Part shown: in pieces, positions 1-32,000 of the stretch
How positions within the stretch are numbered: position 1 is the first letter of the stretch
Layout of the letters: every line of letters begins with the position of its first letter
NCBI GenBank assembly: GCA_963804545.1
Contig: CAWDQW010000002.1
Span: 567,411 to 599,410 of the forward strand
Reading direction: 5' to 3'
Origin: an uncultured Acidobacteriota bacterium
Lineage (GTDB): Bacteria; Acidobacteriota; Terriglobia; Acidiferrales; UBA7541
DNA length: 32,000 nucleotides
The notes under the pieces: model-generated
Told to the model about the DNA's origin: nothing
Databases searched by the model: none
What the model saw: only the letters and a program-made list of their open reading frames with translations
Made by a program: the position numbers and the translations under genes

Positions 1-32
1 GGCCCCAGGGCAGCTGTGAAGGAGGCAAGATT

Positions 33-1274
33 ATGGAACTGTACGCTACAGAACTGATGGGCGCGCAAGCTTACGATGTGCAGGGCAACTTTGTCGGCAG
101 AGTGCGCGAATTCTTCATTGAGCCGGCGCAAGCCACGAACCGGCTATCACATTTCCTTATTTCGCGCGGCCGATTCCAGCCGCTGATTGCCCGGCACGAT
201 CAGGTCGCCAATTTCGCGCCGGGGACGATGCGCCTGAATGTCAGCGAGCGCGCTCTCCAGCTTTATGAACCGAACGAATCGTTGCTGGCCGTGCGCAAGG
301 ATTTGATGGACCAGCAGATCATCGACACACGGGGCCGCAAGGTCGTGCGCGTCAACGACGTGGACCTGACGGAAATGAAAACCAACGGAAATGTTGAGCT
401 GCGCGTCACGCAAGTCGATGTTGGGCTGCCTGGGGCGGTCCGCAGGCTTCTGCAAGGGGTAGTCTCGCCAGGCGTGATCCGTAAACTGCAAAGCAAACTG
501 CCGCAGAGTGCCATTCGCTGGGAATTCGTGAACTTGATCGAATCCGACCCGCTGCGGCGCGTTAAGCTGCGCATCACGCACGAAAAGCTCGAAGACCTGC
601 ACCCCGCGGACCTCGCCGAAATCATCGAAGACCTCTCGGCGGCGGAGCGGCAGGGAATCATCGCTTCGCTCGATGAAGAGACCGCAGCCTCCGTGCTTGC
701 CGAGCTCGATGAACGGCTGACCACACAGATCGTCGAGAAGCTCGATCCCGAAAAGGCCGCCGATATTCTGGAAGAGATGGCCCCCGATGCCGCTGCCGAC
801 CTTTTGGCCGAGCTTCCGAAGGAAACTTCGGAAGAGTTGCTCGAAGAGATGCCCGGCCAGGAAGCCGATGAAGTGCGCGAGCTGCTCTCGTTCGATTCTT
901 CGACGGCCGGCGGAATGATGAATACGCAGTTTGTGTTTGTGGGCGAGGGGTCCCGGCGCGAGGAAGTGCTCGCGTGGGTCCGCAGCCAGGAATTGAACCT
1001 CGACCAGTTGGACACCATCGTGCTGCTCGATGGCAAGGCGGAGTATTCCGGCACGGTGTCCGTCGCCCGTCTGCTGCTCGCCTCTCCGGAACAGAAGATG
1101 TCCGAGCTGCGCAGCGAACCGCTTTTGAGCATTGCCGCTGACGCGGATGAAAAAGACGTTTTTGAGCTGTTCGACAAATACAATCTGCGGATGCTTACGG
1201 TGATCGATGCGGAGAAACGGCCTATCGGCACCGTGACCGTGGACGACGTGGTTTCGCGCCTGGTGAAGAAATAA
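33..1274 (+). CDS. Soluble MgtE-like protein: PRC-barrel-like N-terminus + MgtE N-domain + CBS pair, no membrane domain
   Basis: 413-aa ORF with AAGGAGG at 19-25, 7 nt before the ATG. MgtE_N-type helical repeats: LHPADLAEIIEDLSAAERQGIIASLDEETAASVLAELDE...DAAADLLAELPKETSEELLEEM...TAGGMMNTQFVFV. A CBS-pair-like C-terminus follows. The ORF ends without any hydrophobic MgtE pore domain. Confidence 0.85.
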   Translation: MELYATELMGAQAYDVQGNFVGRVREFFIEPAQATNRLSHFLISRGRFQPLIARHDQVANFAPGTMRLNVSERALQLYEPNESLLAVRKDLMDQQIIDTRGRKVVRVNDVDLTEMKTNGNVELRVTQVDVGLPGAVRRLLQGVVSPGVIRKLQSKLPQSAIRWEFVNLIESDPLRRVKLRITHEKLEDLHPADLAEIIEDLSAAERQGIIASLDEETAASVLAELDERLTTQIVEKLDPEKAADILEEMAPDAAADLLAELPKETSEELLEEMPGQEADEVRELLSFDSSTAGGMMNTQFVFVGEGSRREEVLAWVRSQELNLDQLDTIVLLDGKAEYSGTVSVARLLLASPEQKMSELRSEPLLSIAADADEKDVFELFDKYNLRMLTVIDAEKRPIGTVTVDDVVSRLVKK

Positions 1275-1298
1275 AAGGGGAATTGGCGGAAGCAGCGG

Positions 1299-2618
1299 AT
1301 GAATTGGGAAATTCTCAAATCGAGCCTGGAGGGCCTGCAGACGCGCGGCACGAATCTGCAACAGAAGATTCGCGGCTTGCGGCGGCGCTTGACGTTGCTT
1401 CTTGCGGTTGTCGGGCCGGGGCTAATCACCTCCAACGTCGACAACGATGCGGGCGGCATCGCCACGTATTCGCAAGCGGGCGCGCAGTATGGCTACGCTA
1501 TGCTCTGGGCCCTGATTCCCATGACCATTGCGCTGTATGTCACCGAAGTGATGTGCGCTCGCATGGGCGTCATAACCGGCAAAGGATTATCCGATCTGAT
1601 TCGCGAAGAGTTCGGTTTTCGTTCCACGTTTTTTGTGATGGTCACCGGCTTCTTCGTGGACCTTGCAAACGTCGTTGCGGAATTTGCTGGCGTAGCCGCG
1701 TCCATGGAGATGTTTCACGTCAGCAGGTACATTGCTGTTCCTATTGCCGCACTATTGGTTTGGATTCTGGTGCTTCGAGGAACCTATCGCCAAGTCGAGG
1801 TCATCTTTCTGGTTGCGTGTGGATTTTATGTCACGTACATCATTTCCGCGGTTCTGGCTAAACCGGATTGGTTGGAGGCTGCCAAGCACGTTGTCATTCC
1901 CAACCTGGCATTTAATTCTGGGTACTTGGTTACTTTGACTGCACTTATAGGCACCACGATTGCCCCGTGGCAGTTTTTCTACCTCCAGGCCGGGTTCGTC
2001 GAGAAGAAAGTCGGCCCCCGCAACTATCCGCAAGCCCGCGCCGATGTGTTAATCGGCAGCATCAGTTGCATGGTCATCGTGTTTTTCATCATCGTGGCCA
2101 CCGCCGCGACTTTGTATGTCTCCGGCCAGCGCGACATCACCGACGCGGTGCAGGCGGCGAAGGCCCTGATTCCTTTGGCGGGCAAATGGGCCGGATTCAC
2201 ATTTGCGTTCGGTTTGTTGAACGCCTCGCTCTTTGCGGCCTCGATTTTGCCTCTTTCGACGGCGCATGTGATTTGCGAAGGGCTTGGATTTGAAGCCGGC
2301 ATCGACCATAAGTTCAAAGACGCGAAAATCTTTTACAGTCTTTATACCGTCTTGATTGTCGTGGGCGCGGGAATCATCCTCCTCCCGCACGTTCCCATTT
2401 GGAAGATCTTCATTTTCTCGCAAGTAGGCAACGGCGTCTGGCTGCCCATCGTTATCATTTTCATTCTGCTCCTCGTAAACCGGCGTGATCTGATGGGCGA
2501 GCACGTGAATACGCTCACATTTAATATCGTGGCTTGGGCCACGGCGATCGCTATGATCATCTTGACGCTCGTGCTGGTCTACACCTCGCTCTTCCAAACG
2601 CCGCCGCCGGCGGGGTGA
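1299..2618 (+). CDS. Nramp/SLC11-family transporter of the NRMT (Nramp-related Mg2+ transporter) type
   Basis: 439-aa polytopic membrane ORF starting 24 nt after the previous stop. The Nramp TM1 motif reads VDNDAGGIATYSQAG (DAGG in place of DPGN). The TM6 motif reads LIGTTIAPWQFFYLQAG (GTTIAPW in place of GATVMPH). Confidence 0.85.
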   Translation: MNWEILKSSLEGLQTRGTNLQQKIRGLRRRLTLLLAVVGPGLITSNVDNDAGGIATYSQAGAQYGYAMLWALIPMTIALYVTEVMCARMGVITGKGLSDLIREEFGFRSTFFVMVTGFFVDLANVVAEFAGVAASMEMFHVSRYIAVPIAALLVWILVLRGTYRQVEVIFLVACGFYVTYIISAVLAKPDWLEAAKHVVIPNLAFNSGYLVTLTALIGTTIAPWQFFYLQAGFVEKKVGPRNYPQARADVLIGSISCMVIVFFIIVATAATLYVSGQRDITDAVQAAKALIPLAGKWAGFTFAFGLLNASLFAASILPLSTAHVICEGLGFEAGIDHKFKDAKIFYSLYTVLIVVGAGIILLPHVPIWKIFIFSQVGNGVWLPIVIIFILLLVNRRDLMGEHVNTLTFNIVAWATAIAMIILTLVLVYTSLFQTPPPAG

Positions 2619-2731
2619 TACCCGGAACGCCGTCGCTCGAAACGGGGATGTACGACACGTCACCCTGGGATTGCGTCAGTGCCAAATCGTATGTTAACTT
2701 TGCGGCATAAAGAACAAACTACAGAAAACCC

Positions 2732-3577
2732 GTGCCGTACACGAAATCACACACGACGCTGCAAGTTTCCTCCTCTGGCGCTCTAGGGCCGTTGACGCCG
2801 GAAGAGGCGCTGCTTTTCGAAAAACTCGATCTGGGCCGTCTGCCGCGGCACGTGGCCGTCATCATGGATGGCAACGGCCGCTGGGCCCAGCAGCGGCATT
2901 TGCCGCGTGTAGCGGGGCACCGCTCCGGCACAAAAACGGCGCGCTCGACGATTGAAACCTGTGCGCGGCTGAAAATCGAAGCGCTCACGCTCTACGCCTT
3001 CTCGGTCGAAAACTGGCGGCGTCCGAAAACCGAAATTGATTTCCTAATGCAATTGCTGCGCGAATATTTACGCCGGGAAATGCCGCTCCTGCAAAAGAAC
3101 GACATCCGCATGAAGTTTTTGGGACGCACGGACGAACTTCCCAAAGGCGTGCAGGACGATGTGCGCGACGCCATGGAACGCACGGCCGCCAACAAGGGCA
3201 TGGTCCTCTGCGTGGCGCTGAACTATGGCGGCCGCGCGGAAATCGTGGACGCCATGAACGCGATCCTGGCCGAGCAGAACGGCCACGCCGGCCGCGTCCC
3301 AATTACCGAAGAGTCGCTCGCCCGGCACATGTACACGAACGGTTTGCCGGACCCCGATTTGCTGATCCGTACAAGCGGCGAAATGCGTGTAAGCAATTTT
3401 CTGCTCTGGCAGATTGCCTACGCCGAAATTTTCGTCACGGAAACTCTGTGGCCCGATTTTAACCGTGCCCGCTTGCTCGAAGCGCTCGTCGAATTCCAAA
3501 AACGCGAACGCCGCTACGGCGGAATCCGCGAAGGCCAGCCCGACACGCAAAAATCCGCGCGTGTCGTCGGCGAATAG
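2732..3577 (+). CDS. uppS: Undecaprenyl-diphosphate synthase (isoprenyl transferase)
   Basis: Motifs HVAVIMDGNGRWA and RTSGEMRVSNFLLWQIAYAEIF. GTG start at 2732; the exact start is uncertain. Confidence 0.9.
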   Translation: MPYTKSHTTLQVSSSGALGPLTPEEALLFEKLDLGRLPRHVAVIMDGNGRWAQQRHLPRVAGHRSGTKTARSTIETCARLKIEALTLYAFSVENWRRPKTEIDFLMQLLREYLRREMPLLQKNDIRMKFLGRTDELPKGVQDDVRDAMERTAANKGMVLCVALNYGGRAEIVDAMNAILAEQNGHAGRVPITEESLARHMYTNGLPDPDLLIRTSGEMRVSNFLLWQIAYAEIFVTETLWPDFNRARLLEALVEFQKRERRYGGIREGQPDTQKSARVVGE

Positions 3578-3685
3578 CCTTTGCAATCCTCGACAGCTAA
3601 CTCTGCGGTCTCCCGTAGTATAATTCGGAACATGCAATGGTGGAATCGGATTCCATTCCTTCCTCACGAAGCTAAGGAGCGCCCA

Positions 3686-4387
3686 ATGAGAACCCGCATC
3701 ATCCTTTTGCTTATGGTCCTAGCGAGTTTCTGCAACTTTACGGCAGCGGCCACGCGGACTTACCAAGTCCCGCATAAAAGTGCGCCCACGTCGAGCTCCA
3801 AATCGGCAAATCTCTCAACGATCACCGTAAACGGCGTTGCCGACATTGATCCTGCCAAAGCCTTCGGCTCAAGAGACCCGATTTTGGTCATCGAAATCTT
3901 CAGCGACTTTCAATGTCCGACCTGCAAGCAGTTTTTCGAGACGACGTTGAAGCGCGTCATGGACAACTACGTCACTGGCGCAACGCCTTGCAAGATTTAC
4001 GTAGTTCATCGCGACTTTCTGATCTCTTACCACGCCTATTCCCGTGTCGCAGCGAACTATTCCCGCGCCGCTGCGCACATCGGCAAGTGCCAGGAGGTTG
4101 AAGCTGCTTTGTTTCAGAACCAGCAGAAATGGGAAGCCACCGGCGACGTGAGAGGGACAGTCGCTTCGGTGTTGACTCGCGCTGAGATGAAAAAGGTGCA
4201 GGCTTTCGTCGACGCGAAGACCTTCGAACCCTTCGTGGATCACGACCACCAACTGGGCTTGCAGCTTCCCGTGCGCGGCACACCCACCATGGTGTTTCAT
4301 ACTCGCGACGGCAAGACGTATCCAGTCAACGGTATCGTCAGCTACGATGTGCTCAAGGATTTTCTCGACCAGCTCCTCGTGCGATAG
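3686..4387 (+). CDS. Secreted DsbA-like thioredoxin-fold protein (CPTC active site)
   Basis: FSDFQCPTCKQF CxxC motif. Start placed at ATG 3686 (AAGGAG at 3674-3679), giving signal peptide MRTRIILLLMVLASFCNFTAAA. The ORF track extends to 3581 without support. Confidence 0.75.
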   Translation: MRTRIILLLMVLASFCNFTAAATRTYQVPHKSAPTSSSKSANLSTITVNGVADIDPAKAFGSRDPILVIEIFSDFQCPTCKQFFETTLKRVMDNYVTGATPCKIYVVHRDFLISYHAYSRVAANYSRAAAHIGKCQEVEAALFQNQQKWEATGDVRGTVASVLTRAEMKKVQAFVDAKTFEPFVDHDHQLGLQLPVRGTPTMVFHTRDGKTYPVNGIVSYDVLKDFLDQLLVR

Positions 4388-4458
4388 ATTCTGCTCACAC
4401 CACCGCCGGCAAATAACTCCTCTCGCGTGATTTATTTCTCTCGATATGATGAGATGGA

Positions 4459-5364
4459 GTGAGCCGTACGTCAGGGGATTCCTCTTCAATGACCTGGAAG
4501 CGCGTCGCGACAGCCGCTGTTCTAATTCCGTGTGTGGTCGGCTTGGTTTTGTGGGGCTCGACAGGCCTTATGGCCGTCGGCCTCGCGCTTGTCATTCTGC
4601 TTGCTCTCTTTGAATATTTCGCGTTGGGCGACGCCATTGGCCACCGCGCGTACCGTTTCTGGACGGCCACCTGTGCTCTAGGGCTTGTCTATGTGCAATG
4701 GCTGGCGGCTATCACGCCCTCCTACGAACTCGCCGGCGGACTGACAGTCCATCGCATGGTTGGGCGAATCTTGGGAGTCATTCCCACTCCCCAGGATGTG
4801 TTTCTTATTTTCGTGCTCGGAGTCGCCGCGCTGACGCTCTCGACGAAACGGCCGATTGTGGAAGCCTTGCCGGCCGCCGGCATTAGCGCCAGTGGACTGC
4901 TCCTGGTCGCCTTTCCGCTGACCTTCACGATTCGCTTGCATGGTTATAGTCCCGACGGGCCGAAACTCCTCATGTTTGTTCTGGTCCTAACCTGGGTTGG
5001 CGATACTTCCGCCTATTTCGCGGGGCGCGCGGTCGGAAAGCGCCGCATCGCGCCGGTGCTGAGCCCCAAGAAAACTTGGGAGGGGACGGTTGCGAGTCTT
5101 CTTGGAGCGCTGCTCGTAGCCGTTATTTTTGCGAGGTGGCTGACCGTGCCGCTGCCTCATCTTTTGGGGATGGCCGCCGTCGGTAATTTTGCCGGCCAGG
5201 CCGGCGATTTGCTCGAATCGGCTTACAAGCGCAGCGCGGGAGTCAAAGATTCTGGCACGCTGCTGCCCGGCCATGGCGGTGTACTCGATCGGATCGATGC
5301 GTTGATATTGGCAATCCCAGTTGTCTGGTACTATTGGATTTGGATTTACTTGCCCAGCAGGTAG
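4459..5364 (+). CDS. cdsA: Phosphatidate cytidylyltransferase
   Basis: SPKKTWEG and PGHGGVLDRIDA motifs in a multi-TM protein. GTG at 4459 or ATG at 4489 (MTWKRV...) are both possible starts. Confidence 0.85.
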   Translation: MSRTSGDSSSMTWKRVATAAVLIPCVVGLVLWGSTGLMAVGLALVILLALFEYFALGDAIGHRAYRFWTATCALGLVYVQWLAAITPSYELAGGLTVHRMVGRILGVIPTPQDVFLIFVLGVAALTLSTKRPIVEALPAAGISASGLLLVAFPLTFTIRLHGYSPDGPKLLMFVLVLTWVGDTSAYFAGRAVGKRRIAPVLSPKKTWEGTVASLLGALLVAVIFARWLTVPLPHLLGMAAVGNFAGQAGDLLESAYKRSAGVKDSGTLLPGHGGVLDRIDALILAIPVVWYYWIWIYLPSR

Positions 5365-5451
5365 GTCCACAGGTCCTTCCAATAACGGGCGCGAGACAGA
5401 CTGGAAAGTCTGTCCCACCTAGTCAGCACTAAGCGGAGAAAAGATTCGTCC

Positions 5452-6642
5452 TTGAAGCAGCTATCCATTTTGGGTTCAACAGGTTCGATTGGGCGGCAGT
5501 GCCTCTCCGTTGTGGAAGCGCTGCCGGAGCGCTTTGGTGTCGTCGCGCTGGCCGCGGGCGGCAATCTGGAAGAATTAAGCAACCAAATTGCGCGCCATAA
5601 GCCCGAACTGGTTTCGGTAGGCGACGAAGTAAGAGCCGATGAGCTGGCTTCCATGCTTCGCGTCAGGGGAATTTCTCCGCTCCCTGCCATTCATCATGGA
5701 CGCGAAGGGATGCTGGCCGTCGGAACACACGGCAAAGCCGAAATTGTCGTTTCCGCTGCTGTTGGCGTTGTCGGGCTGGAAGCCACCTACGAAGCGGTCA
5801 AGCTAGGAAAAACCGTAGCGCTTTCGAACAAGGAAGTTTTGGTCGCCGCGGGCGAATTGGTGATGGCTGCGGCAAAAAAAGCGGGGCGCGAATTGTTGCC
5901 CGTGGACAGCGAACACAACGCGGTTCACCAATGCTTGCGCGGCGGAACGCACGGCGAAGTCCGCCGCCTCGTGCTTACCGCCAGCGGTGGCCCTTTTCGC
6001 AAGACGCCGCTCGCCGAGCTCGAGAACGTGTCGCCAGAGCAAGCTCTGGCGCATCCAAATTGGAAAATGGGCAACCGCATCACCATCGATTCCGCCACGA
6101 TGATGAACAAGGGCTTTGAAGTCATCGAGGCACGCTGGCTATTCGGCGTGCGTCCCGACCAGATTGACGTCGTGATTCACCCGCAGTCCACCATTCATTC
6201 CATGGTCGAGTACGTGGACGGTTCGATTCTCGCGCAGCTCGGTCCAACCGACATGCGAATGCCCATCCAATATGCGTTAACCTATCCGGAGAGAGTAGCG
6301 TCTAACCAGGTAGCCCTGGACTGGCGCAAGCTGCGGCGGTTGGATTTCGCAAAGGTCTCCACGCGGCGTTTCCCCTGCCTTCGTCTGGCGCGTGAAGCAA
6401 TGAAGAAGGGCGGGGCGATGCCTTGTGCCTTGAACGCAGCGGACGAGGTTGCTGTGGCGGCCTTTCTGGAGCGCCGTCTGCCGTTTCTGGGTATCGCGGA
6501 AGTGATTGAGCGCGTGCTGGCACGCACGCCGCGCATGCGCTTTGAAAAAATGGACGACGTGCTGGCCGCCGACGCAGCAGCGCGGCGCATGGCGCAAGAA
6601 GAAGTACAGCATTTATCGGCAAAGGCTGTGGCAGTATCATAA
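5452..6642 (+). CDS. dxr: 1-deoxy-D-xylulose 5-phosphate reductoisomerase
   Basis: ILGSTGSIGRQ NADPH motif, LSNKE, NKGFEVIEA. TTG start. Canonical position between cdsA and rseP. Confidence 0.92.
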   Translation: MKQLSILGSTGSIGRQCLSVVEALPERFGVVALAAGGNLEELSNQIARHKPELVSVGDEVRADELASMLRVRGISPLPAIHHGREGMLAVGTHGKAEIVVSAAVGVVGLEATYEAVKLGKTVALSNKEVLVAAGELVMAAAKKAGRELLPVDSEHNAVHQCLRGGTHGEVRRLVLTASGGPFRKTPLAELENVSPEQALAHPNWKMGNRITIDSATMMNKGFEVIEARWLFGVRPDQIDVVIHPQSTIHSMVEYVDGSILAQLGPTDMRMPIQYALTYPERVASNQVALDWRKLRRLDFAKVSTRRFPCLRLAREAMKKGGAMPCALNAADEVAVAAFLERRLPFLGIAEVIERVLARTPRMRFEKMDDVLAADAAARRMAQEEVQHLSAKAVAVS

Positions 6643-6669
6643 GAGTTAGAAGAGGGGAAAGACGGAGAT

Positions 6670-8037
6670 ATGGGCGCGGTTTACCTCATCGTAGGCGTGG
6701 TTCTTGTGCTCGGCGTAATGGTCCTCGTGCATGAATGGGGACACTTTATCGTCGCGCGGATGTGCGGCGTGCGCGTGGACGTCTTTTCCATCGGGTTCGG
6801 TCCGCGGCTCTTTGGCTGGAAGAAAGGGCCGACGGACTATCGCGTAAGCGCGCTGCCGCTCGGCGGCTACGTGCGCATGGCCGGGCAGGATCCCAGCGAG
6901 GTGGATTCGCAGGGAAAATTCGCCTCGGGAGAAGGCGACGCGGCTCCCACAGGAGCGCCGGACGAGCTGATGAGCAAGCCACGCTGGCAACGGGCGCTCA
7001 TCTCCTTTGCCGGCCCAGCCGTGAACCTGATTCTGCCGATTTTTCTTCTGACGGGACTTTTTTCCATCGCCGGCGTGCCCTATCCCGCCTACCTGAATGA
7101 GAAGGTGCAAATTACAGGGACGTCCGCGAACTCTGACACCACTCCCAGCGTCTTGAAGCCTGGAGATACGGTGCTCTCGATCAATGGCACAGCGACGCCG
7201 AACTGGGAGCAAGCGCTGCTGGCACTGAAACAAGTGGTGCCGGGAACCACTGTCAAAATGGAAGTAGAGGATTCTGGAACGCGGCAAACCGTCGAAGTGC
7301 CCATCAAGGATAAAGCCGACCCAAGCCGAATCTTCGGATATGTGCCGATTCGCCCTATCATTGACCAGATTGCGCAGGGCGCTCCCGCGGATCGCGCGGG
7401 CTTGCAAGAAGGGGATCAGATTACCGCTGTAAACGGAAACCACATCGACTATTGGGAGCAGTTCCAGCAGTTTACGCGCTCCTCGAATGGCCAGCCCATG
7501 ACCCTGGACCTTCTTCGCAAGGGCCAGCCTCTTCGCCTGGTGGTGACGCCGGAAAAAGGCGCCGCGGGCACCGGCGAAAACGTCTACCAGATCGGCATTG
7601 GCCCGCGCGATGACAGCATCTACAAGCACGTTGCCTTCAGCGAGAGCGTCAAGATTGCCGGACTCGAAACTACAGACACCATCGCGCAGACCGTGGACGT
7701 GGTCGGCAAACTCTTCAGCGGACGCGTTTCGATCAAGCAGCTCCAAGGGCCCGTGGGAATTTCGCACATGGCTGGGCAGGCTGTCCGCAAAGGACCGCCA
7801 TACGTCGTAACCCTCATGGTGGTGATCAGCATCAACCTTGGCATCTTGAACCTTTTGCCGATTCCTATCTTAGACGGCGGAAATATCCTGTTGCTTGGGA
7901 TCGAAGGAATCATGCGGCGCGATTTGAGCATGAGCTTCAAGGAACGATTTGTGCAGGTTGGGTTGGTCTTCCTTTTGGTCATCTTCGCCATCGTTATGTA
8001 CAATGACATTTTGCGGCGGATTTCGAGTCACTCTTAG
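6670..8037 (+). CDS. rseP: RIP site-2 metalloprotease RseP
   Basis: HEWGHF (HExxH), two PDZ-like segments (GDTVLSING..., GLQEGDQITAVNG) and NLLPIPILDGG. GGAG RBS before the ATG. Confidence 0.9.
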   Translation: MGAVYLIVGVVLVLGVMVLVHEWGHFIVARMCGVRVDVFSIGFGPRLFGWKKGPTDYRVSALPLGGYVRMAGQDPSEVDSQGKFASGEGDAAPTGAPDELMSKPRWQRALISFAGPAVNLILPIFLLTGLFSIAGVPYPAYLNEKVQITGTSANSDTTPSVLKPGDTVLSINGTATPNWEQALLALKQVVPGTTVKMEVEDSGTRQTVEVPIKDKADPSRIFGYVPIRPIIDQIAQGAPADRAGLQEGDQITAVNGNHIDYWEQFQQFTRSSNGQPMTLDLLRKGQPLRLVVTPEKGAAGTGENVYQIGIGPRDDSIYKHVAFSESVKIAGLETTDTIAQTVDVVGKLFSGRVSIKQLQGPVGISHMAGQAVRKGPPYVVTLMVVISINLGILNLLPIPILDGGNILLLGIEGIMRRDLSMSFKERFVQVGLVFLLVIFAIVMYNDILRRISSHS

Positions 8038-8070
8038 CCCGGAGTGCGCTGCGCGCCAGGAGGGCGAGAC

Positions 8071-8565
8071 ATGTCCGTATCGCCGGGCCACCGTGTATCA
8101 ACGGGCGAGCGCCTAAATACTTCCGAAACAACGGGAAAGCTGCAACAGGCGATACGGGAGCGGGGCATCCGGCTCACGCGGCAAAGGCGCGTCATCCTGG
8201 AAGTGATGGACGCCGCCGAACAGCACCTGGACGTGGACCAGATTTTGGAGCGGGCGCGGAAAATCGATTCCGGCGTGCATCTGGTCACCGTCTACCGCAC
8301 CATCGATCTTCTTAAAAAACAGGGACTTATCGACGAACTGGACCTGCTTCACCTGCGGGGCGACCGGCACTACTACGAGAGCCACGGCCCGCGCGATCAC
8401 ATTCACGTCGCTTGCTTGCGCTGCGGCAAAGTGCGCGAGTTTGAGAGCCGGCTCTACGAGCAGTTGAAGCAGCAAATTGCGCGAGACTTCAAGATGAAGG
8501 TCACCGTGTCCCGCACCGAAGTGGGCGGGTATTGCGAAGAGTGCCTCGCCAAGATGCCTTCGTAG
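8071..8565 (+). CDS. Fur-family metalloregulator
   Basis: TRQRRVILEVM winged helix and two CxxC pairs (CLRCGKV, YCEEC). Start placed at ATG 8071 (AGGAGG at 8058-8063); the ORF track begins at GTG 8044. Confidence 0.8.
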   Translation: MSVSPGHRVSTGERLNTSETTGKLQQAIRERGIRLTRQRRVILEVMDAAEQHLDVDQILERARKIDSGVHLVTVYRTIDLLKKQGLIDELDLLHLRGDRHYYESHGPRDHIHVACLRCGKVREFESRLYEQLKQQIARDFKMKVTVSRTEVGGYCEECLAKMPS

Positions 8566-8592
8566 TTCCCCGGCTGGTCGGCGTGGCACTCC

Positions 8593-8820
8593 TTACAGCA
8601 GGTTGGCAAATTCTTCGACGCTTATTTTCAGGTCTTGGATGATTCCACGCAATGTTTTCCGCTTCAATTCGCCCTTATGCATCGGGATCACCACGCGCGC
8701 CCGGTCGGTCGCGCGTACATAGATCGCGTGGCTCCCGCTTTAGCGCCGAAACACGAACTCTAACTTTTCGGCAACCCGAACAAGCTCTTTCGCCGAAGTC
8801 GCGGGCAGCTTGGGCGTCAC
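8593..8820 (-). pseudogene. hicA: hicA toxin gene interrupted by an in-frame TAA
   Basis: My minus-strand translation gives MTPKLPATSAKELVRVAEKLEFVFRR*SGSHAIYVRATDRARVVIPMHKGELKRKTLRGIIQDLKISVEEFANLL. This is the HicA pattern (RQSGSH core). The stop at 8740-8742 sits where Gln (CAA) is expected. The GTG start overlaps the hicB stop (GTGA). Confidence 0.7.
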
Positions 8821-9038
8821 ACGGGAATCTCAATCGGCTTGATCAGGATATCATCTGTGGGAATGGACAAACCATCTTCCACCAAGCTCTCGAGGTAGAG
8901 CCCGATCGCTTCGCGAATATTCGCGACTCCTTCTTCGACGGTCTCGCTCTGTGTATGGCATCCCGGCAAAGTCGGGCAAAAAACGTGATAGCCGCCTTCC
9001 ACCTCTTTCTCGAAAATTACGGTGTATGAATGCGCCAT
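8817..9038 (-). CDS. hicB: HicB-family antitoxin (UPF0150)
   Basis: MAHSYTVIFEKEVEGGYHVFCPTLPGCHTQSETVEEGVANIREAIGLYLESL is the typical HicB N-domain. GGAGG lies 6 nt upstream of ATG 9038. Confidence 0.8.
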   Translation of the reverse strand: MAHSYTVIFEKEVEGGYHVFCPTLPGCHTQSETVEEGVANIREAIGLYLESLVEDGLSIPTDDILIKPIEIPV

Positions 9039-9082
9039 CGCGAGCCTCCGTTCCACATATTCTAGCCGATTCTGGCTTGCTC

Positions 9083-9236
9083 AGTCTTCTCCGGTTCTGT
9101 CCTATCTACTCACCGCCCACTATTCACTACTCACTTGCTTCCAATGAGTTTGCTGATCGCCCAAGCCCAAGACCCGCCCTCAAAACCCGAGGACGGGCCA
9201 CCCTCCGCATAGCCAAGAGTCTGGGCAGCCCGTCCC
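9083..9236. repeat. Dispersed repeat family 1, modules b+c
   Basis: About 85-90% identical to 13063-13221. Module b also matches 25765-25820, and module c matches 18561-18632 in reverse. Confidence 0.8.
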
Positions 9237-9336
9237 AGTCTGCATCAAAGAATTTCACGGTACAATGAATGGCAATTGAAAGCGCAACGCTTGATTCCAG
9301 GGCTGGACAGTACACTGAGGCAGCGAGGAGACGAAA

Positions 9337-9780
9337 ATGCTTGCACAGAGAAATGTCCTCTTTCTCGGCTCGTTAATGCTCGTTTTGCTTGCGAGCCGTG
9401 CAGCGGCGCGGAACGAGCCGGTCCATGATGCGGATATCAACGTGATTCACTTTGAGGCACTCAAGTACCCGCATCTCGCTTGGCAAACGCGGAGCGTGGG
9501 GCTTGTGGTGATCCGCGCGAAACTAGACAAGGAAGGGAAGGTAGTCGATGCCGAGGCGATCTCGGGTAACCCAATTCTGATTCCCGACTCTCTGGAAAAC
9601 ATCAAGAAATGGCGTTTTCAGCCGAACAAGCAAGGTGCAGTCGTTATCGTATACAACTTTCGAATCCTGTCCGCCGACTGCGCCGAAGACAACCAACGGT
9701 TCTTTACACTCGAGCTTCCAAACTTTGTTACGGTATCAGCGTGCGCAATACATCTGGAGACGCAGACCTCTTCCCGGTAG
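9337..9780 (+). CDS. Secreted TonB C-terminal-like domain protein
   Basis: Signal peptide MLAQRNVLFLGSLMLVLLASRAAA. The pattern VGLVVIRAKLDKEGKVVDAEAISGNPILIPDSLENIKKWRFQP resembles the TonB_C fold. GAGGAG RBS. Confidence 0.55.
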   Translation: MLAQRNVLFLGSLMLVLLASRAAARNEPVHDADINVIHFEALKYPHLAWQTRSVGLVVIRAKLDKEGKVVDAEAISGNPILIPDSLENIKKWRFQPNKQGAVVIVYNFRILSADCAEDNQRFFTLELPNFVTVSACAIHLETQTSSR

Positions 9781-9807
9781 CGGGACGGGTGGAAGGGACT
9801 CCTAGTT

Positions 9808-10164
9808 ATGGTTGACGTATCCATTTCCAATGGCAATCTCGTGTTGCACGTGAAGGGGCTCGACAAGCTATGGTCACTCAAGAGTTCGCTCGAAATTCCG
9901 CTGGCGCACATAGTGGACATTAAGGCAGATCCAACCGTAGCGCACGGATGGTGGCACGGCCTAAGAATGCCGGGAACTAACATTCCCGGAGTCCTCACCG
10001 CCGGTACTTTTTATCAACACGGCCAAAGGGTTTTCTGGGATGTTCATAATCCGGATAACACGGTAGTGATCCAGCTGAAGGACGAGCGAGACACTGAGCT
10101 AATCGTCGAGGTCGCTGATCCGAAAGCTGCTGTGGAACTCGTCAAAACCGGATTGTCGGGTTAA
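9808..10164 (+). CDS. Hypothetical protein (118 aa)
   Basis: Clean ORF with normal composition, starting 28 nt after the previous gene. No motif I can name. Confidence 0.5.
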   Translation: MVDVSISNGNLVLHVKGLDKLWSLKSSLEIPLAHIVDIKADPTVAHGWWHGLRMPGTNIPGVLTAGTFYQHGQRVFWDVHNPDNTVVIQLKDERDTELIVEVADPKAAVELVKTGLSG

Positions 10165-10266
10165 GGGGCCGTCTCGCCAACGATATGCAGTTTTCTGTCT
10201 TTCCCTGAGTCGTCAAGAATAGGAATGTAATCTCCGACGTGGCCATCTTTCTCAAAGCGCAGGCGC

Positions 10267-10336
10267 GCGGGTGGCAGCGCCTTTATTCCAAGGTGGCCTG
10301 CCGTTTGCGCCCTTGTCTCATGCAAACGGCGGGTGG
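10267..10336. repeat. Dispersed repeat family 1, module a only
   Basis: GCGGGTGGCAGCGCCTTTATTCC..GGTGGCCTGCCGTTTGCGCCCTTGTCTCATGCAAACGG matches 12995-13060 and 25696-25765. Confidence 0.75.
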
Positions 10337-10623
10337 CGGCGTTCGCGCATGCCTGGATTAAGGAACGCTGCGGCCTGCGGCAATTCCTCTGCCGCGGCCG
10401 GCTGGAGGCCACCATGGAAGCTACGTGGGCTTGCCTGACTTGCAACTTAATGCGCTGGCTCAGCCTGCGCTGCGCGCTGCAAGCGCAGCCTGCGGTCATT
10501 GGCTGAGCGACCGGAGGTGCGACAGCGGCTAAACGGAAGGAATGCACAAGAAAGAATCGTCGAAGATCGCGCACCCGTACCGTTGCGCGCGGCGAGTTTC
10601 GCTTCTAAAGCCAATTTCTTTAC

Positions 10624-10655
10624 ACGTTCCTGCCCCCAAGTTCCTCCAAGTTCCT
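10624..10655 (+). repeat. Fragment of repeat family 2 (right arm + iterons)
   Basis: ACGTTCCTGCCCCCAAGTTCCTCCAAGTTCC resembles 16008-16036 (GAACGTTCCGTCTGCCCCCAGGTTTCCCCCAAGTTTCCC). Confidence 0.5.
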
Positions 10656-10915
10656 GCGCTCTTCCGGGCGCCACGATAGCCATCGTGGTTCACAGAAGTA
10701 TCGCTGGCAACGCCAATCTCTCCGCCAATCCCCGCGCTCCCATCTTCCCCACGCTGAGTATATCGCTGTCGGCGTATCGCACTCTTTCGTATAGACGTAG
10801 TGCGCCGCGAGCACTGGACAAGGGGTCTAAGTCCGCCAAAAGCATCTTGCAACTCCCTCTCGAACGGTCTACTATCTCTTCAATTCTCCAGCCTGCAACT
10901 CTCATGGAGGTTGCT

Positions 10916-12499
10916 ATGCTACCTGTCCCCCGTGCATCAGCCCTTCTCGTCGTGTCTGCTTTTTCAGTCTTTTCCGCAGGTTGCCGCAAAGAGCAGCACG
11001 CGGTCACCACATATCACTACGACAATATGCGGACCGGCTGGAATCACCAGGAAAAAGAACTGACGTACGACAAAGTGAAAAGTGCGCACTTCGGTTTAAT
11101 TCAAAAGGTCGTCCTGGAAGATCAGCTCGACACCCAGCCTCTCGTCGTGCCTCACGTGAATATCCCGACCGGTCCCAGCCCGGGCGTCCACGACGTCGTC
11201 TATGTCGCGACGGAAGGCGACACGGTTTACGCCATCGACGCCTCGAGCGGCGAGATCCTGCTCAGTCCGAAGCTCGGCAATCCCGTTCCTCTGCCCTTGG
11301 GATGCAACAACAACGGCCCCAACGTCGGCATTAACGGCACGCCGGTGATCGATCGCGACACGCACACTATGTTCGTGATCGTGTATGCACTCGAAGCGGG
11401 CGCGCCCGTTTATCGGCTTCATGCTCTCGACCTGAGTAGCCTTACCGACAAAATGCCATCCGTGGCTGTCAGTGCCTCGCACAAACTCACCAACGGGACG
11501 ATCTACAACTTCGACGCCAAAGTCCAGCGGCAGCGTCCCGCGCTTCTCCTCTCCAAGGGCAAGGTGTACGCCGGCTTTGGCAGCTTCTGCGATTTTTCGG
11601 CAAACGTTTCGCGCGGCTGGTTGCTCGGATGGGACGCCAATACGCTTGCCCCGCTTCCCGCAAATCAACTGGACGACACGCAAGCCACCTCTCCGAACAG
11701 TTTCTTCCTTTCCTCGATTTGGATGTCCGGCTACGGGCTCGCCGCCGACCCCGATGGCAACGTCTATTTCATCTCCGGCAACTCCGACTTCAGCGGAACC
11801 ACATACGACGGCGTGACGGACGTCCAGGAGAGCGTCGTCAAAGTCGCGCCGGATTTGAGCAAAATCCTGGATATTTTTACCCCGTCCAATTGGCCCAATC
11901 TCGACCAAACCGATAACGACTTTGGTTCAGGCGGTGCGCTCCTGATACCGCCTCAGGAGGGCGCCACGCCACACCTCGTGGCGGCGGCCGGAAAAGATGG
12001 CCGGCTCTTTATTCTTAATCGGAACGCCTTGGGTGGCTACACGCCCGGCGGGCCGGACAAAGTAGTCACGCAAGTCAGCATCGGTGGGTGTTGGTGCGGA
12101 CCGGCCTACTTTCACCAGCGCATCATCAGCAGCGGCGGCTCGACTGTAATCCTCTGGAAAATCAAAATATCGCCAAGCGTCTCATTACAACAGGAAGGCA
12201 CTTCCGCAGGCATCGGCGGCGCTCAGGATCCGGGATTCTTCACCAGCGTGAGTTCTGACGAGGAGCATCATCCCATCATTTGGGCGGTTTCCCGCCCGAA
12301 CAATCCCAGCCCGGCGGACATCTCTTTATTCGCGTTTAAGGCCGAACCAACGAGTGGCGGCACCCTCGATACATTATTCCAGGCGCCCGCCGGCAACTGG
12401 CCAAACACCAACGGCAATGCCAACCTCGTTCCGGTCGTGGTCGACGGCAAGGTCTATGTTGGAAGCAACAAACAGCTCAACATCTTCGGGATGCACTGA
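10916..12499 (+). CDS. Beta-propeller (PQQ/BamB-like repeat) lipoprotein
   Basis: Start placed at ATG 10916 (GGAGG at 10906-10910). Signal peptide with lipobox-like VFSAGC. Repeated pattern VVYVATEGDTVYAIDASSGEIL / DGKVYVGSNKQLNIF. The 5' 417 nt of the ORF-track ORF is non-coding repeat DNA. Confidence 0.75.
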   Translation: MLPVPRASALLVVSAFSVFSAGCRKEQHAVTTYHYDNMRTGWNHQEKELTYDKVKSAHFGLIQKVVLEDQLDTQPLVVPHVNIPTGPSPGVHDVVYVATEGDTVYAIDASSGEILLSPKLGNPVPLPLGCNNNGPNVGINGTPVIDRDTHTMFVIVYALEAGAPVYRLHALDLSSLTDKMPSVAVSASHKLTNGTIYNFDAKVQRQRPALLLSKGKVYAGFGSFCDFSANVSRGWLLGWDANTLAPLPANQLDDTQATSPNSFFLSSIWMSGYGLAADPDGNVYFISGNSDFSGTTYDGVTDVQESVVKVAPDLSKILDIFTPSNWPNLDQTDNDFGSGGALLIPPQEGATPHLVAAAGKDGRLFILNRNALGGYTPGGPDKVVTQVSIGGCWCGPAYFHQRIISSGGSTVILWKIKISPSVSLQQEGTSAGIGGAQDPGFFTSVSSDEEHHPIIWAVSRPNNPSPADISLFAFKAEPTSGGTLDTLFQAPAGNWPNTNGNANLVPVVVDGKVYVGSNKQLNIFGMH

Positions 12500-12514
12500 G
12501 CGCGGGAGATCATC

Positions 12515-12877
12515 ATGAAAAAGACTTTGATTTGCGCGTTCCTGGTCAGCTTTCTGTTGGGTGGCTTGCACATCGCTACTGCGCCGCGCGCAGCGGCAAA
12601 CGCACAAGAGTCGAAAGTTTCTGCGGAGCAGAGTGTTCCCCGCGAGATTTACGGGAAAATTGAGAGCGTGAAAGGGACCGTGCTCACGCTTCGCACGCGC
12701 TCCGGAGACCTCGTGCAGGTAGAAACCAAACCTTCGCAGCAGGCATATCGCTCCGCGCCTCTGGTCGTCGGCCGCGCCGTTTCGGTGAAAGGCATCGCCG
12801 ACAAAGCCGGCGTGATCCATGCCGAGGTCGTCCAGCGCGCAAAGGACTCTTCGGCGATGTGGCCGCCCGACCGCTAG
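12515..12877 (+). CDS. Small secreted hypothetical protein
   Basis: Signal peptide MKKTLICAFLVSFLLGGLHIATA. Starts 15 nt after the previous gene, with GGGAG before the ATG. Confidence 0.6.
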   Translation: MKKTLICAFLVSFLLGGLHIATAPRAAANAQESKVSAEQSVPREIYGKIESVKGTVLTLRTRSGDLVQVETKPSQQAYRSAPLVVGRAVSVKGIADKAGVIHAEVVQRAKDSSAMWPPDR

Positions 12878-12994
12878 ATGAAACATTTCTCTGAGCGCCC
12901 GGGTTTTTCTCGGCTTCGGCGTCGCGCGCATCACCACCGCGCCATGCACCGAGCGACATTCCAGGTGTGCCTAGCGTCCAACGGGCGAGGACGG

Positions 12995-13221
12995 GCGGGT
13001 GGCAGCGCCTTTATTCCCGGGTGGCCTGCCGTTTGCGCCCTTGTCTCATGGAAACCGTGGGGCACTCTTCTCCGGTTCTGTCCTATCTGCTCACCGCCCA
13101 CCATTCACTACTCACTCGCTTCCAATGATTTGCTGATCGACTAGAGCGAACCCAAACGCAAGACCCGCCGTCAATACCCGAGGACGGGGCATCCTCCGCA
13201 TAACTGAGAGTCGGGGCCACC
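12995..13221. repeat. Dispersed repeat family 1, complete copy (modules a+b+c)
   Basis: Contains all three modules found separately at 10267-10336, 9083-9236, 25696-25820 and 18561-18632. Lies between convergent gene ends. Confidence 0.85.
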
Positions 13222-13282
13222 AGGGATTTTGCGATAAGATGACCGCTCTTAGAAGCCCTCCCCTGATATCCAAGCTCGCCGT

Positions 13283-15794
13283 CTAGCGAGTCGCACCCGC
13301 TGGCGCTCCGCCGAAGTGGCGCGTCATCCGCGCAAGCAAAGCATCAAAGCGCGGGTCGCCGTGCAAATGGCTCAATCGCGGCTCCCGCGCCAAATAAACC
13401 AGCCACGGCGAGCGTTCCGCAAACGCCTGCTCCAGTAACGCGAAGGCTTGATCGTGGTCGCCGAGCGCTTCGTAAATCAATGCCAACTCATAGGGCGAAA
13501 CGTACCGTTCCGCGGATTGCGCAATGAGCCGCTCCAGCGTCCGAAGCGCATCCGCCCGATTGCCGTTGACCGCCTGCGCGTGCCCAAGAAAGCTGAGTTG
13601 CATACTCACGCCCGAGAGTTCCGCCCCTTTTCGGATGACTGCTTCTGCTTCGCCGGTCGCGCCAGCGCCTAGATGAGCCCAACCCTGAAAAATGCGATGC
13701 CACGAGAAGCCTGGATCGTTGGCCAACGCACGCCCTGATTCGCTGAGAGCTTGATCGAAGTTGTGCGCCATCACGTGGTGCCACATGAGGTGACGCCAGT
13801 GAAAAAGGATCCGCGGGATCGAGGTTCAGGTAGATTTTGCTCTCGGCCAGCGACTCCTCCATGCGTTCCGTTGCCACCAGCAGATGCGAATACCAATGGT
13901 GTGCCGGCCCGTAACGCGGATTGAGCCGGATGGCCTCCGAAAACAACCGCTCGGCCTCCGGAATCTCCCAGCGGTAGTGGAGCAGTGCGTAAGCCAGCGC
14001 CGCATGCCCCTCGGCCAGCTCTGGCTTCAGGCGAAGCGCCTGCTCCGCATACGACATCCCCTTTGAAAAACCCTCACGTGGCGGAAGCACACCGCCCTCC
14101 CAGCTCGCTAGCGTGTTGTAAGCATCCGCCAAGCCCGTGTACGCAAGGGCATACGTCGGATCGCGCTTGACCGCCTGTTCGAAGTAGGCAATTGCCTCCA
14201 TCGTGCCCGCCGGGCGTCTTCCCCAATGATGGCGGCCCTTCAAATACAGCGCGTACGCTTCCGGATCTTCCGAATGGCGCGCCGCCGAGGGGGAGCGGGC
14301 GCCCAGCAACTGTGGGCGCAGCTTGTCTACGATCGCAGCCGTGATCTCATCCTGCACTTCGAACACGTCCGTCATTTCCCGGTCGTACCGCTCGGACCAC
14401 AGGTGATGACCGTCGTTGACGTCGATCAACTGAACCGTGATCCGGAGCCGGTTACCGGCACGCCGAACACTTCCGTCGAGGATCACACCTACATTCAACC
14501 GCCGCCCAATTTCGCGAATATCCAACCCGTGCCCGCGTACGGCGGCGGCCGACGCTCGTGCGATCACCTGCAGGTCGTCATACAGACTGAGCGCGTGGAT
14601 CAGTTCCTCGGCCAGTCCGTCGCCGAATTGTTCGCCATCCCCACTCACGCTTGCAAAGGGCAACACCGCGATCGAAGAAGCCGGACTCGTGCTGGCCCTC
14701 GCCGGTTCGAGGTCGGCTCGGACGCCGCCACTGCGAAGTGCCTCGAGGAGCTCCGCCATCGACTGGTAGCGGTCCGCGACCTGTTTCCGCAGGCACCGCA
14801 GGATGATTTGTTCCAACCACACGGGAACGCGCGGCTGGACCCGCGACGGTGGCGGTGGATCATGCAACGCGATTTCGTGCATCGTCGATAGCAGACTGGA
14901 GGCCCTGAAAGGCAGCTGGCCCGTGACAGCCTCATAAAGGACCGAGCCGAAAGCAAAAATATCTGACCGCGCATCGAGCGGCTCACCGCGCGTCTGTTCG
15001 GGAGACATATAGGAAACCGTCCCCACCAACATTCCCAATACCGACTGTCCCGCATCGAGCGAATCGGCTCCCGCCGGAGTCAGCTGTTTGGCCAACCCGA
15101 AATCGAGAACCTTCACTTGGCCGTCGTTCGTGACCATAATGTTCGCGGGCTTGATGTCCCTGTGAATCAATCCCGCATCATGCGCAACCGCCAGAGCGCC
15201 GGCGAGTTGGATCGCATAAACGCCGGCCTCCGAAATCGGCAAGCCCTCGGGACGGATCAACTCCTTGAGCGTCTTACCCGCCACATATTCCATCACCAGG
15301 TAATCCACTTCGCCATCGCTCGCCATGTCGTGCAGCGTGACGATATTCGGGTGATTCAGCTTCGATGCCGCCCGCGCCTCCTGAAGGAAGCGTCTCTTTC
15401 GATCCGGATCGGCGACATGCGTCGAGGGCAGCACCTTAATCGCCACCGTCCGATGAAGTCGCGTGTCGAGGGCGCGGAACACCTGTCCCATGCCGCCGAC
15501 CCCGATTTCTTCAAGAATGCGGTAATGTCCCACCGCGATGCCCTTCAGGTCAGGCCTCGGCGCATCTGCCACCTTGACGGGCCCAACGCTGGTGGAGGTC
15601 ACCTGGCCCGCAAATGCTGGCTGGTCGATGAAGCTGGCAGAGTCGCTGTGATGAGCTAGCAGCGATTCCACCTCGCGGCGCAGTTCTGCATCACCAGCGC
15701 ACGATGCTTCAATCACAGAGCTGCGCTGGACTTCGTCCGCCTCGAGAGCCTTGTGAAAAATGCTTTCGACTTTTCCCCGTCGCTCAGGCTTCAT
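13283..15794 (-). CDS. Ser/Thr protein kinase with C-terminal TPR domain, reading frame broken at an A5/T5 run (13802-13806)
   Basis: HRDIKPANIM, DFGLAK and GTVSYMSPEQ motifs. TPR-like repeats continue in ORF 13283-13786, whereas the tail of the 768-aa ORF becomes Arg/Ser-rich nonsense after ...LNLDPADPF. Removing one T restores ADPFHWRHLMWHHVMAHNF. Confidence 0.8.
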
Positions 15795-15915
15795 CGGATT
15801 TATTTCCGCTCAGTTCGCGCCTTAGCCACGCCTTGGCCAGCCGCCAATCCCGAGGCGGGTGGATCGGACTCCCTTGAATGGTTCTTGCAACCGCTGCGAA
15901 GGATACCACCTCTAG
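15784..15915 (-). pseudogene. 3' remnant of an ECF sigma factor gene (TIGR02999-like C-terminus)
   Basis: The minus-strand frame reads ...PPRDWRLAKAWLRRELSGNKSDEA*, with its stop overlapping the kinase start (ATGAAGCCTGA). There is no room for the N-terminal ~150 aa, because a family-2 repeat starts at 15932. Confidence 0.4.
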
Positions 15916-15931
15916 AAGTTCATAAGGAGTA

Positions 15932-16036
15932 GGAAATATAGGGACAGACGGGAAGTTTTCTCATGTTTCTCTTCGCACGAATCAAAAATTACCGGGAACG
16001 TTCCGTCTGCCCCCAGGTTTCCCCCAAGTTTCCCAG
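15932..16036 (+). repeat. Repeat family 2 (MITE-like inverted-repeat element), copy A
   Basis: GGAAATATAGGGACAGACGGGAAGTTTTCTCA..TTCTCTTCGCA..ATCAAAAATTACCGGGAACGTTCCGTCTGCCCCCAGGTTTCCCCCAAGTTTCCC. Confidence 0.8.
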
Positions 16037-16042
16037 TTTGAT

Positions 16043-16495
16043 TCACCGAGGCAAAGTTGAACTGCCGAACTGCGTCTTCACACGTTTGCGCGTGAACACG
16101 AGCCACCACCACAAACTGATGGGAACCAGCGCCCAAATCGCATACTCAAGGAACGCTGGCGTGAAATCGAACCCGGGATGACGCTTGTAGATCGCTTTCT
16201 CCACTACCGCTGCACACAACGGCACGGTCGCAAGGACGAGCGTCAGCCATCTGGCCCATATTCGGCGCATTAAGAGACCGGTCGCGCTAACTGCACATAC
16301 GATAATGATGGCCAGCAATCCTCCAAAGGCGTACCAGAGGTCCGGCGGGTGGATGTATTCAACCGAATACTCGGCAATCTCGATCCGCACAGCGCGCGCA
16401 AAAAGAATCAGGCCAAGCGCAGCAATCAGAAATTGCAAAACTACGACGGCGATTACCGGCAACGTAGGTAACTTCGCGCTCGATTCATCGTTCAT
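16043..16495 (-). CDS. Hypothetical 4-TM membrane protein
   Basis: Start placed at ATG 16495 (MNDESSAKLPTLPVIAVVVLQ...). Four hydrophobic helices. Overlaps the upstream DUF1311 gene end by 24 nt, suggesting an operon. Confidence 0.6.
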   Translation of the reverse strand: MNDESSAKLPTLPVIAVVVLQFLIAALGLILFARAVRIEIAEYSVEYIHPPDLWYAFGGLLAIIIVCAVSATGLLMRRIWARWLTLVLATVPLCAAVVEKAIYKRHPGFDFTPAFLEYAIWALVPISLWWWLVFTRKRVKTQFGSSTLPR

Positions 16496-16517
16496 TCTTA
16501 TTCTTCCTGCTGTTCCG

Positions 16518-17120
16518 TTAGAGATGCAGTTCTCCGCCATAGATCATGTTGAGCTCACGCATGTGGTCGCGCGTCAGCTTTACCTTGCACTCCAGTTGGA
16601 AGCTCGGTCCGCCCGTGCCGCCCCCGAACTGGTGGAAGGCAGCCGAGCAGGCGACTTCGCGGTATTGCTCCCAGCTTTGCTCCACGCGCTCGAACTCGCG
16701 CTCGAACTCTGGAGACGAGAGCACCGGTCCGGCTATCCCGTTCGCCGGTAGATTCGTCTCAACCGCTGGTTGCCCCGACACTTGCGGAGGCGCAGCGATC
16801 AGTCCCCGGATGAAGCCTTCATAGCTCTTCAGGTTCTGGTCAGTGATGGTTAACTGTTTTCCGTAGCAAAGGTTGAAGTCGTAGTCGGATTGAGCGTCAG
16901 GGCAGTCTCCCGCCTTCTCGCGGGCCATTTCCGTGTCGAAAACTTGTTTTGCTTGGGTTTGCAGACCACGGTGCTGCACCAAATACTGACGATAGACTTC
17001 CTGCTCGGGAGTTGGACCTTTCTTAGGGATTGCCGGATCTTCCTGACCGAGGATGAGCAGCGGAAGTGCAAAGCCGGCGCACAGCGTCGCAGCCCACCTA
17101 CGACCATTTCCCGCATGCAT
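16518..17120 (-). CDS. Secreted DUF1311 (LprI-like) protein
   Basis: Start at ATG 17120 (GGAGG upstream) gives signal peptide MHAGNGRRWAATLCAGFALPLLILG. DUF1311-like segments: CPDAQSDYDFNLCYGKQL... and EQSWEQYREVACSAAFHQFGGGTGGP...C. The ORF-track extension to 17375 runs into the IS. Confidence 0.7.
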   Translation of the reverse strand: MHAGNGRRWAATLCAGFALPLLILGQEDPAIPKKGPTPEQEVYRQYLVQHRGLQTQAKQVFDTEMAREKAGDCPDAQSDYDFNLCYGKQLTITDQNLKSYEGFIRGLIAAPPQVSGQPAVETNLPANGIAGPVLSSPEFEREFERVEQSWEQYREVACSAAFHQFGGGTGGPSFQLECKVKLTRDHMRELNMIYGGELHL

Positions 17121-17258
17121 AGGAACCTCCCTTTTAGCTCGGCTTCGTCCGAATTCTACCACTCTGCCGCGGACTGATTGGATGACGTTGTCGGCTCCTT
17201 CCACCGAGTAAACTTGGTAGCTGTTCGACGACCAAGGCTCGGAAAAAGGAGCCGAGCG

Positions 17259-18324
17259 ATGTTGATTATAGGATGTGATTTCCATACACGCTATCAGCAG
17301 ATTGCCATGGCCAGAGAAGAAACCGCAGAGATGCTTGTGGAGCGCCGATTGGACCACGAAAGCGGCGAAGCTCACGCGTTCTACCGGGGTTTGCAGAGTT
17401 CACAAGAACCAGTCCGCGTGGGCATCGAAGTCGACCGGCCCCATTCACTGGTTCGAGCGTTTGCTCACCGAGCTCGGCCACGAACTGTGGATCGGAGACT
17501 CCGCGAAGATTCGCGCCAGTGAAGTGCGCAAACAGAAGACCGATGAGCGCGACGCCCGGCTCATTCTCGATCTCTTGCTAGCGGAACGCTTCCCGAAAAT
17601 CTGGGTTCCCACACCGGCCGAACGCGATCTCCGACAGTTGCTCTGGCACCGTCACAAGCTCGTGTGCTTGCGCACCATGCTGGGCAACCAGCTGCACGCG
17701 CTGGCTATGAGCGAAGGGCTGTGTCGCAAGGGCAAGCTGTTCACCAAGAAGGGCCGCGTGGAACTCCAGCAGGTGGGGCTGGCTCCCTGGGCCAGCCGCC
17801 GGCGTGAAGAACTTCTGAAACTGCTCGAGCAACTCGAAGCCCCGATCGCGGAGTTGGATCGCGCCGTTCTGGAGCAAGCCCAGCGCCGCGAAGATGCCGT
17901 TTCCTTGATGACCCATCCCGGCATCGGACCGGTTACATCTCTGGCGTTTGTGCTGGCCATCGGTCCGGTAACTCGTTTTTCTTGCAGCAGAAAGATCGCG
18001 AGTTATCTGGGGTTGAACCCGACGGAGGACTCCAGCGGCGGGCGACGGCGGCTCGGAGGCATCAGCAAACAGGGCAACACCATGGTGCGTTGGCTGCTGA
18101 TCGAGGCCGTGTATCCCGCCGTGCGGAAGGATCCCGCGCTGCGGCAGGACTATCAACGATTGAAATTCCGTAGAGGACACGCGGTGGCCAAAGTGGCCAT
18201 TGCGCGCAAGTTGGCTGTGCGTATGTACTGGATGCTCCGCAGTAGAGCAAATTACGCGCAGCTGGTTCGCAGGCAAGGCAGCCCGGGGGCCACCCTGGTG
18301 GACGCGAGTCCATCGCTAGGCTGA
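17259..18324 (+). pseudogene. IS110-family DEDD transposase, frameshifted near 17430
   Basis: The N-terminus MLIIGCDFHTRYQQIA...VRVGIE is in frame 3 (AAGGAG RBS at 17246-17251). It continues as STGPIHWFERLLTELGHELWIGD...KTDERDARLILDLL...GISKQGN in the 17275-18324 frame. One extra nt lies between GAA and TCG. Confidence 0.85.
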
Positions 18325-18542
18325 TTGGGCGCCTTGCTCCCGCGAGCGATCGCGGGGTCTGAAAAATGAATCATGGTGCCTCTTAGGGGAGACCGAATAG
18401 ATGGTTGGTGGAACCAGAATCCACCGCAAGATTCACGCAGCGAGCCTTGGTCGAAATGAAGGAAAAGGAAAGAGAAAAGATCCTTATAGGTGAAGAGAAA
18501 AACGAACCCTCGCGGCTCGTGAACCCGAGGTGTTTCTTGACA
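18325..18542 (+). ncRNA. Candidate seek/bridge RNA region in the IS 3' non-coding end
   Basis: Position only: a long non-coding right end is characteristic of IS1111-type elements. Local hairpins: CCCGCGA-GCGA-TCGCGGG at 18340-18357 and GGTGGA..TCCACC at 18407-18425. No covariance evidence. Confidence 0.3.
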
Positions 18543-18560
18543 GAGCCGACAACGTCATAG

Positions 18561-18632
18561 AGGGTGGCCCAGACTCTTAGTTATGCGGTGTGTGCCTCGT
18601 CCTCGGGTTTTGAGGGCGGGTCTTGGGTCTAG
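18561..18632 (-). repeat. Dispersed repeat family 1, module c (reverse orientation), abutting the IS right end
   Basis: The reverse complement reads CCCAAGACCCGCCCTCAAAACCCGAGGACG...CCGCATAACTAAGAGTCTGGGCCACC, matching 9165-9234 and 13150-13221. Confidence 0.75.
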
Positions 18633-18728
18633 ACTTTGTCTTTCGAGAGCGAGAAACCAGAGTTACGTCCGCTATCTCCCAGCAATCCAGCGGCTTACGC
18701 GAAATTTGTTTTTTTGTGCGGGTTTTCC

Positions 18729-18757
18729 TTGACAAAAGACCGCTGTTGCAGTATAAG
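18729..18757 (+). promoter_or_regulatory. Sigma-70 consensus-like promoter: TTGACA, 17 nt, TATAAG
   Basis: TTGACA at 18729-18734, exact 17-nt spacer, TATAAG at 18752-18757. T-rich UP-like tract at 18704-18728. Confidence 0.5.
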
Positions 18758-18773
18758 TTGAGGGTGGAAATTT

Positions 18774-18805
18774 ACGCCCCGACTCTGTCGGGGCGTTTTT
18801 ATTTT
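18774..18805 (+). terminator. Intrinsic terminator
   Basis: ACGCCCCGA-CTCTG-TCGGGGCGT forms a 9-bp GC-rich stem, followed by TTTTTATTTT. Confidence 0.65.
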
Positions 18806-18838
18806 CGGGGCGATTCGCCTCGCTTGCTCTCCGATTTT

Positions 18839-19059
18839 GTAGGGGCCGGGCTTCAGCCCGGCGTTTTTTGGACTTCCTCCCGAAATTCGCCGTGCGGTAA
18901 ATCCTGCTTCTCTCTTTCTGTTGTCCACGGGTTCTCGCACTTTTCTGCCTTCGATGTGTAAACAACGAGGCCAAGACGCCGGCCTGAAGGCCGGCCTCTA
19001 CACAGGTTCCTACCCGCAACAACCAGGATTAGGAGGCCGACCTGAAGGTCGGCCCCTAC
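18839..19059. repeat. REP hairpins, 3 copies: 18839-18863 (+), 18977-19001 (-), 19035-19059 (-)
   Basis: GTAGGGGCCGGGCTTCAGCCCGGCG and variants (GTAGAGGCCGGCCTTCAGGCCGGCG, GTAGGGGCCGACCTTCAGGTCGGCC). Each has a GTAG head plus an 8-bp palindromic stem with compensatory changes. Confidence 0.8.
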
Positions 19060-19092
19060 ACACGCCACTACATCTCTCTTAGGACGCATACT

Positions 19093-19788
19093 ATGCCAAA
19101 GACAAAACTCAACCCCAAGCTCCTCTGGATCCAGTTTGAAGATATTCTCGTCCCGCGTCTCGGCCTAACCGTTTGGGACCGCGCGGTCTACCACTATCTC
19201 CTGCGCCATTCTCTTCTCATCGGCAAGCGCCGTCTGCACTTCGCGGTGATGTCCGTGGCCCACACTCTGCGTCTCTCCAATGCCCCGGTGCGCCAAGCCG
19301 TACGCCGCCTCGATGAGCTCGGCGCTCTCCGCCTCCTCGAACGCAGCAAAACCGGCCATCTCGTCGAAATGCACCTGCCCGAACACATCCGTGCGCTTCA
19401 CGAAGACGATGGTCCGCCCGTCCTCACGGCCGCCGACGAAGCTCGCCTCTCCTCCAAACTCGAGGCCACCGATTTCATGAGCACCTGGGCGCTTCGCAAG
19501 ACCATTCACGATCGCGATCGCGGCGCCTGCTTTCACTGCCTTCGCCGCACACCCGCCCACGTCCGCTGCCTCGACCATGTCGTTCCTCGCGCCCGCTTCG
19601 GACGCAATTCCTACCGCAACCTCGTCTCCTGCTGCATCGAGTGCAACACCCTCAAAGGCGACATGCCCGCCCCCGATTTTCTCCGCCTCCTCTACCGCAA
19701 AGGCCGCCTAACCGCCGTCGAACTCGACGCCCGCCTCGCCGCCCTAAAAGACCTAGCCGCCGGCAAACTCCGCCCCGCGGGCTTCTGA
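19093..19788 (+). CDS. wHTH + HNH endonuclease domain protein
   Basis: HNH motif CFHCLRR...LDHVVPRARFGRNSYRNLVSCCIECNTLKG. N-terminal MarR/DnaD-like winged-helix-looking segment (VAHTLRLSNAPVRQAVRRLDELGALRLLE). Confidence 0.8.
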   Translation: MPKTKLNPKLLWIQFEDILVPRLGLTVWDRAVYHYLLRHSLLIGKRRLHFAVMSVAHTLRLSNAPVRQAVRRLDELGALRLLERSKTGHLVEMHLPEHIRALHEDDGPPVLTAADEARLSSKLEATDFMSTWALRKTIHDRDRGACFHCLRRTPAHVRCLDHVVPRARFGRNSYRNLVSCCIECNTLKGDMPAPDFLRLLYRKGRLTAVELDARLAALKDLAAGKLRPAGF

Positions 19789-19836
19789 TGCCGCAATCGC
19801 CCGCTGCTTTTGCCGTCAGGCTTTTATGGCCGTTTT

Positions 19837-19971
19837 GTAGCGCCGGGCTTCAGCCCGGCATCTGCTGGTAGCTGTTTTGTAGGGGCCGGGCTTTAGCCCG
19901 GCGTTTTCTGAAGCGAAGCCCAGCCCCTACAAACTCACCAGGCAGTTGCTGGGCTGAAGCCCAGCCTCTAC
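19837..19971. repeat. REP hairpins, 4 copies: 19837-19860 (+), 19879-19903 (+), 19913-19930 (- half), 19948-19971 (-)
   Basis: Same GTAG-headed palindrome. 19879-19930 forms an inverted REP pair (REPIN-like). The last copy overlaps the RAYT stop codon. Confidence 0.8.
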
Positions 19972-20486
19972 AAAGTCGTCTTTGCCTTCCACGGAGGCGT
20001 CCACTTTGTCCCGGAAGACCGCTTCATCCAATCAATAGTTTGCGACCCCGACAAAGGGTAAAGACGCGGGTCACTGCAAAGCCCCTTCCGTACGGGATTC
20101 CACCAAATGTAGCAGGCCACATCCTCCGGGACCTCTATCGGCCGCAGGATGTGATCGTAATAGCGCATTTGCCAGAGCCGCTGGCCATGAGTTTTTTTGA
20201 ACTCATAGCCCGTGCGCTGTTTGAAGGCATCGACGAACCGCACGAGATCGCAGGTGTCCGAGAGACCTTCACAAAGGAAATGAACATGGTCGGGCATCAC
20301 GCAATAGGCATGCAGAGAAAAATTCCGTTGCGCGGCAGTTTCCACGAGATGACGGAGCAGCTATTGCCCCCGCAACCTATCCGCGAAAAAAGTCGCGCGC
20401 CTCTCGGTCCCAACGGTTACGAAATAATGCTGGCGACCGCGGTAGTGTTCCGCAGGACGTCGCAGCCGTTTTTTAAAAAAGGCCAC
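19968..20486 (-). pseudogene. REP-associated tyrosine transposase (RAYT, IS200/IS605 Y1 family) with in-frame TAG at 20361-20363
   Basis: HUH motif HAYCVMPDHVHFL and Tyr motif LWQMRYYDHILR in ORF 19968-20345. The same frame upstream reads (GTG 20486) VAFFKKRLRRPAEHYRGRQHYFVTVGTERRATFFADRLRGQ*LLRHLVETAAQ..., the expected RAYT N-terminus. Confidence 0.8.
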
Positions 20487-20589
20487 GTCAAAAGGCTAAC
20501 ACCAAACGTTCCTGTACGCGCTGTGCTGCGACCAGTTCCGGCAGTTGTCCCGTACGCGCCGGGCTGCGACTAGTTCCGGTGGTTGTCCT

Positions 20590-20977
20590 GTAGGGGCCGG
20601 GCTTTAGCCCGGCGTTTTCGGTTTGTCGGCGCCGGGCTTCAGCCCGGCGCTTTTTGAAGCTAAGTCCTTGCCGTCAGGCCGATGTAGGGGCCGGGCTTTA
20701 GCCCGGCGGTGTTGGTAACTGTTTCGTATGTGCCGTGCTCTAGCCCGGCGCTTTCCGGCAGCAGCATTGTATGCGCCGGCCTTCCGCCCGGAAAAACTCA
20801 TCACGAACCCCGTTCCTCGTGCAACGACCGACGGCTGCGGCCAGTGCTCCGAGTCTCAATTTCAGAACGGGAGGGACTCGCTTCCCATGGATTTGCTGAT
20901 CTTCGGTTTGTAGAGGCCGGGCCTTAGCCCGGCGCTTTCAGGCAGCCGTTTTGTAGGGGCCGGGCTTTAGGCCGGCA
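20590..20977 (+). repeat. Array of 7 same-orientation REPs: 20590, 20625, 20684, 20726, 20769, 20910, 20953
   Basis: Copies of GTAGGGGCCGGGCTTTAGCCCGGCG with irregular spacing of about 10-120 nt. Two are degenerate (20726-20750, 20769-20791). Confidence 0.85.
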
Positions 20978-20988
20978 CTTTCGCGGAC

Positions 20989-21080
20989 GAAATATTGGAC
21001 AGACGGGAAATTTCCTCCTGCTTCTCTTCGCAATCAAAAACTACAGGGAACGTTCCGTTTGTCCCCAAGTTCACAAGTTC
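20989..21080 (+). repeat. Repeat family 2, copy B
   Basis: GAAATATTGGACAGACGGGAAATTTCCTCCTGCTTCTCTTCGCAATCAAAAACTACAGGGAACGTTCCGTTTGTCCCCAAGTTCACAAGTTC. Confidence 0.8.
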
Positions 21081-21106
21081 AACCTCCAATCAAGCTGTTG
21101 TATCAT
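21078..21106 (+). promoter_or_regulatory. Possible promoter of the small-protein operon: TTCAAC, 17 nt, TATCAT
   Basis: TTCAAC at 21078-21083 and TATCAT at 21101-21106 with a 17-nt spacer, just upstream of RBS GGAGGG (21114-21119). Confidence 0.35.
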
Positions 21107-21123
21107 TTCGCTTGGAGGGTAAT

Positions 21124-21291
21124 ATGTCTGGAAAGGCAAAGAAGAGTACTGTGACCGAGACTTATGGAATCTGCTGGGGCTGCGGGGCGATCATGAAGAG
21201 CAAGCCCGTTAGGTATCGCGGTCACAGTTATCACGAGGATTGTGCGGAGAAGGCGAGGAAAGAATCACGGGCGAAAAGCAAGTCTTATTGA
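21124..21291 (+). CDS. 55-aa basic Cys/His protein (LIM-like half zinc finger spacing)
   Basis: MSGKAKKSTVTETYGICWGCGAIMKSKPVRYRGHSYHEDCAEKARKESRAKSKSY has the pattern C-x2-C-x16-H-x2-C. GGAGGG RBS. The ORF-track 5' extension lies in the repeat. Confidence 0.6.
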   Translation: MSGKAKKSTVTETYGICWGCGAIMKSKPVRYRGHSYHEDCAEKARKESRAKSKSY

Positions 21292-21308
21292 TGAGGAGGG
21301 GGGCAACC

Positions 21309-21590
21309 ATGAGTCTTGTAAAACGTCAGATGGAGCAGAACCAAACGAAGCGGGATGTGGCATTGGGGATTGCTATAGAGGCAGGAGCGCTGGGCTCTTG
21401 TGCAATCCATGAAGATACGATCATCGATGGTTCAGGCGAAGTCGAAGAGGCGTATGAATTGGGAGACGCCAAGTTCGCGGATGGGTCATTATCGAATATT
21501 TTCGACAGCCAAGACGAAATGAAGGAATACATCAAAGCGGTTGTCGAGGAGAATGGTGGCGCTGAATGCAATCAGTGCTCGAAGGACTAA
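21309..21590 (+). CDS. 93-aa acidic hypothetical protein with C-terminal CxxC
   Basis: GAGGAGGGGGG at 21294-21304 precedes ATG 21309. Sequence MSLVKRQMEQNQTKRDVALGIAIEAGALGSCAIHEDT...ECNQCSKD. Confidence 0.65.
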   Translation: MSLVKRQMEQNQTKRDVALGIAIEAGALGSCAIHEDTIIDGSGEVEEAYELGDAKFADGSLSNIFDSQDEMKEYIKAVVEENGGAECNQCSKD

Positions 21591-22174
21591 ATCATCTCTG
21601 GCACGCGATCCTCTGGTGGTCAAATCAAAATTCGGGATTCGTTACGCTGCTGGGCTGCATACTCGGTATCCCCGGCGTATTCTATGTGGGCTGGAGCATT
21701 CGAACATACGTTGTCCAAAAGAATAAAGACGACATCAAGGAACAGCGGGAAAAAGCAGATCGGGCACTCGCCTTGGAACAGATGCAGTGGCGGGGAATCT
21801 ACAGAATCTCGAAGGAAATTCTCTATCATGCATCCCTTTTGCATGCAAACTCGTTGCAGCACAGCCAGCCAGCGCGGCAACTAGCGGCTATGGGGAGAGA
21901 TGTTACTGCCCCGTATCAGCAAGCGGGTATCGGCTTGGTCGCTGCCATCGGCGGTCTCCTCATGGAACTGACCTTGATTCCGCAATGTCAGCAAACGCTC
22001 TCGCTTGTCGAATTTTTTGCTGTCAAATACCATTCGACGGATCAGAGAGCAAGTGCGAAGTTTATCGAAGAATTGCAGGATATAAATGCTATGGTTCTGG
22101 CGAAGGCTGGTGGGAAGCCGCTGGAACTACCCGAATCGTGGAAGGACAAGATTTATCCGGGGATCGCACAATAG
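21566..22174 (+). CDS. 202-aa hypothetical protein with a single N-terminal TM helix
   Basis: TM segment FVTLLGCILGIPGVFYVGWSI followed by a helical-looking soluble part. Overlaps the previous gene by 25 nt. Confidence 0.65.
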   Translation: MQSVLEGLNHLWHAILWWSNQNSGFVTLLGCILGIPGVFYVGWSIRTYVVQKNKDDIKEQREKADRALALEQMQWRGIYRISKEILYHASLLHANSLQHSQPARQLAAMGRDVTAPYQQAGIGLVAAIGGLLMELTLIPQCQQTLSLVEFFAVKYHSTDQRASAKFIEELQDINAMVLAKAGGKPLELPESWKDKIYPGIAQ

Positions 22175-22201
22175 GCGAGAAATGAGGTTGGAGGAGCGAC
22201 G

Positions 22202-22636
22202 ATGGGCGAGCCGATGGACAGGTCGAGACGGGTGTTCGGGCAACTAACCACATTCGAAAAGGCGTTTCCCGCCCTCGAAGTTGCAACCATCTCATCATAC
22301 GAAGACGACGAAGGTGTATACAATTTCGAGACTGATGAATCCCAACGCAGAACTTTTGGAGAAGGAGTGCCATTTAGGGAGGGTCTCATTCCCTGTAGGA
22401 ATCCCCGTTGCAGAAGGGGCGGATATGAAGTTGACGACAGCCTGTATGAGATGGTGCGTGAAAAATCTACCGAGAAGGTATTTGTGAGAAAGTGCCCCGG
22501 CGATGAAGGCTCTCCAAAAGGCAGAAAACGGGGAGATAGGTGTGGGAACGTCCTTCACTACCGCTTAAGGATAAAGTACAAGCCCGAAGGTTTGCCGCAA
22601 GAAAACTTGGTAGAATCGAAGCAACGACCTCTGTAA
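22202..22636 (+). CDS. 144-aa hypothetical four-Cys (zinc-ribbon-like) protein
   Basis: GGAGGAG RBS at 22190-22196. Cys pattern CRNPRC...KCPGDEGSPKGRKRGDRCGN. Confidence 0.7.
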   Translation: MGEPMDRSRRVFGQLTTFEKAFPALEVATISSYEDDEGVYNFETDESQRRTFGEGVPFREGLIPCRNPRCRRGGYEVDDSLYEMVREKSTEKVFVRKCPGDEGSPKGRKRGDRCGNVLHYRLRIKYKPEGLPQENLVESKQRPL

Positions 22637-22676
22637 CTCATTCGGATCAGAGCGTGGTAGGGTAACGATTCCGGCC

Positions 22677-22955
22677 ATGGCGACAACCGTCCAGCTACCG
22701 AACAATAGATTCGAAGCCCCTCTTGTTATCGGTGATCTTGTTAATCTAGTGCTTCGGGCTGAAGACGGCGCTACGGGACCAGTTTGGCGCCTCGACGACA
22801 TCAAAGCTGGAAGGGCAGGAGAGTTTGCATACGCCGGAGACATCGAGGAAGCCAAGGCGGTAGCCGAAACAGCCGCTAGGGCACACGCCCATCATTTTCT
22901 CATGCGTGCTAGCAGTAACGAAAAAATTCCCCAAATAGTTTGGCATCAAATATGA
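22677..22955 (+). CDS. 92-aa hypothetical protein
   Basis: Last ORF of the same-strand cluster, with a weak RBS. No recognisable motif. Confidence 0.5.
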   Translation: MATTVQLPNNRFEAPLVIGDLVNLVLRAEDGATGPVWRLDDIKAGRAGEFAYAGDIEEAKAVAETAARAHAHHFLMRASSNEKIPQIVWHQI

Positions 22956-22970
22956 CGGTTCGAGTTTCGC

Positions 22971-23150
22971 CCGGGGAAACCGGGGGGAACCGGGGACGGG
23001 AAACCGGGGAAACCGGGGACGGAAACCGGGGGCAGACGGAACGTTTCCTACAATTTTTTTATTCGCGCGAGCAGAAACTCGAGGAAACTTCCCGCCTGTT
23101 CCCATATTTCCCATATTTCCCCCAATATTTCCCCATACTTCCCATATTTC
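22971..23150 (-). repeat. Repeat family 2, copy F (largest, both arms with iteron arrays)
   Basis: About six GGGGAAACC(G)-type units at 22971-23030. Arms GGGGGCAGACGGAACGTTTCC and GGAAACTTCCCGCCTGTTCCC. Five CCCATATTTC-type units at 23101-23150. Lies between convergent stops at 22955 and 23229. Confidence 0.85.
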
Positions 23151-23228
23151 GCAACGGCTACATCGCTTTTTTATTACGTTCGCAGCGAATTTGAAGCGAA
23201 GGCGAAGAGGGCGAGGTTGGTGGGATCC

Positions 23229-23921
23229 CTATACTTGGCCAGAATGCTTTACGTTCCGCACTTTTAGATCGCGTCGGACAGCTTCCAAGAGATGCTTGTA
23301 GTCGGTGACTGGAAAACTAGTGTGGGCTTCCGCGCTAAAGAGGCCACTGTAAAAATTTACTACGCGAATTCCATTGTCGATCAAAGCCTTTATTTCCGTG
23401 AACGGGAAGAAGTTTTGTGCGGTAAAACCTACCAGGTCCAACGCGCTTGAGCGGCTGCGATGTGCAAAATACATGTGCCGCCACGTTATGAGCTTCTTGA
23501 CTGAAGGGTCCGCGTCGCTAACGGCTATCGAGTCTTTTTGAAGTTGCGCGGCGTCTGGCTTCCGAGGCGCAGCCGCAAGTGAATCGACGAACGGATTAGC
23601 TTTCAATCTTTCACGGAAGTTTGGCTCATCGAAGAAATGGAGATTCGCTTCGATTGTGTCCAAGAGGTTCGTAAGAGTGAGATTCGGTTTGGTGTCCATC
23701 GGATCGTAGGCCCGGCAGAGTCGCATAAGAGCGGCATCCATGAGAGCACGGTTCGTCAAAGTCCAGAACGCAGCGGATTGGTTGAACTCCACTTGGTAGT
23801 CAGGGATGGCGGCGTTGAGGTCTTGATGAAGGCGAAAGTAGTCACGCGCGTCAATGAGGTCGTCCGCCAAAGACCGTAGCAGTCGCTTAAATTCAGCGGA
23901 GTCGGCAACCTCGATCTTCAT
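23229..23921 (-). CDS. HEPN-domain protein, AbiU2-like (putative abortive-infection RNase)
   Basis: 230-aa ORF with GAGGAG 8 nt before the ATG. WRHMYFAHRS gives R148-x5-H154 (Rx4-6H HEPN signature with the ..AH ending seen in Abi-type HEPNs). The N-terminal half LMRLCRAYDP....LTLTNLLDTI resembles AbiU2-type proteins as I recall them. Confidence 0.55.
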   Translation of the reverse strand: MKIEVADSAEFKRLLRSLADDLIDARDYFRLHQDLNAAIPDYQVEFNQSAAFWTLTNRALMDAALMRLCRAYDPMDTKPNLTLTNLLDTIEANLHFFDEPNFRERLKANPFVDSLAAAPRKPDAAQLQKDSIAVSDADPSVKKLITWRHMYFAHRSRSSALDLVGFTAQNFFPFTEIKALIDNGIRVVNFYSGLFSAEAHTSFPVTDYKHLLEAVRRDLKVRNVKHSGQV

Positions 23922-24030
23922 TTTCGTTACTCCTCAACGGCCATTGTGCCACGTCTTAGTCCCTACTTCCTCGGCGCACCGCGTTCCTCGATCCGCTTCA
24001 GAATCGCCTCAGCCTCCTGGATACGTGTTG

Positions 24031-24116
24031 GAATACGGGGATAGACCGGCAGTTTCCTCACCCTTCTCCTCGCAATCGAAAACCAAGGAAGCGTTCCGGC
24101 CTGTTGCCAAGTTTTC
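24031..24116 (+). repeat. Repeat family 2, copy D
   Basis: GAATACGGGGATAGACCGGCAGTTTCCTCACCCTTCTCCTCGCAATCGAAAACCAAGGAAGCGTTCCGGCCTGTTGCCAAGTTTTC. Confidence 0.75.
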
Positions 24117-24143
24117 AAAAATGCGAAGCTTGCTCCTACGATT

Positions 24144-24224
24144 GGAAACCCGGGAAATACGGGGACAGGCGGGAAGTTTTCTCATACTTCTCTTCGCAAT
24201 CAAGAACTACAGGAGCGTTCCGCC
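24144..24224 (+). repeat. Repeat family 2, copy C (tandem with D)
   Basis: GGAAACCCGGGAAATACGGGGACAGGCGGGAAGTTTTCTCATACTTCTCTTCGCAATCAAGAACTACAGGAGCGTTCCGCC. Confidence 0.8.
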
Positions 24225-24401
24225 TTTTCTCTGCGCGCCACGGCCGCTCCCGCTACAACGCTCGGCGCAGCTCTTCACGGATAACCCGGCGAAGCGTTTT
24301 CTCGAACGGCTCATTCGAGCTTTCCACGTGCCGCCCCAGACATTCGTTGATGAGCGTTTGCTAGTTGCCTCCGGCGGCGCCAACCGCTCGGCGAGGAACG
24401 A

Positions 24402-24521
24402 TCAAGACAAACTGAAAAAGTATCGCGGGTTTTCCACGGTAATGGTGTGAATGTTGCGATCGGATACACCGATCTGTTCAAGATACGGAATCAGCTTGCG
24501 CGTGGTGAACAGCATCCCATC
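24402..24521 (-). pseudogene. C-terminal 39-codon remnant of a phosphotriesterase-homology (PHP/PTE family amidohydrolase) gene
   Basis: DGMLFTTRKLIPYLEQIGVSDRNIHTITVENPRYFFSLS* parallels the E. coli Php C-terminus as I recall it (LLTTFIPQLRQSGFSQADVDVMLRENPSQFF). Upstream codons are family-2 repeat sequence. Confidence 0.6.
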
Positions 24522-24522
24522 A

Positions 24523-24588
24523 GAGAAACCCGGAGAAACCCGGGAGAAACCCGGGGACAGACGGGAAGTTTCCTCACCCTTTTCTTCG
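24523..24588 (+). repeat. Repeat family 2, copy E (left half: 3 iterons + arm)
   Basis: GAGAAACCCGGAGAAACCCGGGAGAAACCCGGGGACAGACGGGAAGTTTCCTCACCCTTTTCTTCGG, truncated after the core start. Confidence 0.75.
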
Positions 24589-24830
24589 GCGGGTGGGACG
24601 CCATTCAGATATGAATCTGAGTAGCGAAAAATACTCCCTTTTTCCTTCGCCATGCAACTGTGCCGGAGGGCACAGGAAATGCCACCAGAATTTCGCAGCC
24701 ATTCGCTTCGCGAATGCTTAGGTGCGCCCTTAAGCCTACTTGCGTAAACTTTGAATATCGCCCATTTGGGGCTAGCCGAAATAACGACTGCATTCACGAT
24801 TAGCCGTGTTGAACAACCAAGGAGACAAAA

Positions 24831-25679
24831 ATGAGTAATAATAAAGTTTGGTTTGTTACCGGCGCAGGCCGGGGACTCGGCATCAAGATTGCCCAGAAGG
24901 CGTTGGCCGCCGGGCACTCCGTTGTGGCGACTGGCCGTAACCCGCACGCGGTCTTGAAGGCGGTTGGCGCTCACGAAAACCTATTAACAGTTGCGCTAGA
25001 TATCACCGACGCCGAGGCTGCGGCCAAAGCAGCGGAAGCTGCCGTTCTCCGCTTCGGGCGCATCGACGTCCTGGTCAACAACGCAGGCAATTTCTACGCG
25101 GGTTATTTCGAAAACATTCGTCCAGATCATTTCCGGGCTCAGATGGAGACCAATTTCTTTGGTCCTCTTAACGTCACGCGCGCTATCCTTCCGATCATGC
25201 GAGCGCAGCGGAGTGGCCAGATTATAACGGTAACCTCGCTCGCGGGCCTCATCGGTCAGGAATTCGTTGTTGCCTATGCTGCCTCCAAGTTCGCGCTGGA
25301 AGGTTGGATGGAATCGCTCCGTTTCGATGTGGCGCCTTTCGGCATTCGCACCCTGGTGGTTGAGCCTGGGTTCTTCCGTACCGAACTACTGGTCGAAGGC
25401 GCATCGACGATATGGCCGGATATGGCCGTCGAAGACTACGCCGAGCGAACCAAACAAACGATCACGGCTTGGTCCGGCATGAACGGTCAGCAAGGAGGCG
25501 ATCCCGCCAAACTCGCGGCTGCAATTGTGAGGCTCTCGGATTCCGATAAGCTCCCACTGCGATTTATTGCGGGTTCCGACGCTATGGCGGCTGTAGAAGC
25601 CAATCTCAAGACCATCCAGGAGCAGATAGACGCACATCGCGACTTATCTGCGTCTCTTATGTTCGACAAAGGGCAATGA
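24831..25679 (+). CDS. SDR-family short-chain oxidoreductase
   Basis: VTGAGRGLG cofactor motif and YAASKFALEG catalytic YxxxK. AAGGAG RBS. Confidence 0.9.
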   Translation: MSNNKVWFVTGAGRGLGIKIAQKALAAGHSVVATGRNPHAVLKAVGAHENLLTVALDITDAEAAAKAAEAAVLRFGRIDVLVNNAGNFYAGYFENIRPDHFRAQMETNFFGPLNVTRAILPIMRAQRSGQIITVTSLAGLIGQEFVVAYAASKFALEGWMESLRFDVAPFGIRTLVVEPGFFRTELLVEGASTIWPDMAVEDYAERTKQTITAWSGMNGQQGGDPAKLAAAIVRLSDSDKLPLRFIAGSDAMAAVEANLKTIQEQIDAHRDLSASLMFDKGQ

Positions 25680-25695
25680 TTTGGAGCCTTGTGAG

Positions 25696-25820
25696 GCGGG
25701 TGGCAGCGCCTTTATTCCTGGGTGGCCTGTCGTTTGCGCTTTTGTCTCATGCAAACGGTGGGTCACTCTTCTCCGGTTCTGTCCTATCTACTCACTGCCC
25801 ACTATTCACTACTCACTCGC
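25696..25820. repeat. Dispersed repeat family 1, modules a + truncated b
   Basis: Matches 12995-13120. Sits between the convergent SDR and ribF genes and supplies the last codons of ribF. Confidence 0.8.
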
Positions 25821-26788
25821 GCGTTCAGCAACGAACGGCGGGTGCGAAGGCGGGTGAAGAATTTGTTGGCGGTGGCTATGTCTTTCGCGATTTGGGCGCG
25901 GAGTTCTTCGGGGCCGCTGAATTTTTTTTCTTCGCGGAGGCGCTTCCAGAAATGGATTTCGATGCGGCCCGGGGAGATTTCCGGAACGGGCTCGAGGATA
26001 TGCGTTTCGACGCTGAGGGACGAACCGTTGAAGGTGGGGCGCACGCCGATATTTGTGACCGAACGGCGAGTGCGCGATTCGCCCTCGAGAAGCGTGCGCG
26101 TGATGTAGACGCCGCGAGCGGGCAGGAGTTCCTGCTCGGGAGCGAGATTCAACGTGGGAAAGGTGAAGCGGCGGCCAGTGCCGGTGCCCGGGACGACTTT
26201 ACCGGTGAGGACGAAGGGACGGCCGAGAAGGCGGGCGGCATGAGAAACGTCACCTGTGGCGATCTCGCGGCGGATGATGGTGCTGGAGACGATTTCGTTT
26301 TTGCAGACGACGGGCGGGAGAATGACGACGTCGAAACCGCGGTCGGCGCCGAGCAAGAGAAGCATCCGCGCGTTGCCGGCCTGTTTGTGGCCGAAGCGGA
26401 AATTTTCGCCGACATAAACGGCGCGAACGCTCAGATCGCGGACGAGGATTTGGTCCACGAATTCTTCGGGAGTGAGTCTTGCGAGGTCGTGAGTGAAGGG
26501 GAGGACGAGGGCGGCTTCGATGCCGAGTTCGGCGAAGCAGCGCAGGCGCTGCTCGGTGGTGGAGACGCGCAAGGGAGCGGATTCCGGGCGAAGAACTTTT
26601 TGAGGTAGCGGATCGAAGGTAAGAGCTGTGGGTACAGCTTGGATTTCGTGGGCGCGTGCGACGGAGGCGCGAAGGATGGCCTGGTGGCCGAGATGAATGC
26701 CATCAAAATTGCCAATGGCGAGGGTGCTGCCGGTTTGCGATTTGCCATAACGAATCGACCACGCCAGCGGCGTGGAGAAAATCTCGAG
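25802..26788 (-). CDS. ribF: Bifunctional riboflavin kinase / FMN adenylyltransferase; start codon unresolved
   Basis: GNFDGIHLGHQ (encoded at 26681-26713), GRRFTFPTLN and ETHILE motifs. The frame is open upstream, but the first ATG/GTG/TTG is TTG 26572, downstream of the adenylyltransferase motif. The N-terminus by homology is about LEIFSTPLAW (26788). Confidence 0.8.
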   Translation of the reverse strand, partial: LEIFSTPLAWSIRYGKSQTGSTLAIGNFDGIHLGHQAILRASVARAHEIQAVPTALTFDPLPQKVLRPESAPLRVSTTEQRLRCFAELGIEAALVLPFTHDLARLTPEEFVDQILVRDLSVRAVYVGENFRFGHKQAGNARMLLLLGADRGFDVVILPPVVCKNEIVSSTIIRREIATGDVSHAARLLGRPFVLTGKVVPGTGTGRRFTFPTLNLAPEQELLPARGVYITRTLLEGESRTRRSVTNIGVRPTFNGSSLSVETHILEPVPEISPGRIEIHFWKRLREEKKFSGPEELRAQIAKDIATANKFFTRLRTRRSLLNARVSSE

Positions 26789-27636
26789 CGCAGCGGAGGA
26801 CGTGGCAGCGACGGAATTTGTGGAAGCCCCGGCGCGGCGGATTCGTCCACGGTCACTTCGAGTTCGAGGCCGTCGTAGGCGAGATGGACGTTCGAATGGC
26901 CGAGATGGCGCAGGCGTTCGGTGGTTTCGGCGTGAGAGAGATCGTGGGCGATGTGCGTGAACCAGGCGCGGCGCGGGTTGAGTTTTTTGATCAGCGCGAG
27001 AGCTTGATCCACGGTTTGATGCATGGGGTGAGGAATGTCGCGCAAGGCGTCGATGATGAGTTCATCGAGATCGTGCAATAGGGCGAGCGAGGAATCGGGC
27101 AGCGAGCTGAAATCCGTCAGATAAGCCGCGCGGCCGAAACGAAAACCGAGGACTTCCATGTCGCCGTGGAGAAGCGGAATGGGAGTGAACGTGATGCCCA
27201 GGAGTTCGAACGGTTCCTTGGCTTCGCGAAGGGTGACGCTCGGAATGGAACTGAGCTTGGGCTTGCCGTCGAAGACATACGCAAAGGCGCGGCGGATGAT
27301 TTCGAAAGTCTCGGCGTTCGAATAGACGGGAAGCGCCGTTTGCTGGCGCAGATTGTAGGGACGAATGTCGTCGAATCCCATAATGTGATCTGCGTGTCCG
27401 TGGGTGAGGAGAATTGCATCGAGGCGATCGACTCCGGCGCGCAGGCCTTGCTGGCGAAAATCAGGAGTGGTGTCGATGACGACGTTTTGGCCATTGCGGG
27501 AGAGGAGCAGGGAAGGGCGGAGCCGCTTGTCGTGGGGATCTTGCGAACTGCAGACGCGGCAGTGGCATCCGAGCGAGGGAACGCCCATGGACGTGCCGGA
27601 GCCGAGTACGGTGATTTTTAGCGGAGCCGAGGGCAT
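26431..27636 (-). CDS. MBL-fold metallo-hydrolase; homology ends near 26841, and the ORF runs on for about 136 codons over ribF in another frame
   Basis: LLTHGHADH motif. The typical ~260-aa MBL protein ends ...HLAYDGLELEV. The tail SAAPGLPQIPSLPRPPLRSRFSPRRWRGRF... is Pro/Arg-rich and looks out of frame. Confidence 0.8.
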   Translation of the reverse strand: MPSAPLKITVLGSGTSMGVPSLGCHCRVCSSQDPHDKRLRPSLLLSRNGQNVVIDTTPDFRQQGLRAGVDRLDAILLTHGHADHIMGFDDIRPYNLRQQTALPVYSNAETFEIIRRAFAYVFDGKPKLSSIPSVTLREAKEPFELLGITFTPIPLLHGDMEVLGFRFGRAAYLTDFSSLPDSSLALLHDLDELIIDALRDIPHPMHQTVDQALALIKKLNPRRAWFTHIAHDLSHAETTERLRHLGHSNVHLAYDGLELEVTVDESAAPGLPQIPSLPRPPLRSRFSPRRWRGRFVMANRKPAAPSPLAILMAFISATRPSFAPPSHAPTKSKLYPQLLPSIRYLKKFFARNPLPCASPPPSSACAASPNSASKPPSSSPSLTTSQDSLPKNSWTKSSSAI

Positions 27637-27700
27637 GCTGAGAATGCTGAAACTCGTTCGAAAGCCGGGCCGAATTCGCTGTTACAAAGATTGCGGCATT

Positions 27701-28177
27701 TTAGGGCCGCGTCTTGGCTTTTGCCTGCGTTGCGGCTTGGGCCGCGACTGCTTGATTGACCTCCAGATAGGTCATTTTCAATTTGCCCAAAAGATCGAGC
27801 AAGAGAGTGTCTTCCTCGGGCGCGAGATTTCCTTTGGTCTTTTCGTGCAGGGAATCCAGCATGTCGATCAACTCATGGGCGGCTTCCGGATCGATCACGG
27901 GCTGGCCAGTGCGCGGGTCGGCGTAAGCGCCCAGAACCATGGCCGCGTTACTGCCCAGCATGCGGACCAGATTCTCGAAAGGCACGGAACGTTTGGGAAT
28001 TTCGACGGGAGCTGATGGCGCGGCGGGCTTGGGAGCTTCGGCGACGGGATGCAGCTTTTCCTCGCGCTTGGCCTCGCGTTCCTTTTCTTCCGCGGCTTCC
28101 TTGCGGAGTTCGCCTTCAGCGGTAAAGGGGCGGCGGTCGATGACTCGGAAAGATTCTTCTTGCTTGTGATCAGTCAA
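27701..28177 (-). CDS. DUF1844 domain protein
   Basis: FENLVRMLGSNAAMVLGAYADPRTGQPVIDPEAAHELIDMLDSLHEKTKGNLAPEE matches the DUF1844 pattern. TTG start. Confidence 0.75.
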   Translation of the reverse strand: MTDHKQEESFRVIDRRPFTAEGELRKEAAEEKEREAKREEKLHPVAEAPKPAAPSAPVEIPKRSVPFENLVRMLGSNAAMVLGAYADPRTGQPVIDPEAAHELIDMLDSLHEKTKGNLAPEEDTLLLDLLGKLKMTYLEVNQAVAAQAATQAKAKTRP

Positions 28178-28353
28178 GGGACAATCCTCTTCGCTATTTG
28201 TCTGGATAAGTTTAGCACGGGTAGGAGAATTCGGAAGCGGCGCAATTCGGAGTGCAATTGGATACAGCGGAACTAAAAAGGGAAAGATGGGTTAAATAAA
28301 ATGGGTTAAGCTTTCGGAAAGGGAAGTCACAATTCGATGATAGGGGGAAGCGA

Positions 28354-29262
28354 ATGCGAGTAACGAAGCTCATGACGAAAATTCTGTCCACCATACTGAC
28401 GCTGGCGCTGCTGGTAGGCTGGCTGCCCGCGGCGGGCCTGGCGCAGGACCAGGACCAGAGTGCACCTCCACCCTCTTTTTCGCCGGACCAACTGGACAGG
28501 CTCACGTCACGGATCGCGCTGTATCCGGACCCGCTGCTGGCGCAGGTTTTGGCAGCCGCGACTTTTCCCGACCAAATTCCCGACGCCGCGAAATGGGCGG
28601 ATGAGCATCACTATTTGACGGGCGACCAACTGGCCACGGCGATTACGGAAGACCATTTGCCGTGGGATCCGGCGGTGCAGGCGATGCTGCCGTTTCCTAC
28701 CGTTTTAGACACCATGGCTTCGGATGTGAATTGGACGACGGACCTGGGAAATGCATTTTTGGCGCAGCGGCAGGACGTGATGGACGCGGTGCAGAGAATG
28801 CGGCAGAAGGCCAAGGATTTTGGCTATCTGCGGAGCAATGGACAGATCGTGGTGAGCGGCGGTCCGTACATTGCGATCGAGCCGGTGAATGCGGCGTTCA
28901 TTCCGGTGCCGTATTACGATCCACTCGTGGTTTATGCGGCGCCGCGGCCGGGGTTTGTGGTTGGGGCGGCGATTGGTTTTGGGTTCGGCGTGACGATTGG
29001 AACCTTCTTCCGTCCATGGGGATGGGGCTACAGCCGGTTCGACTGGGGCGCGCATGGGTTCTTCATCTATAACCGGCCTTGGGGCCGCGTTTGGGGGAAC
29101 CGGTTCACGTATGTACATGCGTATGGCCCAGGAGTGCGGCGTTGGGATGCGCCGCGCCGCGTGGAAGGGCATGCCTTGATACAGCGCAGCGCACACGAGC
29201 GGAATGCATGGCGAGAAGGGCGCGCGCGAACGGAAGAGCATCCGCATCCTCACAAGCCATAA
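28354..29262 (+). CDS. DUF3300 domain protein (secreted)
   Basis: Signal peptide, then LDRLTSRIALYPDPLLAQVLAAATFPDQIPDAAKW...LPWDPAVQAMLPFPTVL, the typical DUF3300 pattern. Confidence 0.8.
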   Translation: MRVTKLMTKILSTILTLALLVGWLPAAGLAQDQDQSAPPPSFSPDQLDRLTSRIALYPDPLLAQVLAAATFPDQIPDAAKWADEHHYLTGDQLATAITEDHLPWDPAVQAMLPFPTVLDTMASDVNWTTDLGNAFLAQRQDVMDAVQRMRQKAKDFGYLRSNGQIVVSGGPYIAIEPVNAAFIPVPYYDPLVVYAAPRPGFVVGAAIGFGFGVTIGTFFRPWGWGYSRFDWGAHGFFIYNRPWGRVWGNRFTYVHAYGPGVRRWDAPRRVEGHALIQRSAHERNAWREGRARTEEHPHPHKP

Positions 29263-29292
29263 CAGCCCTAACACGATAATCAGATACCTGGG

Positions 29293-29325
29293 AAACGCCT
29301 CGGCTTCGCCGGGGCGTTTCTGTTT
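29293..29325 (+). terminator. Intrinsic terminator after the DUF3300 gene
   Basis: AAACGCCTCGG-CTTCG-CCGGGGCGTTT forms an 11-bp stem with one G-U pair, followed by CTGTTT. Confidence 0.55.
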
Positions 29326-29417
29326 ACAAGGCGCCGCGAGCCGGTTGGGAGCGCCCTCCTAGCGTCCAGGATTTACCTCAGGCTCAGGAGATAGGAGTGG
29401 ACCGCGCGGTCCCAAAC

Positions 29418-29488
29418 GAAAACTTCCCGCCTGTCCCCATATTTCCCATATTCCCCCCCCCATAATTCGTCCCCATATTTCCATATTT
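29418..29488 (-). repeat. Repeat family 2, copy G (left half, reverse)
   Basis: The plus strand reads GAAAACTTCCCGCCTGTCCCCATATTTCCCATATTCCCCCCCCCATAATTCGTCCCCATATTTCCATATTT. Confidence 0.75.
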
Positions 29489-29562
29489 AAGAACTGGTTG
29501 CAGAAACCCAGGCAACACCCTCCCTCTGTAACTCGTATCGACTGCTGAACGAATGGGTGTCA

Positions 29563-31410
29563 TCAGGGGATCACTACTCCGAGATTTGCTGCGCCCATCT
29601 GGGCCCCTTCGGAATCTCGCACTACGGTGCGAACTAGAAACGGTCCCGGTTGAAGATCAAAGCTCAGTTTCACGTTTAGGCCCGTTTTGTTCACTCGCTC
29701 CAAGGTTGCATCTTTCAGCCGCATGTCGAGGACACGCTGCAAGCCGGCAAGCATGTTCCCGTTCTGGTCGAAAATAGCAGTAGTGATCGTCAACGTATCC
29801 TGGTTGCGTTCATCCACCTTACGAAATCTGAGTTCTCCCATCCCCACATGGGTGACTACTGTTAGGTGGGCTCCGTCCGTGCCCTTGAAGAATTGCGCCT
29901 GGCATTCGACGGGGAGTTCGTGGAGTTCCTCCTGCGAGAAGACCGCCTGCTGGATCTCCTCTCTGGCCGCCAATGCGGGGTTGGAATCGCCGCGCGGCGC
30001 GAAATATCCATGGCGAGCCTGCAGCGCCCATTTTTGTTTGCTCACTAGCGTCACTTTCAGATTGTGATATTTTCCATCAAGCTTTAGGTTTTGCGGCGCA
30101 AACCCCAAAACGTAAGAAACCTCCGGCTCTGCCGCGGCGTGCAGCAAGCCCTGATCAATATCGTTCCGGTCGTGAAAGAAAGTCCCCCCGGTGCCGTCGG
30201 CCAACTCCGCAAGCGGCGTGAAGTGCGTTTCTTCTTCCCTCATTGCGGATATGGTCTTCAGAGGACTGACAGAGGCGGTCGTGGGAGCGTTGGATGCGTC
30301 ATAAACCGAGGAAACGTACAGGCCCCGCGCATCAATCACATTGATCACGACATTTTCTTTTGTGGCCCGGTCGACGGCCTCCGCTGCCGGCAGATGCATG
30401 GATGGAAGCAAGAAAAATCCCGGCGACATCATCACGATGACGCGCTGTCCGGGCAGCACGCTCATGCGTCGAATTAAAGCCTGCAGAGTTTGATACGTAC
30501 GCTGCTCCTCCGCTTCCGCGATATTCAATACTGCAGCGGCCGCTGCCGCCACCATATTCGCGGCCGTCTGAGCCGCGGACGCCGCCACATTCGCGCCCGT
30601 CTGGCTCCCGGCTGCACCCACCGGCATTTCGCTGCAATTCATATAGTCTTGGATGGCCACCTGCATCGCGGTGGGATCGGTTGCGGCAGCGATCATAAAC
30701 GCTTCGTCCAAGGTCATCGGCGGACAGCCAGAGAGAGAGTTCTGGGCGAGTGAATGCGGCAAGATTCGCTGGACCGCCTCTTCGAGTTTCCCTCGGTCCG
30801 CGGTAAAATCCTGCTCCACTTGACCGGAGGTTGTGAAAATGGAGAAGCGGTCGCGAGCCCCCATGGCCGCGAAGAGCTTCGTGGCGGCCTGCCGCGAAAA
30901 CATGGCGTCTTGCAGCGAAAGATGGAGATCGTCGAAGAATAACGTGACGAACCTTTGCGGCAAATCTGCCGCTTTCACCGGCGCTCCCTCCGAAGTTGCC
31001 TCCCCAGAATCCCCCGTTGGCGCATGGGAAGCAGGAGTCTCTACGGAAAAACTGGAAATGATCTGTGGTTTGCGCTCGTCCGCGAGCTGAAAGTCTTCCT
31101 TCTTCAAATTCGTGATCACTTTTCCGTTGCTGTCGCGTACCACGACGCGCACTAGGACAACGTTCACGCGCACCTTAAACGTCGCCGGAGAATCGTGCGA
31201 GACAATTTCGTCGTTGGTTGCCTTCGCATCTGATTTGGGCGCGTTTTGGGATGTGTCCGCCGGTGGGGCTTGAGGAGCTTGCGCAGCAGCGGATTGCGCT
31301 TGCGAGTCTGCAATGGGCAAAATGAAGGTGAAGAGCGTGCTCCCAAGCAGAACGAACCGGACGGTTCTCGTTAGACCGCGCCAAGGGTCACCGTGTAGGA
31401 TCGCCACCAC
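29563..31410 (-). CDS. VWA domain protein with acidobacterial VWFA-related N-terminal domain (TIGR03436-like)
   Basis: FKVRVNVVLVRVVVRDSNGKVITNLKKEDFQLADERKPQIISSFSVE is the typical N-terminal pattern, followed by a VWA-like region (FVTLFFDDLH...). GTG start. Confidence 0.8.
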   Translation of the reverse strand: MVAILHGDPWRGLTRTVRFVLLGSTLFTFILPIADSQAQSAAAQAPQAPPADTSQNAPKSDAKATNDEIVSHDSPATFKVRVNVVLVRVVVRDSNGKVITNLKKEDFQLADERKPQIISSFSVETPASHAPTGDSGEATSEGAPVKAADLPQRFVTLFFDDLHLSLQDAMFSRQAATKLFAAMGARDRFSIFTTSGQVEQDFTADRGKLEEAVQRILPHSLAQNSLSGCPPMTLDEAFMIAAATDPTAMQVAIQDYMNCSEMPVGAAGSQTGANVAASAAQTAANMVAAAAAAVLNIAEAEEQRTYQTLQALIRRMSVLPGQRVIVMMSPGFFLLPSMHLPAAEAVDRATKENVVINVIDARGLYVSSVYDASNAPTTASVSPLKTISAMREEETHFTPLAELADGTGGTFFHDRNDIDQGLLHAAAEPEVSYVLGFAPQNLKLDGKYHNLKVTLVSKQKWALQARHGYFAPRGDSNPALAAREEIQQAVFSQEELHELPVECQAQFFKGTDGAHLTVVTHVGMGELRFRKVDERNQDTLTITTAIFDQNGNMLAGLQRVLDMRLKDATLERVNKTGLNVKLSFDLQPGPFLVRTVVRDSEGAQMGAANLGVVIP

Positions 31411-31571
31411 GAATCCTCTTCCCTCCGGCAGCGCACTCCGATGTCGTGCTAAATGGAACTAACCACGAGCCCCTTGAGACTTGTCCGGACTATGAATACT
31501 TGGGTGCCCAAATTCGGCTACTTCTAATGCTGTGACGCGAAAACCGGGCTTTCGGTTACGGGCGGGAGGAA

Positions 31572-31678
31572 ATGCGCCGCGCCGCGTGGAAGGGCATGCG
31601 TTGGTACCGCGAAATGAACTCGAGCGGAATGCATGGCGAGAAGGGCGTGCGCGAACGGAAGAGCATCCGCACCGTTAG
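31572..31678 (+). pseudogene. Duplicate of the DUF3300 gene 3' end (remnant of a paralogue)
   Basis: 100 nt at 31572-31671 match 29147-29246 with 9 mismatches by my count and no indels. In frame it reads APRRVEGHALVPRNELERNAWREGRARTEEHPHR*. Confidence 0.55.
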
Positions 31679-31738
31679 GTAGTGGCGTTAAGTCAAAAAT
31701 CTAAACGGGACGTGGCGCTACAGCGGTCGGGCCGGGAA

Positions 31739-31762
31739 GGGAGGGGCAAGCCCCTCCCCTAC
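31739..31762 (-). repeat. REP-like GTAG-headed hairpin variant
   Basis: GGGAGGGGC-AA-GCCCCTCCC followed by CTAC (the reverse complement of GTAG). Confidence 0.4.
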
Positions 31763-32000
31763 AGGTCGACTGGCGTAGCGCCATTTTGTTTTGTGGGCAC
31801 GGGGCGATTTGCGAAGAGGGACGCGCTGCCTCGAAGCTCCCTTCGCAACTCAGGGTAAACAGGCCAGGGAAGCGCGCCCCTACAACTGCGGGGGGTGTGC
31901 TTGTCAAAGATTGCGGGGCACCGTAGAGTGGAACGTTTGTTGCGGTGGGGATTAAGTGGGCATGGTGATGGCGACTCGTAAAAGCAAGGCGCGAAAGACG

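Follow-up and report, generated by a model that had tools for sequence, protein, structure and literature searches.

Layout and distribution of the gene pair

The window, a 32,000-nt stretch of contig C2 (CAWDQW010000002.1) of a soil acidobacterium whose first base is contig position 567411, begins with the end of an operon leader, followed by two genes on the forward strand, ORF1 and ORF2, which we confirmed at the positions given by the first-pass annotation. The features of the operon, including the part of the leader that lies upstream of the window, are as follows.

contig C2 567000-567028, + strand: promoter-like TTGACT-N17-TATCAC (sequence, upstream of the window)
contig C2 567130-567282, + strand: upstream ORF of 50 codons (sequence, upstream of the window)
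contig C2 567310-567347, + strand: intrinsic terminator, 13-bp GC-rich stem plus T6, hairpin of -25.7 kcal/mol (upstream of the window)
1..32, + strand: last 32 nt of the operon 5′ leader, including the ORF1 Shine-Dalgarno sequence GAAGGAGG
33..1274, + strand: ORF1, 413 aa, ATG start; soluble MgtE-like partner with the order PRC-PRC-MgtE_N-CBS pair
33..542, + strand: tandem PRC-barrel region of ORF1 (Pfam, AlphaFold2 model, Foldseek)
579..899, + strand: MgtE N domain of ORF1, residues ~183-289 (Pfam, model helices)
900..1268, + strand: CBS pair of ORF1, residues ~290-412 (Pfam for the second motif, model, Foldseek)
1275..1298, + strand: ORF1-ORF2 spacer, 24 nt (sequence read)
1299..2618, + strand: ORF2, 439 aa, ATG start; NRMT-type divalent cation transporter, Nramp-related

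The Shine-Dalgarno sequence of ORF1 occupies 18-25, 7 nt ahead of its ATG. No terminator was found in the 24-nt spacer, so that ORF1 and ORF2, judged from the sequence, are probably co-transcribed on a single messenger.

The first-pass annotation knew of no characterised example of such a pair, which proved to be wrong, since the pairing was reported by Shin et al. in 2014 (PLoS Genet 10:e1004429; PMC4072509). These authors found that most nrmT genes adjoin a gene for the cytoplasmic domain of MgtE, and in the operons that they described (the Ca_c0685 operon of Clostridium acetobutylicum and Acp2976/Acp2977) the MgtE-like gene likewise lies immediately upstream of the NrmT-group gene on the same strand. 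They also speculated on feedback regulation or chaperone activity of the partner, and thus regulation of an NRMT transporter in trans by an MgtE-like protein is an already published hypothesis. When the Acidobacterium capsulatum pair (Acp2976/Acp2977) was co-expressed in Bacillus subtilis, the partner gave no further improvement (PMC4072509). The present locus differs from the operons of Shin et al. in its 413-aa partner with two PRC barrels and in its leader with an upstream ORF and a terminator. We found nothing later than Shin et al. 2014 in the literature on the partner protein or on nrmT leader peptides.

The pair had also been proposed to form a conserved two-gene unit, which was borne out by its synteny across the Acidobacteriota and in more distant metagenome lineages. 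Using narrower NRMT alignments as queries rather than a broad one, we found the partner directly upstream on the same strand in 53 of 75 assessable acidobacterial genome loci and within 3 kb in five more. In 15 of the 75 loci there was no partner within 4 kb of the NRMT gene, so the transporter can do without it. In the more distant metagenome set, a partner lies upstream in 54/58 loci (48 full-length and six of a shorter PRC type), and both genes are present and adjacent in all 19 high-quality genomes of the order sample. The locus is almost certainly an operon of the known type that combines an MgtE-like fragment with nrmT.

The two proteins

Pfam places the MgtE N domain (PF03448) at residues 189-289 of ORF1 (E 5e-28) and a CBS motif at residues 358-411 (E 3e-7). 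The first CBS motif is not scored by Pfam, and the CBS pair is visible in the AlphaFold2 model (mean pLDDT 85.9) and in the Foldseek comparison. In the model, the helices at residues 183-285 correspond to the MgtE N domain. The cytosolic domain of Thermus MgtE (2yvy) aligns with ORF1 by sequence (E 1.4e-27) and is also the best Foldseek match to the model (E 1e-18, TM 0.83 on the target, 30% identity). The MgtE N domain and CBS pair that had been read from the sequence are upheld, and both parts are well conserved over 47 diverse partner proteins.

The absence of an MgtE membrane pore, also claimed at first reading, was confirmed with the MgtE model TIGR00400, for which ORF1 scores 125.6 bits (cut-off 232.75). 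The match spans no more than positions 15-249 of the 450-position model, and ORF1 therefore lacks the membrane part. The protein ends 8 residues past a conserved D404-D405, at the place where the plug helix of MgtE would start, which together with the score below the cut-off shows that ORF1 is not an MgtE transporter. By its sequence, ORF1 is a relative of the cytoplasmic part of MgtE only. Homologues of ORF1 are annotated as 'magnesium transporter', 'CBS domain-containing protein' or 'sporulation protein YlmC', and none of these three names fits the protein.

The N-terminus of ORF1 had been described as a single PRC-barrel-like extension. A PRC barrel (PF05239) is indeed scored at residues 2-48 (26.8 bits, cut-off 21.2), but the model contains two barrels rather than one, at about residues 1-80 and 87-170, followed by a low-confidence linker at 171-181. 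When residues 1-172 were modelled separately, the pLDDT was 89.5 and the pTM 0.82. The best Foldseek matches of this region are the two-PRC-barrel proteins CdpB1/CdpB2 (8qzo; E 6.5e-5, TM ~0.5), followed by single PRC barrels; 3htr, 8onw, the reaction-centre H subunit and RimM are also among the hits. The tandem region is retained in partner proteins down to 29% identity. The presence of PRC barrels in tandem is thus a constant feature of the partner, a point that we did not find in the literature searched.

In order to map the Mg2+ sites, residues of the Thermus thermophilus MgtE sites (2YVY/2ZY9) were taken from PMC5882242. D252 and D256 of ORF1 align with D91 and D95 of MgtE, and D405 aligns with D247; together with D252 it keeps the Mg4 site. 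N384 and S408 stand in place of D226 and D250, so that the Mg5 site is lost, and S220 in place of E59 removes the Mg7 site. One of the three mapped cytoplasmic bridging sites is thus retained. ORF1 therefore shares with Thermus MgtE the fold of the N domain and CBS pair and the acidic pair of Mg4, whereas it has no plug helix or pore, has other residues for the Mg5 and Mg7 ligands, and carries an extra 170-residue tandem PRC region.

An alternative is a split MgtE channel, of which ORF1 would be the separate cytoplasmic half, with the pore encoded elsewhere and the adjacency to an Nramp gene incidental. About 2,600 pore-only MgtE proteins without N and CBS domains do exist (bioRxiv 10.1101/2025.05.26.656215). 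However, the pore domain PF01769 had no match in the genome that carries the locus (80.6% complete) and was not found in 17 of the 24 genomes of the genus, seven of which have a completeness of 93-97% and contain the operon. The MgtE proteins that do occur in the genus are encoded in open frames of at least 459 aa, except for one of 197 aa, and in four genomes (G009, G016, G017 and G018) the pore is closely preceded on its contig by an MgtE N/CBS region of its own. The adjacency of partner and NRMT is conserved in distant lineages, and ORF1 has no plug helix with which to contact a pore. Since most genomes of the genus lack the pore, we rejected the split channel, which we regard as extremely improbable.

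ORF2 matches the Nramp family (PF01566) over residues 54-405 (E 3.5e-91), and both strings quoted from it at first reading, VDNDAGGIATYSQAG and GTTIAPW, are found in the sequence. In TM1 (D50-A-G-G53), the Asp is kept and Gly replaces the Nramp Asn (DPGN to DAGG); in TM6 (G-T219-T-I-A222-P-W224), Thr replaces Ala, and Ala replaces the soft-ligand Met. Both proton-path His positions of helix 6b are replaced, by W224 and L229, while the helix-3 Glu (E128) and the helix-10 Gln (Q375) are kept. The same metal-site motifs occur in the related cluster representatives of ORF2. With the residue roles taken from the structural work on EleNRMT of Eggerthella lenta (7QIA/7QIC/7QJI/7QJJ; Ramanadane et al. 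2022, PMC8806188), ORF2 D50, G53, E128, T219, A222, W224 and Q375 correspond to D55, G58, E133, T224, A227, W229 and Q379. The reading of these motifs as NRMT-type was therefore right, and the binding-site signature is complete: the two proteins have in common the site Asp, the Asn-to-Gly, Ala-to-Thr, Met-to-Ala and His-to-Trp replacements, the helix-3 Glu and the helix-10 Gln. At the second helix-6b position, ORF2 has Leu229 and EleNRMT an Asn, neither of which is able to take up a proton. By a term search, the EleNRMT paper (PMC8806188) names MgtE only as the transporter itself, contains neither 'operon' nor 'accessory', and did not deal with a partner protein.

The solved relative closest to ORF2 is EleNRMT (7qia, E 2.9e-99; residues 29-428 aligned, 336 bits), compared to about 1e-28 to 3e-28 for the best MntH match, and the MntH model NF001923 scores ORF2 at 147 bits, below its cut-off of 430. 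A tree likewise keeps ORF2 apart from classical MntH, as the genome's own DPGN/MPH Nramp stands on a 4.4-unit branch away from ORF2 and the NRMT-like representatives. The 3′ end of this classical Nramp gene may be frameshifted. We predict with good confidence that ORF2 carries Mg2+ and/or Mn2+.

Whether the acidobacterial pair is mainly a Mn2+ system, in which ORF2 imports Mn2+ and ORF1 responds to Mn2+ rather than Mg2+, has to be weighed here. The A. capsulatum transporter rescued Mn2+ uptake better than Mg2+ uptake: it fully rescued the Mn2+ defect, and the Mg2+ defect only at millimolar Mg2+ (PMC4072509). EleNRMT transports Mn2+ too (PMC8806188), and this lineage has no M-box. In contrast, a classical DPGN/MPH Nramp is already present in the genome, with the reservation about its 3′ end given above, and ORF2 keeps T219, the equivalent of T224, which a T224A mutant of EleNRMT showed to matter most for Mg2+ (PMC8806188). 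The assembly has no MgtE pore and no CorA above the cut-off, and one acidobacterial operon of the same type does have a real M-box. A mainly Mn2+ system is unlikely on this evidence.

The leader

An M-box had been suggested as a feature to look for upstream of the operon. It is not there: neither an M-box nor any other Rfam family was matched at E up to 1 in the about 6-9 kb searched. The slot directly 5′ of the partner gene holds a genuine M-box (RF00380, 115 bits) in one acidobacterial locus (L056), and M-boxes are reported in the same place ahead of the clostridial nrmT operons (PMC4072509). The clostridial operons also differ in that one of them has its partner split in two genes, while the A. 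capsulatum pair, from the same phylum as the present locus, is likewise without an M-box. The absence of the M-box at this operon is a point that we did not find in the literature searched.

In this lineage, a short upstream frame and a terminator stand in the slot of the magnesium riboswitch of other bacteria. Both sit between the only recognisable promoter and ORF1, and the terminator ends 95 nt ahead of the ORF1 ATG. The leader is present as a single copy; none was found elsewhere in the genome, and none ahead of the gene for the MgtA-type ATPase. It is conserved in 19/24 genomes of the genus, always 5′ of the partner gene, and the distance from the terminator end to the partner start ranges from 13 to 116 nt over the relatives (13-35 nt in many). 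A leader with an open short frame and a terminator was also not found in the literature searched.

We consider it somewhat more likely than not that the leader would act as a translation-coupled attenuator. The homologous upstream frame is open in 32/32 leaders. Of the two remaining frames, which hold 99 and 42 stops, the first is open in 0/32 and the second in 6/32; in shuffled leader sequences, the frame is open in 19%. The middle of the frame cannot be aligned and its indels come in multiples of three. Leaders that have lost the usual ATG have a different start codon in the same frame instead, and the stop varies between TAA, TAG and TGA at one place. Asp/Glu and Pro are over-represented among the first 14 residues, with a Glu-Pro dipeptide in 28/32 and a motif S-N-x-x-E-P-G-P near the start. 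In this respect, the leader resembles that of Salmonella mgtA, where the short ORF mgtL, also with Glu/Pro near its start, lies ahead of the gene for a Mg2+ importer and is believed to govern, through its translation, whether transcription goes on (PMC6460261). MgtL, however, has 17 codons with Pro at 3, 5, 7 and 9, whereas the present ORF has ~50 codons and one or two Pro within S-N-x-x-E-P-G-P; the two show no sequence similarity, and the present leader has an intrinsic terminator of the classic kind as its stop signal.

Several observations speak against the attenuator or for a structured RNA, which could be a riboswitch of a new kind or a terminator-bearing small RNA; the open frame would then be a by-product of composition. 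The upstream ORF has no well-placed ribosome-binding site, and its peptide is hardly conserved except at the two ends (synonymous to non-synonymous changes ~1:2). The nucleotide conservation continues past the stop codon, as strong after it as before, and the two leader sequence groups differ in the frame in which they read a conserved GGGAGG block. In group 1, two pairs of conserved blocks are complementary (GAACUC/GGGUUC and CCUGG/GGGG). A candidate antiterminator was suggested by truncated folds of group 1, in which the stop-codon region pairs with the 5′ arm of the terminator; its duplex energies, however, did not stand out from other windows (mean z -1.15), and no antiterminator was statistically convincing. 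The same upstream ORF was not found in more distant acidobacterial loci, and in a sister family the terminator is retained while the ORF is mostly absent. Against a structured RNA stand the frame that stays open in all the leaders despite its unalignable middle, with the stops in the other two frames and the replaced starts and variable stop codons described above. In addition, the MFE z-score is only -0.93, RNAalifold (11 and 32 leaders) detected little covariation and, apart from the terminator, no helices other than invariant ones, and no Rfam family was matched. A structured RNA appears rather unlikely as the explanation of the leader, and the two readings are not mutually exclusive.

Proposed working of the operon

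The whole explanation, an operon of known type in which ORF1 gates ORF2 and the leader attenuates transcription, is in our view probable on balance. By analogy with EleNRMT, ORF2 would import Mg2+, and probably Mn2+ too, without proton coupling. ORF1 would bind the cytoplasmic face of ORF2, possibly via its PRC barrels, and its MgtE_N/CBS part would monitor Mg2+ or Mg-ATP in the cytoplasm and slow down uptake at high levels of the ion. To reach the two genes, transcription would have to pass the leader terminator, and in the manner of a ribosome-dependent attenuator the translation of the upstream ORF would determine how often it does, with expression going up when the cation is scarce.

Direct gating of ORF2 by ORF1 is a putative role, which we hold to be possible and nearly, if not quite, probable. 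Against it stand the A. capsulatum pair in B. subtilis, with no further effect of the partner and an activity toward Mn2+ rather than Mg2+ (PMC4072509), the loss of two of the three mapped Mg2+ sites and of the plug helix, through which MgtE passes on the signal, and the acidobacterial NRMT loci without a nearby partner (15/75). The missing effect of the partner and the lost sites and plug helix fit an ORF1 that chaperones or buffers metal, helps in assembly or stability, or ties NRMT to another partner as a PRC-barrel adaptor, with NRMT transport left unregulated; Shin et al. themselves offered the chaperone alternative (PMC4072509). Of the whole partner, the PRC barrels vary least, as six loci seem to have kept them but no CBS pair, and the closest structural matches, CdpB1/CdpB2, crystallise as heterodimers. 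However, the MgtE_N and CBS parts, well conserved in the 47 partners, would be superfluous in a pure adaptor, and the fold superposes on the Mg2+-bound MgtE sensor with the Mg4 pair D252/D405 kept. We regard such a role without gating as improbable and retain gating as the preferred role of ORF1.

A further combined proposal, that the leader is a new ribosome-mediated cation sensor which replaces the M-box in this order, with terminator read-through decided by translation of the ORF with the acidic, Pro-containing start, and that the PRC barrels rather than the MgtE-like part dock the sensor protein onto NRMT, is doubtful as a whole; docking of ORF1 through the barrels would explain their constancy among the partners.

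The locus is a regular member of the published operon type. It supplies a well-conserved acidobacterial pair from genomes without the MgtE pore and a partner model of high confidence that shows the two PRC barrels, and its clade-specific leader offers a handle for asking which ion the operon answers to. If ORF1 gates a transporter of an unrelated fold, the sensor domain of a channel would be reusable as a free-standing regulator.

An MgtE-like protein and an NRMT-type Nramp-fold transporter

Both open reading frames that the first-pass annotation had placed 24 nt apart on the plus strand were found there:

33-1274, + strand: ORF1, the MgtE-like partner, 413 aa
1299-2618, + strand: ORF2, a protein of the Nramp-related Mg2+ transporter (NRMT) type, 439 aa

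The ATG of ORF1 has GAAGGAGG 7 nt to its 5' side. Pfam searches of ORF1 gave MgtE_N at residues 189-289 (E 5e-28), CBS at residues 358-411 and, above the Pfam cut-off, a PRC barrel at residues 2-48, and the protein aligned with the cytosolic domain of Thermus MgtE (2yvy) at E 1.4e-27. The mgtE model TIGR00400 (450 positions) was covered at 15-249 only, with 125.6 bits vs. a cut-off of 232.75. The C-terminus of ORF1 is 8 residues past the DD pair where the MgtE plug helix starts, and therefore ORF1 has neither plug nor pore. These results agree with the claim that ORF1 is an MgtE N-domain and CBS module without the pore.

The structure of ORF1 was predicted with AlphaFold2 using 47 diverse homologues (mean pLDDT 85.9), and the model consists of the following parts:

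Residues 1-80 and 87-170: two beta-rich domains
Residues 171-181: disordered linker
Residues 183-285: helical N domain
Residues 290-412: CBS pair

The last 240 residues superpose on the MgtE cytosolic domains (2yvy, E 1e-18, TM 0.83 on target). When the N-terminal 172 residues were modelled separately (pLDDT 89.5, pTM 0.82), the top structural match was to the two-PRC-barrel proteins CdpB1/CdpB2 (8qzo, E 6.5e-5), followed by single PRC barrels, among them the reaction-centre H subunit and RimM. The PRC-barrel-like N-terminus noticed earlier was thus recovered by Pfam and Foldseek, except that it comprises two PRC-type domains, not one. The Mg2+ sites of MgtE, namely Mg4 (D91/D247), Mg5 (D226/D250) and Mg7 (E59) (PMC5882242), were placed on ORF1 via the 2yvy alignment. 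Mg4 is retained as D252/D405, while Mg5 is replaced by N384/S408 and Mg7 by S220; hence, the module looks like a sensor, yet one that would keep the known bridging chemistry of MgtE only in part.

ORF2 matched the Nramp family PF01566 at E 3.5e-91, as expected from the Nramp fold assigned to it. Its closest solved relative is EleNRMT of Eggerthella lenta (7qia; E 2.9e-99, 336 bits, residues 29-428), the best classical MntH match reached just 3e-28, and the MntH model NF001923 scored 147 bits vs. a cut-off of 430. All functional positions compared with the EleNRMT paper (PMC8806188) agree.

Functional positions of ORF2 and the corresponding positions of EleNRMT
D50: D55
G53: G58
E128: E133
T219: T224
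A222: A227
W224: W229
Q375: Q379

The second helix-6b His of Nramps is Leu in ORF2 and Asn in EleNRMT, and the motifs DxxGG and GTTIxPW are common to ORF2 and its related cluster representatives. The same genome also encodes a classical Nramp, whose motifs are DPGN and GATVMPH. Since this protein is set on a very long branch of the tree, far from ORF2 and its relatives, the phylogeny does not refute the NRMT reading by grouping ORF2 with classical MntH. Judged by sequence, ORF2 is an NRMT, as had been proposed. The classical Nramp gene itself (contig C4 of this genome, G000:C4:1324587-1325667, minus strand) matched its Pfam model in two pieces in different frames (model positions 1-307 and 304-357), which points to a frameshift close to the 3' end of the gene, whether genuine or introduced by the assembly.

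Occurrence of the gene pair

A genome scan with an NRMT alignment, one genome per species, gave at least 591 loci. The best 80 were taken further; nearly all of these are from Acidobacteriota, the closest being named as Candidatus Acidiferrum/Acidoferrum. Among the 75 with enough upstream sequence to assess, the MgtE_N and CBS-type gene lies directly upstream on the same strand in 53, is not adjacent but within 3 kb in five, and is cut at the locus edge in two; in 15, no ORF1-like gene was found within 4 kb. The length of the partner stays at 411-432 aa even where identity is down to 29-45%, which argues that the PRC region is integral to it. A second scan, of metagenome contigs (GC 0.50-0.76) and centred on more distant NRMTs, yielded 58 assessable loci, 54 of them with a partner: 48 with the full form and six with a shorter PRC-type form in which the CBS pair was not detected; four had no partner. 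In the order sample, homologues of ORF1 and ORF2 were found in 37 and 38 of the 41 genomes, respectively, both genes were present in all 19 high-quality genomes, and the two were adjacent whenever they were on the same contig. The neighbourhood survey thus bears out the pairing proposed from this one locus.

The six short partners (metagenome loci L101, L104, L108, L111, L116 and L120; GC 0.64-0.71) are open frames of about 280-385 aa, stop to stop, upstream of the NRMT gene, whose match to ORF1 is limited to the PRC region plus, in some cases, a part of the MgtE N domain; they are possibly a reduced form of the partner. In related locus L016 (2737-3717) the ORF1 orthologue is truncated to 326 aa, in the relative G003 (G003:C12:216147-217391) it has an in-frame TGA, and the ORF2 orthologues of G003 and another relative, G007, are in two pieces each. 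Decay and assembly errors are both possible causes.

ORF1, the only MgtE_N domain in its own assembly (80.6% complete), was also considered as the cytoplasmic half of a split MgtE. No MgtE pore domain was found in that assembly, nor in 17 of the 24 genomes of the genus; completeness is 93-97% for seven of these 17. The pores of the genus sit in open frames of at least 459 aa (one of 197 aa), and four genomes (G009, G016, G017 and G018) have a separate match to the ORF1 N/CBS region on the contig of the pore, immediately 5' of it, which shows that these genes bring their own cytoplasmic domain. As most genomes of the genus lack a pore, the split-MgtE reading was rejected. No CorA above the cut-off was found in the own assembly, which does contain an MgtA-like P-type ATPase in two adjacent pieces that are jointly above the family cut-off (G000:C4:690942-693423, plus strand; TIGR01524 pieces of 395.7 and 454.8 bits), as if the gene were frameshift-split.

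Upstream ORF and terminator in the leader

The gap between the upstream CYTH-domain gene and ORF1 is 493 nt. An M-box riboswitch had been suggested here; the Rfam search of this gap returned no match at E up to 1, so there is no M-box. A true M-box lies directly 5' of the ORF1-like gene in a related acidobacterial locus:

L056:2447-2631: M-box RF00380, 115 bits; Acidobacteria bacterium RBC058 (metagenome-assembled), contig CADEDC010000025.1

Thus, two kinds of element occupy this slot within a single phylum: an M-box, or the leader formed by an upstream ORF and a terminator. In another acidobacterial NRMT operon (L042:2398-2447), an Acido-Lenti-1 RNA (RF01687; 38.8 bits vs. a cut-off of 37) was matched about 200 nt before the ORF1-like gene, which could be chance or an additional leader type. 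In the genome under study, the leader has the following layout:

G000:C2 567000-567028: promoter-like TTGACT-N17-TATCAC
G000:C2 567130-567282: upstream ORF, ATG, 50 codons
G000:C2 567310-567347: strong intrinsic terminator, -25.7 kcal/mol, then T6

The terminator ends 95 nt before ORF1. The gap is conserved in 19 of the 24 genomes of the genus, every time 5' of the partner gene, and the promoter-like element, upstream ORF and terminator are laid out in the same way in all 32 leaders that we delimited, among them a group so diverged that nucleotide search does not reach it. In many leaders the terminator ends only 13-35 nt from the partner start, which leaves no room for a separate promoter, and the operon must therefore be read through the terminator. 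At the other end, the segment between ORF2 and uppS (window 2619-2731; uppS at 2732-3577) has no terminator-like hairpin and folds no more stably than shuffled sequence (z +1.36); the operon may therefore extend into the uppS-cdsA-dxr-rseP cluster.

The CYTH-domain gene (triphosphate tunnel metalloenzyme family; 4742-5539 in the own locus with its flank, L002, and at the matching position in L179-L190) directly precedes the leader, on its strand, in the whole order, and in some genomes of the sister family its end is only about 50 nt from the terminator preceding the partner gene. A prolyl oligopeptidase gene (L002:2143-4747, minus strand), 1.3-3.9 kb upstream of the window, is apparently two ORFs, with the N-terminal propeller in 3887-4747 and the remainder with the S9 domain in 2143-3741, which fits the several gene-disrupting lesions that the first-pass annotation remarked separately for this assembly.

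The upstream frame was picked as the longest ORF of each leader and, according to shared end motifs, is the same homologous frame throughout. It is open in 32 of 32 leaders (46-78 codons, mostly 50 or 62), while one of the other two frames has 99 stops and is open in no leader, the other having 42 and being open in six; shuffled leader sequences stay open 19% of the time. A lost ATG is substituted by an in-frame start in two loci (L022 and L026), and the stop codon varies between TAA, TAG and TGA at a single place. These features speak for translation of the frame, and so does the composition of the peptide: its first 14 residues are richer than the remainder in Asp/Glu (15.8% vs. 6.7%) and Pro (12.3% vs. 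5.4%), and Glu-Pro occurs in 28 of the 32 peptides within the motif S-N-x-x-E-P-G-P/S. Other observations speak against translation or complicate this reading: substitutions are even over the three codon positions (synonymous to non-synonymous about 1:2), nucleotide conservation extends beyond the stop codon, the reading frame of a GGGAGG block differs between the two sequence groups, the ribosome-binding site is poor, and a search of 15 billion predicted proteins did not find the peptide. A leader that is purely an RNA element is still a live rival. Our reading of these leader sequences is that the upstream ORF is probably regulatory, that being translated would matter more than the peptide sequence, and that conserved RNA elements probably surround it.

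With trp-type attenuators and MgtL (the Salmonella mgtA leader, PMC6460261) as models, an antiterminator would be able to form when translation is slow or breaks off at the start of the upstream ORF, which is acidic and contains proline. When group 1 leaders were folded in truncated form, the stop-codon region paired with the 5' arm of the terminator; compared with other windows, this duplex is not energetically favoured (mean z -1.15). The attenuator model has further limits: the leader is single-copy in its own genome, where no further copies were found and none before the MgtA-type gene, and in the sister family, where the terminator is 25-40 nt before the partner gene, the long ORF is mostly absent.

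Relation to published work

The first-pass annotation knew of no characterised example of the pair, which holds narrowly, as regards function only; the pairing itself was published by Shin et al. (PMC4072509), who speculated that the partner is a cytoplasmic feedback regulator or metal chaperone. In that study, the Acidobacterium capsulatum pair was co-expressed in a B. subtilis strain defective in Mg2+ transport; adding the partner brought no extra rescue, and the transporter fully rescued an Mn2+ defect. When the EleNRMT paper (PMC8806188) was searched by term, all mentions of MgtE concerned the transporter itself, and 'operon' and 'accessory' were absent; our literature searches found no paper after Shin et al. 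2014 that addresses the partner protein. The reading of ORF1 as a sensor that regulates an NRMT restates this published hypothesis and is only partly supported, because the hypothesis was already published and the function is still a proposal. Taken together, the locus is a further copy of a known gene pair, and what is modestly new is that tandem PRC barrels are a constant component of the partner and that a clade-specific leader, made up of upstream ORF and terminator, fills the slot held in other lineages by the M-box.

Follow-up and report, generated by a model that had tools for sequence, protein, structure and literature searches.

Repeats bracketing accessory genes in an uncultured acidobacterium: probable REPIN-like elements of a RAYT-type Y1 transposase

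Introduction

In the Acidobacteria, RAYT-like genes are flanked by long TIRs that share the sequence GGGGWSAS (Di Nocera, De Gregorio and Rocco 2013, PMC3733652). In that paper, some of the repeats flanking TIRYTs form families as dimers or clusters, and a sharply defined Acidobacteria TIRYT group comprises Koribacter, Terriglobus, Acidobacterium and Granulicella. REPIN-RAYT systems were described by Bertels and Rainey (2011; PMC3116915, PMC3337134), and when a REPIN is excised in P. fluorescens, about 6 bp of its conserved end stay behind (PMC3116915). In E. coli, the Y1 HUH enzyme TnpA-REP targets extragenic palindromes, which it recognises and cuts in single-stranded form (Messing et al. 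2012, PMC3479197).

The repeat discussed here occurs in a 32,000-nt stretch of DNA from an uncultured Acidobacteriota bacterium, referred to as the window. A preliminary description regarded it as a non-autonomous mobile element, or as an iteron site that assembles or mobilises cassettes, and assigned it to no named family. With a probability of about 0.8, the copies are REPIN-like non-autonomous elements of a RAYT-type Y1 transposase, in the "TIRtron/TIRYT" variant, for which we infer a mechanism below.

Copies in the window

The arm pattern ACAGRCGGGAAGTTTYC, with up to three mismatches allowed, matches the window eight times, compared with a mean of 0.26 in shuffled sequences; none of 100 shuffles reached eight matches. 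All eight copies previously listed were found at their positions. An nhmmer search seeded with five copies found A, B, F, D and C again, together with the half copy at 24553 (E=1e-18 to 1e-22). The features are as follows.

10624..10655, + strand: fragment; R-arm tip (ACGTTCCTGCCCCC) and two CCAAGTTCCT units
15932..16036, + strand: copy A, full, nhmmer E=1.9e-22; L arm 15940-15960, core of 33 nt, R arm 15994-16014; a single left-hand unit (GGAAATAT) and a right-hand pair (CCCCCAGGTTT / CCCCCAAGTTT; Tandem Repeats Finder (TRF) 16010-16034)
20989..21080, + strand: copy B, full, nhmmer E=2.6e-22; L arm 20995-21015 (GGACAGACGGGAAATTTCC), R arm 21046-21066; two AAGTTCA(C/A) units on the right side
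22971..23150, - strand: copy F, full, nhmmer E=1.7e-19; R arm 23028-23048 (+ strand), L arm 23083-23103 (- strand); the two largest arrays, 22971-23032 of GGGG(AC)GGAAACC type and 23099-23150 of CCCATATTT type
24031..24116, + strand: copy D, full but decayed, nhmmer E=1.3e-18; GGGGATAGACCGGCAGTTTCC ... GGAAGCGTTCCGGCCTGTTGCC, 3 mismatches
24144..24231, + strand: copy C, matched by arm-pattern scan and nhmmer; L arm 24161-24181, units of two flavours (GGAAACCCG, GGAAATACG), decayed R arm CAGGAGCGTTCCGCCTTTTCTC
24523..24588, + strand: solo L arm, nhmmer E=4e-7; arm 24553-24573, three GAGAAACCCG units, about 15 nt of the core running into unrelated DNA
29418..29488, - strand: solo L arm; arm 29418-29438, about five ATATGGG-type units

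Copy B precedes the first gene of a five-gene block by 44 nt. As previously described, copy F is framed by convergent stop codons, one at 22955 (+) and the other at 23229 (-), and the bracketed cassettes are lower in GC, with 49-54% across 21000-24500 and 56-63% on the flanks. Copy C has an orthologue in a relative (24152-24333 against locus L095, 91%). The two half copies, at 24553 (+) and 29418 (-), are of the same arm type, L. Homology stops right past the arm at 29418, where a 38-nt piece related to an HNH gene (19170-19207) comes next. Two neighbours had been assigned differently. The phosphotriesterase remnant (24402-24974; Pfam PTE at the C-terminus), which had been placed beside copy E, adjoins the half copy at 24523 instead, and a sigma factor remnant beside copy A could not be confirmed, the adjacent ORF (16043-16540) having no significant Pfam match.

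Architecture of the element

The element consists of a number of units of GGGG(AC) plus 5-7 nt, the arm GGGGACAGRCGGGAAGTTTYC, a variable core, the arm GGAAACGTTCCGTCTGYCCCC and a further set of units. Each arm is 21 nt long, and the two stand in inverted orientation around the dispensable core. This form, two inverted ends with a short spacer, is seen in A, B, F, D and C. The arm begins with GGGGACAG. Among the matches listed, 134 full copies show 91-100% conservation at positions 1-8 and 1-12, spacers of 22-119 nt with modes at 33 and 57, and, in 115 of the 134, an A-type arm paired with a C-type arm at position 15. The core length classes (33, 57, 22-30 and about 117 nt) are unrelated to one another.

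TRF bore out the tandem units of about 10 nt and their largest arrays in copy F, with a period of 9-10 and about 5.5 copies at 22971-23032 and a period of 9 and 5.3 copies at 23099-23150. A further array lies at 24523-24555 (period 10-11, 3.1 copies), and shorter runs were found at 16010-16034, 29434-29456 and 10636-10655. Unit number is variable: L128 and L159 differ by one 12-nt unit in otherwise 100% identical flanks, and the numbers are also unequal between L022 and L123. The "iterons" are duplicated arm tips, GGGG(AC) plus 5-7 lineage-specific nucleotides, and no separate protein-binding array. The numbers of left and right units correlate only weakly (Pearson 0.33, Spearman 0.13), which does not demonstrate that the units arose in a strictly nested fashion.

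The long arm pairing had been proposed as a possible terminator of transcription in both directions. DNA folding z-scores of the copies range from +0.4 to -2.7, which makes the hairpin thermodynamically ordinary. No compensatory changes between the arms were seen, so the evidence supports conservation of sequence, not of structure. Bidirectional termination by copy F is unsupported because a terminator scan found nothing there; the scan was likewise empty at copy A, and the window total was no higher than in shuffles.

These results bear on the idea that the element primarily serves the host, by ending transcription in both directions, by stabilising mRNA or as an array, with a period of about 10 bp, to which a nucleoid or regulatory protein binds, its mobility being incidental. 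Copies do lie directly past stop codons (A and F in the window, and in locus L107), GGGRA motifs recur roughly once per helical turn, half copies persist, and such functions have been ascribed to REPs (PMC3733652). Set against this are the terminator scan, the ordinary folding, the lack of an Rfam match, and the differences among lineages in the units, which are hard to square with a single binding protein. A host-serving role is unlikely as the explanation, and it is compatible with a mobile element in any case.

The associated transposase

A single-gene element coding for a RAYT-type Y1 (HUH) tyrosine transposase of about 235 aa has these arms as its terminal repeats. This partner was found outside the window. 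Its ORF family recurs in six loci chosen by the arm alone, and at eight independent loci the gene is enclosed by a pair of arms whose GGGG ends and unit arrays are directed outward. In L154, L176 and L193, one arm stands 17 nt before the transposase ATG and an inverted arm follows past the gene end, with the units outside.

A reverse test started from the protein alone. Homologues that are 72-79% identical were picked on five other contigs, including a 5.56-Mb Acidoferrales chromosome, and arms flank all of them. Inverted arms stand on both sides of the gene in L240, L242, L244 and L245; in L241 an IS110-family insertion interrupts the downstream arm. L244 carries three GAAACCCGGG units on one side and three AGGTTTCCC units on the other, flavours that match those of the window.

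The protein matches Pfam Y1_Tnp (E=4e-8) and contains an HUH motif (SNHVHLVV) and a Tyr motif (RYAELNPV). Its sole NCBIfam match is the REP-associated tyrosine transposase model (REP_Tyr_transpos; E=1.8e-15, profile positions 9-146 of 146), with a score of 57 bits that lies under the 80-bit equivalog cut-off; the NCBIfam IS200 model gave no match. JGI labels some homologues as REP-associated tyrosine transposases. A sequence search against PDB chains returned no significant match.

As the preliminary description had noted, the window holds no cognate enzyme: its only RAYT is a different pseudogene, flanked by GTAG REPs, and no transposase of the arm-flanked type is present. An active partner in the source organism is an assumption.

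Comparison with known systems

As the arms are the same as those flanking a RAYT-type gene, the repeat belongs to the known REP/REPIN kind. The element is thus a non-coding mobile repeat of that kind and not a new cassette-assembling system. Contrary to the earlier view that no named family applies, the arms flank a RAYT-type Y1 transposase and fit the GGGGWSAS class described for Acidobacteria TIRYT genes (PMC3733652). A match to a described repeat had been named beforehand as evidence against the original reading, and it was found here at the level of kind.

The closest resemblance is to the TIRtron/TIRYT, as far as the accessible part of PMC3733652 describes it. Both have a RAYT-like Y1 gene between long inverted repeats without GTAG, both form non-coding dimers or clusters, and both occur in the same phylum. 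GGGGWSAS fits GGGGACAG. The host here differs, being Acidoferrales-like soil bacteria, and tandem units at the arm tips, several core classes and natural emptied sites are not described in that part of the source.

REPIN-RAYT systems share the inverted conserved ends around a spacer, the capacity to form a hairpin, the non-autonomous state, a transposase with the same ends, solo ends as decay products and an excision remnant of about 6 bp of conserved end. Unlike REPINs, the present arms lack a GTAG tag and a single arm is not a small palindrome; the spacer can be replaced by unrelated sequence, and the copies are concentrated in a plastic region. A classical REP, in which each unit is an imperfect palindrome of 20-40 nt with an unpaired GTAG or CGTC tag at one end, was rejected, as the arm lacks GTAG, is not self-complementary and contains CGTC only internally. 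The E. coli REP/BIME and TnpA-REP system likewise combines a Y1 HUH enzyme with unit clusters in alternating orientation, but differs in repeat architecture and tag, and the present transposase has no significant PDB-chain match. IS200/IS605 elements also have a Y1 transposase, single-strand hairpin ends and no target duplication. In contrast, the present protein scored with the RAYT model and not with that of IS200, its ends are long mutual inverted repeats rather than two different subterminal hairpins, and non-coding copies are in massive excess.

Distribution and movement

The arms are common in soil Acidobacteriota, with at least 120 loci in a metagenome scan, and at least 134 full copies and 103 or more solo arms were collected. 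Exact arm matches, among those listed for the scanned genomes, cluster in one region and are not dispersed, a pattern that counts against the REPIN-like reading. In at least seven genomes, the copies are grouped in one plastic region downstream of rseP-fur. Small accessory genes, toxin-antitoxin genes among them, are separated by the copies, and synteny breakpoints coincide exactly with element edges.

Mobility, as originally proposed, is upheld by near-identical copies or members of the same lineage in unrelated flanks, by an orthologous locus in both states and by the autonomous partner found elsewhere. This locus is occupied in L186 and L146 and emptied in L128, where the site reads ...GGAAATCAGGGAC-TG-TCCCCCTCGG... 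and no target-site duplication is seen between the L186 and L128 states. Four more solo scars of the form GGGAC(N1-4)GTCCC have unit-like flanks. In sequence terms, the emptied site and these scars point to breakage at GGGGAC^ and ^GTCCCC. As the scar centres vary (T, AGT, TGGT), the cleavage positions are approximate. The scars could instead come from host processing of a palindrome.

The occupied and emptied states also bear on an origin as a classical MITE, derived by internal deletion from a DDE IS or a Tn3-like element with GGGG-initiated TIRs and moving by cut-and-paste. The 21-nt terminal inverted repeats starting with GGGG would suit it, as would a length of about 100 nt, the intergenic position and the many copies and solo ends. 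This origin is nevertheless very unlikely and was rejected: the sole coding element with these arms encodes a Y1/HUH and not a DDE enzyme, no target duplication accompanies the occupied locus, and the window's IS110-family gene is bounded by ends of its own and lies within another repeat.

Proposed mechanism

In the REPIN-like reading, the transposase would act in trans on single-stranded DNA with the two arms paired. The stem would have 12 perfect base pairs followed by an imperfect part, and the conserved A/C asymmetry would mark left and right. The strand would be broken and rejoined about 6 nt inside each outer end (GGGGAC^AGAC... and ...GTCT^GTCCCC). The element would thereby exit or enter without target duplication, leaving the arm tips as a short palindrome. 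Tandem units may be repeated copies of the junction, gained and lost rapidly by repeated breaking and rejoining at one spot or by slippage. Copies would build up in the intergenic spacers of the plastic region and serve as recombination junctions, bracketing cassettes without carrying them.

The elements coincide with synteny and recombination breakpoints and may act passively as recombination junctions. Mobilisation of cassettes is unsupported: for the window's operon gene and HEPN gene, homologues were examined in five other contexts, and none has an arm closer than 5 kb. Together with the origin of the units suggested above, this leaves the proposed cassette-assembling iteron site without support.

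Still less probable than a MITE is the idea that the wHTH-HNH nuclease (gene at 19093-19788) services the element by cutting emptied sites and driving homing-like copying. Its homologues occur in 19 of 143 element-selected loci, far above the expectation for a single-copy gene, and the HNH-gene piece fused to the solo arm at 29418 also invites this idea. However, the arms never enclose the HNH gene, it lies anywhere from 0.13 to 2.3 kb from the nearest arm, a GTAG-type REP of another family usually comes directly after it, and it is missing from the transposase loci L240-L245; the domain match is to a generic HNH only.

Least probable of all, and rejected, are integron-like recombination sites (attC analogues) at which a recombinase shuffles promoterless cassettes beside a conserved gene: the hairpin-capable site, whose outer boxes or arms are conserved around a variable centre and which has a conserved unpaired base or mismatch, its clustering between small accessory genes downstream of rseP-fur and the synteny breaks at its edges are shared with such a system, but no integrase or other tyrosine recombinase domain was found among about 35 window ORFs scanned, the arms are by inspection unlike the RYYYAAC/GTTRRRY boxes and have no R-box consensus, the window copies are in mixed orientation (+,+,-,+,+,+,-), cassette homologues elsewhere lack the sites, and the repeats flank a Y1 transposase gene in eight loci.

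Another repeat in the window

A second repeat family, at 18835-20984, does fit the GTAG-tagged palindrome of a REP.

Copies of the element and their genomic setting

The inverted-repeat family put forward in the preliminary description is real, as five full copies were obtained by reading the sequence, with a repeat finder and by multiple alignment. Each copy consists of two inverted 21-nt arms (L and R), a variable core, and units of about 10 nt extending outwards. With up to three mismatches allowed, the arm pattern occurs eight times in the window, against 0.26 expected. Tandem Repeats Finder bore out the unit arrays, with units of 9–11 nt, and the low-GC stretch also stood (49–54% versus 56–63%).

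Copies of the element in the window (coordinates, strand, type)
10624-10655, fragment
15932-16036, +, copy A, full
20989-21080, +, copy B, full
22971-23150, -, copy F, full, between convergent stops
24031-24116, +, copy D, full
24144-24231, +, copy C, full
24523-24588, +, solo end
29418-29488, -, solo end

No Rfam family matched the whole window at the gathering threshold. At E ≤ 10, the stretch 20900-24700 gave three weak sub-threshold matches, none of them at the copies. DNA folding of single copies gave no clear gain over shuffled sequences.

The window is part of a bacterial chromosome, with the core genes mgtE, Nramp, uppS, cdsA, dxr, rseP, and fur across 1-8.6 kb, and its relatives are Candidatus Acidiferrum/Acidoferrales MAGs. 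The core genes are followed by a mosaic region, which contains a Ser/Thr kinase gene, an IS110-family element, a wHTH-HNH gene, and a RAYT (REP-associated tyrosine transposase) pseudogene with its own GTAG-type REPs. It further includes a five-gene block (one of its products is lambda ea8.5-like), an AbiU2 HEPN gene, the phosphotriesterase remnant, and genes for an SDR and a metallo-beta-lactamase-fold protein.

Conserved arms and replaceable cores

The 17-mer used for a first genome scan was too short: the 119 loci listed were mostly chance matches, and true copies were present in about 23 Acidobacteriota loci among the matches listed. A metagenome scan with a 21-mer yielded at least 120 loci, while viral contigs contained no 21-mer arm match. 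Altogether, 143 loci and the window hold at least 134 full copies and at least 103 solo arms, that is, single L or R arms.

One arm has the consensus GGGGACAGACGGGAAGTTTCC; the other, written in the same sense, has GGGGACAGACGG(A/G)ACGTTTTC. Conservation is 91–100% at positions 1-12, and in 115 of 134 full copies one arm has A and the other C at position 15. Core sequences are unrelated from one subfamily to the next. The two arms are 33 nt apart in the window type, 57 nt apart in the dominant soil type, and 22–30 or about 117 nt apart in others. Conserved arms around replaceable centres point to a protein that recognises the arms. No compensatory changes were found in the arms; the conservation is of sequence. 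MAGs labelled Dormiibacterota and Pyrinomonadaceae carry copies with identical arms (three loci), due either to horizontal spread or to binning error.

A Y1 transposase as probable partner enzyme

Clustering of all ORFs from the loci selected by the element returned a spurious ORF that spans the element as the largest cluster and the HNH protein as the second. A lower-ranked family, present in six loci, adjoins solo arms and belongs to Pfam Y1_Tnp. It carries the motifs HVH and RYAELNPV, and its only NCBIfam match is "REP-associated tyrosine transposase" (E = 1.8e-15, nearly full profile, under the equivalog cut-off). The start of the 236-aa gene in three loci (L154, L176, and L193) lies 17 nt past an arm that is preceded by GGAATCG units, and its end lies at or before an inverted arm, which is followed by GGTTCC. 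The right flank of L176 diverges from those of L154 and L193 directly after CCCCGGTTCC. Relatives of the transposase, about 235 aa long, number in the thousands, and some sources call them REP-associated tyrosine transposase; a PDB sequence search with the transposase gave no significant match.

In the reverse test, protein identity alone (72–79%) served to choose five homologues, of which one lies on a 5.56-Mb Acidoferrales chromosome. Arms with the GGGG ends outward flank all five, and the units at one of them, GAAACCCGGG and AGGTTTCCC with three copies each, are the unit flavours of the window. As arms flank Y1 genes in both directions of the search, the non-coding copies are the same element with a short core replacing the gene. 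The initial view of a non-autonomous mobile element was right.

Mini-palindromes are present in two loci (L242 5854-5945, and L243), with a spacer of only 7 nt between the 12-nt stem halves (GGGGACAGACGTGACGTTGCCGTCTGTCCCC). Two of these precede a transposase gene as a tandem pair.

Placement among known repeats

For RAYT-like genes flanked by long TIRs, not by GTAG REPs, Di Nocera et al. (2013, PMC3733652) use the name "TIRtrons", and for their enzymes "TIRYT". As described there, GGGGWSAS is common to several TIRYT-flanking TIRs, the most sharply defined TIRYT group is that of Acidobacteria, and some TIRs form moderately abundant families, occurring as dimers or clusters. The GGGGACAG of the window element fits this GGGGWSAS. 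REPINs consist of two inverted conserved ends and a spacer, and in observed excisions about 6 bp of the conserved end stays behind (Bertels and Rainey 2011, PMC3116915).

The defining features of classical tagged REPs, of integron attC sites, and of DDE-derived MITEs are absent from the window element, whereas those of the RAYT/TIRYT-REPIN kind are present. The element is assigned to this kind with a probability of roughly 0.8, the transposase having been seen on contigs other than that of the window. It had at first been linked to no named family; the arm-flanked Y1 genes and the GGGGWSAS fit argue for this one instead. This repeat, which has no Rfam entry, is very common in soil Acidobacteriota metagenomes, and the assignment supplies it with both a name and an enzyme partner. 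Repeats of this kind fragment assemblies and mislead annotation, as seen here from element-spanning ORFs forming the largest "protein" cluster.

Probable excision scars and decamer units

At one orthologous locus the element is present in two contigs (L186 and L146) and emptied in a third (L128), which reads ...CGGAAATCA GGGAC TG TCCCC CTCGGTCCC TGAAAACC.... All sequence between base six of one arm and the seventh-last base of the other is missing, and comparison of the three contigs showed no target duplication. Solo palindromes of this sort, with flanks resembling the units, occur at four more loci (L130, L195, L207, and L223). A regular expression for this form matched seven times in 0.75 Mb of element loci versus twice in 0.72 Mb of control loci.

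At L241 6740-8200, an IS110-family insertion sequence interrupts the arm downstream of the Y1 gene precisely at CCGTCT^GTCCCC, so the repeat arm is a target for that IS. The scar boundary falls at the same position.

The units have the form GGGG(AC) plus 5–7 nt on the left and the mirrored form on the right, and represent copies of the junction, i.e., of lineage tag and arm tip. A solo arm linked to vapC in four contexts keeps exactly 6–7 nt (GTGCCG) outside GGGG. Unit number varies: L128 and L159 differ by one 12-nt unit between otherwise identical flanks, and L022 and L123 differ as well. A model of nested insertion into the scar reproduces the order GGGGAC, tag, GGGGACAGAC...GTCTGTCCCC, tag, GTCCCC. 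Left and right unit counts correlate only weakly, which speaks against strict nesting and makes slippage an equal candidate beside nested insertion. The outermost heptamers are not an extension of the palindrome, as their left/right complementarity is 2.70 of 7 versus 2.68 of 7 in shuffled pairs. Natural emptied sites and one-unit length polymorphisms offer ready predictions of the cut positions of RAYT-type enzymes. To our knowledge, little is known of RAYT-type cutting beyond E. coli and Pseudomonas.

A speculative and rather unlikely extension is that the unit arrays record repeated visits, and that the junctions act as portable joints for swapping chromosomal segments in soil Acidobacteriota. 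After each excision the arm tips would stay behind and form a short palindrome, GGGGAC/GTCCCC, and this scar would be the preferred landing site of the next copy, adding layers of tip and lineage tag on both sides.

Breakpoints and cassettes

The kinase segment (13261-15852; 2.6 kb) is 96% identical to the MAG MFD03346.bin.2.107, whereas rseP and fur on the same contig of that MAG are 70–84% identical to those of the window. This difference suggests a recent exchange of the segment between lineages. The segment is inverted relative to the MAG. In MFD03346.bin.2.107, element copies bound it on both sides, to the base; a third contig (L123) has one of the junctions in common and not the other.

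The preliminary description also proposed an iteron site that assembles cassettes, a role that homologues of the cassette genes elsewhere do not bear out. In five other contexts, neither the homologues of the operon gene (21566-22174) nor those of the HEPN gene have arms within 5 kb; three of these contexts resemble integrative or phage-like islands (serine recombinases or many small ORFs). The five-gene block and the HEPN gene were accordingly rejected as element-carried cassettes. The interval 24523-29488 was likewise rejected as a cargo unit between inward-facing arms: both arms are of the L type, and the interior from 25833 on is syntenic beside the HNH gene in arm-less relatives. Copies are also common after ordinary genes. 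Given the bounded kinase segment, the arm-less homologues, and these ordinary positions, the elements mark breakpoints, and perhaps promote them, and are not part of the cassettes. No new way of gene-cassette assembly is revealed.

Two cases are possible examples of genes riding with arms, namely a vapBC pair (L148), whose link to a solo arm recurs in four different contexts, and a secreted-protein gene (L057 409-1134) between two full copies that are inverted relative to each other. Separately, a 3.3-Mb contig has a homologue of the five-gene block (L246 7415-8938) in an island of small ORFs, with a stand-alone Cas1-domain gene about 2 kb away.

The HNH gene and other repeat families

Of 143 loci selected by the arm of the element alone, 19 contain homologues of the wHTH-HNH protein of the window (19093-19788, +). 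The association is strong, but the arms never enclose the gene, and the nuclease was rejected as the partner. A GTAG-type REP usually follows the HNH gene directly. A 38-nt fragment of this gene (19170-19207) is fused to a solo arm, at 29381-29418.

Other elements in the window (coordinates, strand, description)
17185-18559, IS110-family element, inverted ends ATGACGTTGTCGGCTC / GAGCCGACAACGTCAT, adjoins the third repeat family
19968-20480, -, RAYT pseudogene, in-frame TAG near 20364, 77 bits against NCBIfam REP_Tyr_transpos
9072-9238, 12984-13221, 18562-18628, and 25695-25832, third repeat family

A second, classical REP family (TGTAGGGGCCGGGCTTCAGCCCGGC) has at least nine copies at 18835-20984, around the minus-strand RAYT gene. 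This pseudogene is the real gene at the position of the plus-strand ORF 20040-20573, which was discarded. With classical REPs around a RAYT gene next to the present element, two different REP-RAYT-type systems coexist in this lineage. The third repeat family contains CTACTCA heptads and a 66-nt block, and occurs four times in the window and also in many related loci.

Follow-up and report, generated by a model that had tools for sequence, protein, structure and literature searches.

Results

A low-GC cluster of five ORFs in a variable stretch

Core genes of the window (the whole 32,000-nucleotide stretch of Acidobacteriota DNA that was analysed, to which all positions refer) enclose a variable stretch at 16-24.8 kb that contains IS110 (17275-18324, from the scan of window ORFs), a RAYT gene (19968-20345, by family match), ten REP copies (18835-20984, by repeat search) and six copies of an intergenic repeat termed family 2. 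A Ser/Thr kinase gene (13488-15794) and the SDR/ribF genes (24831-26572) lie on its two sides. Within this stretch, five ORFs (O1 to O5, 21124-22955, forward strand) follow one another with successive gaps of 17, -25 (an overlap), 27 and 40 nt, and an HEPN_AbiU2-domain gene (23229-23921, reverse strand) is convergent on them. The earlier note on this DNA, made from the sequence alone, had described five tightly packed same-strand ORFs with the REP/RAYT locus and an IS nearby, family-2 repeats on both sides and a convergent HEPN Abi-like gene, and all of these features were confirmed, including the coordinates and products of the ORFs and the exact O1/O2 junction (TGA at 21289-21291, GAGGAGGGGGG, then ATG at 21309). 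The IS is IS110, and the convergent gene matches Pfam PF18734 (97.5 bits, cut-off 26.8; E = 9e-28; positions 2-189 of the 193-position profile). An HNH endonuclease gene with phage-type PHROG matches lies 1.3 kb upstream and has the native GC content of 0.63.

The cluster is also lower in GC, as had been claimed, with 0.51 over 21078-22955 compared to 0.56-0.63 in core genes and 0.574 in the whole window, and GC3 is 0.45-0.61 in the five ORFs versus 0.62-0.75 in core genes. The AbiU2 gene (GC 0.515) falls within the same low-GC block, and GC is nearly equal across O1-O5 and AbiU2. Clear SD sites precede three ORFs (O1, with GGAGGG, O2 and O4), in agreement with the first description; the start of O3 has a sub-optimal one (GAGGAG, 14 nt upstream), and no SD site was found at the start of O5. 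Of the promoter that had been proposed ahead of the cluster, the sequence TTCAAC-17-TATCAT is indeed there (21078-21106, forward strand), but it agrees with the consensus at only 8 of 12 positions; a scan of 20500-24200 found no promoter and did not report this one, a putative weak sigma-70-like element. From the short gaps, the clear SD sites of three ORFs and a large repeat hairpin downstream of O5, co-transcription of O1 to O5 is probable.

That hairpin (about 150 nt, fold z-score -2.1) comprises two head-to-head family-2 copies (D3, D6, I1, I3) in the O5/AbiU2 intergenic region (22975-23135) and may serve as a bidirectional terminator between these convergent genes. Another copy, an imperfect long hairpin (fold z-score -2.7), stands directly before the cluster (20988-21075, forward strand). 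The family-2 core, GGACAGACGGGAAATTTCCTC, occurs 6 times in the window versus 0.01 expected by chance, Rfam gave no match over 15.5-25.5 kb, and the repeat is absent from all loci with homologs of the genes except L001, a contig identical to the window. A 98-aa TTG extension (20995-21291), an 84-aa ORF (22940-23194) and an 80-aa gene called on L001 were rejected as genes, each being translated repeat.

Families and folds of the five products

O1 (21124-21291, forward strand) would encode a protein of 55 aa (pI 9.7), in which C17-x2-C20-x16-H37-x2-C40 fits the LIM/C2HC ligand spacing C-x2-C-x16-23-H-x2-C. The proposal of a LIM-type half finger thus holds for the spacing but finds no echo in zinc-finger family models: matches to Pfam were insignificant (zf-RING_UBOX at 0.074 and zf-C3H2C3 at 0.095, below cut-off), the LIM HMM did not match, and PHROGs, PADLOC and NCBIfam gave nothing. 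As read from the sequence, O1 shares C-x2-C-x16-H-x2-C and an aromatic residue before the His (SYHEDC) with LIM-type/treble-clef C2HC fingers, but differs from them in having one half-finger only and no homologs. Among the best 150 matches listed by an exhaustive search against 1.84 billion representatives, O1 found only itself, and the gene calls of the identical contig L001 do not include it. O1 is an orphan ORF, a candidate gene that may not be one. Phage lambda Orf55, of equal length, was dismissed as a counterpart, as it is an alpha/beta Gp2-like protein and has no zinc finger.

Judged at the sequence level, O2 to O5 are real genes, because conserved homologs exist. O2 (21309-21590, forward strand) encodes an acidic protein of 93 aa (pI 4.3, C-terminus ECNQCSKD). 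The earlier note had been able to name none of the five families, which is wrong for O2: it belongs to the Ea8.5 family of phage lambda, matching Pfam PF20735 (Lambda_ea8_5; 53.1 bits, cut-off 27; E = 5e-14; positions 5-86 of the 90-position profile), phrog_6325 (2e-11) and the NMR structures of prophage homologs in the PDB entries 2M7B (E = 2e-16, residues 3-92, full length) and 2M7A (2e-8). O2 residues C31, H34, C87 and C90 align to the zinc ligands (C-x2-H...C-x2-C) of both structures. In lambda, Ea8.5 is encoded among the small non-essential early genes from exo to xis (PMC8614690, PMC3824215). O2 lies outside any recognisable prophage, with no integrase, structural or replication genes among the scanned window ORFs and no tRNA, and a 60%-identical homolog in another locus (L045) is likewise solitary; a phage or prophage location is a context feature of the family that homology does not require. 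We consider O2 an Ea8.5-type homeodomain/zinc-finger protein of phage ancestry that probably binds DNA or a protein partner, although family membership gives it no mechanism, because the function of Ea8.5 is itself unresolved (PMC8614690).

O3 (21566-22174, forward strand; 202 aa) combines an N-terminal hydrophobic, predicted TM helix, FVTLLGCILGIPGVFYVGWSI, with a helical body. Its family is narrow and acidobacterial (25 homologs found), and the AlphaFold2 (AF2) model is all helical with a pLDDT of 86. O3 has no match in Pfam, PHROG, PADLOC or NCBIfam, and a Foldseek search of the model against PDB and BFVD returned nothing below E = 0.2. O3 shares DNA homology with its homologs only from about codon 10 onward, and the ATG native to the homologs is missing and has been replaced; by this comparison, translation of O3 must begin at the ATG at 21566, inside the 3' end of O2, as a borrowed start codon. 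The O2/O3 junction is a secondary one. The O3 homologs of 72-79% identity have none of the other window ORFs near them, and one O3 homolog is a solitary gene adjoining an MFS transporter gene. O3 is probably a membrane-anchored helical protein that exists as a stand-alone gene in other genomes. Two proteins with a hydrophobic N-terminus, of 163 aa (locus L035) and 185 aa (L034), were rejected as remote O3 homologs (hhalign probability 0.15 and at most 0.10).

O4 (22202-22636, forward strand; 144 aa, four Cys) belongs to a large unannotated four-Cys alpha/beta family of proteins of about 130 aa. A word-index search gave 89 homologs, and O4 relatives make up most of the best 150 of 377 50%-identity clusters in the exhaustive search. 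C65, C70, C98, C114, P23 and G73 are invariant in the family, whose acidobacterial subfamily has the invariant N-terminus MGEPMDRSxRVF. No match was obtained with Pfam, PHROGs, PADLOC or NCBIfam, no Pfam family appeared among 95 members, a profile of 95 relatives hit nothing among PDB sequences, and the AF2 model (pLDDT 76) gave nothing below E = 0.2 when compared with PDB and BFVD by Foldseek. The four-Cys protein is a probable zinc-ribbon from a widespread, solitary family, and it probably binds nucleic acid, because it is basic.

DNA homology to the O4 homologs starts about 25 nt upstream of the ATG and includes the SD site. When the ORFs within 2.5 kb of the O4 homologs at 17 non-redundant loci were clustered, no conserved partner emerged, only shadow ORFs, and in 12 GTDB genomes the neighbours are mostly housekeeping genes (glycosyl hydrolases, HSP70 and peptidases, for example). 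At locus L035 the O4 homolog follows the 163-aa protein mentioned above, which is unrelated and has a hydrophobic N-terminus and a helical body.

O5 (22677-22955, forward strand; 92 aa) has no motif and belongs to a small conserved family whose homologs, at 49-79% identity, occur in three unrelated contexts, among them one beside TIR genes and another on a contig that also encodes DNA polymerase A and a ligase. O5 matched nothing in Pfam, PHROGs, PADLOC or NCBIfam. It is a small protein that has different neighbours in each locus.

The five genes do not travel together

The co-occurrence count covered about 25 non-redundant loci with homologs of O2, O3, O4 or O5 (17 for O4, 5 for O3, 3 for O5 and 1 for O2), and in none of them were other window ORFs found nearby. 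The homolog searches were shallower for O1 and O2 than for O3 and O4. The arrangement is repeated only in L001 and L002, contigs from peat and soil samples that are 100% identical to the window, so the five-gene module that had been proposed is not conserved outside this genome. Acidobacterial phages and mobile elements are poorly represented in databases, so that not finding the set elsewhere counts for less here than it would in enterobacteria. The breaks in DNA homology coincide exactly with the gene borders (about codon 10 of O3 and about 25 nt before the ATG of O4).

The neighbours of the homologs include BrnTA, ParE/Fic, RHS/TIR and SIR2 genes, as well as IS3 on a Fibrella plasmid. Horizontal acquisition, as first suggested, is supported by the GC and GC3 deficit common to AbiU2, by the repeat-, RAYT- and IS110-rich setting, by the scattered contexts of the homologs and by the O4 homologs, whose GC is below that of their flanks in 13 of 17 loci. 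The AbiU2 gene is evolutionarily unlinked to the five ORFs: a homolog on an Allocoleopsis plasmid adjoins SNF2 and VapC genes and has no relatives of O1-O5 beside it.

The idea of a phage-derived moron cassette fared better for one gene than for the group, as O2 belongs to the lambda Ea8.5 family but none of O1-O5 had a tblastn match in 50,697 phage genomes. Among viral contigs no relative of O2 or AbiU2 was found, and one O4 relative was, on an IMG/VR contig with integrase and Mrr genes. PHROG scans of two contigs with homologs (L020 and L038) returned weak matches only, backing their phage nature weakly. The further suggestion of a novel anti-phage system found no counterpart in PADLOC-DB, where O1-O5 and the AbiU2 gene matched 0 families at E <= 1, and the gene set never occurs together elsewhere.

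Discussion

We consider it probable that the cluster is a mosaic, specific to this strain, of accessory genes that move independently, rather than a co-evolved module. Family membership, the lack of co-occurrence, the positions of the junctions and the composition are what the data show directly. The genes would have evolved separately, with no common mechanism, and the block would have been built by illegitimate recombination at gene borders, as in mosaic phage 'moron'/accessory regions, within a variable part of the Acidobacteriota chromosome that is rich in repeats, RAYT and IS sequences. We infer a phage or other mobile-element origin for all of the genes except O2. Against a mosaic, the tight spacing and the O2/O3 overlap look like a functional operon, and co-transcribed genes, even newly assembled ones, can gain a joint function. 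The near-equal GC of O1-O5 and AbiU2 agrees with a joint arrival from one donor that has not been sampled, for example an acidobacterial phage, and genes from one such donor could form a functional unit; a physical interaction among O3, O4 and O5 is also possible.

Another explanation, which we think unlikely, is that an acidobacterial prophage or integrative element not yet sampled left behind its early or accessory region here, the five genes and AbiU2 having arrived in one piece of about 3 kb. Such a remnant would resemble the lambda exo-xis region, in which small genes act jointly on host physiology and the lysis-lysogeny decision. The membership of O2 in the Ea8.5 family, whose lambda member is an early gene of that region (PMC8614690, PMC3824215), argues for such a remnant, as do the uniform GC over the five ORFs and AbiU2, the integrase beside the O4 homolog on the IMG/VR contig, the location of O5 and O3 homologs on contigs rich in small ORFs of one orientation (one contig also encoding DNA polymerase A and ligase) and the phage-type PHROG matches of the upstream HNH endonuclease. 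The scanned window ORFs, however, include no integrase, structural or replication genes, there is no tRNA, the tblastn comparison of O1-O5 with the 50,697 phage genomes was empty, the PHROG backing for the two homolog contigs is weak and the HNH gene has the GC of native genes.

A further reading, quite unlikely in our view, would make O4 the founding member within Acidobacteriota of a family that Pfam, NCBIfam, PHROGs and PADLOC do not list, that spans hundreds of 50%-identity clusters reaching into Bacteroidota and whose fold would be unlike those in PDB/BFVD. O4 would bind nucleic acid on its own, as a factor derived from a mobile element (with a role in single-gene defence, anti-defence or addiction, for example), possibly recruited here with O5 and the probably membrane-anchored O3 into a young composite unit beside AbiU2.

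It is very unlikely that the cluster is a new multi-gene anti-phage or counter-defence system in which zinc proteins sense nucleic acid and O3 is the membrane effector, perhaps acting with AbiU2. The operon-like organisation, the adjoining HEPN_AbiU2 gene, the position of several O4 and O5 homologs beside TA, TIR, SIR2, RHS or Mrr genes, the lack of a known fold match for O3 and O4 and the pairing of an O4 homolog with the 163-aa helical protein at L035 would be consistent with such a system. These points are set against the absence of PADLOC matches and of co-occurrence outside the identical strain, O3 homologs of 72-79% identity that stand without the other window ORFs, the mostly housekeeping O4 neighbours in the 12 GTDB genomes, an L035 protein with no detectable homology to O3 (hhalign probability 0.15), an AbiU2 homolog with different partners elsewhere and a secondary O2/O3 junction.

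We give hardly any credence to a cassette-like array in which family-2 repeats act as attC- or MITE-end-like recombination sites capturing gene units: hairpin-forming copies do stand immediately ahead of O1 and on either side of AbiU2, with inverted arms around the five ORFs (21036-21066/23028-23058) and around AbiU2 (23067-23120/24144-24197) and all six copies concentrated at 15.9-24.6 kb, but the repeat is absent from every other homolog locus, the copies are only 60-84% alike and thus not recently duplicated, the scanned ORFs include no integron integrase (IS110 and RAYT being the only nearby recombinases) and the O2/O3 and O3/O4 breakpoints lie inside the bracket, where there is no repeat. 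As the repeats do not accompany the genes elsewhere, they were rejected as cassette boundaries.

Under the first reading, the cluster would have been a new immune system with five components, from a phylum, the Acidobacteriota, that is little studied; the evidence contradicts this. The value of the case is mainly negative, in that tight operon-like packing, low GC and a nearby Abi gene are insufficient grounds for proposing a defence system if the genes are not found in each other's company. Two positive points emerge beside it. The Ea8.5 homeodomain/zinc-finger family extends into Acidobacteriota chromosomes, which gives this phage protein a wider host range, and the O4 family, large, conserved and absent from Pfam, NCBIfam, PHROGs, PADLOC and PDB, is a reasonable candidate for a new domain of unknown function and the only part of the cluster worth follow-up, structural study included.

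Comparison with known systems

O2 resembles lambda Ea8.5 in belonging to a family with a hybrid homeodomain/zinc-finger fold and in sitting among small co-oriented genes. The lambda exo-xis region otherwise differs from the window, where the backbone genes exo, xis and int are absent, orf60a, orf61, orf63, orf73, ea22 and orf55 have no counterparts and the host is an acidobacterium.

Defence islands as catalogued by PADLOC/DefenseFinder share with this locus the adjoining HEPN_AbiU2 gene and, for some homologs, the proximity of TA, TIR, SIR2 and Mrr genes. Unlike catalogued defence systems, the five ORFs match no model, their set is not conserved, and the O4 neighbours are mostly housekeeping genes.

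The class to which we compare the mosaic is that of phage 'moron'/mosaic accessory clusters and of the chromosomal hotspots that collect such cargo. A classical moron lies within a phage genome and has its own promoter and terminator, whereas here no phage genome flanks the cluster and both signals are putative. As in such clusters, the genes are small and lower in GC and have their own SD sites (clear in O1, O2 and O4), the breakpoints fall at gene borders, each gene keeps different company elsewhere, and IS and REP sequences adjoin.

Five short ORFs in a low-GC block of a variable region

Five ORFs (O1-O5) lie on the + strand where the earlier note had placed them: O1 (21124-21291; 55 aa, pI 9.7, CWGC-x16-HEDC), O2 (21309-21590; 93 aa, pI 4.3), O3 (21566-22174; 202 aa), O4 (22202-22636; 144 aa, four Cys) and O5 (22677-22955; 92 aa), with intergenic distances, in that order, of 17, -25, 27 and 40 nt. 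SD sequences are strong for O1, O2 and O4 and distant for O3, and none was found at the O5 start. The lower GC reported for the cluster was likewise confirmed (0.51, compared with 0.574 window-wide and 0.56-0.63 in core genes), and GC3 is 0.45-0.61 versus 0.62-0.75 in core genes. Since the convergent AbiU2 gene (23229-23921, - strand; Pfam HEPN_AbiU2, E = 9e-28) is equally low in GC (0.515), the anomalous block spans ~21.07-24.0 kb. The promoter proposed for the cluster, TTCAAC-17-TATCAT, agrees with the consensus at only 8 of 12 positions, and a promoter scan was silent on it. The leader 5' of O1 (21083-21118) contains a possible hairpin that pairs CCUCCAA with the O1 SD (UUGGAGG) and holds the proposed -10 hexamer in its loop; should transcription begin further upstream, the hairpin could mask the O1 ribosome-binding site.

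The window at large is ordinary chromosome. Core genes enclose a variable stretch (16-24.8 kb), with MgtE, Nramp, uppS, cdsA, dxr, rseP, Fur and a Ser/Thr kinase to one side of it and SDR, ribF and MBL to the other. Besides an IS110 transposase and a wHTH-HNH protein, the stretch harbours a RAYT together with ten REP copies and a further dispersed repeat, family-2, in six copies. The left edge of the stretch is a pair of overlapping minus-strand ORFs (16043-17375), placed between the IS110 copy and a family-2 repeat; the 285-aa product carries an LprI lysozyme-inhibitor domain at its C-terminus, and the 165-aa one matched nothing in Pfam or NCBIfam. The REP copies (GTAGGGGCCGGGCTTTAGCCCGGCG; 18835-20984) occur in both orientations around the Y1 transposase (RAYT-like) gene at 19968-20345, a short ORF (125 aa) that matches the Y1_Tnp profile only at positions 34-102 and may be N-terminally truncated or have its true start further upstream. 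REP copies also lie on either side of the wHTH-HNH gene (19093-19788), which has native GC (0.63) and whose 231-aa product has a wHTH-like region at the N-terminus and, at the C-terminus, an HNH nuclease weakly similar to the HNH of IscB, Cas9 and PtuB.

Family-2 repeats have the core GGACAGACGGGAAGTTTCCTC, flanked 5' by 9-11-nt tandem units (GGAAACCGGGG or GGGAAATAT) that vary in number and 3' by CTTCTCTTCGCAATCAAAAACTACAGGnnCGTTCCG, and fold into long imperfect hairpins. Six cores were observed in the window versus 0.01 expected. The repeat lies at 15942-15962, 20988-21075, 22975-23135, 24030-24100, 24144-24222 and 24524-24590, always between genes, and the six copies are restricted to the variable region (15.9-24.6 kb). 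Between O5 and AbiU2, two copies lie head to head and could act as a bidirectional terminator. None of the other homolog-bearing loci contains the repeat, which has no match in Rfam and is therefore a species-specific intergenic repeat; a role as cassette boundary was rejected on the same absence.

The five genes do not travel together

Co-occurrence of the five genes, which the earlier note had listed among its checks, was the decisive test. We compared the contexts in 17 non-redundant loci with O4 homologs (31-78% identity), five with O3 homologs (51-79%), three with O5 homologs and one with a 60%-identical O2 homolog; searching every fetched locus with all five proteins (tblastn and blastp) revealed no second member in any, and the arrangement recurred only in two Logan contigs (L001 and L002) that are 100% identical to the window. 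Clustering the ORFs within 2.5 kb of O4 homologs likewise gave no conserved partner, only overlapping shadow ORFs. A 79%-identical O3 homolog is solitary, flanked by an MFS transporter and by unrelated genes. An O5 homolog, also 79% identical, converges on TIR-domain genes and has no O4 nearby. The 78%-identical O4 homolog, with a SIR2 gene near, is preceded by a 163-aa protein whose N-terminus is hydrophobic; this unrelated protein was considered as an O3 relative and showed no homology to O3. Homolog names place the organism with soil/peat Acidobacteriota, such as Terracidiphilus and Acidoferrales.

In DNA alignments homology ends at gene borders. O3 similarity starts at about codon 10, GGA/CTA stands in the window where the homologs have their ATG, and the O2 stop codon lies 2 nt before the O3 homology; given this replacement, O3 can start only at ATG 21566, inside O2. 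The 25-nt O2/O3 overlap is a secondary fusion junction rather than an ancestral coupling. O4 homology starts ~25 nt 5' of its ATG, SD included.

Identity of the products

The proteins had been called unrecognisable, which is wrong for O2: it belongs to the Lambda_ea8_5 family (PF20735; 53 bits, cut-off 27), is also matched by phrog_6325, and aligns with the solved prophage homologs of lambda Ea8.5, 2M7B (2e-16) and 2M7A (2e-8), whose zinc ligands line up with C31, H34, C87 and C90. The ECNQC tail spotted earlier is therefore half of a zinc site.

O4 has 89 homologs by word-index search, and its family makes up most of the best 150 of 377 clusters in an exhaustive HMMER search. Members are ~120-140 aa with invariant C65, C70, C98, C114 and P23; no Pfam family is present in 95 members, and O4 matched no PDB sequence, nor did its model (pLDDT 76) match PDB or BFVD by Foldseek. 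One member (29% identical) adjoins IS3 on a Fibrella (Bacteroidota) plasmid. Comparing window 22202-22240 with L003, L007, L011, L021, L022, L026, L028 and L035, we found that the first 12 residues of the acidobacterial subfamily, MGEPMDRSxRVF, are strikingly, almost fully invariant although these homologs are otherwise merely 42-50% identical, and that ~20 nt 5' of the start (GTGAAGTTGGAGGAA) are kept among closer homologs; such conservation is unusual. All genome matches are acidobacterial except L022 (JBAZYD010000001.1; 52% identity), whose 139-kb contig has the bin label 'Candidatus Micrarchaeia archaeon' and is probably mis-binned, the other reading being inter-domain transfer. Some O4 homologs are L056-type fusions (P0056, P0072, P0052 and P0079; ~230-237 aa) in which the four-Cys module is joined to another unannotated domain, a conserved ~100-aa C-terminal extension (…SFxRPGxGDACTLCLHEGxQIWRKTYR…HPLSRAL…) with no Pfam match.

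The 25 close homologs of O3 are for the most part 70-81% identical to it. O3 combines an N-terminal hydrophobic (predicted TM) helix with a confidently helical body (model pLDDT 86) without a fold match in PDB. On a 3.3-Mb acidobacterial contig (L015; ERZ25039506 contig_1715), a solitary Cas1-domain gene (10415-11938; 507 aa) has an O3 homolog and an AAA_25 protein in its vicinity; no CRISPR-Cas genes were called near this gene, which may represent a stand-alone Cas1 or a casposon-like element. O5 has a handful of clearly conserved homologs (49-79% identity). O1 matched only itself among the best 150 matches listed in the exhaustive HMMER search, was not called on the 100%-identical contig L001, and may not be a gene.

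Origin of the cluster

In our view the cluster is probably a patchwork of independently mobile accessory genes that is specific to the strain and probably co-transcribed. Lying in a recombination-prone variable region, it would comprise a phage-type protein of the Ea8.5 family (O2), a protein that is normally solitary and joins a helical body to a hydrophobic N-terminal helix (O3), a member of a large unannotated four-Cys family (O4) and a small roaming protein (O5), with O1 as a doubtful ORF. In 13/17 loci the O4 homolog is lower in GC than its flanks, which is compatible with a roaming gene. A single block from an unsampled acidobacterial prophage, resembling an exo-xis accessory region, is an unlikelier origin that overlaps with the patchwork and is inseparable from it here; tblastn of O1-O5 against 50,697 phage genomes found no match.

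The earlier note's proposal of a five-gene defence system is very improbable, given that the genes lack co-occurrence and the junctions are secondary. Some homologs do have mobile or conflict genes as neighbours (BrnTA, ParE/Fic, RHS plus TIR/AbiJ, SIR2), TIR genes adjoin one O5 homolog, and an O4 homolog on an IMG/VR contig lies with an integrase, Mrr and a weak HEPN match. Because most O4 neighbours in 12 GTDB genomes belong to housekeeping families, and just two integrases and one IS are among them, the defence-island association is anecdotal. The PADLOC check suggested earlier matched none of O1-O5, and an AbiU2 homolog on a cyanobacterial plasmid adjoins SNF2 and VapC genes, not O1-O5 relatives. 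Least probable of all is a repeat-mediated cassette array, as the family-2 repeats do not accompany the genes elsewhere.

The junction pattern of the patchwork is that of mosaic accessory regions arising from illegitimate recombination, and the known counterpart of O2, lambda Ea8.5, is a non-essential early gene of the exo-xis region whose function is not settled and whose fold is a hybrid homeodomain/zinc-finger (PMC8614690).
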